Shown here: positions 1 to 64,000 of the stretch, piece by piece
How positions within the stretch are numbered: position 1 is the first letter of the stretch
How the letters are laid out: every line of letters begins with the position of its first letter
Assembly: GCF_000143415.4 (NCBI RefSeq)
Contig: NW_003314266.1
Span: forward strand, 1,820,463 to 1,884,462
Reading direction: 5' to 3'
Source: Selaginella moellendorffii
Taxonomy: Eukaryota; Plantae; Lycopodiophyta
Length of the DNA stretch: 64,000 bases
Notes under the pieces: generated by a model
Told to the model about the DNA's origin: nothing
The model's database searches: none
Seen by the model: only the letters and a program-made list of their open reading frames with translations
Made by a program: the position numbers and the translations under genes

Positions 1-2526
1 TCGATTTCACCATGTTAGACATGGCAGGATTTGACTTAATCTTCGGGATGGATTGGTTCAATCGGTTCGTGGTAGCCCTGCATGGACAAGGTAGGAACCT
101 TGTGGTACTAGTGAATGCCCAAGGAAGAAGATCCAGGGTGGAGGCCTAGGATTTAAAGGTAGGGCAATGCAAGGCCAAAGATTCTTGCCTAAACCTAGTA
201 TCCACGAGAGGACAACTCACTAAAGGAACCAAGGTAGCATTTTTGTGCTTACTCTCGGTGAAGAGTGACAAAAAGACGGGGACGAAGGAAGTACCTTTAG
301 TGATCCAACGGGTGTTAGACCAATTCCAGGATACCATGCCGGAGGAGTTATCGGCAGGGTTGCCCCCCGCACGACCGATAGAATATAAGATTGAGCTGGT
401 CGAGGGTGCTGAGGCAATGGTTTGTCCCCCCTATCATTTAAATAAAAAAGAATTCGAGGATCTCAAGCGCCAACTAGAAGAGTTGGTGGACAAAGGGTAT
501 GTTAAGTTGAGCAAGTCGCTGTATGGGGCACCAATGTTATTTGTGAAAAAAAAAATGGATCTATGCGCATGTGCATAAACTACCGGTTGCTCAACAAGTA
601 TACAAAGAAGAATAAGTACCCTTTGCCAAAGATTGAGGACCTGTTCGATAGGTTGGGAAAGGCAAAATACTTCTCAAGGATTGACCTTAGGTCAGGATAC
701 TACCAGATCAAGGTAGCAGAGGAAGATGTCGAAAAGACAACCTGTCGAACAAGGTATGGGAGCTTTGAGTTTTTGGTGATGCCCTTCGGACTATGCAATG
801 CGTCGGCAATGTTTTTGGCATTAATGAACCACGTGTTTGTACTCTATCTAGATCACTTTGTGATCGTCTATATTGACGACATCCTGATTTATAGCGAAAC
901 GCTAGAGGAACATGCCGAACACTTGACAAAGGTGTTTGAGAAACTAAGGGAACACCAGCTGTATGCTAAAGAGAGCAAATGTGACTTTGCTCAACAAGAG
1001 GTAAAGTTTCTTAGGCATGTGGTGGGCAAAGACAAATTCAAGGTGGACTCTGAGAAGGTCCAAGCGATCTAAGATTATAAGCGACCATCAAATGTACACA
1101 AGTTAAGGGCATTTTTGGGGTTATGCAACTACTACCGAAAGTTTATCAAACACTATTCAAAAGTAACCCTACCTTTAATGGACCAAACGGGAAAATGAAA
1201 GATGGTATGGATAGCAGAATGCAAGGCAGCATTTGTCCACCTCAAAAGGAAGTTGAGGAAGGCTCCTATGTTAGCGTTACCAGACTTTGGTAAGGACTTT
1301 AAGGTAGAAATGGATGCTTCAGACTTTGCATTGGGTGCAGTTTTGAAGCAAGACAACCATTTAGTAGCATTCTTCTCAAAGAAGTTGGACAAAGCTTAAC
1401 GGAAGTGGCCTGCCCACGAGAAGGAATTGTTTGCAGTGGTTAAGGCCCTCAAGGAGTGGCAACACTACCTTGGGAGACACTTCAAAGTTTACACAGACAA
1501 TGTGGCAATGAAACACTTTTTGTCACAGCCCGACCTAAGAGGGAAACAAGATCAGTGGGCCAATGCTTTGGCTGAGTTTGATTGCGAGATTCTGTACAAA
1601 CCTGGGAAGAGCAACATCGTGGCGGATGCACTAAGTTGAAAAGCGAGCTTGAAGTTGGCGATATCTAGCGTGACAGCAACCTTTTGGGATGATGTGCAGA
1701 CAAAATATGAGAACGATGGTCTAGCACAAGTACCTCTGGCCTTCCCCACACTCGAACCATTTGTTCGAAGAACAACTTCGCCACACCTTCCGCATCCACT
1801 TCCGTTGTGGTGGGTATGAAATGTGCCATCTTTGAAAATCGGTCTACCACCATGAATATCGCATCAAACCCCTCACTTAGGGGGAGTCCCGTGATAAAGT
1901 CCATCATAAGACATTTCCACGGACGATCTAGAATTGGGATGCTTTGTAACAAGACCCCACTAGCCTTAGTCACAACTTTGACCTGCTGACATGTTGAACA
2001 TGTGTTTACATAGTCTTGGATGTCCTTAGCCATATTTGGCCAATGGTACTTCCTCTTGAGTAGGCCCATTGTCTTGGGCACTCCACTATGTCCCACAAGA
2101 GGTCCGTCATGACATTCTTCTAAGGCTACTTTCCTTAGTTCCCCTTCTAGAACATACACTCTCGTTTACTTGTAATAGATGAGTCCATTGCATTCTGCAT
2201 AGCCCGTTTTCTCTTCCGTTGGAAGCTCACCTTTCTGGTGAGCTTCCCGTGCCTCTAGATTCCTTAGCAATAGAGATCATCTTAGATCGAGATAAAATCT
2301 TCACTAGCAAGTTCTAGAGAACTCTTTTGGAACAGTATCGCACCAAGTTGAAATTCAGCACAACCTATCACCCACAGACAGGTATTAGGTATTAAGTCAA
2401 GTTGGATGGCACTAACACTTCTTGGCAGATGGACAAACGGAAAGGGTGAATAGGCAGTTGGAGGATTATTTGCGATGCTATGTCTTCGGAGACCAGACTA
2501 ATTGGGTAAGTCATTTGGTATTGGAG
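1..2526 (+). mobile_element. Degenerate Ty3/gypsy LTR retrotransposon pol (protease end, RT, RNase H, integrase)
   Basis: RT motifs (IDLRSGYYQI, VMPFGLCNA, YIDDILI) at 563-1072, RNase H (MDASDFALGAVL, YTDN, NIVADALS) at 1202-1639, integrase H2C2 and core. Several stops and frameshifts; 1734-2272 is inverted. Confidence 0.95.
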
Positions 2527-2571
2527 GCTTTTCCTCAGTTCTAACGAAGGATAGAGGAGGATTGCTAGGAG

Positions 2572-3175
2572 ATGGCAAAGGCAAGGTAGGCGGAGACGGA
2601 ACCTCCGCTAAAGCTAGAGCCTTTGGTCGAACAAGAGGCGATGGATGAGGAATCCTTGCATGAGGAGGACTCTAGTGAGGAAACTTCCAAACAAGAGTCC
2701 AGTGGCGAGGTTCGGTCGTCCAAGGCTCGATGGATGTTCTAGAAGGACAATTGGCACAGACCAATGCCCTGCTAGAGACTCTCGTACATAAGCTAAAGCA
2801 TAATGAAAAGCGGAAGAAAAAGCAGAAGAAAAAGTGAAAGACTACGGATGCTGGTAGCGCAGAAGGTGCGGACCCTTCGGTAGGGACTGAGGCAGAACCA
2901 AACAAGGTCGAATAAACTGAAGTGAAATCAGTTCCTCAAACCGTTCCAAAGTACAAAGCAAAGTCCCCACCGATCTTCAAGGGAGTGAATGACTATAAGG
3001 TGGTGGAGAATTGGTTTTACGATATAAAGGACTACTTTCGAGTGTTGTGGTTATCAAGCTTGGAGAAGGTCCCATGTGCAAAACTATACTTGGCAGATAA
3101 TGCTAAGTCTTGGTGGAGAACGACAGAGGCCAACAAAGGGTTGATAGCCATTTGAGAGATGATGAAGGTGAAGTC
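2572..3175 (+). mobile_element. Degenerate retrotransposon gag fragment
   Basis: PPIFKGVNDYKVVENWFYDIKDYF...LYLADNAKSWW resembles the Ty3/gypsy gag capsid pattern; contains stops. Confidence 0.7.
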
Positions 3176-3760
3176 TAGAAACCAGTCTTGAAGGAACTCT
3201 CCAGTGGTGCTTCCAAATTGACTTGAGGTTGAGACTAGGGCCGAAGGGCCTTGGGTGGGAGTGAGCATGGACTTGGGTGGTGCCGAAGGGGCCACCCAAG
3301 GAAGTGCTCAAGAGCAACTCCCACTCCCGAAAAGGAAACTAACTGTGGTGTTCCTGGCTCGTGTGGAGTGGTGCCTTACTTGAGTACCTTGTGGCTCATT
3401 GGTCCTCGCCCTTCTTAGGGGCTTGGACCTTCCCTTCGGGATGGAAGTGGGGGGGGTAAAGGTACCCATACTAGGCCGTTAGGCCACGGTGTTTCGCCCC
3501 AGTGTTTGGAAGCAGGTGTTGCATCCAAGGCTTGGGATTTAGAGGGTCCCATGATCAAATCTTATTGTACCAAGGGATGCTAGGAATTTGGAGGCTTGAT
3601 GTGCTTGGCTGCTTATGCCTATAGGGAGTGTAACCGAACCTTAAGTCCAGTCTAACCCAGGGAGGGGGATTGGGAGAAATTTAGGAATCCGTGGATGGAT
3701 GGCTAACACTCCGTTGCTTGTGCAATGAGTAGCTAAACCCAAGTAGGACCAAGTAGTAAC
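3176..3760 (+). repeat. Partial LTR, same family as 61490-61840
   Basis: 3178-3541 aligns by eye with 61490-61840 (e.g. gaaggaactctccagtggtgctt, gggtggtgccgaaggggccacccaaggaagtgct). Followed by a PBS-like TGGTAT at 3761. Confidence 0.7.
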
Positions 3761-3793
3761 TGGTATAATAGGTGAGAACTTTAGCGAGGGAAC

Positions 3794-4160
3794 TTAGCTA
3801 AAGCTAAGGCAGTGTTGGTTGGATAGACGAAGTAAGCTGGCAAATGAGAAAGGAAAAATTTGTGATTTACATCTAAGTGCACATGTGTTGACTAGTTTCT
3901 CAACTAGCTTGGGTAGAAACCATAAAGGGAACAAACAGTATTGACTTCCTGCTGTTATGGTAGTAAGGAGAAAGTGTCCATAAGGACTGGCTGACAAGTA
4001 TCTTTCAATACCCGAAGTCACATTTACAATACTCAAACTCACAAAAGACCTAAGCTCATAACCATTTATTGTCATAAATAAAAACATACCAATAGCTGAT
4101 TGATGAATGTTATTATGAGCAAATTGAAGCAAAGGCAGATAATTCTCCCATATGATCTAT
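3794..4160 (-). mobile_element. Gypsy integrase C-terminal remnant
   Basis: WENYLPLLQFAHNNIHQSAIG...GY resembles the post-catalytic integrase segment. Confidence 0.55.
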
Positions 4161-4336
4161 TCACCCAAATTGTTAGTCAACTTGGTCAGCTTTAATCAAT
4201 GGGATGGTTTATAGGGTAGTCAATATGATGACTAACCCACCAATGCTTCATGTTCATGGAAGAAACGGCCATTATTCCATCATGGCTGGAAGAGTGGAAA
4301 TGGTCATGAGGCTAAAAAGACTCATTCAGATCAATA

Positions 4337-4640
4337 TGAGAAGGATAAGGTGGAGGGTAATTGTTTTTGTTGTCACAAAGCTGAATATCACGGCAAGGAT
4401 TGTCCTCTTGTGAAGGATCAAAAAATGCTAATAATAATCCATACAGATAATGTTGCCATCCCTTCACAACAGAAAAAAACTTGTTTGGACTAGCATGAGC
4501 AAGATAAGGTGGAGGGTAATTGTTTTCGTTGTTACCAAGGCTAGACATCACTGCAAGGATTGTTTTCTTGTGAAGGGATCAAAGAATGCTAATAATAATC
4601 CATACAAATAATGTTGTTATGTGTATATCTTCATAGCAGC
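4337..4640 (+). repeat. ~159-bp tandem duplication, each unit with a degenerate CCHC zinc knuckle
   Basis: gataaggtggagggtaattgtttt occurs at 4344 and 4503. Unit 1 reads CFCCHKAEYHGKDC; unit 2 is frameshifted. Confidence 0.7.
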
Positions 4641-7600
4641 AATCACAATGTAAATTGATTAACATTGTTAGTTGTATAAATGTTTTTTTATTCATATTGT
4701 GAGGATTATAAGGAGGCAACCAAGATCGAGTTGGTGATCTATTGGACTACAGCCAATTGCTCTACCATTGAGCTAATTAACTGCATTTATTTTAATTTGA
4801 CAGCTGAGCATTGCTCCTCAAGCTAGGTTTATATGCTCACTTGATCTATGCATAGAAGAGGGCAGAAAATGGCATGGAAGCAGCCACCCAAGTAGTAGCA
4901 GTGATAGTGAGCTTTCCTACTATTGCTCCTAGTTGCAATTGCGGTGCTAATATCTCTAATCAACCTAGAAGGCAAAATCTTGCTACAATTATTAAATGTG
5001 GATCAATCGATCTTTGTTGCGGGAGAAATGTAGGCTTATAGTGCCTTGGATTTCACTTTTTCTTGTGAAATTGGGATGCTAATTATAATTAGTTTTGGTA
5101 CTTTTGTTTTCTATTATCATGATAATATGTTTAAATTATAATATCCTTTTGTTATTCATTTGCAATAAGTTTCAAAAAAGTATTTATAAATTATATTGAA
5201 ATAGGTTAAACTTTTCATTACTACTTATGATCTATCATGAATAAACTTGGAGTATTGAAAAGAATATATTATATTATTTATTTGTATATTTTAGTTATAT
5301 ATAAATATTTTTTTTACTAATTTTATATTTAGGTATTGCTATACCATAAAATAATTAAAGAAATTTAAAATTTTAAAATTACTATAAAAAATTAATATTT
5401 ACATTTTATTTATTTGAAAACAATTATAGTTCTTATTTAAATATTTATTTCAAAAATACTATTTTGAAAATGTTTAGTTTCACCATATTTGAAGAAAATT
5501 ATTTTAATTATTTATTCTTCAAAACCTTGTTAATTAAATCAAGTAAAATGATATATAAAGTAAAGTAATATATAATAATAAGGAGGAGTTGCCAAACTTT
5601 TTAGGCTATTAGATCTGACCAATTGGCACTGTTTAATGTAAAATAACCCAATAAATATCAATTTTTTTACTATGTGTTATTTTGAAAAATATATGCAAGG
5701 TTTGAGTCACCAAGTAAGCATGCAACACGGCCCTAATTAAGGAGAAGGTGTGAGCAACAATTGTTTGTTTGTGCAACTTAGAAGGGATAAAACTTTCCTT
5801 TTACCATAACTCCTCTCAACTATGAAATTTCTAAAGGAAGTGCATCACCCAATGCCAGAGATGGAGGTCTAGGAGCTCTAAGGTTTCTAGAGAAGTAAAA
5901 AAGGAGGCAGCCACTAACTAGAACTACCCCACTCAAGCACAAAGATGTTTGTGGTAGTCAATAGCCACCTAGCACTAGAGCAAAAGTGAATTTGTGGATA
6001 GGCATGTCAAATCTATTATGCTTTATGTTGTCTTGTTTATCCTTTTTGAAAGTTCTCATTTCTTTCCCTAGAATTGGCCTAATAGTGGAGTGTTATGGCT
6101 AGCACTCTCGAGCACTGGAGCACCATGTGGAGTGCCATGGCTATCCAACAACCCGAGTGCCATAGGAAATCGATTGATCAAGTTTGTTACTAGCATTTAA
6201 TTCTTTGATGAGTGTTTATCGTTTGAATTCGTGAGCATAAATTTGGGAGATTGGGTGCTAAGGTAGAGAATTGTTGGGGCATAAGCTATGGATAGTAGGT
6301 GACAGAAAATGTTACATGCTATAAGTTTATAACTCCCCTGCATCACTTATCAATTTTTTTGGCTTTTGGAAAAATCTTTATGCGAGGGATTATGTGGGCA
6401 TGAGAACAAGAGCTCTTGGGGTTTCTACTGAGGGTATGGCTATTGAGTCTGGTGGTGATTGTGCAGCAAATGTTGCTTAGGTGGCAAAATCAAATATCAT
6501 TTCTTAGCTTGGATATTATGATTAAAATTTTTTTTGACTTAAACTTGCCCCAATAATTAAGATGCCATTTAGCCTATCATACATGTTGGGATAAAAATGC
6601 AATTAAGAAAAAGAAGGTGATAAAACTGAAGATGAGTAAACATAAGATATATCATGAATATCAAAATGGAGTAAAAAAATTAATTCAACCAAAGCAATCT
6701 ACATTTACTATTACTGGTTTCTTTAGTAATAACTTTTTATTTTAAAAGTTTGTTTTTACAAAATTTATTTTTTAGGTAATGGCTCCAGGATAATGTAATA
6801 CATAAATCCCTAAGCCCCAAACTGGGGATAAAAGGGTTGGTAGTGGATAAAGCAAAAATCAAACAAGCATAACACATTTAAATTAAAAGCTTCAACTTAG
6901 AAAGTTAAGAATTGGAATGGAACTCCTAACAAAGTGTTCAAGGAATGAGCACGAAATAATCAATAATCAATAATCATTGAGAGTTTTGCATCTAAATTGT
7001 TAATTGGGTAACACCCAGACAAGTGCCACATGTGCTTGCCATTAGAGCGGCTAAGCCTCACCAATGGATAAGGCAATTCTTTGTCTATACTGATGTATTG
7101 ACGATGTATTGATCAAGCAATTCCATATGGATTGCCTCTCCCTAGGCATGAGACTTTACAAACTATAAATTTAAAACCTAATAAACTACATTTCAAACAT
7201 GAGGTTAGTCTTAATACAAAAAGATTAAACACCTTTATAAATCTTTTGACTAACAACAAACATATCTAACATATATTAGTAACAATTATATTCTGTAATT
7301 CTTTTCTTAGTTTTACCTGGGTCTGTGTAGTAGTATTAGCATTCTTAAAATTTATTGTTCTATATTCCAAGTAAAGCACATGGCAAAGTAGTTATTTGCT
7401 AAATTAATTGGTTTAGGTGTTTGAGTTTAAGGGTACATACAATTTTTTATTTCTAGGCTAAACTTTGTTTAGGTTTGAGTAATACATTAATGTTCTTCCC
7501 TTCCCTAAATTAATGACAATTAATCTTAATGATTCTTCTTTACTTTTGTTTAATCTGGGTAGTATAAATCTGTTTGTATCCCAAGTAAAAACATAACATC

Positions 7601-9098
7601 TGATTGATAAAATTATTTTTTAGTAATTCTTCATTTACTTTATTTAGTCTGGGAGTGTACTAAATATATTTATATTCTAATAACTATAAAAAAATTATTC
7701 TCAGAAATATATTTTTACTTTTCTCTGGGTTGGATATTAAAGTTTCTTTAAATTTTAGTGTTCTAAATATATTTATATTCCCAAGTAATAATTTGCATAT
7801 ATTATCTTTATCAATAATATTTACTTACTAATTCTTATTTTTTCACTTCGGGATATTCTAAGTACATGGTAAATGTTGTATAGTATTGAATGTGTATATA
7901 TATATACACACACACATATAAATATCAAAAAGAAAAAATTGTATAAAATTATTAATTTTTGTACTCATCCAGCATTTGCTAGACAATGTCTATTGAGATA
8001 ATAAGGAGGAGTTACTGAATTTTTTTTGCTGTTAGATCCAGCCAATGGCAGCTGTTGGATTGAGGTGTAACTGTCAAAAGGTTATTTCTTTAACCATATC
8101 TTACTGAAATTTTAATAAGATTTTGTCTTGGCTAATAATTGTTTGCATCATGCATGTTTGGGCAAGAATCAAAATGGCACTATCTGCTCCCTCAATCTCA
8201 ATCCCTCTGAATCTCTTAACAGCATGCAGCAAGCTATATGGAGCAAATGTTAGGCATGGGGAAGGTGCTCTATAGATTTGCAAACAAAGTTATGGGTTGA
8301 AAGCTTAATTTCAACCATACAGATACTCATTGAGGTGTTGGCCTTTGAAAAGAATTCTAAACAAAGTTGGTGAGTAGATTCCAAATGCACATGTTAATCT
8401 CCATAAGAACTTAATGTTAATGTTTGAACTGGGAATTTCTTGGTAGTGGGACAATAAACAAGATTGCTGGCTCAGCCAAAAGAATGTCTAGTCTTAAGTG
8501 AGCTAGGGCAGCACTTGCTTTTGCCAATTGCCTTCATGAATAACCACACTGTGTTTTCTGCTTGCTGCCTCGAGTCAAGCAGGTTCTTAAGCTTCATATC
8601 AGCACTTCATGGTGGGAGAAAGAGCCTAGAGCTAGAGAAAGAGCAATGTTTGTGTACCCATGCTTACAACATTATTTTAGTTTCTCCAACTCGAAGTTAG
8701 TGTCCAATTTACAGTTTCTAGGATGTGAACATAAATTGATTATAAGAGTCTATCAAATCGTTCATAGTCATCTTACAGCTTTAATCTGGAAAGATATTAG
8801 CAAGGTATATGCAAGCCACTTGTATGGACAATAGCGAGGTGCTAGGAATGGTAAGGATAATCTAGGTTGTGAGGATATTGTGAAGTGTTTTATAGTTTCA
8901 AAAGCATTTCCTCCAGGCTTAATACTTGCTGTTGGATCTGATGCTGCCTTAGAGATCCAGCAAGAGATTATTGATAATATGTGAATCAAAAAAACTTTGC
9001 CATATCTAGTCAGATATAAAATTGTATTTAACCATATCATTAGTATAACAGAACAAACGTTCTGAAAGAATGATCAAATTCTACAACCTAGCTATCAA

Positions 9099-11662
9099 TC
9101 AACTGGGATGATTAGTTTTGCACATACATTCAGCCACTGGGTAGCCCAATACGTCCCGCCCTTTTTTCTCCATCCACATGGCAGGCTGGCCAACCGATTC
9201 TCGGTGTAATTCCCGGATGGCAGCGTTGAAATCTCTCTGGGGAAGGCTCGAATTGAGGAAGAAAGGTAGCATTTCTCTCTTGTTAGGGGTTATATGCTTC
9301 CGATGGCCTGTGTAAGCTCTATGTCCCTGTTGCGGCAAGATCAAAATGTTCTATTAGATTGAAAAGAAATTCAAAACTGCATCTTACCTTGAGAGCGTGA
9401 CCCATGTTTCCTCCATGAGATGGCATGAACACGTCGCTGTTTAAAGAGACGACGTAGTCAATTGCTGCGAGCCTGGACGCCTTGCTGCGAAAGGCCTCCA
9501 GCTCTTGAGGAGTTGCAATGTCGTGCTTGTTGACCAAGTTTGGGAATTCCTGCTTGAGTGGCTGCAAAGCTCGTGATCCTCCAAATGGTTCCCCCCCAGC
9601 CCAGTAAATCCGGGTCCAGGACGTGGCTCCAAGTCCTCGAAGCAACCTGCACAGATACAACACAATAAGCATCATCACGATCTGGAATGGAGCTTTCAAA
9701 AACAAAGAAGCACAATAGCGAAAATTAAAACAACAAAAAGCCCATGACGAGCACGACCGACGACTTCTTGAATGCAAAGTGCAACTCCCAAGGATTACGA
9801 TTTCATGACTTCAAAGAAACAGTCTGTCTCTTACGGGACCCAGGAACGGCTTACTCCGTTTTCTTGCTGGCCTCACGAATCTCAGCCGCAATAATATGCA
9901 GGGCATTTAGTGGTGCGATAGTGGAGCAAGCAGTACTAGAAAGACAATAAGTACACCCCAGTCACAACACTAGAAGGCAGCACGAGAAGCAGTAGTTGTA
10001 AATGTCGCCAATCAGAAAAATGAGCTGGCTGGGATCAGGCGAGCAAAAAGATCATGCAAAGCATGATGGTCAGCTGAATAATTGCATCCCTCTCTACGAC
10101 AACGACGGTTGAAAAGAATTGCGCTAGGACAGCGACACACAAGATCGATCGCAAAGCATACAACCAAGCTGCTAGAAGCTCTGCATAAAGTATCCATGCA
10201 CAAAACTACAAAGAAGTTGCGATGATCCGGAAAGAAAGCAGCGTGCAATAACATAATGCCGGCTCAATAGCAACCAAAAGAAAAGGCAGCACGAACGATC
10301 CATGACCAAAGATATGGTTAAGAAACGCTTACCTTGCTACTTCTTTTGCCGTGAGCGGACAAAGTCCAGCAAGTTGACGTTCTTCTTGGGTCATGTTGGA
10401 TCGTCCAGTGAGGAGTTTCGGATTCAGGCGTCGCTCGGTCCGAATTTCTTCGTCATGCTCGGGCCCCAGGCCTGGAAGACAGCCTGTTCTAACCCACACG
10501 TCTTTTTCTAGACGCAAGTGGAGGGCCAAGTAAGGACCTTGACTCCACATTCTTTGAGTGATTTGATCGCCAAGTGCCTGTATCGGAGCTGCAAATCGAA
10601 GCGCGTGGAACGCTACCTGCTCGCCAATAAAAAACAAGCGAGTTGTAAAGTGGAAGATAAAACTAAGACTATCTCCGCTTACTTTGCAACGAAGCTTCTG
10701 GAGGTCTGCTGGTAGATCTTTGGACAGCCGCGAGTCGAGGCCTCTTAGTAAGAGAATGCCATCTCTCCTAAGCTGGAAAGGCAAGAACAAAAAAGAAAGG
10801 GTCAGAAAATCTAGCTCAGGCTAAGCTGTGCTTACTCGTTTTGAGTAGTGTTGCTTGAACCATTCCGGGCTTGCGTTCAAAGGCGTCCGCTTCTCCTCGG
10901 CTGGTCGCGTTCCAATATGAGTCGAGGGCAGCGAAGTTACGATCCTCACGTCGGCTTGCAAGCTCGTCTTGAAATGCTCGAAATCGAAGATGTCAGAAAA
11001 TTCACTGATCGCGAGGAGATAAAACAATGATAAGCCACACGGAATCCAAAGAGAAAGGAAGAGACGAATGCCCACCTATCATCGCCCCATATAACATTGA
11101 CTTGCATGATCGGAACCACGAGAGCAGCGCCGAGGATACGCGCGATGACCACGGCATCAACTATCTGGTTGCGTTGCTGGTTCAATCCACCCGAGACGAC
11201 GACAACCAGATAGTTCCTCCTGTCCGAAAGGATGCGGGACGAATCCAGTCCGTAGCGATCGCTGAATTTCAAGCACGGCTTGTAGCCCTGATCGTCTGGC
11301 TGCTGCCAAAAGTCCCTCTCTTCGTTCGTGAGATTCCCAAGCACGAAATTCTTCGATGTAGATGGCGCTAGATCATCGCGATGGCGATCCAAGGCATCCT
11401 TGCCGCCGTTGTCGAAGAAGCTGGAGGTGGAGGTGGCTTTGTTGTTGCAATTCTCGTCGCCGGGATGCCATCGGCTCAAGAACACGAACATGCTCAAGAC
11501 GCCAAAGCCCGCAATGAGAATCCCCCAAAGGCTCACAATGTAGGTTGCCCGGCTAAAGAATCGCTTCGTGGGCCGCTTCTTGGGAGAGAGGAGTAAGGCG
11601 GTGAGCGCTGTGCTGGGAACGAGCGCTGGAATCGTTATCAGGGACGGCTTGCTGATCGCCAT
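9099..11662 (-). CDS. O-fucosyltransferase family (GT106-type) glycosyltransferase, 6 exons
   Basis: N-terminal TM helix; SGGLNQQRNQIVDAV, YLALHLRLEKD, CPLT and AAIDYVVSLNSDVF motifs. GT-AG exons ~11662-11076, 11005-10856, 10772-10683, 10616-10333, 9646-9388, 9326-9099. Confidence 0.93.
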
Positions 11663-12690
11663 GGATCAAAGCGCGAGAGGAGAAGGAGAGAAAAAGATCT
11701 GTCCTGGACGGAAATATTTCGGGGCTGGAGTGGATCGCGATCTCAGATTAGAATCCCAGCGACGCCTCCTGCTATCCGTGCTCCCTGTTCTTGGCGGTCC
11801 TCCAGCTGCGATCCCTGTGGCCGCATTCGTATGCGCCGCCTTGTCGCATGCTGCTCCCAAACATCCACCGAGCAAGAGCGTGGCGAGGCGATCGATCGAC
11901 GAAACCACCGGCGCAACCTAGCGCCCCGCTGGATCGATGGAGGAATGCGACCGCGCACGACCGATACCAAATGCTGAGGAGACGCTTGAGCGAACATAAG
12001 AACCCTAAGCCTCTTCTCAAACGTGGAGCCTTGATCTCCAAGAAAACTAACCTGATAGGCAAAAAGAGAATGGAATGGAGAGAGAGAGCACTGGTCTTTC
12101 CTGCCAGCTCATGGACCTCCTTTCCACGTCTCTGCCACGTCACGGGTGGGATACATACTCCGTAGAATTCTACAGCCAGCTGGAAAGCTAATGGTTAGTT
12201 GGGTGGTCTCAATGGTTGTTTGATTTGGAATTTTCTCATCCTTTTGGCACCATTACTTTAAAATAATCTCTGGAAATATCAGCTATAGAAAATTTTAAGC
12301 CATAATTTAATGTTTTTTTCTGGTTGAAAGAGAGATGTCAGCTTTGGTGTGCACAATGCAGCTGGAGGCCAACTTATGGACACACACAAAAAAAAGAGTG
12401 TAGGTAGATAGATAGGCAGCTCTCTTTGCTTTGGTGGTTTGGAAAGGTCTTAGCATTGGCTGCCTGCTTTCTAGATTTGCTTTGAGCATTCCTGCAAGAA
12501 AAAGAGAAAGAGAAAAGAAAAAATAGAGAAAAAAGAGATGAGCAAAAGAGTTAATAAAGAAAGGAAGCCAAGAAAGAGACTCAAGAACAGCTCTAGCACT
12601 CCAGCCAGCAGCAGCGTTGTTTCTTGTTTGGAGGTGTATCCAAGTCCTTTGTGGTTTGCTGTCAATCCTGCCTGTAACACAACTGTGAAA

Positions 12691-12735
12691 GCAGCAGTAG
12701 CAGTAGCAGTAGCAGTAGCAGCAGCAGCAGCAGCA
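12691..12735. repeat. (GCAGTA)n/(GCA)n microsatellite
   Basis: Direct reading of the sequence. Confidence 0.85.
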
Positions 12736-13562
12736 ACAGTGGACTTTGGTTCTCTTTCTCTCCGAGTCCTGTTCTTCCCGCGCCTTGCATAAAAATTCTT
12801 ACAATATATCTCTTACTAGCAAGAGAGAAAGCAGCAGTACCTTATTATTCCTGGTGTACAGGAGCTTTGCATTGAATCGGTTGATGCTATCTCTCTCCTT
12901 TGTTTTGGCACGGCAGCTTTTCTTACATGCCTATCTTCTCGTCTCGATTTTTGACTCCGCCTGACACCGATATCCTCCTGCAGTATGTATAACTAATAAG
13001 GATCCAATGCTGGATTAGCTCCGCATGGCTAAGCTAAGACGGTTCCAAAGGCTTGAAACTAATCTGAGGAAAAACAGCCATACCTCTCCATCCATTCGAG
13101 TGTTCTCCAGCGCGGGCGATTGTTCGTACGTTTGTGATGCTCCTTGCTTGGTTGCTCTGGCATTCTTGTCCGCCATGGAGCTCGTATCTCCATCATCTCC
13201 ATCGCCAACTGCTTGTCGTCACGGCTCCAGCTGCATCACTGCATGTGAGAACAAAGGAGAAAAAACAGAAATAAATGAATAAGAAAAACCATGTTAAGAA
13301 ACATTTAAAAATATGTCTCGCACCTCACAGGTCTGAGATATCCTGCCGCTGCCAAAGCCCTTGAAGTCATGTGTTTGCATTTAGACGTTCACGTACAGCT
13401 CTAGCAATTTGCCTCGGAGAAGACCCAAGTTCGTTGGCAGCAGCAGCAGAGCAGGATCCAAAGTTTCTGTCTTTTTTATGTTTTCTTTTCCTCCTTTCTC
13501 CTGTCAACCGAACGAGTAAGAGCATTAGATGAAGAAAGACTCATACCTTCTAAGTCGGAAGA

Positions 13563-15454
13563 TTATATCTTCACCGAGAGAACAAACTGCTCCAATCGCT
13601 GAGCAAATATCTCCTCCACGGCCACTTGCTTGGTAAACAGAGGGAAGAATCTCTCTGGTACCACCAGCACGAACCAATATTTCGGCGGTGGAGCTCGGCC
13701 TTGCTTCTCACACCAATCGTCCAAAAACTCGATTATTTTGCCAACGTACTTCCACTTGATCGGGCTCTCCAGCGTCACTGCCACTCGAAAAATCAGTCCA
13801 GTGACAGTCCTCCCAGGCGTCAAAAAGGAATCAACGGTCCCCTCTGGCTTCATCACAGGCTTCACGTAGTGCTCCCATCCCAGAAAATGTAGAGGAAGTT
13901 TATCCTTGTGATGCAACTGACCACGACTCGTGAAGAGCTCAGCATATAAATAAGTCTGTCCCGAGCTCTTGTCAAAGTACTGGCAAACGGCTCGCTGTGG
14001 TCGTATCGTTTTCCGGAATTCTTTCTTCCCGTCGTCTAAGCTCCGCATGACGAACGCACCACCCCGGCCTAGTTCCTCGTGCACTATTCTTTCGAATGGG
14101 ACTTCTCGTAAACCAGCCAAAGCCGACACTGGAGTGTTGATGAGCTTGATTCGTTCCGTCAAACTGGTTTCCACGAGACCTGCTAGTATGACGTCTTTGG
14201 CGTACGTCGAGGCAGGGACGTACAACTTTGTAGTTGTTGAGCTGTTTTCCTCGAAAGAATCCGAAGTCTTTCTCGAGTACCTGTTCCGTACTAGCTTTTC
14301 CATATCTCGCCTGTTTGAGCAGCTCTCGGGAAACGATTTCCAGTTAACCAGCACGGCCGCGTTGTCGACCGAGCTCTTCAAGTCCCCCAAAGTATAAGAA
14401 CCCGAGTTGTAAAGGCAGCGGGGAACGCCACCAACGTAGAAGAAGCGGAGTTCCAAGTCGACAACGTCTAGCCCGAGATCCTCGAGGCAAAGCTCGCACT
14501 GTTCCAAGCTCCAGTCTTCCATATAGATAACCTTTCCTCCTGACCAGCTCGAAAAATCGAAAGGACCATCTTCTCGATCGAGTGCCACGCACTGGAGCAA
14601 AGGACCTGGATGCAGGACGGGCTTGGAAGGACCATCCAGAATGAGCCATACGGTCGAGTTCACGAACTGTCCAGCCTCGGTGTAGCTTCTAAACACTCTG
14701 GTGCTCGGACAAGTTCCCGAAAAGTTGTACAGAATCCATGTCTGGCAGTCTTTGCATCGATATACCACGGCCTTCTTCTCCAGAGCTAGAGAGACGAGCC
14801 ACAGTATCCCAAAAACACTCTTTCCAATGCCTGGCGTCCCTACAAGGTGGATGTTTTTCACCTTTCCAGTTAAGTTCTTTATTTCCGCTGCGATGTCATG
14901 ATAGGCCTCGTGCACCCAGAGAGATTTGTATTCCATGCTGTCCGCAAGAAATGGAATTCTACCGGGAAAGTGGATGACATTACGGGGCTTGAATATGTTC
15001 TCGTCCGCGGGCATCGACTTTACCATTTCAAAGACTTCGTTTGCAAAGGCTTGATACTGTGAGCCACCTGAAAGAAGAACAAAGGCACGGTCAAAAACGT
15101 AAGTATTGAAACTTACCATAAGATAATCCATTATCAGCAACAACTGAATACATAGAAAAGATGTGAGAAGAAAGACAACTAAGAATTTCGAAACTGCATA
15201 CCTGGACAGCCTCGAGCTTCAAGAGCCGTTGCTTCGGACTTTCCATCACCAAAACCCCACTCTCGGACCTCCTCAATATCATCCAGACCCTTGCCTTCTC
15301 CGTCCACCTGAAGAACATCTGTACCAACACACAGAGTCGAAACATCCAGCTTCCAGAAACTAGCAATCTTCTGCACATCCAGCTTCCTTCCTGGAGCAAG
15401 AGCAAAGCGTTGCACTGTGCCAGAGTACCGGACCCAAACCCTTTCCTTCATCAT
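13563..15454 (-). CDS. Crinkler/RHS-type protein: small N-terminal header + P-loop NTPase + restriction-endonuclease-like C-terminus
   Basis: Exons 15454-15202, 15143-15117 and 15067-13563 splice in frame. Walker A GTPGIGKS, Walker B-like WLILDG, RFFYVGGVPR, and C-terminal YVKP...TVDSF...LIFRV. Confidence 0.72.
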
Positions 15455-15810
15455 CGCGTCACGCCTCCGAGACAGTGAAGGATTAAAGAGAGGTTCTCCT
15501 TCCCCTTCTTCTGCGCAACTTTATTCTCCACTTTAACGGATACGGCTTCGTCATCGAGCACAAAAACATACAGAGACAGAATCAACAGTGCTCAGAAAAA
15601 AAAAAACATTAGGTGGTACCAGAAACATACTTCAAATTGATCCACATTACCTTATATATACAAATCGTAACTAGAGGAGGCCGCATTCTTACACTACTGT
15701 CTCCAAAATTCTCGAGCCTCACAGTGTTATTCTTATAGAGTTTCATCCTGAGGCTCTGTCCAAAACGCTGGTTAGCTCTAGCAAAACAGGCCGTCGGCTT
15801 GAACCTTTTA

Positions 15811-18756
15811 TCAGTAGTCTGAAGGCGGGTCGTGCATGCTTCTTTGAGAACCACCAAGCTCATCGCCCGAGCTCCGTTTGCTGAGGCTGGCCCGTTGCAT
15901 CAACCGGACTAGAGACTGGACAACCTCGGACATTGGAGGCCTAAACTCGGGCTCAGGCTGCATAGAAAGTAACAGAATGTCGACCGAGTGAATCAGCAAA
16001 CACTTTTTTACCTGAACACACGACGAGATAACGTCTGCGAAGCGAGACAAAGACTTGGCTGGATAGATGCCTTTCAACGCAGGGTCCACCATTTTAGACA
16101 GCGCATCAATATCGTGGAGTTGAGGTGTGGCCCATCTCACCAGCGACTGCTCCGAGCGCGCTCTTGAACTGAATAGAACACCTCTTTAGCTAATGGAACA
16201 TATAACCTTGAAAACTAGGAAACCTTACCTGTCCAGAGGCTTACGCCCTGTCAGTAGCTCCAGCATCACCACTCCAAAACTGTACACATCGCTTTTAACG
16301 GTATAAACACCAGACATTGCAAACTCCGGAGCACTGTAGCCAAAGGAACCCAGCATTTGTGCCGCAACCTGCCAGTTTTTTCCTATCAGCAAAGGAATAA
16401 AAGAGAATTTAAAAGCGCTAGTTCTTCAGACCTGTCGATCGGACGACGTGGAACTCAAAGCTGCAAGCCCACAGTCAGTTAAATGTGGACTCATATCATC
16501 GTCGAGTAGAATGTTGGCGGACTTAAAATTGCGATGCACAACCGCTGGCGAACATACCTCGTGCAAATACCTGTCAGCATAGTTGTAATTAGCCAAGTTC
16601 TTATGAAATAGATATCAGCACTTACTCAAGTGCTCGCGCAGCTCCTAACGCAATTTTGACTCGTTGATTCCATGATAGCCGTTTACTCGTCTCATCAAGA
16701 ACGTGCAACATCTCATGAAGTGTTCCTCTGTTGAAATACTCATACACGAGCAGCCGTTGTCCATGCTCTGCACAGTATCCGACAAGCTCTGTAACATTTG
16801 TGTGCCGCAGACGAGCAATGGTAGAAACAAATGCAAGAAACTCTTCATTTGTTTGTACCGTGGATCCTGATGCGTCGAGCTTCTTGACAGCTAACGGCTG
16901 CACCATCAGATTTGTCAGTCTGCTGCCAATTACGCATTGTGCTTACCGTGCCATTTTGAAGCTCTGCACGATAGACTCTTCCCAAAGAACCTTCACCCAA
17001 AAGATTTTCTTGCGCAAAGCTGTTTGTGGCAGCCTGAAGATCGGCGACGGAGTAAGAAGTTGCAGCAACCGACGCTTTCGAATTTTTGTGTTTTATAGGA
17101 CTACGCTCAGCAGCCGGAGTCTTTAGCGGTGGTGGCTTTAAGACTTTTTCGGGAGGAGAAAGTCTTGTTTTCTGTTCCATTTTAAGCTCTTTCACTGGTT
17201 TTGCAAGAAGACCGTTAGCTAGAATGCACAACTCAATAGAAGAGCATACCTTTAGCAGGAGCATTATGAGGAGTTAGCCATGAGCTCTCCATTTTCTTTT
17301 CCAGGTCCGGTTTTCGTTTTCTCTTACGCATGTAGCATACAGCGACAAGGCCAGCGATAACAGCAGCCAATACCAATGCAACAATTATACCAGCCATTTT
17401 TCCTTGTGACAAACCGCCACTTTCAGCTTCTTTAGACTGCCTCGATGAAGACTTGGTCCCAGGACTTTTTCCTCCAGCTTGTGCTCGTGGTGGAGGTGGA
17501 GGAGGCGTGAAAGGAGGTGGAGGGGGAGCCGGCGAAGTACTAAAATTGTTCCCACCGTCCCTGTAAAAGCAACGTTAGTATTTAGTACGTGTGAGGTTCC
17601 CTTCATTACCTTAAGTTGGGAATAGATCGAAGTGAGCTTGGAACCCATCCATTAAACTGATTATTTTCAACGTTTCTGAAAAAGAAAGCTTACGATAGAA
17701 AAAAAAAAAAAAAACAATTAGATATCTTACAAGTCAGCAAGAGGCAAATCAGACAGTACGTTAATATCCCCGCTGAGTTTATTGTTCTGGACGTGCCTGT
17801 GTAAAAGCTGAGTTTCAAGGATGATATTTGGGGAAGAAAGGCTTACATAACGGATATGCTAATCAAACCCGCAAATGAGGAAGGAAGCGAGCCAGTAAGT
17901 TGATTAAAGGACACGTCTCTGAAAATTTCGAAAACAGTCAAGTGTCATACTTCCGAATGCGTTTACATACTTACAGAAGATTCAAGTTGGAGAAGTTTTG
18001 AAAGACATCAGGAATTGTACCAATTAACTGGTTGTGGCTCACGTCTCTACACAAAAGTGCCACGATTAAAGTGATGTTTGGTGTCAGAAGAAAACTTACA
18101 TTTTCGTTAGAGACCACAAATCTTTCAGAGAGTATGGAAGACCAGTCAACTGGTTGTTAGACAAGTACCTATCATAGAAAGTTTTAGGAAAATAAACAAG
18201 GCAAGGCTAGGAAGAACGTACATCTCTTGTAGTTGTGGCGGAAGCTGGTACGGGATCGCTTGACTGAGTTGATTGTTGCTCAAATCCCTACAACGAAAAA
18301 TAAATTTCGTTCCCGAAAACAATCGATGAAACATACAGTATCTTGAGGTTCCGGAGCTGATCCAACGCGTATCCCAAGGACCCTCCCAAATTCTGACCGG
18401 GAAGCTTGCTGAAGAACACATAAATTATAGCGCATCAAAATCATCTTGCGATCTAAGAAAGTTCAGAACGTACATTGAGGTAACCCGAGGACCCGTACAT
18501 AGCACTCCTTGCCATGATTCGCCGCATGGATCACCACCGGGCCCAGAGTTCCACCCAGATAGCCGCGGAGAATTCCAGCTTCCATAGAGGATCTTAAGCC
18601 CATTAACTGCGAAAACAATGTGTCAATGCTTTCCTCATATCCCAAGACTGGCATATTTGCACAACACGACTTACCATCGCCAATCTCTGTGATCGCACGA
18701 ACTGTCCAGGCCACTTGCATGAGGAGCGCCAGACGAAAGAGAGCAGACCGAGCCAT
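15811..18756 (-). CDS. SRF: STRUBBELIG-RECEPTOR FAMILY (LRR-V) receptor-like kinase, multi-exon
   Basis: Signal peptide, one-LRR-per-exon structure, Pro-rich linker and TM. Kinase motifs [25 protein letters not shown] and [32 protein letters not shown]. Confidence 0.92.
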
Positions 18757-19802
18757 CGTGGTGTCTGCCAAGGCAAAAAGAAGAGATCAATCACACCGAT
18801 TCGCTCAAGAGAAATCCGGACTGACTGAGACTCGGACACGAAGAAGGGATGATACAGGAGAAATTTCGAGAGAAATGAAGGCGCCGGATCTAAATGCCTA
18901 AGCCACGCAACAGCATTGCGAGGAATCGGCGCTCTAGAGATTCACCTGGTAGCGGCGCCTCGCGATGACGGGATTTCGATCGCTGTGCGCTTCATTCCAC
19001 GGCTACCCTGGCCAATCGCCGGGCTCGTCGCGCAGCTCTCGCTACCCTACCGTGCAAGCAAGAACTAAATGCTGATGCCCTGGAGCTCTCGCAGGAGCCT
19101 CAGCCCCAATCTTAACTAGCTATTAATCTCGAAACTACGAGCAAATGGTTGCTTCGTACAGCCACCCGGTAGATATGGGCAGGGAGGTCGCAAACACGTT
19201 TGGCACTGTTTGTGTGCCAGTCTGGATCCGGACAAATAGACCATTTCTCTAGTGGGCCATGGCCCATGACACGGAATGTAAGTTAACGGCCTGCTGCAGG
19301 TATTCCATCCCGCTGGACCGGCGGCGCTGGTTAAAGAGGTCATACTGGGAGTCGAGCCGGTGACGTGCGAGAGCGATGGCCCTTCTGTGTGTAGTTAGCG
19401 GACAAAAAGAAACGCGAACCATGAATTTTTGACACGGGAACAAAAGAGTGTGAGGGAAGAGGGCCCCCACATTGAGATCACGGGCTTTGATCTTTCTTTT
19501 TTCCTTCCTTGTGTGAGGACTTTAGGAGTGGGCGAACCATCAAGGCCTTCCTCTAAACAGCGAGCCATCACTTCACCGAAAGAACACATTTGATAGCTAC
19601 GACTTGCGGGAAATTAAAAAGAAAGCTGGTGGTCGGTTCCACACAAAAGCAGTGCTCTGGAAGCGATTGCTAGATTCTTGTTTTGCGCTAGGGGGAGTAC
19701 TGCAGCAATGAAGAGCGGTAAGAGTTAGTAGGTCCAAATCGCATCGGTTAGCTTGGAGTTTTCATACGATGGATCTAAATGCGGCAGCTGGAACTTCCCT
19801 CA

Positions 19803-19995
19803 ACTCAAGCTCCGGGAGATAATGAGATTGATCTAGATGAGCTACCGTAAGTTGCCTGAGCTAACGTAACTACTAAAAGAAAGAAGTAGCGTACCAGGAC
19901 TCAAGCTCCATGAGGTAATGAGATTGATCTAGATGAGCTACCGTAAGTTGCCTGAGCTAACGCAACTACTAAAAGGATGGAATAGCGTACCAGGA
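19803..19995. repeat. 96-bp tandem duplication (2 copies) downstream of the 20023 stop
   Basis: actcaagctcc...agattgatctagatgagctaccgtaagttgcctgagctaacg...gcgtaccagg at 19803 and 19899. Confidence 0.9.
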
Positions 19996-20022
19996 GCCAC
20001 GATGACCGCTGAGTTCTTTTTC

Positions 20023-22600
20023 TTAAGTGGAAATCTCCTCCTGGCCAGCCTCGAAGGCGCCCCAGATCTCGGCAATCTCGTCAGCTGAGAGGGACAAGGC
20101 GTCTGTCTCTGTCACCTTTGGAGCTGTAGGCATAACGGGTGTGGCTGGCAGGGACTTGAGTCCAGCAGACTTAACTTGAAACTCGAAGCCAGGCGATGGA
20201 TGATCATCCTCCAGCCAGGCATCTCTGTTGAGGTCCAGGTCCTTGAAGTCGCGTCTTTTGCCAGGAGTCCTCTCTTTGTCCTCTTCAATAATGACGCTCT
20301 CCGCTGCTGCTTTTTCGTGATCGTCATTCTCAAAGCCAAACGATGAACACCTCTGAACCGGAGCTGCAGCGTTTTTGGAACTTCCCCTGTCCTGCGATAG
20401 AAAAAGCTGTGGAGTTAAAAGAAAAGGAAGAAAACAAATAGTGGAGGTGTCATACACGGTGCAACTTTACCTCATTCGAAGAATGCGTGCACCGGTCACA
20501 GTTTTGTTCTTGTGAAGCTGTCAAATCCACAGCAACCTTATTCGAAGATGTGTCCAGATGGAATGATGACGTTGATTCTTCTCTCTGCTGTGTCCTTGAA
20601 ATGTGAAACCGAGGAACCTTACCAAATAGCTCATCCGGGTTCTTCATTATGTGAAAGGAGAACTCCGAGTGCTTGGACGAACCTATCCTCGCTTCGACGG
20701 ACAGACCATTGCATGTTGAGCTTATTGACTGTCGTGGAGTGGCCGGGACGGAAGTGGAGCCTGTTCTCGTAGGGGAGTCAAGTGCCACGCTCAGATCCAG
20801 CTTGATACCATCCCTGTTTGACCTCTTGCTCTTGTCGGCCGCCATTCCCAACTTGAGCTCGAGATCTACATCCTGCTTAACTTCGTCCTCCTCCTCACCG
20901 CTGGACTGATCCAGCTCAATCATCAGAGCTAGCTTCAACGCCATCTTTTTAAGTTTCTTCGGAGTCCTTTCAAGCAGCTCCAAGAGTTCTGGATCAGGCG
21001 AGCAACTTCCAGCGTCCTGTCCCTCCTGCTCATGCAGAACCTGCTTGTCCTCCACGTTCGTATCGGTGCTTGCAATATCTACGTGCTTATCTTTGGTGTG
21101 GTCGTCCGTCGCCCCAAGGAACTTGTCTTCTAAAGCTCCTGGGACCGACAGCCGGAAGTTGAGGTTCTCCTGCGCAGCTGTAAACCTCTTTGGTGATCTA
21201 AGCCGTTTTGATCCCGAACGAGGTTCTTTGCTGAGGCAGGATGGATTTACTCCGGCTGACTCTTCGGTCGTGACTGAAGAGCTCGACTGAATGTCGAGAT
21301 GGATCGCATCACTGAAAACCGAAAACTTTTCCGATTTTAAGACGCTGTTCGTCGACGCAGGAACAAGCTTCATGGCTGGCGCTGTTGGATGGTGAAAGTT
21401 ACCAGATGTAAAAGTCTTGACTGGTGAGGAATGCCTGCGACAGTGTTGAGGCTTCAAACTGTTTAACGGTAGTTCCCGCAGAGCTGACCTTCCTTGAGCT
21501 TTGGCCTGTAATACCGAACGGTTAGACATTCACTAACATTTGATAATTCACTTTGTTCATCTTACCGTAACGTCTTTCGGCACTTGAGGAGGCTTTGCAG
21601 TCTCAGTCCTTGCACCCGGCAGGGATTTTTGAAACCGTGCTGCCGAAGCATTCAAGACAAAGTTACCGCTCCCGGTCCTTTTGTTAGGAGAACCTTTCCG
21701 AGGCGATCTTCGCCCCGGAGACTTCCTGCTGGGGGACCGTCGGCGCTGACGATTCGTAACAGCGGCTAGTTCCTCGCTGCTTAAAGATGAATGCGACGAT
21801 GTACACCGTCCCCTTGACTTATCTGGAGAGACTGCGCGAAAGACCAGAGTCTGGTAGCACGGTAATCCAAGTCCTCTGGTCAGTGGAGCAGCTTCGGCCA
21901 AAGATTTCGTGACAGCGGCTTCAACCTTCTCACCAGAGATCTCGGTTGCTTGCTGAGTCTCTTCGTCGTCCTTTCTGTCTGCAGCGTGACCGTCGTTAAA
22001 CTTGAAGTTGGCAGCCTTCAAACAAGCGATGGTAGCCAAGTGATCCGGACTCGGCCTTACGGAGTCCCCCGCCAAATCTCGCTTGCCTTCCTTTTGACTA
22101 GAGCACCGAGAGAGTGCCGCCTCTTTCGCGCTAGAAGACCTTGTAAGGCTACCTTCTTTAGCACTGGAAGATCTGCTCAGCGAGAGAACCCCGCTCTTAT
22201 CGGCTTCCATGAACTTCAGCAAAGTTCGTTTAGGCTGTTCTCCCCCTGGTAAATCGTGGATGCCACTAGTGATGGCCTTCGCTCCTAGCAAATCCCGGCA
22301 CCTTGTTCTCGATGGAGACAAAGGGTGTCGCCTAAGCTGCAGCGGGGGGACCTTGGAACCTCTGAGAAGCTTAGAAATACTTGAAAAGCCTCTCTTCGTC
22401 TGCCCCGGGCTCTCACACTCGGTGTAAACCGGATTCATGAATGCTCTAGCTTGGTGTTTTCGAGTTCCATCTTCGTCTTCCGTGTAAGACGCCCGCCTCA
22501 CTGGGAAGAACACATTACCGTGTTTGTCCCAGCGACACTTTTCGGACTTTTCGGAGCCAGGGGTTGAGCGAGCACTCGACTTACTCACACACAGACCCAT
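20023..22600 (-). CDS. Uncharacterised ~800-aa Ser/Arg-rich, probably disordered protein with N-terminal MGLCVS acylation motif, 3 exons
   Basis: Three long ORFs joined in frame by GT-AG introns (21565-21506, 20455-20392). Confidence 0.75.
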
Positions 22601-23299
22601 TCCGCTCAAGATCCTGCGTGAAAGGAGATGATAAGCAACGAGAACGAATCTATAAACAGGAACTCACTTTTGCGAAGAACAGCCGCTCCAAATGCCTCGA
22701 AAAACTCTGAAGCACTAGAACACCTCCGCGACCATTGCAATGTCGTCCTCTTGCTCTAAGCACCAAAACTTCTTATGGCCTAGCGTTGTAGCGTACCATA
22801 GAAGCTGTGGTGCGTCGTCCCCACACCTCTGGACCGCCATTTTTCCCGTCAAGGAACAAAACAAGCAAATCTGGCAAGGCCACCAGAAGTCAAGCGTGAA
22901 ATCACAGAATAATCCCTGTGCAGGAAGGAAACGGTAAATCTCGGCTCACTCCTCACCAAGATCTGGAACAAGACGGCCGAGCCTTTCCCTGGAGACGACA
23001 AAGAGAGAGATCTACGCCAAGAAGCTCGAGCGTCTCCGGGCACTCAAACCCTGGCTCCTTCTTCCCACTTGATGAGGAGCCCTAAAGTATAGCAGCGCTT
23101 TTAGCAGGGTTTGTGAGATCCAAAGATTAAGACTCTTTGCAACGTCATTGAGCGGGAAAATTTCAAATTCGAAATGCTGCCGTTTGATTCAAAGGAAGTG
23201 TTCACTTTTTGTCCACTTCTTATGACATTGACAACATTGACTTCTTGTACGTGGAGAGGTGGCGTGGCAAAGAAAAAAACCGTAAGGTTTATATTTGTT

Positions 23300-26200
23300 T
23301 TCTAGCCTAGGGTTGAAAAGTATTTTAACTGTATTCTATTCTTATTTTTATGATATATTTTTTATTTTTGGTTTGCTTAAGCCAAAATTTTCTACTAAAT
23401 TGAGTCATCTCGAAAAGAAATGTTTTATAAGAACCTATCTTTTTATATTATTTTATTATAACTACTTTTACAATTGTTATATTTTGATTTTCCTAAATAT
23501 GAATCAAGAGAATGGTTAGACTTATAACTTGTATATGTCCTTTGATTCCTATAGTTCAATTTTATTATTTGATTATAGCTCCATACATTCCTTTTGCTTA
23601 TTCTTTTCCATGGTAGTAGGGTAACTTTGCACCATAATGACTTAAGGAGTGATTCCTTAAATTAGATATGCTTAACTTGTAATCTCACACATCAAGATTA
23701 ACATCATTAATAGTGCTAAATTCTTTTTTACCTTATAGGGATTTAGTCCTTTAGGCATTAAATAATGCCCTTATGATACTAAACACCATTTTCTTGTTGT
23801 ACTTGTATTATTTAAATCCAAAGACACTTAACCCCAAATATCCCAAGACTTTTAATCAATTGGAAAATGTGATGCACTTTTATTCATGAGCCCTTTCCTG
23901 TCAAGTTGTTTTTTTCCGTTGTTTACAATCTACCATACTTCTTTATAAATTTAAGTCTTCATAAATAAAAGATAAAAGCCACAACTTTCCCAAAATCTTT
24001 TAACACCTTAAGTTAAAAGTTGTAACTTTTCTAAAAGACCTACTTTCTTGACATCCTGTATTGAGACAAGTTAGAGCAAATTAAATGCCAAATATTAATT
24101 TTAATATATAATGTGATTCCCTTAGCTAACCATTACAGTCGAAGCCAAAACCTCTTTAATACTAAATATAAGTTTTTGAATTTGGACTTTTTAAAAGGTC
24201 ACCCAACCCAATATTTTATCTCAATTTTAATGGCTTTTGTACCCTTCAAGATGTCTTTAAACTTTTATAGAATAACAACTATTGATTAAACCTTTCAAAA
24301 GAAATATTGTGATGAAAAATAAACTCTAAAAAAAAAGGTGTTCAATGATATCAACTGCAATGTTATAAAAAAATTTAAGTTTTTTTATGGGTTTTGAACT
24401 TTAGATTTATAAAAGTAATATAGAGTTAAAATAATTTTAGGATGGGAAGGCCTAAAAAAGAATACCAGATGGTCATAGTTCTTTTGAGGCATTTGATCAA
24501 GCCAAAGAATGCTTTATAGTTCAAAAAGGATTGATAATTAATTTATCCTTGGTTTCTTAAAATTAATGTTTACCCAAATAAAAGAATGAAGTGTTTCTAT
24601 TGTATTGAGCTTAAGGTTATATGAAATAAAAAGCTTTCTTTGGAAACTTAATACATTTTTTAAACTTTCAAGGTGAAAAGTAGATCAAAAGAAAAGCTTT
24701 TAAAAAGAAAAAAAGGGGGTGCCCTTCAAAATCAAGGCATACCCATTATTACTCAAACTCAATAACAGTTAATCTCAAATATTCTAATACACTTAACCAA
24801 TTGGAAATGAGATTGCACTTTTGTTTATGGGCCATTTCCGTATATAAAATTTTATAGATCATTGTTCTTTTTGGTTGCTTACATATTAATGTTTTACACC
24901 ATTAGACATATTTTGTTAAAAGACTTTAATTCCACATTTTTTGGTTTAGGCTATGCCAATTTTATTTCTCTTAGCAAAGATTTCATGAACTAACCAACTT
25001 GAGCTACGCAAGGCACCCCTTATAAGATAGTTAGTGTTTCCATATTATTAACTTTATAAGCTTATCTTTACAATATATTCCACTTGTGTTTATGTCTTCA
25101 CCAAGATCATATATTACTCTTTTTGTTATGCCAAAATAATTGATATTGATTAACCCTTTACCATCATGCTTAAACATCTTCATGGAAGTTTATTTTACTT
25201 TTGTGAACACCTTTTTATAACTTCTGGATAACACTCTTAATAACCTCATGGCTACTCTTGAAGTGCCACCTCACTTGAATATAATTATTTATATTTCTAT
25301 CCCATCCACAAACACCATTTTTAAAAGTGTTATTCCAACTCTTAATTATCTCTTTTATTTCATATGGGCTACTTTGCCCTTTAAAATTGTTCTTCCATAA
25401 TATAAGAATATTATTTAAGTACACTCCCAATTCCTTAAGTTGCTCTAGCATTCATGAAAGATAGCTCAAGTTACTACACTAAGGACATATATCCTCAACC
25501 ATATTTGACCACCTGTGATTATTAATTTAATATCAAATTCATAACACTATCCTCAACTAAATAAGGATAACTTTATAACTCTTTTATTCTTTAGAAATCT
25601 TTTTTCTTTAAGTAATCTAAACTTTAGTTGTATACTATAATTATATTAAAATTAGCTTTGCAAAATTATGCTCTCACATTGATTACATCATCATCTTTTT
25701 TAGGAAAGCCTTTTATGGTTCCTAAGATCCCAATTATTTTTTATCACAGTTCTATAAATTTATATATGAACTAAAGTGAAGAGCTATGCTCTCTTAACAT
25801 CTTATTCTTTGAGTTTAGCCCCACTCTTGGGACTTTTTGTTATTAATATCAAGTGATGATATACTTGACTATCAATAAGAGTTAGACTAAGGAACAACTT
25901 AAATATTAAATTGTAAGTGATTAAATTTTTTATTCTACTTTAGTCTTTAACCATACCTTTAATTATTTGAAAAACTCTCACTCACAACCTTGATAGGTCC
26001 TCATCCTAACCTATAATACTTGCTAAACCCTTAGAGGTGATTTAAAGTTATATTGACTAGTTGATATAAATATTACATGTATTCAAGTCCCACTTCAGAC
26101 ACTCAAAGGTACCATTGACATTAAAGCCTTGTCAATTCTCACTATCTCATTGATAATTCAAAACCACCTATACTATAGCTTTATCCTTCTTAAATTAAAT

Positions 26201-29200
26201 CATTTGTCTTTAAGTGGTCATTTTATGACCACTCTTTAGCATCTTTAAGATGCTTCAAAACATGGGAGAATGCTATTTATTATATATTTTATTTTATCCT
26301 TATCAAATCCCTTTCCATTCACAGTTGCCAATTTTATATTTTTAATTTCTAATAAAATTTAATGCTATTTTCAAAAACATTGTTATAAATTATATTTACA
26401 ATCTAAAAAAGGAATGCCTTCTTTTGAATAAGGATGTATGTGAAATGTTGTGCCCTAGAACCCACCTAGTATCACTTAGCTAGTGATTGAACACTCTAAT
26501 TAATATGGTTTAGTAGTGATTGAAATTAGTCTCTTTTAAAACTAATAGTCATCTTAATAGTTATCTAGTATAGCTTAACTAGTGATAATCTCTTTAATTT
26601 AGATTGATCACTTATTTCTGTCTTACTCAAACTAAAACAAAGGATATTTAATTTGAAATATCCTAAACAATTAGAGAAAAAAATTAGAAAATCCCTTTCT
26701 CTCTATTTTTTAATATAATGGGTTGTTTCTAAATTTGTGGTTATAATCCCATCATTCTTAAATTTCTTAAGAGTTCTACTCTATTTAGATGTTCCTCCTT
26801 ATTATAAGTAAAGTGGATTAAACGTTAATTTTAACATATGATGTGATGACAGTGTTGCTTTTTCACTTAAAGGTATTAAACTAGTAATAAACTATCAATT
26901 TAGTAAATTCATCATGAAAATACTTAGTAATAAAAAATTGATGCCATAAACTTAGATGGAATAATGGCTGTTTAGCTGTAGAAAAAATCTAGTCTCAAAG
27001 TAAAATTTTAAGAAATTAAAAAAAAGAAATAAGTAAATACAATAGCCAAGACTCTAATGGTTTATAGGATAACTACCTTTGACTAAACAAATAAATTGCT
27101 ACACTTTACATGCAGCAACACTTGGTTTGTTTAATATTAGTGTTATTCTTACTTATTAATCTAATTGATCAAATAAAGTTTATAATTATAAACATGTTGT
27201 AATTTATAAATATAGGATGAATCTTATTGCATATTTTCCATTAGATAATAAAATAAAAAATAATATACTAAACAGGGTTTAAATTAATTTATAAATTATA
27301 ATATTTATATATTATGAATACAAAATTAATTTAAATGAATAACAACTGTTAGATAGTAGAATATCTTAGAATATTTAAACATGTTTGAGGTATATCCATT
27401 ACCATCCTTTATAGGTTTGCTTGACTCAAGTACTTACATATTAAAATATTTTAAAGTTTATCAAAACCTTCATTTCATCAATTTAGGTTTGCTTTATAAG
27501 ACTTTTAGTTGACTGCATTAACTTGCATTGACTTCTATCTCAACTCAACTTTGGACCATCCTTAGTTAGAAATGAAGAATCAAGCATGAGCTCAAGGGTT
27601 TGCTTCTTACAAACATAATACTATAGAAAACTTAAAGCATGAAAGTGTTTATAGTAGACGAGATAGTGGTTAGGAAGCTTGTGAAAGTAAAGGTTTTAAC
27701 AAGCAAAAAGTCAAAATTCCCTCAATGTTCCAAAAGTGATTTTGAGTAAGTTAGTACTTAATAAGTTGCATATAAACGGTTCATAAAAACATGTTAAATT
27801 AGAGTAGCACAAAGAAGTATAGTCTTGAAGTTTGATATAAGGCAAGTTGGGGGGAATTATATGTTCAAAGAGATGCTTTGAACAAAAGTTGGTATCATTC
27901 AGATGAATTAATTTAAGGACTTATTTGCTTATGTGCTGAACTATAGTATACTAGTTAAGCAATTTGTCAAATGTGATTGGCAAGTCAAAGGAACAAGGTT
28001 CCTAATTGAAGTTATTGACTTTATAAGAGAAAGCTTGATATGCCAAGCATAGAGAGGTCTATGCATGTTATAGGCTAATTATTTTATTTGTCAAGTAAGA
28101 TAATTTAGAAGTTTAGAAGAATGAAGTTCTCAAGTTGTGACTTGTAATGTATGTACAAAAAAGAAACTGATTAGCATGGGTATAAGTTGGTGCACTAACT
28201 TAGGAGTCATGCTAGATATTCTCCAAGATATCATTGATAGATGTATATATAGAGGTTGGGTTAAAGTTAGTATTATAAGGGTATTAGGGCATGGTGAAGG
28301 TTTGGAATATGAGGATACTCACTTTTTGATGGTCAAAGACTTTTAGCAAGGAGGTTGGCTTGAGCACACTACTAACTAAAGGATGCCCTAGAGTTATAGT
28401 ACATAATTAATATTCTTGATATGATAGTTCAACATATCTAATTTAAATACTTAATGTATGTATCACTAGGGTGAATGGGATGAGGATTCTCTATCAGTGG
28501 TTACAAACCTTTGGCTGGAAGGGCTAGCTTAAGTGCATTGCTAAATGTAGGGGATGTCTTTAAGGTTATGGTCAACAACTCATGGTTAGATGAACCTAAT
28601 ACCCAAGTTAATGTATCTATGCAAAATCACCAGGTGGTTCTATAGTTGGTCAAGGACAAGTTTCTTACTGATGGTTCCTAATTCAAAATAGTTATTTAAA
28701 CAATTGATAATGGTGTGATTTGATCAAGGAAACTAAGTGAGAAAAAACTTTAAAATAAAATTGTTAATACAATACAATACTATTGTGAGTTCAAGAAAGT
28801 AGTCTTTAAAGAAGTATATAAGTGACTAAATTTTTCATTCTACTTTAATCACTTAACCACACCTTCCACCACTTGGAGGAGTCTCACTCATAACCTTTAT
28901 AAATTTTATTCTCAACTTAGAAACTTGCTAACCCCATAAATGGCTTCTATACCACTCTACTTTTGCATTTAATCTAAATGCTCCACATGTCCAAACCCAC
29001 TACAAACACCTAAAAGTATCATTAATATATCTGCCTATTACGCTAATGCTATCTCTATTCACCTTTGCCTCATTAGTAGTCCAAGACCATCCATGTTACA
29101 GTCTAATCTCCCAAAGACTAAACTATCCGTCCATGAGTGGTCATCTAATGACCACCCTTTAGCATTTTTAGGATGTTTAGAGACATGAGGAACACCCTTC

Positions 29201-31300
29201 TTTAATGTCCTTTCTTCAGTCCCCATCAAGTCCTTCTCCGTCCATGGCAGTGCTCACTAACACTACCACTGGGTTAGGGCTTGAAAGCCTGACAACAAAT
29301 GCAATTGACTTTTGGCACTTCCTCACTACATGATTTTATCTCTAGTCACTACACAAGAGGATTGTATTTTTTTTCCTTTTCACAATCCAAGGTTTTATCA
29401 GAACACCATGGCCTTACATGAGCCTCATAGGTACTCTCCCCACCTTCTGCCTTTGGGTGCTCAAGCCATATGGCTAGAGCAAGGTTTTGATGAGCCATGC
29501 CAAGTATCCAAGAACATCATAGACAAAAGATTAGTTCGAGTGGTGAAATTAAAGCTTTCATAAATGCTTAATTTACCAAGTTACTTTACTTGTCTGTCCA
29601 TATTCACTTTAGCCTAGTGGTTATGTCATCACCCACCATATGGGTGTTGCGGTTACACTAACCTTTCTTGGCCAAACTAATTCCACTAGAGTCTAACCTT
29701 TACTTTCGGGTTTAGAGATTTGTGCCTCACAAAATATTTATGAAAGGGTTAGGAGATTATGCTGTGTTAGTAAGACTTATTAAGGGGTGAGTGCCCCATA
29801 AAGTAAAGTCTTTATTATAGAATAGAAAAATACCCTAAGTACAGAGGTGGTAATTCTAAAGATTCTAGTATATATTATAGAGTATAAGTTATATTTCAAG
29901 TAGATGCAACTAGTTTTGAAAGATAATGTAAAAATGCTAAAGTATAAGATTTTAAATTTGGATTTTCCAAAATTTTATTTAGCCCAGTACTACTCAAACT
30001 AAAGGATGTTTAACCCCAAATATCCCAAGACTATTAATTAATTGAAAAAAAAGTGCATTTTTATTCATAAACCCTTTTCCTTTATAGTTGAACCCATTAG
30101 ATAATTTCTTAAGTGATTCTTTTTGGTTGCTTACACAAAAATGATAGAGTTGGATATGGATAAATCTAAAGCAGAAAGCTCTTTACAAAATTTTATTATA
30201 TGGTGTGTGAAATTTAGTGCCTAAGTTGGCATAGAATAAAGGAGAGGATAATTATGTCCTCAAGGAAGAAACAGTCAAGGAGAGGATGGGATTGCACGTG
30301 ATAATAATATGCATGCTAATGTGTCAAATACACCTAGGAAATTAGTATGAGGTAATCTGTAGAGTATGGGGTAATCCTTAAACCAAATATGAAGTTGGTA
30401 TGATATTGAAATCACCTATCAAAATTTAGTAAGTACAATAGATCAAAATGAGCACTTTTAGAGGGTTTGAATGAGACTCTTTCAACTAGTTAAAGGTGTA
30501 GTTAAATAATTAAAATAGAATAGAAAATTTAGTCGCTTACAAAGAACACCATTACAATGTTCATGACACTTTTTAATTTCTATATATATGTTGAATTAAC
30601 TTTAGATAAATATATTTATGGAACTTTATGATAATAAATATAAAGCCATTTAAAAATAAAAATAAATTTAAATAGCTTCTATATAAAAATAAGTATAAGG
30701 TTATTATACATTTATACATAAGTGTGAATACAGAAAATATAGTAATTATTTATATAGTGATATATATTTTTTAATACAAAGCTTCCAACATTAGTAAGTG
30801 TATTAATTTATCATCACTAAAATACATAATCTGTGCACATAATCATTTTCTCGTTTACATACTCTATATTTTTAAATGCATATATGATAATTAAAGTTTT
30901 AATTAGTATGAGTGGAGATTCATAAAGAATCAAATAAATACTAATTTTCTTACAAATATCATAATATGATTCATAAAGAATCAAATAAATACTAATTTTC
31001 TTACAAATATCATAATATGATTCATAACAATAATACTTGAATAGCAAGTCAGCATAATAATTCAAATTATTTCTATAATCTGATAATATTTTTATTTTTC
31101 TTTAATTTTAAAATTTTTAAATAGCTATATATTTTATTTAGTTATTAGCATGAAGACAAGTTTCCAGCTCGATAAAACTATTTTAATTTATCATTAAAAT
31201 ATTTTATAATAAAAATAAAAATTCTACTTTGTTTTTTCTTATTTATTTTAAATACTAGACTCTTATTATGTTTTTTGTGAGTAAAAATATTAAAATAAAT
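23300..31300. mobile_element. AT-rich block of heavily decayed transposon remnants
   Basis: No long ORFs and CpG-poor. Dispersed diverged repeats: ~25915-26270 vs ~28820-29190, with an inverted copy at ~30450-30540; ~23830-23900 vs ~30010-30080. Confidence 0.55.
30917..31025. repeat. 51-bp tandem duplication
   Basis: gattcataaagaatcaaataaatactaattttcttacaaatatcataatat x2. Confidence 0.9.
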
Positions 31301-31439
31301 ATATTAAAAATATTATATAACGTTTAAATATATAAAAAGCTCATAGAGTAGTGTATATATTGTATAATGTGTATTCAACTATTTAGGAATATAAAAAGGC
31401 TGTCAACATCTTTTAAAATTTATAATAGTTACATATGAA

Positions 31440-32309
31440 ATGATGAATTTAATCAAATTGAATTTATGTATTTTATTATTTTGCATACTTATAACAAGAT
31501 CAGTATCCCCTTTATATAGACCCAAATTTGGAAAGCTTAATTTCTTAAGTCCAAATGATATTGCAAAAATACTAGGTGCATTTACTAATTTAATTAGCAA
31601 AATAAGTAGAGATAATTCATATGCAGCTAATTATGGGGATNNNNNNNNNNNNNNNNNNNNNNNNNNNNNNNNNNNNNNNNNNNNNNNNNNNNNNNNNNNN
31701 NNNNNNNNNNNNNNNNNNNNNNNNNNNNNNNNNNNNNNNNNNNNNNNNNNNNNNNNNNNNNNNNNNNNNNNNNNNNNNNNNNNNNNNNNNNNNNNNNNNN
31801 NNNNNNNNNNNNNNNNNNNNNNNNNNNNNNNNNNNNNNNNNNNNNNNNNNNNNNNNNNNNNNNNNNNNNNNNNNNNNNNNNNNNNNNNNNNNNNNNNNNN
31901 NNNNNNNNNNNNNNNNNNNNNNNNNNNNNNNNNNNNNNNNNNNNNNNNNNNNNNNNNNNNNNNNNNNNNNNNNNNNNNNNNNNNNNNNNNNNNNNNNNNN
32001 NNNNNNNTAGAATCTAACTGTAAGATAGTTCTATATTCATTATTAGAAAAAATTTGGGAAGTTAAAACATCTATAAAGGATGCTATAAATTGTAAACTTA
32101 TGTTACAAAATGATGGAAATTTAGTTTTTTATTTTAAAAAGGTAGTAGTATGGGCTAGTAATAAATATTGTTTACATCAACCATTATGTATGTTATCTGT
32201 ACTTTTAACAGTTCAAAATGATTGTAACTTAGTAATTTATTTAACTCAATTTCCTAATAATGTTTTATGGACATCAAATACATTTAACCATCCTTCATGT
32301 ACAAAATAA
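31440..32309 (+). CDS. Putative secreted bulb-type (GNA-like) mannose-binding lectin, interrupted by an assembly gap
   Basis: Two QxDxNxVxY motifs (QNDGNLVFY, QNDCNLVIY) followed by WASN/WTSNT after the gap. Hydrophobic signal-like N-terminus before the gap; linkage across the gap is unproven. Confidence 0.65.
   Translation: MMNLIKLNLCILLFCILITRSVSPLYRPKFGKLNFLSPNDIAKILGAFTNLISKISRDNSYAANYGDXXXXXXXXXXXXXXXXXXXXXXXXXXXXXXXXXXXXXXXXXXXXXXXXXXXXXXXXXXXXXXXXXXXXXXXXXXXXXXXXXXXXXXXXXXXXXXXXXXXXXXXXXXXXXXXXXXXXXXXXXXXESNCKIVLYSLLEKIWEVKTSIKDAINCKLMLQNDGNLVFYFKKVVVWASNKYCLHQPLCMLSVLLTVQNDCNLVIYLTQFPNNVLWTSNTFNHPSCTK
31641..32007. other. Assembly gap (367 N)
   Basis: Run of N. Confidence 1.
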
Positions 32310-32907
32310 GATTAAGGTAAATTATTTCATTTTATTTTTGAATACAATTTGAGTGTTAATTATTATTTTAGCAAAGTAGAAGAGCTAAAGTCTAAGCTTA
32401 AAGTTGTTGATGCAAAAGTAAAAGAGCTGTTTTTCCTTCTAGAAGAAAAAGGAATATATCTATTGGAGTCACTATGGCTACTTTCTAATCACTTGGATCT
32501 CAAAACTTTTATGTCATCAATTCAAGTATTATATTACTTAATAAAGTCAATGCATGTTGTTGTGGGATGTAAACCAGCACCATAGCTATCACCATCTTAG
32601 GTCTACAGAGTCGAACTATAATGAAATCCATGCCTAGTGGTGGCACTCAATTGCTCCCATGGAAGAAAATGCATGCATTTCTTTCAGTAAAACTGTAATA
32701 AAGACTTTAGTTATATTGATAAGTTTTGAAGCACAGGGACAAAGTTTTTAAAAGAATAAATAAGTGCACACACATTTCATGCAGATCAATTTGGCTAGTA
32801 AATCTGATGGGCATTCTTTTAGGTTGTAATCATGCTAATCAGCCCTAGTAAGTCAACAATGGAGATGGATAGGTTTCTTACATTTCAACCTGATCTAGAT
32901 GACAGCA

Positions 32908-32959
32908 TTTTGTCAACCCCTTCCATATCAAAGCTATGATATGGAAGGGGTTGACAAAA
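32908..32959. repeat. Perfect 23-bp inverted repeat with 6-nt loop
   Basis: ttttgtcaaccccttccatatca-aagcta-tgatatggaaggggttgacaaaa. Confidence 0.95.
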
Positions 32960-33583
32960 GTGTTGTTAAAGCTCTAGATCCTTGAGGCTAAGTAGAGCAT
33001 TTATAACTTACCCATGTTGATTCTCTTTTTGGTTTTTGGAAATGTTTACAAGATGCTTATCAAGGCTGAATGCATCTCAAGGAAATGGATCCTGGCTCCA
33101 ACGAGCCTTTCACACAGAGAAGATCAAGGAAATCAAAAGTCATTCAAAATGTAAGCTTCAATTTTCTTTTGAGTTTAGAATGAGTCAATATATGAAGTTT
33201 TAGATATATGAGTAATTTTCTCATAATATTAGTTCAGTGGGATTAGGCATTATATCACTTGTTCACAACTTGTAGAAGCTCTAGATCGTTGAGGCTATCC
33301 ACAACACTGGGCTACGGAGAAAATATTTAGATAGTTTTCAGAATGTATATCTTATTTTTGTTGAGTTAGGATGAATGATCAATGTCTGGAATTATCGAAA
33401 TTGCATAAAGTAATTTTCCCAATATGATTCATAAATATTGTAAAAGATTATATTCTGCTCAATCCATGTTTATTGACACAGATTAATACTCCCAAGATAA
33501 TGCCTCCAAGATGAAAGTTTGTGCTTGACTGACCACAATGCACGTTCATTAAAGAAGTTAGGTCTGTAATTACATCTAAGATA

Positions 33584-34463
33584 TCATTCATGTTTTCCCT
33601 CCAGTGCTGTGAAAATGTCCGTCCTGGTGACCATGCCTGCACAATAGACAACGACGGTAAGAAGTTTCAAGCTAAACTACTACTCACCAATAACTGCGTT
33701 GGAATCGTTTACTATAGGGATCCTATGGATCTTCTTCTTAAGCATGATAACAGCAGCATCTTAGAAAAAAAAAGAAAAAGAACTTCAATAAAAGAAAAAA
33801 AAATTCAATGAAGCTTTTGATTCACCTGAAACAGTTTTGTCGGCAGATAATGTGATTGCTGGTGAGCTCATCACCTCAGAGACTGGCGATTTCAGCTGAA
33901 AAGATTCACACATTTCTTAGATGAGACTGTTTGAGAGTTTTTGTATTACCCCGTTGGTGGCCTTGTCTCGGTCCTTTCTAGACACCACTCCAATACACTT
34001 GCGCTCCTCGTCCAGCACAGGAACTCCAGAAACCTCGTCAAAGCAGTGCTCGATCGCCTCGAGAAGATCGTCCTGCGCCGCCGAGAAGCGAAGCCCGGAC
34101 ATCACATCCGCGAGGAGGGTTGATGGTTGAGCCTGAGACAAGATCAAACTCCATCAACTCCAAAGCTCCAACAAAGCTCTCTGCAAATTATACCTCGGCC
34201 TTGAAGAGCGTGGGCGCGAAGTGGAGCGAGAGATCCTCAAAGTTGAGCATGGAGAAATTCTCGGGCCACTCACCCGACGGCAGAATCTCGACATAGTCTG
34301 CTCCCACCTTCTCGGTCTTGACAGCTCGAATCCCCCCTCCCCGGACCTTGGAAACTCGCGAAGATCTAGCCGCTACAACCGGGACGCCCAAGAAAGCCGA
34401 GCTCCCACGCGCTGGATCCCTCAGCAGCAAGCCACTCCCGCAAATCCCCCTCAAAACTGCCAT
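33584..34463 (-). CDS. CBS-domain protein, probably plastid-targeted, 5 exons
   Basis: Transit-peptide-like N-terminus; CBS pair (VSGVPVLDEERKCIGVVSRKD; KKIHRIPIVN...GMVTRTDI). Confidence 0.85.
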
Positions 34464-34780
34464 GCGATCTAGCTTGCTTCTTAGAAAAAATTAGTGTTTG
34501 TTGCCCCTTCCTGGCATGGATAGTCGCTTCCCACCGAATGCCCGCGTGCCATGTGGACCCGCCAAGCGATTTTTCTTTGACTCGACCCCACAAACCAAGG
34601 ATAAGAAGAGCGTACAGTGTCATTTTCTTGTCGTGTGGAGGCCAAGTGTCGTGTTAAAAGAAACTATGTCTAGTATTAAAAGAATCTATTTGGCCGCAAA
34701 CCATGGAACTCCTAAGCATCGAATTTCTATTCTCTATTTGATCGTCCTGTTATTATGCACACAAGCCACATAGTTTTTTT

Positions 34781-36461
34781 CTAGCGCTTGGGTTCGATCC
34801 CGTGAGAGGCCGCCTTGGCGGCGGTCTTGAGCACAGACGTTGGCTTCATCACGCTCTTGGGATTGATGGCGTTGCGCAGCTTGGAAATGGTCCATGCCGT
34901 GGAGACTAAATGGCCGGCGGTGGCCAGGCCTTCGTGCGCAAACTCGCCAGCCTTGTCTCCAAATCTGCGAGGAAGATGTTCGTCATTTCAGGCCCAACTT
35001 GAAAATGCATCCTTATCTCACGAAGAGAGGAAACATACCTGTGAGAGATTGCGCCGGTTGTCACCACAGAGCTTGTGTTAAGAACGTTTGTTCCAGCGAC
35101 CTCAACAGCGTCGAAAATTTTTCCTGCGAAGTAGAAGGAACATCCAGTTAGACGAGTACATCAGTGTCAACTAAGCACGTACCGAAACCGTCCAAAGACG
35201 CGAGAGCAATCTCGCCGGGTAACATCTTGAAGAATTTCTTCCCGGCCCTCGAGTTTACAATCGAGGTTGTAAAGAATCCAGTCACTGACACGACACCCGT
35301 GAGGACTCCCTTCGCTACTTTCTCCGACATCTTAGTCACCCTCTTGGCTCTGATGGATCATCAAAGAAACGTTAGCTTTTCTAAAGAACAAGACCTTGGA
35401 AAAAAAAAACACGAGACGTACCTGCGAATGTTCCTCATTGTCCGCGGGCTCACCTCAGATGGCTTGCCGCAGGCTCCTGAAACACGCCTTACAAGCCGTC
35501 CAGTCCTCTCCAAATTCGTGACTGTCGTCTCACTGCACCAGAAAATCCCCCTGATTATGTGCCCGGTTCCGCTGGCAATCGCTCGAGCCAGGCTGCTGTT
35601 ATAGTCGTCTACGTTGGGAGCAATGGTCGTCCAGTAAGCTGTAGAAACCTCCTCGGATGGCTTCTTCTCGGTGATGGCGTCCGTTGGAACCGGCTTGCCA
35701 GGGAGGTCCGAGCTCACCACCTCTCGCGAAGACGCCTCAGGTACCTTGCCTCCATCCACCTTCTTTACATCTTCCTCCGAGCCCTGGAGCATGGTTGGTG
35801 CGGAGAAATAGCTGTACTGTTCCAAGATCTTGTCAAGCTCTCCGAGAAGCTCCTTGTTGCCGTCAACTTGGAACGTAACTCCATAGTTGAGAGTCTCAGT
35901 TGCCTTCGAATCCTTGGGCGGCTTCTCGTCGTCGTCGGCGTCCACACGCAGCGAGAATACGTAGTGCGATGGATCGAGCTTTGTAGCAGGCAAGTCGTTC
36001 ACAACGGGCCACTGGAGTTCATCACCGACTCTGGCGAACAGCGCCACGTCTGTACCGTTTTGCAGCAGCTTCACCAGGACGAACTCGCCAGATGCCAGAA
36101 TAACACTTTCCTGCTCGTCGATGAGATGCGCCAGACACCCCGGGATCTTTACCAGCACTTCCTCAGATGCTTCCACCACAGGAGGCTCTTTCGCATCACT
36201 AGTCTCTGCACCCTTGGAAGGAGGAGGGTGATATATATCTGGATAGAGCTTCGAAGTCGCTCCAGCAACTTTGTCCAAATTCTCGTCACGCGTTGGAGAC
36301 CTCACCTTCAGACCCGTTGTCGGATCATACTGAGCGACCTCGTCTTTTGCTGATGACGGGATACCGTTCACTTCTCTCGTAACACCCTCCGGTGGTGCCG
36401 GAGAAGGCAGACTGTTAGAGCGCTCGAAAGCGGCGGTGCTATCACTCTTCTGACCTCCCAT
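34781..36461 (-). CDS. Senescence/spartin-associated domain protein (ERD7-like)
   Basis: EEVLVKIPGCLAHLID, AYWTTIAPNVDDYNSSLARAIASGTGHIIRGI and GKKFFKMLPGEIALASLDGF; GT-AG introns. Confidence 0.88.
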
Positions 36462-37144
36462 CCATTTATCCGATCCAATAATGAACGACGAACGCCCTTT
36501 GAACCACTGCATTCTTGTGTACCTAGCTGGAATTCTCACCTCAACAGTAGCAGCTCCCGAAAGCTCTAGTCCTGGAACACAAGAACGACTTGTTAGAACC
36601 CTTTCGAGAAACGACTCCAGAGAACCCATTCGCCCATCACAGCAAGGACACGGATTCTCAAACCCACCAGCAAGAAATAGGAATCCACAGGGATCATGAG
36701 AGACATACCTGAATTTTTCACCTCCCGCGAAGAAAGCCCGGTAACAGACCAAATTGCTCCAACTGCGCCCCGCTTTATACTCAACCTTTCGTGGCAAACT
36801 CACAGTCGTCCAGCTGGGAATCCCATCGGACGCGATGGACACCGCGTCATAGCCGTGTGGCAGTTTGCTGTAGTGCCACGTTTATAATACGGATACTTAA
36901 TGAAAATTCCCATAGTTTTCTTTGGCGCTGGAGATAAGCAAAAATTTGTTAAAACCTTTAGCGTAACTCTTACCGGCACTATCAACAAAAATGGAGGGAC
37001 ATTTGGAGATCCCTGCACTACTTACAACCTCATTTACTTGTATCTCAGTCAAGTCTAGCTATTGGGACGATCGATCACCTACATTGAGAAAATGAGAAAC
37101 GATTGAAGAGCTTTGGAAAGTGATTTTACCTTCAGTGACGCTCG

Positions 37145-38811
37145 TTACGATATTTTGGTGATTCTAAGCTTTGCCTTGAGATCCGCCACCTCTTGTTCTT
37201 GTTGCTGCGCATTGTTTTTCACATGAATATCCGCGAAAAAACAAAAATCTACTACGGGCGTTACCTTCCTCAGTGTTTGTATCTGCAACTTGTGCTCTTC
37301 ATCCATGAGGCGCCACTCGAGTGCCATCTCGTATTCGATGGTGTTCGGCTGGGAACAGTGTGCTGTGGAGACTGCCTCTTTCTGCAAAACGCGATTAAGT
37401 GCCTGGTTCACTTGAGTTAAAAGAAGGCTTACAAATTTTTCCGTCTGCACCCGCCAGTACTTCTCAACAGGAAGATGTCCAGGAAACTTTTTTGCTCTTG
37501 GTCGTTCCACCGCAGTTGCAATACAAGGCCTGCATAAACAACACAAAGTAGATTCAAAGCGTGAAAGCAAGAAAGAGAACAATATACCCCTCCTCTTCTG
37601 ATAAGATCACACAATTTTCCTGGATAGTCTTCAAAACACGGTTGCCTTTGTCGGCATCTCGGAAGGCTAGCACCGCTTCTCCTGGTCGAATCACCGGTTG
37701 CAGCAGTAGTAGTAAGCTATATGCGGATCGCTTACCTCTTTTTGATTCGAACTTGCAACACTTTGGCGGAACAACAGCGACTTCTACATCCGCTCGAATG
37801 TCTTTGAAAAGGAACACCAAGGCTTCCTGCATAGAACTTCAGCAAGAAGACATCCGTGATTCCTGAGAGTACCTTCAGCTCTTCAGAGGTGTAGCCAGTG
37901 CCAAATCCCATCAGCATGATGACCTTGCCTTTGTCGAATGCTTCGTCCAGCTTATCGTTCCATCCCAGCTTCTTAAACGCGTTCTTGAGCGCCGGACGCT
38001 TCTCCTTCTCTGGTCGTGTTTCCTGCGTTGAAACCGGCACAGGCTTCTGCTGCAAGGTAAATGAGAAAGCAAAACTTGAAAATCACCTGTGGAGCGGCTT
38101 CGTTGGTCACAACCAGTTTTTTCTTGACTGGACGTTCCAGACGATCATCCGCCGGCCTCCGTGGGCATTTCTTCACAGCTGCATTGTAAGAAACACCGTT
38201 CAACACAAAGCAACTTTAAACTATAAACAGCATACATAAACTCTTTGTCTATCCGACTCACCTCCAATTCGCTCTAGCGCTTCTCTGAGATTGCAATGAA
38301 CTTCTCCGAGAAGGAAATCGTAGCACCTCGAGACGTAGTAGCGAGCTCCACTAATTTCCTCCTTCGTGGGCGCCCAGTTCGCAACTCCTTCTGGGCAGTA
38401 CAAGACTTTAACCGCACACTTTTCCTCCACGACATTCTGGGTGGCAGGACAAGAATCGTGAACGGCGAAGCAAAAAACTAATGTTTTCATACATACCAGA
38501 TCGTTGGAGTCCTCGGCGCCATTCCCACTGCCGAGCGCCAGGAAGAGCTCCTGGTCGCCGGCATCCACCTCAATGTCGAGATCTTCGCGCCGATAGAGCC
38601 ACCGAACGACCACATTCCCCTTCTTCGTGATGCGATTCTCCCACAGCCGCACGACGAGGCCCACAAACGGGAGCTCCGGGTCACGGGACCTGAGATGGAT
38701 GAAATCGTAGAGGCAAATCTCCTGCCTGTCCAGAAGAACGGACTCGTACTCCCGCTCGAGCTCCCCGGAATCCTCCCTCTTGCTCTTGCTCTTCCCCCAT
38801 ACAATCTGCAT
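37145..38811 (-). CDS. ASI1: ANTI-SILENCING 1 (ASI1/IBM2/SG1)-like BAH + RRM-like protein
   Basis: BAH domain (LYDFIHL...VGLVVRLWE...VRWLYR...ELFLALGSGNG), RRM-like YTSEELK...GEAVLAF, and the C-terminal AVSTAHCSQPNTIEYEMALEW typical of ASI1. Confidence 0.82.
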
Positions 38812-39154
38812 CGAGGGCCGCGATCGAGGGAAGCGGTTCGGCCGATCAGGGCAAAGATCGCGACCGCGCAGCCATTGCCGAGAGGAGGCAAGAAAGAAAC
38901 GAGAAAGAAAGAAAGCTCGGCGCTTGCGTGATCGTAAAGCTCACCGATCGGGCGCCGCGATCAGCCGACGAGTCGCGGCAATGCAGGAAAGGAATCGCCC
39001 GGGCGACGCGATCGCCGACCTAGGCGTGGCGGCAACGAAATAAGGACGATCAGGGCAAAGAATCGCGAGCTTGGGAGGAGAAAAGAGTGAGTCACATTTG
39101 TTTGCCGCGATGCTTAAAGGCGGTCGCCCTAGGGAGAACTCACATTAAGATAAG

Positions 39155-40532
39155 CTAACAACGCATTAGAATTAATCGCGATTTAGTTCTATCTACAGAT
39201 AAACTTCTCGCATTTTCTTCGCTAGTCAAACAAAAAGAAGAACTTACCGCGAGTGGTAAAATGGATCCAGCTTCCTCCCTTGCTTCGTCAATCCATGCGC
39301 GCCAGGCTTTGCTCCAAGTTTCCTCCGGGAACTTCGACACGATCAAGCGAAGATGGTGTCCAAGCCAGCGCCGGAAAGGAGCACACTCGCCATCGTGCCA
39401 GTAGCTCGAATCAGGCAGTGGAATCTCGTTGATCACATCCCTGCGGATGAAAGCACGCATGAGCGAAACGATCAGAGGGAGAAAACCATGACAATGTCAA
39501 TACCTGAAGAACTCGAGAAACCTGGATGGTCTGTAGACGTCGCTAGACTGTAATTCGACACAAGCCGGCGTTCCAGACCAAACACCGACGAACGTCAACT
39601 CCGTGAACTCCGGAAGAAACTGCGCGCCAGAAAGAAAATCAGTCTCTAGTGCAAGAAATAAGAACTGCGAAACTTACTAGCGGTTCTTCTCGTCACGCCA
39701 AGACGCAAATCTATGGCCGGTTCGCAGCGCAGACCCGGTCACGTCTTCCAAGGCTGCTTTCTCTCGCACTTCACGGCTGATCTCCTCCTCGAAAACATAC
39801 TAAGAGCCGACTTTAGCGACGATAACTGCAAGACAAAACAATCACGAATCAAGAACAAAGAAAGGAAACACACGTACCAGGATAGGAGATCATCGCACAA
39901 ACTGGATTGTTTCCAAGAACTTCAAGCTTGCTCTCGACTGCAAGCGAGCAAGGTAGCCAGAATCCGGGAAATCTTGCAAGAGCTTTGCCTCTGGAGGATC
40001 CGAAAGCCGGCAGCTAGAATCCGTGCTTGAGCCTCGAGAGGCGATCCAGAAATGGGATCCATAGACACATCCTCGACCGGAACATCTCCTCTCAGAAGAT
40101 CAAGATGCCTCCTCCCATACCGGAGATCTTGGAAGAAGAACAATCGACAAGTCACACTTGATCCCGACCGCCATTTGGTCGCCACGTTCTCTTCGCTCTG
40201 GTCATGTTTCGAGCGGTGGCAGCCATCGTCAAAGACACTGGAAACAAGTGCCGGGAACAATCTTTCCTGTCGAACTCCAGCCTTCCATCCTGAAAGTACT
40301 TCCGGCGGCTCTGGAAGTTCTCTAGGAGTAGCGTACCAGCTGCCCCCCCGGGACTATCTCCGCCAGAGGACCTTCAGTCGATCCTCGTCAGGCAGATCGA
40401 GGACGAGTTCATGTTGATCAATGATCCGGAACATCGGCTCAGAAACGCACCTTGGCTCCTTCTTTTCCAGTGAACAGAAACGCTGGAGCTGACGTTTACC
40501 CAATCTTCCTCAGAGAGAGAAGCCCTCGCCAT
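39155..40532 (-). pseudogene. Possible degenerate or lineage-specific gene of unknown family
   Basis: Coding-like GC content and several GT-AG intron-like segments, but no continuous frame or recognisable domain. Confidence 0.25.
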
Positions 40533-40664
40533 AGCCCAAGAGCCCTAAATAAAATTTAAAGGGGAAGCGTGGGAAATGTAAAGGTAAAAGAAAAGGGCCT
40601 AGTTGGTATTAGGGCCAAGTAGGCAGCCGCAGTCGTGGCAGGATTTTGAGCGTCGGATCAAACA

Positions 40665-42151
40665 CTAGCGATGGATTGAAAAGCTCTTGGAAATGTAGCG
40701 ACATGGTTGGTGGCCGCCTCCTCGCGGTAGCTGCCTTCTTCGCCGCACAGCCTTGTTCATAAACACGGCAGCCGCGACCTTGGAACCTATAGAACTAGAA
40801 CCATGGCCGAGCACCACTGCCCAGCCTAGAAGAAATACACTTTGCATCAGGAAACTCACTGGTTTGTGACGATCGCTTCCATTCTGGCTTGTTCGATCTG
40901 CGCTGCCGCCACCATAGCTTTGGCTATGCGAGCGTGAGCTAGCGAAGAAGTCCTTTCGTTCGAGCTCCAAAGGTATCTGTGAAAACCACGAATCAAGCAA
41001 TGGAAGATACACACGGCGTCCCATACCTTGTTGCAAAGAGTCACCGCGTCGGGCTTTGCTTTGCGCCTTTTGTCCAAGCCGGAGCTCTTGTATGATCGTA
41101 AGTTGTGTTCCATCTTGTTGACGTAGCTCCAGATGCCGCGAGAGAAGGCCATTTTTGCCATCTCTTTCCCGACGCCAATGTCTTCCCTGTGAAGCATTTT
41201 CACCTCGCAAGCATTGCTGCCAGGAACTAGAGAGAAGGCATACCATAAAACATGAGAAATCTGGAGAGCCAGAGCACTCTAACCTGCTTGAATTCTCCAG
41301 CCCGATAGGTACTCTTTGACCCGCTTAAATTCCTGTCGCCTTGGAGCAGCAGGATGTTCGCAAGCCTGAGAGAAAAGCTCATAGATACAAAAAGAAAAAC
41401 TCAGCCGGAGAGGATACCTTGATGACACAGAAGTATGTGTTTTCCGCAGCTTTCCAAAGCCTCCACGCGAGAACGTATTCTCTCGCCATCATCAGCGGAA
41501 ACTTTTTCACGGTCCGGCCGACCTCCGTTCCGGATTTGAGACACAAAGCCAGCTGCTCGTGCTTCAAAACCGTGCTATCCCACTGCAAACGAAACTCGTT
41601 GTCCATGTAAAAATCGCGAAGCAACTCGGCCGTGCAATTCTCAAAGGTTGTAGTGCTGAGATACTCGGTCGGCCCTCCGTCCTGTCCACCAAAGAGAAGA
41701 TGAAAGAAAATCGAAAACTTAGAACGTTGGAAGTGTCAGAGATTGAATTGTCACCTTTGGTTCACGACGCTTTGCAAAATATGAGACACCATCGTTGCGT
41801 TTGTCAAGAACAACGCTCCAGTTACCACTGCTTTGATCGACTTCGTCTAGCTCCTCTATGAGCTTTCGCAGCTCCGATTCCTTTATCAAGCTTTCCAACG
41901 CTGTCGCGGGACACCTGCTTGTTTCAACACTGCCAAAGAAAAGAGAAATGAAAACCACCAACGAGACGAGCGCTATAAATTTACCACGACCGCGCTTTCG
42001 ATGCCCTCGCCTTCCTTCCAAAGATCCTCTTGACGCTCGCAACAATGAATCCCAGGCACCAGTAGAGGAAGAGAATCCCTAGCGCTACCCACGTCGCAAA
42101 CACCTCGTGATTCCGCTCGCTGCTCTTCACAAATCTCGACAGCACGCCCAT
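40665..42151 (-). CDS. START (StAR-related lipid transfer, PCTP-like) domain protein with N-terminal TM helix
   Basis: LRDFYMDNEFRLQWD, KKFPLMMAREYVLAWRLW and MLHREDIGVGKEMAKMAFSRGIWSYV; multi-exon. Confidence 0.88.
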
Positions 42152-42591
42152 AGCTGGCTCCGCGCGCGCGGCAATCGCATGATCAGCAGCAATGCGCCGG
42201 TGGAGCGCGATCGGGACGACGATTCACAGCGCCAGGAACCCTAAAAACGGCCTGGATCGATCGATCGCGGAGGAGGAGCGCCAAACCTCACGAGGATTGT
42301 GGACTGCGCCAGCGCGCCATGGGGGGCGATGCGGTCCAGGAGCTGGATTGTGGATACCATTTACTCTGTGGGACCTAAAACGTTCCACTCGAGGACAAGG
42401 CCCCCACAGAGCTTTGAAAAGAAATATTTCGTGGCTAACAAGCGGCTATGGCGTCTCTCTTTCTTTCTCCTCCCTCATCCACGCTGCGATTCTATCGCCA
42501 TGACAATAGCGCCAGGTCAGCATCGTCCTCGCAACGATGTGCGGCCTGGAAGAAATCGTGTATCCACGCAAGGCGAGCGAGAATCCTGGCG

Positions 42592-42934
42592 ATGGGGTTC
42601 AAGATCAACGAATCCTACGATAGCGCCGTGGAGCTCGACGCCGAGGTATGGTTCCTTCGCTCTAGGAGAAGCTAAATCCGCGAGATTGGTGCGATTCCAG
42701 CGGGATAGCGCGCTGCGAAGCCTCTTGAGCTCGGAAGCATTTTGCAAACAGGTGATCTTGGCACGAAATTCTCGATCGATCGCCTCATGGATTCATCCTC
42801 ATCGACCAGGTCGCGAAAGAAGCAGGGATTTCGGAGACCAGCGGCGTGGAATTTCTTGGAGAGCTCTTCCAGCCGGTGCCATGGAGTCCGAGCACCACAC
42901 ACGGCATGCCCCAGGTAACCATTTCTTCCACTAG
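42592..42934 (+). CDS. Possible small two-exon protein (78 aa), unknown function
   Basis: ATG at 42592; phase-0 GT-AG intron 42646-42751 joins in frame to a stop at 42934. No homology recognised. Confidence 0.25.
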
Positions 42935-43229
42935 CATGAAATATCACCATAGCTAAGCTTGTTCTTTGTGGCTAGGAATTCGAGAAGTATCATCACGACA
43001 AGGAGAACTACGTGATCATCAATGTACCTCCAAACTTCATGTTTAAAGCCAAGGTATGAGAATTCCCGGCCTCGGAGGAAAAAAAAAAGAACTTTTTTTT
43101 TGGTGTGCTCCAGGTATTCAAACCTTCGCGGCTCTGCGCAATCTACAGAAAAATCAAGGAGGAGTCACTCAAAGCAACTTAGAAGCTCGCTTTCTTACCG
43201 TGTTTTGGAGGAACAAAGTGAACGGAGGA

Positions 43230-44452
43230 TCAGCCTTGGACTTGCATGGATGTGGATGCCTCTCCCGGATTGATAACCGGAGGAGGTCCCGCTGAAGGAG
43301 CTGGCTCCAGGCTCCTCCACGCAAGATCTCGAGCGCCGTCCTTGTCCACGATCTTGAGCACGAAGCTGTGAGGCGAGGCGATCAATCGCTTGCGGATCTC
43401 TGCGATGCACTTGTCAGCGAGAGCCATCCCTTCTTCCACCGACATCCCCTTGCGGAAGTACTTGTCCATGACAGACAACACGAAGTAGCTTCCTGCGATT
43501 GAAACGAGCGAGCATCAGCAAAAGCGATGAGAAGAACCAAAGCAGCGATACAAAATTCTCCTGACCAGGACGAGAAATAGAATCAGATAAAACAAGCAAA
43601 AAAACCACTACGTAGAAAAAAAAATGCGAGAACAAACTTAAGTGAAAACCGAACAAGTGAACTCTATGATCACGTAGAAGAAAATGCGAGAACAAACAAA
43701 AGTGAAAACCACAAAGAACAAACAAGAGAACTCTATGATCACGTAGAAGAAAATGCGAGAACAAACGCAATGAAAACCACTAAGAACGAACAAGAGAACT
43801 CTATGATCACGTCGAAGAAAATGCGAGAACAAACGAAAGTGAAAACCACTAAGAACGAACAAGAGAACTGATCACGTAGAAGAAAATGCGAGAACAAACC
43901 ATGATCATAACGAAGAAAGCAAGAAAACGAGAAAGGAGTTCTACGTACCATAGCCGACGGCTCCCTTCTCCAGCTGATGGAGAGTGGCGATGTAATCCAT
44001 GAAGTAAAGCGATGGCCCCTTGCCCTTGTCAAATCCTCCGAGCATCAAGTTCACATAGTATGGGTTCTGAAACAAAGATCTTCAAGGCTCCAGGAAAAGA
44101 ACTAGCACAAGAAATACCTTTCGAAGCGCCACAGCCAATTCGTTCCGAGTGAAGCTTGCGGCCGCGGCCGTGGACAGCGGAATCCCGTTCCGGAAGTTGT
44201 ACAGGTTGATGTTCTTCTGGATGTACTCCGAGAAGATAACCCTGTAGAAGAATTTCTCACTATCCCTAGATCTATGGAGCTTGATCGAGCTCACCTATCA
44301 CCGGCTTCGCCGCTCGTCGCCATGAGCTTGTGCGAGTCGAGCTGCAAGATCTTGTCCTCGGTCGTCTTCTGCACGACGATGCTCTGCACGACGGAGGTGT
44401 CGGCGCCAAGAATGACGAAGCCATCGCCCACGAAGCCGAAGATACACTCCAT
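43230..44452 (-). CDS. PBD1: 20S proteasome subunit beta type-2 (beta-4), 4 exons
   Basis: [18 protein letters not shown]...[12 protein letters not shown]...[14 protein letters not shown]...[18 protein letters not shown] and LYFMDY. Confidence 0.93.
43608..43910. repeat. Intronic minisatellite, ~60-70-bp unit, ~4.5 copies
   Basis: Repeats of gatcacgtagaagaaaatgcgagaacaaac...gtgaaaacc...gaactctat within intron 3 of the proteasome gene. Confidence 0.9.
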
Positions 44453-44695
44453 CTCGCGAAGAACCCTAAAGCTCCCGGCAATATGCCAAGAATATACGGC
44501 AGCCGGAATGTGCCTCACAAACAGAATATGCTCCAGAGATTGACGGACGATGCGTTTCTTCATACGGAATGTCTCATCCAAAATGATCCACTTTGTGTGC
44601 TTTTATAAAGTCCTCCGTGGTCCATGTGGGACGGCGCCTAAGAGTACTGGTTTTTCAACGAGCGAACCACTCGCGCATTTGCTCACATTGTTTCC

Positions 44696-45439
44696 ATGGC
44701 GTCGCGGGTAGTGATGGTGGAATCTATCTCGGATTGGGACGGAATTCTCAAGCAAGCCAAATCGCAAGACGCGATCGTAAGCAAAAATGGCTTCTCTCCC
44801 CCTCGCTTTGATTGATCTCCCCCTGTTTTTGATCTTCCCAGCGAATACCTTCTCTAGCGCTCGTGAATATAGAGATTGAGATTCTCCCTCTTTTTTTTCT
44901 TTTTTTCTTTTTTTGCTCCTTTCCTTTCTCTCTTGCGAGAGGTTTTAACTGTTCGTCGTCTTCTCTGTGTGATCGTATCTTAGATTGTGGCGCACTTTTC
45001 CGCGGATTGGTGCGCCCCTTGCAAGTACATGGCCTCCACATTCCGCGAGGCGTCCACGCGATTCCTCAAGCTCATCTTCCTCACTGTGGACGTGGATGAG
45101 CTCAAGGTAAGTGAAAACCAGAAAGGCTCCCCCAGCCTAGATATTTTTTCCCCCCAGATCTTTTACCACTCCTCTCTCTATCTCCATCTCCATTCATGAC
45201 CTCTCTCTATCTCCATCTCTACCATTCATGATCTCATGATCCAGTTGGTTGCTCCTAACACTCGCTCTATCTGACCAAAAACATCAAATCCACAGGAAAT
45301 TGCCACTCGATTGGAGGTCAAGGCAATGCCCACATTCGTGTTCATCAAGGACGAGGAGGCGATCGGCCGGATTGTGGGCGCGAATCGAGAACAGCTCGTC
45401 AAGAGAGTGGCGGCTCTGGCCACTACAGTAGCGGAATAA
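44696..45439 (+). CDS. Thioredoxin h-type with WCAPC active site, 3 exons
   Basis: HFSADWCAPCK, VDVDEL and VKAMPTFVFIK...IVGA; intron positions typical of TRX h. Confidence 0.92.
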
Positions 45440-45697
45440 CATCTGGATAGAACAGATTCGATCGATCACTTCTGTCCAGACACAGAAAAATTTGATGAAT
45501 CCCAAATAGAAATTTGGTGGAAAATTATTGGCCCAGTGGGCCGCAATGTCTACAGAAATCCCCCACGTGGAAAACAGAGCAGTGCTTCGTTTGACTGGAT
45601 CTTAGTCAACGGTCGTAAAATAGTCAACCATCAAATCGCATTGCCGCCGGAAAGAATCAACTCCCAGTCAAATCCACCAGTCAACACGAAGTGATGA

Positions 45698-47665
45698 ATG
45701 GGACCAGGGTTTGCGGACCGCAGCGGGTGCCTCGAGTCGATCCAGCGCTGCGCGAGCCTCTCTCACGCGATCCAGATCCACGAGCGCGCGCGCCGCGAGC
45801 TCCAGGGCGATGTCTTCCTCGCCAACAAGCTCATCGAGGCGTATGGCAAGTGCGGCAGCCCCCAGCGCGCGCGATGGCTCTTCGACGCCATGCCCGCCAA
45901 GAACACCTTCTCCTGGGGCGCCATGCTCTGCGCCTACGCCTCCAACGGGCGCCTGGACGATGCCCGGCAGGTGTTCGACGCCATGCCCGAGCGCGATGGC
46001 TTCTCGTGGAACCTCCTCCTCTCGGCGTTCGGCCAGCGGGGGCAATTGCGAGAGGCCAAGCTCGTGTTTGATCGGCTGCCAGGGAAGGATCTCGTCTCGT
46101 GGTTCTCGATGCTGGCGGCGTTTGTACACGGCGGGCGAGTCAGAGACGCGCGAGCCATCTTCGACCAGATGCCGCAGCAAAACCAGGCCTCCTGGAACTG
46201 CATCCTCTCTGCATATGCCCAAGTTGGGCATCTGGATGAATCTTGCGAGATCTTTGAAACGATGCCAGAGCGGGATTTAATCTCTTGGAATGCGATGCTT
46301 TCGGCATTTGCACAAAACGGGGATGTGTTTGGAGCGAGGAGAGTGTTTGAATCGATGCCATTGCAAAACCAGATTTCCTGGAACGCAATGCTTGCGGCAT
46401 ATGCCCAAAACGGGCATCTTCACGACGCTAAGAAGACTTTCAACTTAATACCGGAAAGGAACGATGTAACTTGGAATACCATGCTAGCTGCGTATTCGCA
46501 AAACGGCCAACACGACGACGCCAAGCGTATGTTCGACACGATGCCTCTTCACGACCAAGTCACGTGGAACTCCATGCTGGCAGCATATGCCACGTCAGGG
46601 CATCTGGAGAAAGCCGAGAGTGTCTTCCACGGGATGCCCGAGAGAGACATGCTGACGTGGAACTCCATGCTGTCGGCCTTCGCGCACGCCGGACACGTCA
46701 CCGAGGCAAAGCGCGTGTTTGATGACATGCCACAGCGGAATATAGTGTCGTGTAACGCCATGCTGGTTGGATTCGTCCACGCTGGCCGCCTAGTAGACGC
46801 CAGGCTGGTGCTGAATGGCATGAGAGAGCACGACATGGTGTCGTGCACGCTGATGCTTTCGGGATATGCCCAGTACGGGCATACGGCCTCCGCTCGGGAG
46901 ATCTTCGACACGATTCCGTCCCAGAATCACGTCTCGTGGACGGCCCTGATTGCCGCGTTTTCCCTGCGGGGAAACCTGGAAGAGGCGAAATGTATGTTTG
47001 ATCAGATCCAACGGCTGGATCTCGTGCTTTGGACCGCCATGCTGGGAGCGTATGCCCAAAACGGGCATGTGGAAGAGGCCAAGGTGATGTTTGATTCCTT
47101 GCCCGAGCAAGATCAAGTGTCATGGAACGCGCTATTATCTGCATACGCGCAAAATGGAAACATCTCTAAAGCCAGGCATGTCTTCGACACAATGCCCAAG
47201 AGGAACACCATGTCTTGGGCGGCTATGCTCTCCACTTATGCCCGGAACGGGCATTCCAGGGAGGCGTTTGATGTGTTTGATCTGATGAGGGTGGTGGAGG
47301 TTCCGGATTCGACTTGTTTCGTGGCCTTCTTGCTCGCTTGCGCACACGATGGGAATGTTTCAAGCGCCAAGAATTGCTTCGTGTCCATGAGACAAGACTA
47401 TAAGGTTGCTGCTACAAAGCAGCACTACTGTTGCTTGATCGATGTTCTTTGCAGGTCTGGGAGACTCTTAGATGGTGAGGACCTCATTACAAACATGCCT
47501 TTTGTGCCTGATGAGTATGAATGGATCTGTTTTCTAAGGAGTTGCATGAGGCCCGGGAAGAACGAGCTCAAGCAAGCCATTGATGCAACTAGGTTTGTTG
47601 TTGGCCAGAATCCAAAGCATGGAGCTGCATTTGTGCAGCTAGCTAATATTTACTCCAAGCTATAG
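45698..47665 (+). CDS. PLS-class pentatricopeptide repeat protein with partial E domain
   Basis: Intronless 655-aa ORF with many 31-aa SWNAMLxAYAQNG repeats and an HYCCLIDVLCRSG...MPFVPD tail. Confidence 0.95.
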   Translation: MGPGFADRSGCLESIQRCASLSHAIQIHERARRELQGDVFLANKLIEAYGKCGSPQRARWLFDAMPAKNTFSWGAMLCAYASNGRLDDARQVFDAMPERDGFSWNLLLSAFGQRGQLREAKLVFDRLPGKDLVSWFSMLAAFVHGGRVRDARAIFDQMPQQNQASWNCILSAYAQVGHLDESCEIFETMPERDLISWNAMLSAFAQNGDVFGARRVFESMPLQNQISWNAMLAAYAQNGHLHDAKKTFNLIPERNDVTWNTMLAAYSQNGQHDDAKRMFDTMPLHDQVTWNSMLAAYATSGHLEKAESVFHGMPERDMLTWNSMLSAFAHAGHVTEAKRVFDDMPQRNIVSCNAMLVGFVHAGRLVDARLVLNGMREHDMVSCTLMLSGYAQYGHTASAREIFDTIPSQNHVSWTALIAAFSLRGNLEEAKCMFDQIQRLDLVLWTAMLGAYAQNGHVEEAKVMFDSLPEQDQVSWNALLSAYAQNGNISKARHVFDTMPKRNTMSWAAMLSTYARNGHSREAFDVFDLMRVVEVPDSTCFVAFLLACAHDGNVSSAKNCFVSMRQDYKVAATKQHYCCLIDVLCRSGRLLDGEDLITNMPFVPDEYEWICFLRSCMRPGKNELKQAIDATRFVVGQNPKHGAAFVQLANIYSKL

Positions 47666-49141
47666 TCAGAGTACATTCTTCTATAAGACTCCTCCATAAA
47701 CCTTTTCCAATTGCAAGAAAGGAGCAAAACAACTGGCTTCAGCTTCTTCGACGGGGTAGTGATCAACCGAGCCAAAATGGATCGTCTCACTTGCTTGCTT
47801 CTTGGCCTGGAACACCACCACGAACAATTACAATTGCAAAATCATCGCCACTACTACAACAGCACTAAAAGCAGCTGTTTCAAAGTTGCAGTACCCTAGA
47901 ACTGTTTCTCTGCAGCCATGCCAGTGCAGCAATACTTTTGCAAAGCAATGCGTAACAAAGTAGCAAGTAGCATAAGCATTGGAAGGTGCTGGCTGGAGAG
48001 TGAGAAGCAATGTGTTAATCATGAGCAAGACCGACTGGTGACCACGGTACAAATTCCTCTTGTGCGCTTGAGAACAACTAGTGCTAGGAAGACAAGCACT
48101 TCAGTTCCCCTTCAGTCAGTCATTGCTTGAAACAAGATCTAATAAAGACAATAAATAATGAAGAATTTCCATGCTTCTTTGTCATCTGATACTATAAATA
48201 AATGTTTAAATTGCAACAAGAAGCTAGAGTATTAGTGTTTCGGTCAGTGAAACAAATTAATAAATCATAGTTTTATATTACAACATATTTAATTGCAAAT
48301 AAATATAATGCAAAATATATAATTACAATTTGTGAGTGCATAGGAAATGGAAAGGGAATACAATCAATTAGCCCAAAAACCCTAATTTATATACAAGAAT
48401 GAGTAGTCCAAATTGAAACCAGTTCAACAATTACCACAATACCACTATGTTAATATTAACATATGGCATCATAATTGTACACTTGGACCTCATGTCCTCC
48501 CCTCCTCTGGAAATGATGAAAGACCATCAAGGTTCTTTTGTAGATGGGTGGGGATGTAGAAGAATATCAAGAGGAAGCATCGGTGAATTTGTAGGTGGTG
48601 CCAATTATTTTTGATTTTGTTATATAGAGTGTTTTATCTGTTGCACATGCATAATTTCTAGAATATCGGTTTGCTAAATGTCATGCCGAATTTCATAAAC
48701 TTGCTATCCAATTTGCTACAACACCTAATACAATCCTTTCCATTGAATAAAGAGCCCCTTAGATAAACCATATATCATGAAATGGGGAAAACAGACTAAT
48801 ATAAAATCATCCACTTTGTACTTTAAAGGTGGATGATATGGGAGTTATAACACCATTGATGTCCCACTTCTACATGGAATAGGTGTTTGGCAAATTTTGC
48901 TCGGATAAGTGAAAGTATGATCATCAAGTATTGATCCTATGACCTAGCATCGGCAACTTGTGGTAATCAGAAAAGTAAACCTAGCTCCATTGGTAATATT
49001 GGATCATAATTATATAAAAGTTTATATGGTGAAACACTAACAAAACTCTACACCCTTGTGACATATGCATACTGAAAAAATGCTAAATAATCATTTCAAT
49101 TCAAATGCTGAAAGTTCATTGTAAGAAACCAACTCTCTAAG

Positions 49142-49425
49142 GTGCTGAAGGCTAAAACCAACTCTAAAACCGAGTTCAAGACCAAGTCTGAGATCGAGTT
49201 CGAAACCGACTCCAAGACCAAGTTCAAGACCAAGTCTGAGACCAAGTTTAAGACCGAGTCCAAGACTGAGTTTGAGACCGAGTCCAAGATCGAGTCCAAG
49301 ACAGAGTCTGAAGTTGGGTCCGAGATTGAGTCCGAGACCGAGTCCGAATACTAATATAGGTCATGGGGTGAAAGCCCAAAGCATGTGTCTCCTAGGGGAG
49401 GGGGCTGCAGGGGGTTCCAAAAGTA
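49142..49425 (+). repeat. LTR segment with GAGTCC/GAGACC hexamer array (left flank of MULE insertion)
   Basis: Matches the reverse complement of ~61895-62100 (gggtgaaagcccaaagc...tccaaaagta). Confidence 0.75.
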
Positions 49426-49487
49426 GAGTGTGGACCATATTTGAGCTCACGAGCTGAAGAGTTGAGCTCACGAGTTGAGCTCAATTT
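49426..49487 (+). repeat. Left terminal inverted repeat of MULE
   Basis: GAGTGTGGACCATATTTGAG...GAGTTGAGCTCACGAGTTGAGCTCAATT. Confidence 0.85.
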
Positions 49488-50059
49488 TCAATTGTAATTT
49501 AGTACAAACATTATAAACTTTAAAATTTTAAAGTTATGGCGAACTTAATAATTTCATAACTCTCTATATATTATATAGATAAAAATGTTCTAAAGGACAC
49601 TTCTTGTTCTAATAATTTAAATATTTACTACATGCAATAATAGAGACGTTTGTTAGAATATAAAATAAAATGTTTGCAAAAAGAGTATTCTTGTCACTTC
49701 TTTAAATTTGTACTCTGTGCTTTCTAGCTAGTAAATGTCAAGTTTGTCAGAATTTTAAAATTATTAAATTTGAATTAAGATTCTATATAAGGCCATATAA
49801 CCATTTGAAAGGAAAAAAAAACAACTGTGATGGTACATATGCTCTCACAATACATTATAACATCATACACCCAAAAGACTATCACGAAATATTTTTTGAG
49901 AAGGTAAAGACAAAAATGGAGACTCACAAATACTATGGGCAGTATTGCGAAAAGAACCTCACAAGTATATGAAATGAAAAGTGAAATAATAAAATATTTT
50001 TATTAATTATATAAGTTTATATTATTGATAGAGAATAAACATCGATAGTGCTAGAAAAT

Positions 50060-53000
50060 CTAATTAGCTCCAAAAGTTTTCTGCAACTCGGCAATAGTAA
50101 GGCTTGCTTGGTGTATATGAATATCCACTTTAGGATCCTGGTGCAAAATGTTGATGAAGATGTAGTACATATGCTTGCAAGGAGCATATGCCTTCCCATG
50201 TTCTTCGCGCTTCGTAAAGTCTGAACATGTGCAAGAAGAAAAGTCTTGAATGGCAATTGTGTACTCTTCACCTTCTGTTTTGACTGTGTATTCCTTTGCG
50301 AGCGCAGTGATGTACTTCGTGGAGAGAATCTCACACTCAAGTGTTTGAGCCAAGTTTATTTTACCTTGCTTTTGCTTGGAGACGGTACCAATAAATTTAA
50401 CTGCCTTACCTTTTCGTGCTGGCCTCCTGTGCATCTTTGTAGGAATAGTTCTGGTTCTATCACTCATATCTCCAACTCTCCTCTCAAGATTGAAACCAGA
50501 TTTCTCAAGGTTTTCAATCTCATCTGAGGTGAGCACAACCCCATTAGCAACCGGCCATTCTTTAGGTACTGCATCAGGTTTTGTCACTATAGTGTCTTCA
50601 AGCCGCTTTGTATAGTTGACATCAGAGTTGCAGCAATATAACCAACACCATCTTGAAAATCCTGCTTGCTTTTGTTCCCCATGGAAACATGGGGCTGGAA
50701 CAGAAGCAGACTTATCACCATGGATCCAAGCCCAACACTTGCCCCTTGGAAGCATCCCCACACACCTTACATTTGATTTCGCTGGCACTCGACGGATTGC
50801 CTATTGCTTCGGCTCCACACTATGATAAGCAATTTCAACCTGCTGTGATGCACTTTCTTCATCAGCCACTTGAGGTGGTTCGGTTCTGGGGCGATGTCTT
50901 GGAGCAGAATGATACTCAACATCAGGCCTGTGAGAGCTTTTTGCTCCAAGATCCGTGCCAACATCTTCACTAGCAAAGGAAAATCGACGCTTTGAGCGGA
51001 CGGTCTTCATATCACCAACAGAAGCCCGAGGAGTGTACTCTATAGATGTGCCGCGGACCACTTCCTCCACTGCAATTGCCATTGTTCGTGCTGGTGGAGT
51101 CACTTTCTTCTTCATCCGATCGTGTAACATCTCAACCGAAGGTCCTGTTCCCATGTATCTTCCTTCCTCAAATGCCAAGGCTTTTGAAGACTGCTCTACA
51201 GCGCATATCAAATCTGATAGACATGTTTCATATAGACTCATCTTCCCTTTCCCTACCTCAGAGGAACGCCAGCTCTAATGTTTACTCTCTAAGAGATTCA
51301 CAATTAGGGTGTATGCAAGATCCTCAAGTGGTTGATCTTTATAAAAAGATGATATTAAAAAGCAAAAAAAAGAGAGGAAAAAAAGAAAAACCAACCTGAA
51401 AAAAGTGATGTCCCCATTGGAATATTCTAACTTCCCACCACCCCAACCACGACTCAAGTTGTGGTAGACAACTTACGTCAGTATGGCCATCTTCATGCCA
51501 CCACATTTGGATCTCGTTTGCTTTTGCCTCATGCTCTTCTTCAGAAGGTGCAGCCTGCCATTGTTTGCACAACTCCTTAAATGCTAATTGGAAATCTGGC
51601 TTGATAAGGTGGCAGTGTTGGTTTAGGCTCTGAGCCCAATGGAACTCACAAGTCCTCTCACGACCTTCTAGGGGTAGACCATTCCCAAAGACTGCCCGGA
51701 CACCATTCCAATTAGCCCCAACCCCATCTGCCATGAAACCGCGAAAGTTGGCAGGCTTACCAGTCCGCTTCAATACAATGTCGGAGAGGGACTTCCAAAA
51801 TATTTCTTGAGCCATTTGGTCTTGTACTTTAAACTCTGCCATTGCAATTGTCAAGTTACAACGTAGCCTGTGAAAAGTGCAATGTTTAAAACCATTTTAA
51901 GATAATGAGAAAAAAAATTAACTCGGATCATACACATGAGCTCCCATGGTTGTCCAACCCGCCACCCGCTCCATATGGTCAAAATGTACCCATGCATTAG
52001 CAAGGTCACTCGACCCAGACATATCCATTCGGGAAACAAGATCCACACCAGAGGCAGGGCCCATGGTAGACATTTTGAAAACGAAGGGGCACTCTTGCTC
52101 ACTAACGACTTGATCTAGAAATAAACTCCCATGGATAAACTCATAGGGACAAGTCCGTTTTAGTTCAAGGATTGAGTCGATTTTTTATTGGAGTTTCCCC
52201 TCTCGAGATTCACACATCCAAAACTTTATCCTAAATAAAACAAAATGTAAGAGAGATATTATTGAAAAGTATGTAATAATATTTTCATACCTCCTGAGGC
52301 TAGTTGCAGGTTGCATATGTCGTAGTAACTCCCGCAAGTTAGCCTCATCCAGTTGAGTATTCTTGTAGTCCGGATCAAGTAAAGTATTTACGATAAAATC
52401 CTTGAGCACTGTCTTTTGAACATGCTTCGGAGTTGCAGATGAGTTTCTCACAGTCTCTATCTGCACTGCATCTTTGAAATGGTTGATTGAACTTTTTTGT
52501 ATTCCTTCCTGCATTGGATGTGTGTGCGTGCCAATATGTACTGCAGCTCTACCAACCTTTCCATCCCGTAGAAGAAAATAGTACATCTTGGCCCTGTAGA
52601 TGGCACGACACAATGGAGCATTCTTGCAAAACCGACACTTGAATCCAACACCAATAATGTCACGGAGGGGAGGATTGGTTGCAGATCCTTCAAAAAATAT
52701 GGAGTTTTTACCGCACTCTTAATTGCATGCTTTATTCACACAATCCAAATACCCACCACAATGAACCATGGACACTGTGCCTTTGAAATGCTGGAAATGT
52801 GTGGTCTTGATCTTGCACCAGTTGTGGACATCCTGCTTCGTCTCCATCCCTTTTCGTTTTGAGCTGACAAGAGGTGGTAGTTCAAAGAAGATATTGCTAT
52901 TGTATGTAGATGGGAGCTCGCTAACAGGCCTATGCAGAAAGGAACGAACATTGATAGAGAGGCGGGAAAACTGGAAAGCATTGCAAACAGCTTGGAATAT

Positions 53001-53384
53001 CAGTGAAGTTGGAGTTTGGAAATTCTTGGCTTGCACTGGACTAACATCTCCACTAGAACTAGAAGAGGAAGAAATGATGATGACCGACTCTTGCTTCACA
53101 TTCACTTTAGCAGGATCACAGCCTCACACTTTGATTGGAGATCCAAAAACTCGAATCTCTTTCGACTTGGAATGTTGCAAATCCCAATGTTGTCCACCTT
53201 CACCTACACCCGAAAGAAGAAACTCCGATCGTTCAACTACACCAATGTTGTTGCGAATCACAGCTTCCAATGAAATAGAACTGAGAGAAAGATCGAAACG
53301 TCGGCAAAGAAAACTTTCTGAAATAAGACTTTGGGAGAAAGAAAGCGGTGGGTGATCTTGGTAATGCAAAAGGAAGCCCTCCAT
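50060..53384 (-). pseudogene. MULE transposase (GCM-like zinc-binding DNA-binding domain, DDE core, SWIM finger), inactivated
   Basis: HNW...CGGYLDCVNKAC...CRFC...HIGTHTHP; WVHFDH; FMADG; CEFH (CxxH); VNLLESKH; SWIM CTCSDF...CKH. Introns 52290-52231, 51922-51868 and one from 51395 (acceptor phase unresolved). Stops at 53124, 52719, 52185, 51275 and 50801. True start codon uncertain. Confidence 0.88.
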
Positions 53385-54193
53385 TTTGTTGCCTTTAAGT
53401 TTTGGAACTCTGAACTTTTATAACGAAATGTCACCTCACATGTGCTATGCCATTATGTGAAAAGATACTAGGGGGATTTTATTCTAGGATCTAACATCGA
53501 ATAATGTTGTTATAATAAATTTTGTATGAAGTATATAGGACTATGTTGTACAATATTAAAAGTCTATATACATTGAAATAAAAAACATACTCAAATTTAT
53601 TATATGCACTAACTTTTGGTAGAACGGAAAGAAATATCACCTCAAGCATGTGCCATAATATGAAAGATAGGAATGATTTTATTCTAGGATCTACCATCAA
53701 CCAATTGTTGCCAAATAAATTAAATATTGTACATATTTTCAGTACTTCATTAAAGCTAGAAATCATCACATTCTTCTGAACTCATTTAAATATATTCCAT
53801 CTTTGTACTACCATCTATCACCTATAGTAAATTATCTATATACATTGCTTTGGAAATAACACCTTATGATTTAATAATCTTATATTTTCTAACAATTTCG
53901 TACTGTGATCAATTCAACACATGTGTCTGTGACATTATTTCACATTATGACATAGTCATATTAGAGCACACCTCCATTATTAAATTACAATTCAAAAGGA
54001 CTTTGTCACGTGATCAAATCTAGGGCGGAATAGAAATTGTATAGTGCTAGATTTATTATTTATTGTACAGTGAAGATTTACTGCATCCACGATGAACGGC
54101 TGTGATGAAAGTTAGGTTAGGGTTAGGGCAGCTGCCGGCGTTAGGGTTTTACAGAAAGTAGAGCGGGAGATTAGGAGTGACTGCGGGAACAGA

Positions 54194-57100
54194 ATGCCGC
54201 CAAGAGTAAGTTTTTTCTCCTCCTCCACTCCCTCTCCTCCACTCCCTCTCCTCCCCGCCCAGCGCCCCCGTGCCCATGCCACGCCCAGCGCCGCCACACC
54301 CAGCACTACCGCGCCCACACCACGCCACACTCAGCACCGCCACTGCCCAGGGCTGCCAAGCGCCGCCCACTGCCATGCCACGCCCAGCGCAGCGCTGCCT
54401 AGGTCCGCCACTGCCCAGCACCGCCGCTGCCGTTCCGCCGCTGCCCAGCATCGCCCACGCCACGCTATGCCACGCCAGCGCTGCGCTGCCTAGGGCCACC
54501 GCTGCTGCCAAGTGCCCAGGCCGGGCATTTGGCTGGGCACTCCACCTGGGCCAGAGCAAACCTGTCCCAGAGCAAACTGCCCACGCCAAGTCCGCGCAGG
54601 CCGGCCAAGGTGCTTGGCCGGCAAAAGCGCCAAGTGCTTGTGCCAAATGCCCACGCTGGGCATTTGGCGCGAGCCAGCCAAGTCCAAGCGCCAAGGCAAG
54701 GTTCTCGGGCAGTTGGCCTTGGCGCGGGCCGGCCAAGGTGCTTGAGGGCGTCCCAATTCGCCGGCGAACCGGCGCCTGCACCGAGCCCACACCCTGTTCC
54801 CCTCTTCTTATGCATTTATAATTTATAATGTTTTTTTTTTAATTTTTAGAAACGGAAGCAACTACAAAAGGAGAGGGATGTTGGATCAAAGAGAAGACAT
54901 GAGGAAGATGAGATCCAAGACGACAATCAAGTTGACCTTCAGATAGAGATTTCCACAGCAACAACTCTACCCTCTTCCCAACCAGATAGCTCCAGTCCAC
55001 ATGCACCCCCACCACCACCATAGATGCCACCACCACCATTACCACCGCCACCACCTTCACCACCATTACCACCACTGCCACCTTTACCTTCATCACCACC
55101 ATTACCACCACCGTCATCACCACCATTACCATCATGACCATTACTACCACCACCGTCATCACTACTATTACCACCACCACTGCCACTATCATCACCACCA
55201 CCAATGCAACCATTGTCATCACTACCATTGCTGCCACAACCACAAATGCCACTACTCTTAACATATTCACAAAATATGGCAGAAACGGAGCAGTGCCTAA
55301 GTGCGCTTGATGCCGGTGTTGGGCCAGAGTCAGGGGCTAGATCTGATAATGGTGCTACTGGAGGTGTAGCTGAAGCTGAAAGAGAAGTGGAGCTACCTGA
55401 ACACATTGTCAACAAGCGCTTCCAAGAGACAGTTTTGAGAACTAAAGAGAAGGCCATTCACACGACTCTAGAGTCTCTCAAGTGGGAAGGCCCGGGGCAT
55501 ATGATCCGAGAAATCCCACTATGTCGATTCACTCAAACAAGCATCGTTCGGTCTGCTTCAACGCACTTCGTCAACATGGACATCTATAGTCTGTACAAAC
55601 AGAATGGCCTTGGGACAAACATAGGTATGTTCCTTGTTTCAGTCTTCAAGCCAGGAATGACAAATACCCTCTCGGTGTCACCGGAAATCGAGAGGGATTG
55701 GGATGACATTTGGAAAATGAAGTCCCGCAAATTTGACATCAAGCTTATGAGCCATCCTAAGACTTAACAATTTGTGGGGAAAATGTTCTACATTATCGAC
55801 GGAAATCATCGCTGGTGCGCGTGGATGAAGTGCATTCGAGAATGCTTCCGAGACGATCCTGTCTATCACATCAATGTTCCGGTTGGACATGTACACGTGA
55901 GAGGATCTCTAGATGTGGCAAGGCTTGTGATAGCTTGCCACAAAATTAATGCGTAAGTACCTCTCCCTCTTCAATCACTTTTAACAATTTTTATTTTGCA
56001 GGCTGGGACAGTTTGCAGTGCAGAAACAAAGCCTAGTACATGATATCGAGCAGATCCAGTTTCTTGCCAATCTCGACGAGGATGCAGTCTGCAGCCACTA
56101 TGGTGATGATTTAACATCACTTATTCGGCATCAACGAGGTCGTCAGGATGCCAATAGATGGTACAAGAATCCAATGGCTTTTATGACAGTTGTGTGGAGT
56201 AAGGTATGTTCTTTCAAGTATACTTTTTATCATAGAATGTTTGTGTTGTTTTCAGCCATTGGTGAAGGTTAAGCAAGATGCATATGCACAGTCGCATCGA
56301 GCTAAAAATGATCAAGAACTCTCAGAGCATTTAGCTGCAATTGACAAAAAAATCAACAACACAAAGAAGACAAAGGTAAAAAAATTACTTAGTGTGGCTG
56401 ACCCTCGACGCCCAAAGGAGTGGTTTGATATTATAATAGAGATTGCTTGTCATGAAAGTAAGTATTGTTTGTGTTTACATGAAGGTTCTCACAAAAGTTA
56501 TTTTTTAGTGGGCAAGACTCCAGATGAGATTATTTACAACATCTCAAAGTCAAAGCTTACATATGAGGAACAGATACACATTCTGAATGACCTCAATAGT
56601 AGACTTAGGGAAGGAGAAAAAGGTTTGGACAGTATGATGGAGACTGTGATGAGGAGGACCGTCTACATTTCACAAACTGTATATGAAGAGGAGATGTTTC
56701 TAGCGCCTTTCATAGGGGATGATCCTGAGCAACTTCCATTTAAGGACTTCGTCACCATTGAGCTTACAAAACTCGGAGAGGACTGGCTGCCAAAGAAGGC
56801 CACAAGCACGACTCCATTTGATAAACAACTTGCCCAACCTTACTTCATACATTGAGCGGCTTTCAGGTAACATACAATTTCTCAACTATACTCAATTGTT
56901 TATATTCTATTATAGGTATCTCCAATATAGAGGCGTTCCTCTCGAAACACCGGTATGCACACGCCTCCTGAGGCATGGTGTGAGAGATGGAGGCATGTAC
57001 CCGACAACAATGAAGTTTCCAGCAGCAATAAAGCGTGCTTGTCCTTGGGAATTGGAGATGCCAGATTATGAACCAACCCACCATGAGGCTGCAAGAAGCA

Positions 57101-58375
57101 ACAATGATGACGAAGAGAATGTCGACCCTATTGGTGCCAATGGCGAGCAGAGTGAAGATGGCGGCGAGAACGAGATTCTTTGAGACGAAGTCGAGCAAGA
57201 GAACCAAAACGTCCAAGAAGTTCTACCTCGACGAAAGTGTGCAAATCCACATCTGGAGGAATTAGTCAACAGTGATGATGATCGTCCAAGACGTCCCCGT
57301 AACCGAGGAACTTCTCGAGGTATATTTCTTTTAATTCTCTCTTTTTCTTAGTTCCTCAAAATGGTTGCAGCAAAAACTGTCGGGAGTAACTTCATTCCAG
57401 CTCGTCTTGATGCTCGAGAAGAGGACTTGGAGGAATTTACATCTACCACACGCCACATGACGGTATGTAAATTTTTCTTAAGTTCACATCTTATCTTTGT
57501 CTTCTCCCCCTAGATTCGCCCTGTATCTCTAGTGGCATTCCGTGGTGAAGTTAGGATCTTTATTGGCTCTTATAGTTCATTGATGGCATCTTTTGAGGAA
57601 GATGCTGAGAATATGGCTATCCGGCAAAAGTGGGAGCGCTTTTGTCAGAAGATCCATAGGCAACCGCTCAAGAGCACAAACTTCATGCTCTTTGATATGC
57701 CAGATGGTCTTCCAAACGCTAATGGTGATGTCCTAAGCTAGAATAACCTGACTAAAGACCACTTGAAGGATGCATTCCTTTTGGCAGCAATTCTCCTTCA
57801 CACAACTGGTCAAGTAGCCTTCATTCTCCCGAATGACCCCCATTGGATGTCCTGCCTTATGAGGTATGCAACTCGAGTCAACTTCAAGAGGTTCTCTTCT
57901 GGATGCATCATGGATAGTGTTGGGGTCGAGACCAAAGGTGTTCTAGGCATGCCAGAGAAGGTAAGAAATCATTTTCTGTTTTGGTTGTCTCTAAAGTTTT
58001 ATTATTCAGGTTATGATGTGGACCTACCATGTGTTCTGCAGAAAAGAAAATGACGGTTTTCGTGATAGTGAGCGTGCTACAAGGGTTTTGCCAGGGTATG
58101 ATAGCTTTACTGACATCATACCAAATCTCATAGACGACGACATCCGCAACACATTGTCTGGGTAGCGGTTCCGATTTCCATTGGCGATGCATGTCCTACT
58201 TGAGCTTTATTGCCCAACTAGGGGTGTTGTCATTGATTGCACAGCAGGTAGTGGTTTGATGGTCGAAGCAGCACGTGACTCTGGTAGATTGGTGTTTGCG
58301 ATTGAAGAATATGAGTTCTTCAAACGCCGTCTTCGAGGTTTTCGTCCTTCTCTATCAGTTGCTTCTAGAAGGTAA
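54194..58375 (+). pseudogene. ParB/Srx-like domain + beta-class N6A/N4C DNA methyltransferase-like fusion gene (MULE cargo), 9 exons
   Basis: Exons splice in frame from MPPR|KRKQ. FYIIDGNHRWCAW with the core at 55792-55812; motif IV-like FDMPDG at 57691-57708; motif X/I RFP..MHVLLELYCPTRGVVIDCTAGSGLMVEAARDSGRLVFAIE at ~58170-58305. Seven in-frame stops. Confidence 0.78.
54990..55250 (+). repeat. (CCA)n-rich low-complexity tract encoding poly-proline in the cargo gene
   Basis: In the frame of exon 2 (starting at 54850) it reads PPPPL/PPPSPPLPP. Confidence 0.8.
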
Positions 58376-58831
58376 TTTATGATGTTTTAAAAACTTATAA
58401 ATAATATATATTTAGTTTTCTAGAAGTCTTCCTAGGTATGCATGGCACATCATATGCAATGTGTAAATTGAGGAGTGGTATGAAAAATCTATTTATTAAT
58501 GATACATTAAAAGACAATTGAATGCATCCACTTGCAATGAGAAAGATGTGTCACATGTCAATGTGATAATGATTGTGACACTGATAATGTCAGTGCAGCA
58601 AATAGCGGCAGTGATAGTGTCAGTGACAGAGACAATGTCAGTGACAGAGATAGTGTCAGTGTCAGAGATGACAAAGTTACAGTGTTAGTCTGTCAAATTT
58701 CATAATTACTAGTATTATCAGTTTATTATCTATAGGTAATACAATTTTGTTAATAAAAAGAAGGCAAGAGGGGGGGGGGGGGGGGGGGATGAATAATATC
58801 ATAGTGTAAGAATTATTAGTGGCTGGAATTT

Positions 58832-59380
58832 TCAGTAGGATGGCCTAAAAATACCATATTCAGCACTTGTGGATGTAGGATTTACTAACGGAATATTGTT
58901 CCTCACCATGAAATGATAATGATTGTGTGTTCTTAACTCTTTCTTGATTTTCTTATACATCCATTTATGCACACCTTCCACACCATTTCTTGGGCAGTTG
59001 TGACAGTGTTCTAGAAAAGTTTCTAGACCTATACAACCTTCTGTTTTATCTAAATAAAAGTAGCAGATGGGACACTGGAGATAATATGTGTTCATTCTTT
59101 CAAAAGTTTCAACCATATCGGGAGCAAGATCTTGAAAAAACATCTGGCATCGCTTTTGAAGCACATGAGGCAATCCATCTTTAGTAACAACATCTTGAAC
59201 ATTATCTGGAAGAGGGATCTTTTGTTCAGTCACACTTGGGGCTACAAAAGAAAAAGCCTCACAACGATTGATGTATGGAGGGAAGGGTGGAATGTTGGTA
59301 GAAGTTGGAAACAGAGGTGGAGACTCATATGAAATGCATGAGGGCCAAGTGCAAGTAGCAATAGCATTTTCCCTAGCCAT
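58832..59380 (-). CDS. Unknown Cys/His-rich protein, MULE cargo copy A (182 aa, open frame)
   Basis: CPICYF...C...HCHNCP...H pattern; paralogous to 59812-60378. Confidence 0.6.
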   Translation of the reverse strand: MARENAIATCTWPSCISYESPPLFPTSTNIPPFPPYINRCEAFSFVAPSVTEQKIPLPDNVQDVVTKDGLPHVLQKRCQMFFQDLAPDMVETFERMNTYYLQCPICYFYLDKTEGCIGLETFLEHCHNCPRNGVEGVHKWMYKKIKKELRTHNHYHFMVRNNIPLVNPTSTSAEYGIFRPSY

Positions 59381-59811
59381 TCCTACACTTTAAACAAATT
59401 GAAATTTCAATGTTGAAAGCATCAATGTTTATTTGTAAATTTTTTCGAAGATTATTGATATTTGTTTTGAAATAAACAAATTGAAATTTCAATGTTGAAA
59501 GCATTTTCCCTAGCCATCAATGTTTAGTATCTAAACATAATATCTTCAACTTTGCTAAAAAACTTTGAGTGGTGATTTACTCTTGCTTTCTACTAGCTTT
59601 ATTGGTATTTATATTAAGAAAAGATTTAGGGGTTTTTGAAAGTTTAAATTGTCAGTCTCAAAAATGGGACTTCAAAATTATAACAGTGTCAGAACCACTT
59701 GTATATATAATAATATCTTTATACATGCTAGAATAATATCATTCTCGAAAATATAAGATTCTCCACTTTACTCATAAAGAATTAACCTTTTGAAAAAATT
59801 ATGCATGATTT

Positions 59812-60378
59812 TCACATTACATTAAAGGGTGGCCTAAATATCCTATATTCAACACTTACTGATGCAGTGTTCACCAATGGAATATTGTTCTCCACCATGA
59901 AATCATAATCGCTGTGTGTTTTTAAATCTTTCTTGATTTTCTTATACATCCACGCATGCACACCTTCCAAACCCGCTCTTGGGCATTTGCGACAATGATC
60001 AATAAAATTTACCAAACCCATGCAACCATTTGTCTTGTTTAAATAAAAGTTGCATATAGGATACTAAAGATAATATGTATCTATATTAAGCTCCCCTGCC
60101 ATATCTGGAGCAAGATCTTGAAGAAAATATTGACATCGCTCTTGAAGCATTGGAGGCAATCCAACTTTTTTAACAATATCATAAGAAAGGAGTTCTTGTT
60201 CAGTTGCACTCGAGGTCGCAAATAGAAGAGCCTCACAATAGCCCTCAAAATGAAAAAGAGGATTGTTGCATAAAGGTGAAGGTGGATTATTGGTTGAGAT
60301 TGAAGATGGAGGTGGAAATTCATATGAGAGGCCTTTGGGACCAAAAGTAAACTTCTTCCTAACCATTGCAACACACAA
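59812..60378 (-). pseudogene. Unknown Cys/His-rich protein, MULE cargo copy B (stop at 60064)
   Basis: Shares GLP.MLQERCQ.F.QDLAPDM...TYYL*YPIC.FYL...HC..CPR.G.EGVH.WMYKKIKK...NNIPLVN...EY.IFRP with copy A. Confidence 0.65.
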
Positions 60379-61415
60379 GAAGAATTAAACTTCCTAGCAA
60401 TAAGAATTCTCTCATTAATATATTATATTTCAATCTCGGGAATGATGTTTTATTATGACATGACACTATATTGAATGATAATTGTCAGTCTTAGTAATTA
60501 CAACCTACTATGTAAGACAAGTGGCTATAGGGTTTCAGAAGCTAAAAACTAGCATATAATTAATATGTAGCCTTATTTTATATAGTTGGCCTGCCATATA
60601 TATTAATAACGAATATACAGAGGCACGCGAGTATGCTTTTTGCAAGATTACCTTTCAATCCCAAAATCATATATAGATTTAATTCTTTGATTTGTCCACA
60701 TCATATATCTTTGCAAAGACAAAACATATCAAAAGGAATAAGATATATATAAAAAACTTACATTTTTTTATAATATTTTAGTGGATTACAAAAGCCATTG
60801 AAAGGTTTATAGAGTGGATTTATTAGTGCTTTCCGCTGTGCTGTCCATTTCTTCTTTTCTCTTGCTCTGGATTGTTGTTTCGGAAGTAACAAGAGCATTT
60901 TTATCAATAGTGACAGTGGTCTCCACATTCCCAGATGGGTAATAAGGACCAGGCGTGTAATATGGAGATTGTGGTAGTGAAACAAAATTAACATTTTCAC
61001 ATTTTTGTATGCTAGAACTACTTACAGATTTTTTGTCTTCCTTGCTTCCCATCTCTGTAAACCATAAAGAATGAACGAGTGAATCAATGTTTCAAATTAT
61101 TTATATATTTTTGGTCAATTGTTGAAATGTTAAAATGTTGAAATGTACAATAGAAATTTTAGGTTCATTCGAACTTCAATATTCCCATTTTATTTGGGAC
61201 CAATAAAGCCCAAAAATTTCTATGGGTTCAAACAAACTTCTAATTCTAGAAATTGTATAAATTGCATTAGAAAGATTCAAAAAATAGAAATCTCTCTAAA
61301 CCATTGATACTTAAATTCATAAATTTCAAGTTCACCAAAGAATAACATTTTTCTGACTTAATATTTCCTTATAAGACTTATGGTTGACTATGTTGACTAA
61401 CATTGACTTGAGCTG

Positions 61416-61459
61416 AATTGAGCTCAACTCGTGAGCTCAACTCAACTTTGGACCATCCC
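61416..61459 (-). repeat. Right terminal inverted repeat of MULE
   Basis: Reverse complement reads GGGATGGTCCAAAGTTGAGTTGAGCTCACGAGTTGAGCTCAATT. Confidence 0.85.
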
Positions 61460-61840
61460 CCAAAAGTATAATAGGGATAGTGAGGTTTAGGAACCAGTTT
61501 TGAAGGAACTCTCCAGTGGTGCTTTTAAACTGACTTAAGGTTGAGGGACCTTGGGTAGGAGTGAGTATAAACTCGGGTGGTGCCGAAGGGGCCACCCAAG
61601 GAAGTGCTTAAGAGCAGCTCCCACTCTCAGAAGGGAAACCAACTACGGTGCTTTCGGCTCATATGGAGTGGTGCCCCACTTAAATACCTTATGGCTCATT
61701 AGTCTTTGCCCTTCCTAGGGGCTTGGGCCTTCCCTTTGGGATGGAAGTGGGGGAGTAGGGGTACTTATACTAGGATATTAGGCCCTGATGTTTCCCCTCA
61801 GTGTTCTGAAGTAAGTGTTGCACCCAAGGTTTGGGATTTA
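61460..61840 (+). repeat. Continuation of the LTR interrupted by the MULE
   Basis: Begins with the TSD; 61490-61840 is homologous to 3178-3541. Confidence 0.75.
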
Positions 61841-62845
61841 AACCAAACTGGCCTTTCCTGGCCAAACTGGCTCCACTGCAGTCCTCCCCCTTACTATACT
61901 TTTGGAGCTCACCAAACCCCCCAGGGTCTGGGAGACGAACGCTTTGGGCTTTCACCCTCTCAGACTCGAACTCGGACTCGGACTCGGTCTCGGACTCGGA
62001 CTCGGACTTGGACTCGGACTCGGACTCGGACTCAGCCTTGGCCTCGGTCTCAGTCTCGATCCCGATCTCGGTCTTGGTTTGGATCTCAGTCTCGATCTCG
62101 GTCTTGGTCTCAGTCTCGGTCTCGATCCCAGTCTCGGTCTCGACCTCGGACTCCATCTCAGGTCCTTCTCAGACTCCATCTCAGATTCCATCTCGGGTCC
62201 ATCTCGGACTCCATCTCGGACTCCGTTTCGGTCCTTCTCGGACTCCATCTCAGGTCCATCATGAACTCCACCTTAGTCCATCTCAAACTTCATCTCGGAA
62301 TCCATCTCGGACTCCATTTTGGACTCCGTCTTGGTCCACCTCGGACTCCATCTCGGACTCCGTCTCGGTCCATCTCGGTTCATCTTGGACTCCATCTCGG
62401 ACTCCACCTCGGACTCCAACTCGGGTCCATCTCGGACTCCATCTCGGACTCCACCTCGGACTCCATCTCGGACTCCACCTCGGACTCCATCTTGGTCCAT
62501 CTCGGACTCCATCTCGGACTCCACGTCAGACTCCAACTCAGTCCATCTCGGACTCCATCTCGGACTCCACCTCGGACTCCAACTCGGGTCCATCTCGGAC
62601 TCTATCTCGGACACTTCCACGTGTCATGTGTTGGTCCTTTTGGGTCCCTTTTTGGAGCCTCGTTTTTTGCTCACTTCATGCTCGTTCCTTGAGCACTCCG
62701 TTGGGAGTTCCACTCCTGCTCTCAACCTTTCAAGTTGGAGCCTTTTAGTCCAAACGTGTTACGCTCGTTTGGCTTTCGTTTTGGCCACCACCACGTGGCA
62801 CCCTTTCGGCTCCACTTTTGGGGCCTAGGGATTTTGTGTCTCACA
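61841..62845 (-). repeat. LTR in minus orientation with large (GAGTCC)n/(GAGATGGAGTCC)n array
   Basis: Starts TGTGA at 62845 on the minus strand, directly after a purine-rich PPT-like GGGTGGTGGAG. Hexamer array at ~61962-62612. Confidence 0.7.
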
Positions 62846-64000
62846 ACTCCACCACCCATAGACGAAGTTCGATGTCCTCATCGAACAGTAAAACCCCTTT
62901 TATATAATAACACATGCTTGTATTAGCATTTCCATCCTTGGCACCCAGCCAAAGTTTGTCAATGGTTTAACACTAAAGGCTCACTAGGCCTTATCCATCC
63001 TCTAAGGAGCTTAGTCTCTCCAACTTAGAGACTTACTCAACCACCTGGGGTCGTTTGCTCCCTTTTATTGGTTCAGTTCTCGCTAAACACATTAGAAACA
63101 CCCTCTCTAACTTAATTCCACTACTCATTCTCGAGTAGTTTCAAATTCCATTGCCATAACCTTTGCACTTTGGAACTTTTAATTTTGACTTCTCAAAGTC
63201 AATTTCCTAAGTGTCTCCGACACCTTACGTTGCACATGGTGCAACTCCACTTCCCTATCCTAAGAAGTTCTTTACTTGAGGGTACTATCATCCTCTCTCC
63301 GATATCGTGCCACCTTTGGCATTAAGTTCCAGTTATCATAATTGGTGCTAGAGCTGCCCACGGCCCTATTATTTGGCTACCTTAGCGCTCCCCCCTTTGG
63401 AGCATCCACTTTCGCCAAATTGGAGAAGTTGGGAATCCACTCTAGGGAAACATTGCCTTTCTCACAATCTGTTAGCACCCAACATATTAGTGTTCTCAGC
63501 ATAACTTTGCCATTTGGATTCTTTCCCATGATTCCCATGGCTCTTTTCTTAGCCACTAGTCTTTTGCTCCTATCCTTGATTGTTGCACCCAGCAACATAG
63601 GATTGCTACCTCCATTTTCGAAGTTTCGTTTCAGTTCCATAGCAAACACTTTGCTTTGCCAAGTCCAGCGGGTGTTCACCCCTAGTACGTCTCTTTAACA
63701 TTTTCTACTATGGGCTCTATCCACAGCCCAACTTTTGAAATCCTCCCTTGGATCTCTTATAGAGACTACCTTCCTCGGACTTACTATGCCACAGTATCGA
63801 CATAGCTCATTTCCCTTAGGTGTTCTTCCCACTTAGTTACCTTCACCAAGCCAAACCATTATCAATAGTTCAAATCAACACTTTAAACTAGGAATCATAT
63901 TCCTTAACCCAAACAAAGACTTTATCCTTGTTTAGCCACAAGATCACCTAGTGATCTCATCTTGACCCCTTAATAGGTGTACCAATAGGAACTAGGTCTT
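62846..64000 (-). mobile_element. 3' internal region of a degenerate LTR retroelement
   Basis: Lies upstream of the PPT/LTR on the minus strand; no intact ORF. Confidence 0.45.

Follow-up and report, generated by a model that had tools for sequence, protein, structure and literature searches.

DDE transposases move by a cut-and-paste mechanism: the target is cut in a staggered fashion and the gaps are repaired, which leaves a target-site duplication (TSD) on both sides of the element. Mutator-like elements (MULEs) are marked by a TSD of 8–11 bp, usually 9 bp, by terminal inverted repeats (TIRs), which reach about 200 bp in MuDR, and by a transposase with an N-terminal WRKY/GCM1-type zinc finger and a C-terminal SWIM finger that is recognized by Pfam MULE (PF10551). 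VANDAL21/Hiun of Arabidopsis, a member of the Mutator superfamily, carries an extra gene, VANC, encoding an anti-silencing protein whose function has been shown by experiment. Pack-MULEs, which carry variable fragments of host genes, are common in plants. The IS256 transposases are bacterial relatives of MULEs (PMC7780238). In the red alga Bostrychia moritziana, Plavaka, Mutator and Zisupton transposons with an accessory-gene cassette were described in 2025 (10.1101/2025.02.11.637652): next to the transposase are a PF01555-type methylase-like gene (PAG2), fused to a SET domain, and a separate ParB-like gene (PAG3), fused to a 2OG oxygenase. Phages and plasmids have orphan beta-class DNA amino-methyltransferases, including ParB_N-N6_N4_Mtase fusions such as those of Desulfofustis phage LS06-2018-MD01, Streptococcus phage Javan460 and Bacillus phage B83. 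Bacterial-type amino-methyltransferase folds are also present in eukaryotic genomes as host genes with canonical motifs and demonstrated 4mC activity: MpDN4MT1a/b of Marchantia, an early-diverging land plant (TSPPY in MpDN4MT1; 10.1101/2021.02.12.428880), and N4CMT of rotifers (PMC8885841).

Here, we describe a locus of the lycophyte Selaginella moellendorffii, found in a stretch of 64,000 nucleotides of contig NW_003314266.1 (hereafter the window), that very probably represents one old, inactivated Mutator-superfamily insertion whose family carries a methyltransferase-like gene next to the transposase gene. The features are listed in the table below. As the initial annotation noted, the element has several genes in both orientations: a transposase gene and the main cargo gene, gene B, are arranged head-to-head, and two paralogous Cys/His-rich ORFs (C1 and C2) and one further ORF share the orientation of the transposase.

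Table. Features of the insertion and its host sequence (positions in the window)
Feature	Position	Strand
Host repeat, left part: tandem 12-mer array (49154-49348) and about 70 bp to the target site	49110-49416	+
Left copy of the target-site duplication, CCAAAAGTA	49417-49425	
Whole element, 12,034 bp, G...C ends	49426-61459	
Left terminus: imperfect TIR, then 13-mer subterminal repeats (TGAGCTCACGAGT-like, 49442 and 49463)	49426-49486	+
Transposase pseudogene, about 1,045 codons, three introns of about 60 nt	50063-53384	-
GC-rich block of low complexity (58% GC) that separates the two divergent genes	54110-54810	
Cargo gene B, broken	55204-58372	+
ORF C1, 182 aa, Cys/His-rich (CPICYF...HCHNCP), frame still open	58835-59380	-
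ORF C2, tandem paralogue of C1 (78% nucleotide identity), one in-frame stop at 60064-60066	59815-60384	-
Open frame of 94 codons, putative gene	60810-61091	-
Right terminus, with inverted copy of 49459-49486	61416-61459	-
Right copy of the target-site duplication, CCAAAAGTA	61460-61468	
Host repeat, right part: plus copy to about 61556, spacer, inverted copy	61469-62650	
Single 9-mer within the inverted copy of the host repeat (paralogous "empty site")	61897-61905	-

The exact boundaries and the 9-bp TSD proposed in the initial annotation are both confirmed. CCAAAAGTA directly abuts the two termini, and the match does not extend beyond it, the next bases being T versus C before the 9-mer and G versus T after it; the TSD thus measures exactly 9 bp, as in MuDR/MULEs and IS256 elements. 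Although this 9-mer occurs four times in the window (0.8 expected), the relevant probability is that of a 9/9 match abutting both element termini, which is about 4e-6. The element starts with GAGTGTGGACCA and ends with TGGACCATCCC, so that it has the G...C ends of the same elements. Its TIRs are short and imperfect, also as annotated, whereas those of MuDR are long; inspection by eye gives about 11 matches in the first 16 positions, and a global alignment is looser. Further inside lies a perfect 28-nt subterminal inverted repeat (49459-49486 and 61416-61443), which is present nowhere else in the window and is 33 nt from the left end and 16 nt from the right end. The 13-mer repeats at the left terminus are candidate transposase binding sites.

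The reading of the host sequence as an LTR finds no support within the window. The sequence is a pair of inverted repeats with tandem 12-mers (61959-62612 in the inverted copy), the two copies being about 265 bp apart; retrotransposon coding sequence was not found next to these repeats up to the end of the window (64000). The inverted copy contains the 9-mer only once and on the minus strand, as previously claimed, with coordinates that had been given one base off (61896-61904). When the left flank, a single 9-mer and the right flank are joined, they align with this paralogue over 224 columns at 66.5% identity (score 129, against a mean of 26 and a maximum of 39 in 300 shuffles), and the alignment extends about 88 nt beyond the insertion junction. 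The proposed internal empty site is therefore real in a paralogous sense: a diverged inverted copy of the host repeat aligns straight through the junction. This alignment bears on the reading that two or more unrelated mobile elements, such as a MULE and a methyltransferase-bearing element, lie adjacent or nested here, the 9-mers and end similarity being coincidental or belonging to one of them. The patchy base composition along the element (GC 33-58%) and the order and orientation of the transposase gene and gene B, which vary among related loci (see below), would suit such a composite, but the paralogue with one 9-mer that aligns through the junction, the restriction of the 28-nt repeat to the two ends, and the failure to see a second TSD/TIR pair inside the element make it a very improbable one.

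The transposase pseudogene encodes a Cys/His (GCM/WRKY-type) region, the catalytic motifs FDH, GFMAD, CEFH and NLLESKH, and a SWIM-like CxC...CxH at the C-terminus. A phmmer search of 1.84 billion proteins with the catalytic exon gave 250 matches, the best with 41-44% identity, and relatives of about 700 amino acids matched the window by tblastn with E values of 1e-75 to 1e-77, collinearly over 53324-51402. All of the family motifs (FDH, GFMAD, CxFHW and NLxESKH) are found in the window, as are the D, D, CxxH and E motifs, and conserved Cys/His columns are seen across the relatives. The family comprises at least 217 proteins that have neither a name nor a Pfam domain, and in this respect the transposase differs from those of described MULEs, being too divergent for Pfam MULE: PF10551 did not match the window exons at E<=1 and matched only one of 29 relatives, weakly (E 7e-4, below the cut-off). 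All exons of the window stay below the Pfam gathering thresholds; SWIM scores E 0.005 in the window (16.8 bits against a cut-off of 19.6) and 3e-6 in the relative P0125. NCBIfam IS256 matched two of the 29 relatives (3.6e-5).

The fold of the family was approached through an AlphaFold model of a relative, P0170 (pLDDT 76), which is about 30% identical to the broken protein of the window and stands in for it in the structural comparison. The best PDB match of this model was the transposase of ISCth4, an IS256-family element, whose chains gave E values of 1.7e-4 to 2.4e-3 with a probability of 1.00, and the GCM DNA-binding domain 1odh ranked fourth (E 4.8e-3, probability 1.00). As modelled in this relative, the family would thus have a DDE core of the MULE/IS256 type, and together with the GCM match and the SWIM finger of P0125 it displays the two zinc fingers of MULE transposases; the same DDE core and fingers are shared with MuDR and with IS256 (ISCth4; PMC7780238). 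Could the element belong to another DDE superfamily, such as hAT, P or Kolobok? The poor performance of Pfam MULE on the window and its relatives points in that direction. Moreover, a CxxH following the second Asp also occurs outside Mutator. Nevertheless, this assignment is highly unlikely, because the 9-bp TSD fits Mutator, the IS256 family is the best structural match of the modelled relative, well ahead of Hermes (hAT), P element and RAG1, both finger types are present, and IS256 matches are found among the relatives. The element belongs to the Mutator/IS256 superfamily, and the Mutator identity originally assigned to it stands on the TSD, the IS256-like core of the modelled relative and the two fingers.

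Gene B, which is not mudrB-like as the second gene of MuDR is, is full length and comprises about 950 codons in several exons separated by spliceosomal introns. Its N-terminal region is conserved in the family and has an IIDGNHRW motif (exon 55768-55953), and its C-terminal third resembles beta-class DNA amino-methyltransferases, with FDMPDG at about 57690 and DCTAGSG in the exon 58166-58372. The match to Pfam N6_N4_Mtase (PF01555) is below the cut-off (E 0.0013, 19.2 bits against 26.7), the annotated tblastn matches in 7.3 Gb of plasmid sequence are almost all to DNA methyltransferases (E 1e-3 for the best), and an hhalign comparison of the domain with six bona fide domains gave a probability of 95.8% (P 7.8e-9). 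The AdoMet-binding motif I (FxGxG) reads VVIDCTAGSG near the C-terminus of the domain, whereas the catalytic motif IV, (D/N/S)PP(Y/F/W), is replaced by FDMPDG at the site collinear with DPPY. Judging from its sequence, gene B ends in a predicted beta-class (PF01555-type) DNA amino-methyltransferase-like fold with a good AdoMet motif and a non-canonical catalytic motif. The AdoMet region and the order IV...I are like those of the phage and plasmid enzymes; motif IV, DMPD here and DVPK, DVPS or NVPS in metagenome relatives, differs from their DPPY or DFPY, and gene B further differs in its size, its long middle region and its introns. All gene B copies compared are pseudogenes, so the D[VM]P motif could partly reflect decay. 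Gene B shares with the Marchantia and rotifer enzymes a bacterial-type fold within a eukaryotic genome, but it is transposon-borne, has a non-canonical motif and would have only a putative activity.

A ParB label for gene B was considered and rejected, as it failed every test run. ParB_N (PF02195) gave no match in Pfam or NCBIfam, tblastn against plasmids yielded only noise, and an atlas search gave nothing; three Pfam-verified phage ParB_N-methylase fusions, compared by HMM and by hhalign with a profile built from three lineages, also showed no similarity, in a domain that is interrupted by a stop in every copy, so that remote homology could escape. The N-terminal region thus differs from the phage fusions in having no detectable ParB_N similarity, and the sole resemblance to ParB is the short motif IIDGNHRWCAW, which recalls the ParB GxxR box.

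Is gene B a chance passenger or part of the family? Two independent locus families from peat-bog metagenomes, L028/29 (E 7e-11) and L075/77 (E 3e-5), have its N-terminal region next to a related transposase, and homologues of the L028 and L075 cargo gene are near a transposase in three more (L048/63, L041 and L059/65/66), which are tied to gene B of the window only via L028 and L075. The similarity between the cargo genes of the window and the metagenomes is significant in the N-terminal region only; the methyltransferase-like part is collinear and suggestive (E 0.09). The transposases of these loci are 31-35% identical to that of the window, and the two genes are head-to-head in L028, L075 and L048 and in tandem in L041 and L059. 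As judged by these comparisons, the linkage of gene B fits a family trait rather than Pack-MULE capture. Capture of the latter type would make the non-transposase genes chance fragments of host genes with no role for the element. Pack-MULEs are frequent in plants, C1, C2 and the frame at 60810-61091 are without detectable relatives in protein searches and in the related metagenome loci, and the GC-rich block is compositionally unlike the rest of the element. However, gene B is no fragment, its gene is linked to transposases in five locus families, and C1 and C2 show a dN/dS of 0.47 (dS 0.62), meaning that both evolved as coding sequence; we therefore regard capture as improbable. The fixed accessory gene set postulated in the initial annotation is supported as far as gene B is concerned. 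The GC-rich block, which contains palindromes at 54507-54533, 54600-54622 and 54640-54670, may serve both genes as a promoter or may be an array to which proteins bind.

The present copy is "complete" in structure, as had been claimed, but its coding regions are broken, and the label "autonomous-type" does not apply to it. The transposase frame is interrupted by about five in-frame stops (53124-6, 52719-21, 52185-7, 51275-7 and 50801-3), four of which are inside stretches aligned with relatives, and gene B by about four (55765, 57181, 57739 and 58163). All are TAA, TAG or TGA codons, which C>T or G>A changes can produce out of CAA, CAG, CGA or TGG, and the CpG observed/expected ratio of the element is 0.47-0.64, against 1.01 in a neighbouring PPR gene.

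The family encodes a transposase of about 1,000 amino acids, in which an IS256-like RNase-H core is combined with a zinc finger of the GCM/WRKY type and with a SWIM finger. We propose the following history: such a transposase, supplied by a then-active family member, would have bound the terminal and subterminal repeats and excised the element from its donor site; CCAAAAGTA in the host repeat would have been cut with a 9-bp stagger, the element joined to it, and the 9 bp duplicated by gap repair. Since then the copy has decayed: nonsense mutations of the C-to-T type have hit the transposase gene and gene B, CpG has become depleted, and the copy has lost the ability to move on its own.

The red-algal cassette is comparable by description, not by sequence: both are large DNA transposons with methylase-like cargo, inverted-repeat arrays beside the cargo gene and mostly degenerate copies. 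The differences are that one gene with a methylase-like domain is present here, that neither a SET nor an oxygenase domain was found in gene B and ParB-likeness was unconfirmed, and that the host is a land plant. VANDAL21/Hiun offers a possible analogy, in that it too belongs to the Mutator superfamily and has extra genes that may affect the epigenetic state of the element itself; it differs in that VANC is not methyltransferase-like, VANDALs lack long TIRs and the function of gene B is a prediction. No resemblance to VANC was seen in the present element. The present copy is one precisely bounded, mutationally dead member of an unusual family rather than a working element. In this family, the product of gene B would most likely bind, and possibly modify, the element's own DNA and in this way alter the host's handling of the element.

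The boundaries of the Mutator-like element (MULE) can be placed to the nucleotide. As the initial annotation had described, an identical 9-mer, CCAAAAGTA, lies on both sides, and because the bases immediately outside its two copies differ, the target-site duplication (TSD) is exactly 9 bp. The extreme termini of the element are imperfect inverted repeats, roughly 11 of their first 16 positions matching by eye, with a looser correspondence in a global alignment. Close to both ends a 13-mer is tandemly repeated, and these 13-mers compose a perfect 28-nt inverted repeat that has no other occurrence within the window. The subterminal repeat was found in none of the 83 metagenome loci fetched at the time of the check. 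The internal empty site proposed at the same time is real: an inverted paralogue of the host repeat, the tandem-12-mer repeat that took the insertion, carries the 9-mer only once. When the two flanks were joined through a single copy of the 9-mer and aligned to this paralogue around its own 9-mer, the alignment covered 224 columns at 66.5% identity and extended about 88 nt past the junction, and its score of 129 lies far above those of 300 shuffles (mean 26, maximum 39). Together with the TSD and the termini, this alignment makes the element boundaries as exact as a single window allows.

Coordinates of the element, its genes and its surroundings in the window
Feature	Position	Strand	Remark
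Element	49426-61459		12,034 bp; first base G, last base C
9-mer CCAAAAGTA	49417-49425 and 61460-61468		both flanks of the element
9-mer, single copy in paralogue	61897-61905	-	empty site
28-nt inverted repeat	49459-49486 / 61416-61443		perfect
Transposase gene	53384-50063	-	about 1,045 codons, three introns of about 60 nt
Transposase in-frame stops	53124, 52719, 52185, 51275, 50801	-
Telomere-like GGTTAGGGTTAGGG	54113-54127		short; left edge of GC-rich block
Palindrome cluster	54507-54670		GC-rich
Palindromes	54507-33, 54600-22, 54640-70		in GC-rich block
(CCA/CCT)-rich tandem array	54990-55260		period 9-42
Gene B	about 55204-58372	+	broken cargo gene
Gene B in-frame stops	55765, 57181, 57739, 58163	+
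C1	58835-59380	-	Cys/His-rich ORF
C2	59815-60384	-	Cys/His-rich ORF
Host-repeat 12-mers, left	49154-49348		15 copies
Host-repeat 12-mers, right	61959-62612		about 42 copies
Right flank of insertion	61480-61840		part of ~370-bp repeat
Copy of right flank	3168-3541		81% identical
PPR gene	45698-47665		intact, intronless, 655 aa
Reverse transcriptase fragment	243-1072	+
Integrase-like ORF	1665-2159	-
AT-rich segment	31001-32000		GC 12%
Tandem duplication	30917-31027		about 51 bp, 100% (60-nt match)

The window is plant nuclear DNA, and the short introns of the transposase gene are compatible with an origin from Selaginella moellendorffii. The element inserted into a repeat that combines a tandem 12-mer array with about 300 bp and is present in two inverted copies about 265 bp apart. 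The 12-mers (ACCGAGTCCAAG-like) are likewise inverted on the two sides, and the arrays therefore form a foldback-like structure about the ~265-bp spacer. It had been proposed that the element is nested in an LTR, which is unproven: within the window the copies of the host repeat are inverted, not in the direct-repeat arrangement expected of LTRs, and no gag-pol adjoins the host repeat up to position 64000. The second copy of the right-flank repeat sits in a nest of retrotransposon fragments, where it truncates a gag-like reading frame near 3150; the reverse transcriptase and integrase-like fragments at 243-2159 are oppositely oriented. Elsewhere, about 1.4 kb separates the PPR gene from the host repeat downstream of it, and the window also contains fragments of genes for an O-fucosyltransferase, a senescence-domain protein and a BAH-domain protein. 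The extremely AT-rich segment and the short tandem duplication both fall within a 10-kb low-GC region (23-33 kb).

The transposase is barely visible to current domain libraries. The single exons of the spliced gene models served as queries. In those of the transposase, Pfam detected no more than a SWIM finger below threshold (E 0.005), the Pfam MULE domain being unmatched; a word-indexed protein search with a transposase exon gave no match, and the transposase profile found nothing in the PDB at E<=10. With the catalytic exon as query, an exhaustive phmmer search of 1.84 billion proteins nevertheless retrieved 250 relatives, identity reaching 41-44% in the best of them, and a profile search found at least 217 related proteins (P0166-P0284 from public data among them), many of about 700 aa, all of them unnamed and devoid of precomputed Pfam domains. 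The family is thus large and wholly unannotated publicly, so that it has probably been missed by standard transposon annotation. Some relatives lie on contigs of 0.5-0.75 Mb, and some are identical on up to 10 contigs. The ~700-aa relatives are collinear with the window over 53324-51402 (E 1e-75 to 1e-77); the family motifs FDH, GFMAD, CxFHW, WLxWW and NLxESKH are all found in the window, and the last exon, which bears the SWIM finger, is conserved in 20 fetched metagenome loci. Many database predictions end at one point, after QWG..LVS, which is an intron position in the window; this intron position is therefore old. For classification, a family member other than the window protein, P0170, was folded with a 43-sequence alignment (pLDDT 76). 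The first PDB match of this model was the ISCth4 transposase (E 1.7e-4, prob 1.00), with the GCM DNA-binding domain at rank 4 (E 4.8e-3), Hermes at rank 14 (E 0.057), the P element at rank 28 (E 0.14) and RAG1 at rank 32 (E 0.15). ISCth4 belongs to the IS256 family, whose transposases are the bacterial counterparts of, and related to, those of MULEs (PMC7780238); the NCBIfam IS256 model also matches 2 of 29 relatives. These IS256-type matches and the 9-bp TSD place the element in the Mutator superfamily. The assignment to this superfamily, with exact ends, is supported, and the element is a divergent Mutator branch overlooked by current domain libraries.

This copy does not encode an intact transposase. 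Five in-frame stops interrupt the transposase frame, four of them in stretches aligned with relatives, and four more interrupt gene B, the main cargo gene that stands head-to-head with the transposase gene; each of these stops could arise from a sense codon by a single C>T or G>A change. The element is also depleted in CpG, with an o/e of 0.47-0.64 compared with 1.01 for the adjacent PPR gene. Judged from its sequence, the element is structurally complete and genetically dead, a relic of an autonomous-type family. The earlier designation as autonomous-type cannot apply to the copy itself.

What gene B encodes is indicated by its last exon, which contains VVIDCTAGSG and matches Pfam N6_N4_Mtase weakly (E 0.0013, below the cut-off), the only such match, as the other exons gave none in Pfam or NCBIfam. 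A tblastn search of 7.3 Gb of plasmids returned annotated matches that are nearly all DNA methyltransferases (best E 1e-3), and hhalign of the C-terminal domain against six bona fide domains, from three plasmid enzymes and three Pfam-verified phage ParB_N-methylase fusions, gave a probability of 95.8% (P 7.8e-9). An upstream exon aligns weakly in the collinear place, with FDMPDG opposite DPPY or DFPY; phmmer of the methylase exon against the PDB gave noise only. The C-terminus of gene B is thus predicted to fold as a beta-class amino-methyltransferase, in which the cofactor motif is sound and the catalytic motif non-canonical. In metagenome relatives the corresponding motif is DVPK, DVPS or NVPS, all those copies being pseudogenes too. 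A ParB-like N-terminal part found no support in five tests: Pfam and NCBIfam gave nothing for gene B, tblastn gave noise, the ESM Atlas had no usable N-terminal match, and a three-lineage N-terminal profile (HMM and hhalign) found nothing against three verified ParB_N domains. The sole motif recalling a ParB box is the short IIDGNHRWCAW. Since the domain is split by stops in every copy at hand, this means that homology is not demonstrated, and it is no disproof. The (CCA/CCT)-rich array, with His-, Thr- or Pro-runs in three frames, lies immediately upstream of the gene B start and overlaps it.

Cargo may be captured by chance, as in Pack-MULEs, or may belong to the family. When JGI metagenome contigs were scanned with the transposase profile, 80 loci were recovered, most of which come from samples of peat bog and peat moss. 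In loci L028/29 (E 7e-11) and L075/77 (E 3e-5) the transposase is adjoined by the conserved N-terminal region of gene B, and parts of the cargo gene that these loci carry were then detected in L048/63, L041 and L059/65/66. Because significant homology between window gene B and metagenome cargo genes is confined to the N-terminal region, the latter loci are tied to the window gene solely via L028 and L075. The cargo-linked loci make five distinct sequence families among 22 loci >10 kb, arranged head-to-head in three, as in the window, and in tandem in two. Between their transposases and that of the window, identity is only 31-35%. Chance capture is argued against by a linkage that persists across such deep divergence, and a family trait is favored, in line, as regards gene B, with the fixed accessory gene set suggested initially. 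For the methylase-like part, the metagenome cargo profiles reach at best E 0.09, which is not significant, in the expected place, and are suggestive of homology; Pfam found nothing in the metagenome cargo-gene pieces. L028 (3565-3567) and L075 share a stop at the same codon before DGNH, one of them having TAG there and the other TGA. Recoding at this stop was rejected: each is one transition from TGG, and they are therefore independent hits on a Trp codon.

Two further ORFs, C1 and C2, form a tandem pair of paralogues (78% nucleotide identity, dN/dS 0.47, dS 0.62), which, as far as these substitutions tell, evolved as coding sequence before insertion. No relatives were detected in protein searches or metagenome loci, and a word-indexed protein search with C1 gave no match. 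The ESM Atlas returned only sub-threshold IBR-like leads for C1, of which the single-sequence AlphaFold model is unusable (pLDDT 33). An exact-match query of four window proteins in a protein collection found none (0/4).

Between the divergent transposase and cargo genes lies a GC-rich block with three palindromes, versus 0.8 expected, the longest arm being 14 nt versus a maximum of 13 in 200 shuffles. Two of them share the form GCCAA[AG]TGCCCA...TGGGCATTTGGC, and the third reads GCCGGCCAAG-GTG-CTTGGCCGGC. The nearest published parallel found is in the 2025 preprint on the Bostrychia genome, according to which Plavaka, Mutator and Zisupton elements of red algae keep a cassette of a PF01555 methylase + SET gene and a ParB-like + 2OG-oxygenase gene, adjoined by inverted-repeat arrays and degenerate in most copies (10.1101/2025.02.11.637652). 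The palindromes of the window element resemble these arrays in lying beside the cargo, here within a GC-rich intergenic block. Iyer et al. 2016 list no land-plant transposon gene of the gene B kind (PMC4738411), and no account of a land-plant MULE with methyltransferase-like cargo came up in our literature search. In Marchantia, the MpDN4MT1 enzymes are encoded by the host and have the canonical motif TSPPY, whereas gene B is transposon-borne and its motif non-canonical.

An anti-silencing role of the cargo is conjecture. We regard it as rather unlikely that intact family members make a working DNA-binding or DNA-modifying protein that would mark their own DNA and shield it from, or redirect, host silencing; such a protein would have an amino-methyltransferase fold of non-canonical type, and its target would perhaps be the palindromes between the two genes. 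If true, plants would have a system, different from VANC, by which a transposon encodes its own epigenetic marking. Few transposons bring along genes of their own for chromatin or DNA modification, and those that do are informative on the arms race with host silencing, the known cases being VANDAL with VANC, fungal Kyakuja-Dileera-Zisupton (KDZ) and Plavaka elements with TET/JBP, and the red-algal PAG accessory-gene cassette. The window copy, itself a dead relic, is a clean example of boundaries, TSD and paralogous empty site. A land-plant Mutator family keeping a bacterial-type methyltransferase-like gene would lengthen this list, and would offer a testable case for the role of a methyltransferase-like protein with a non-canonical catalytic motif.
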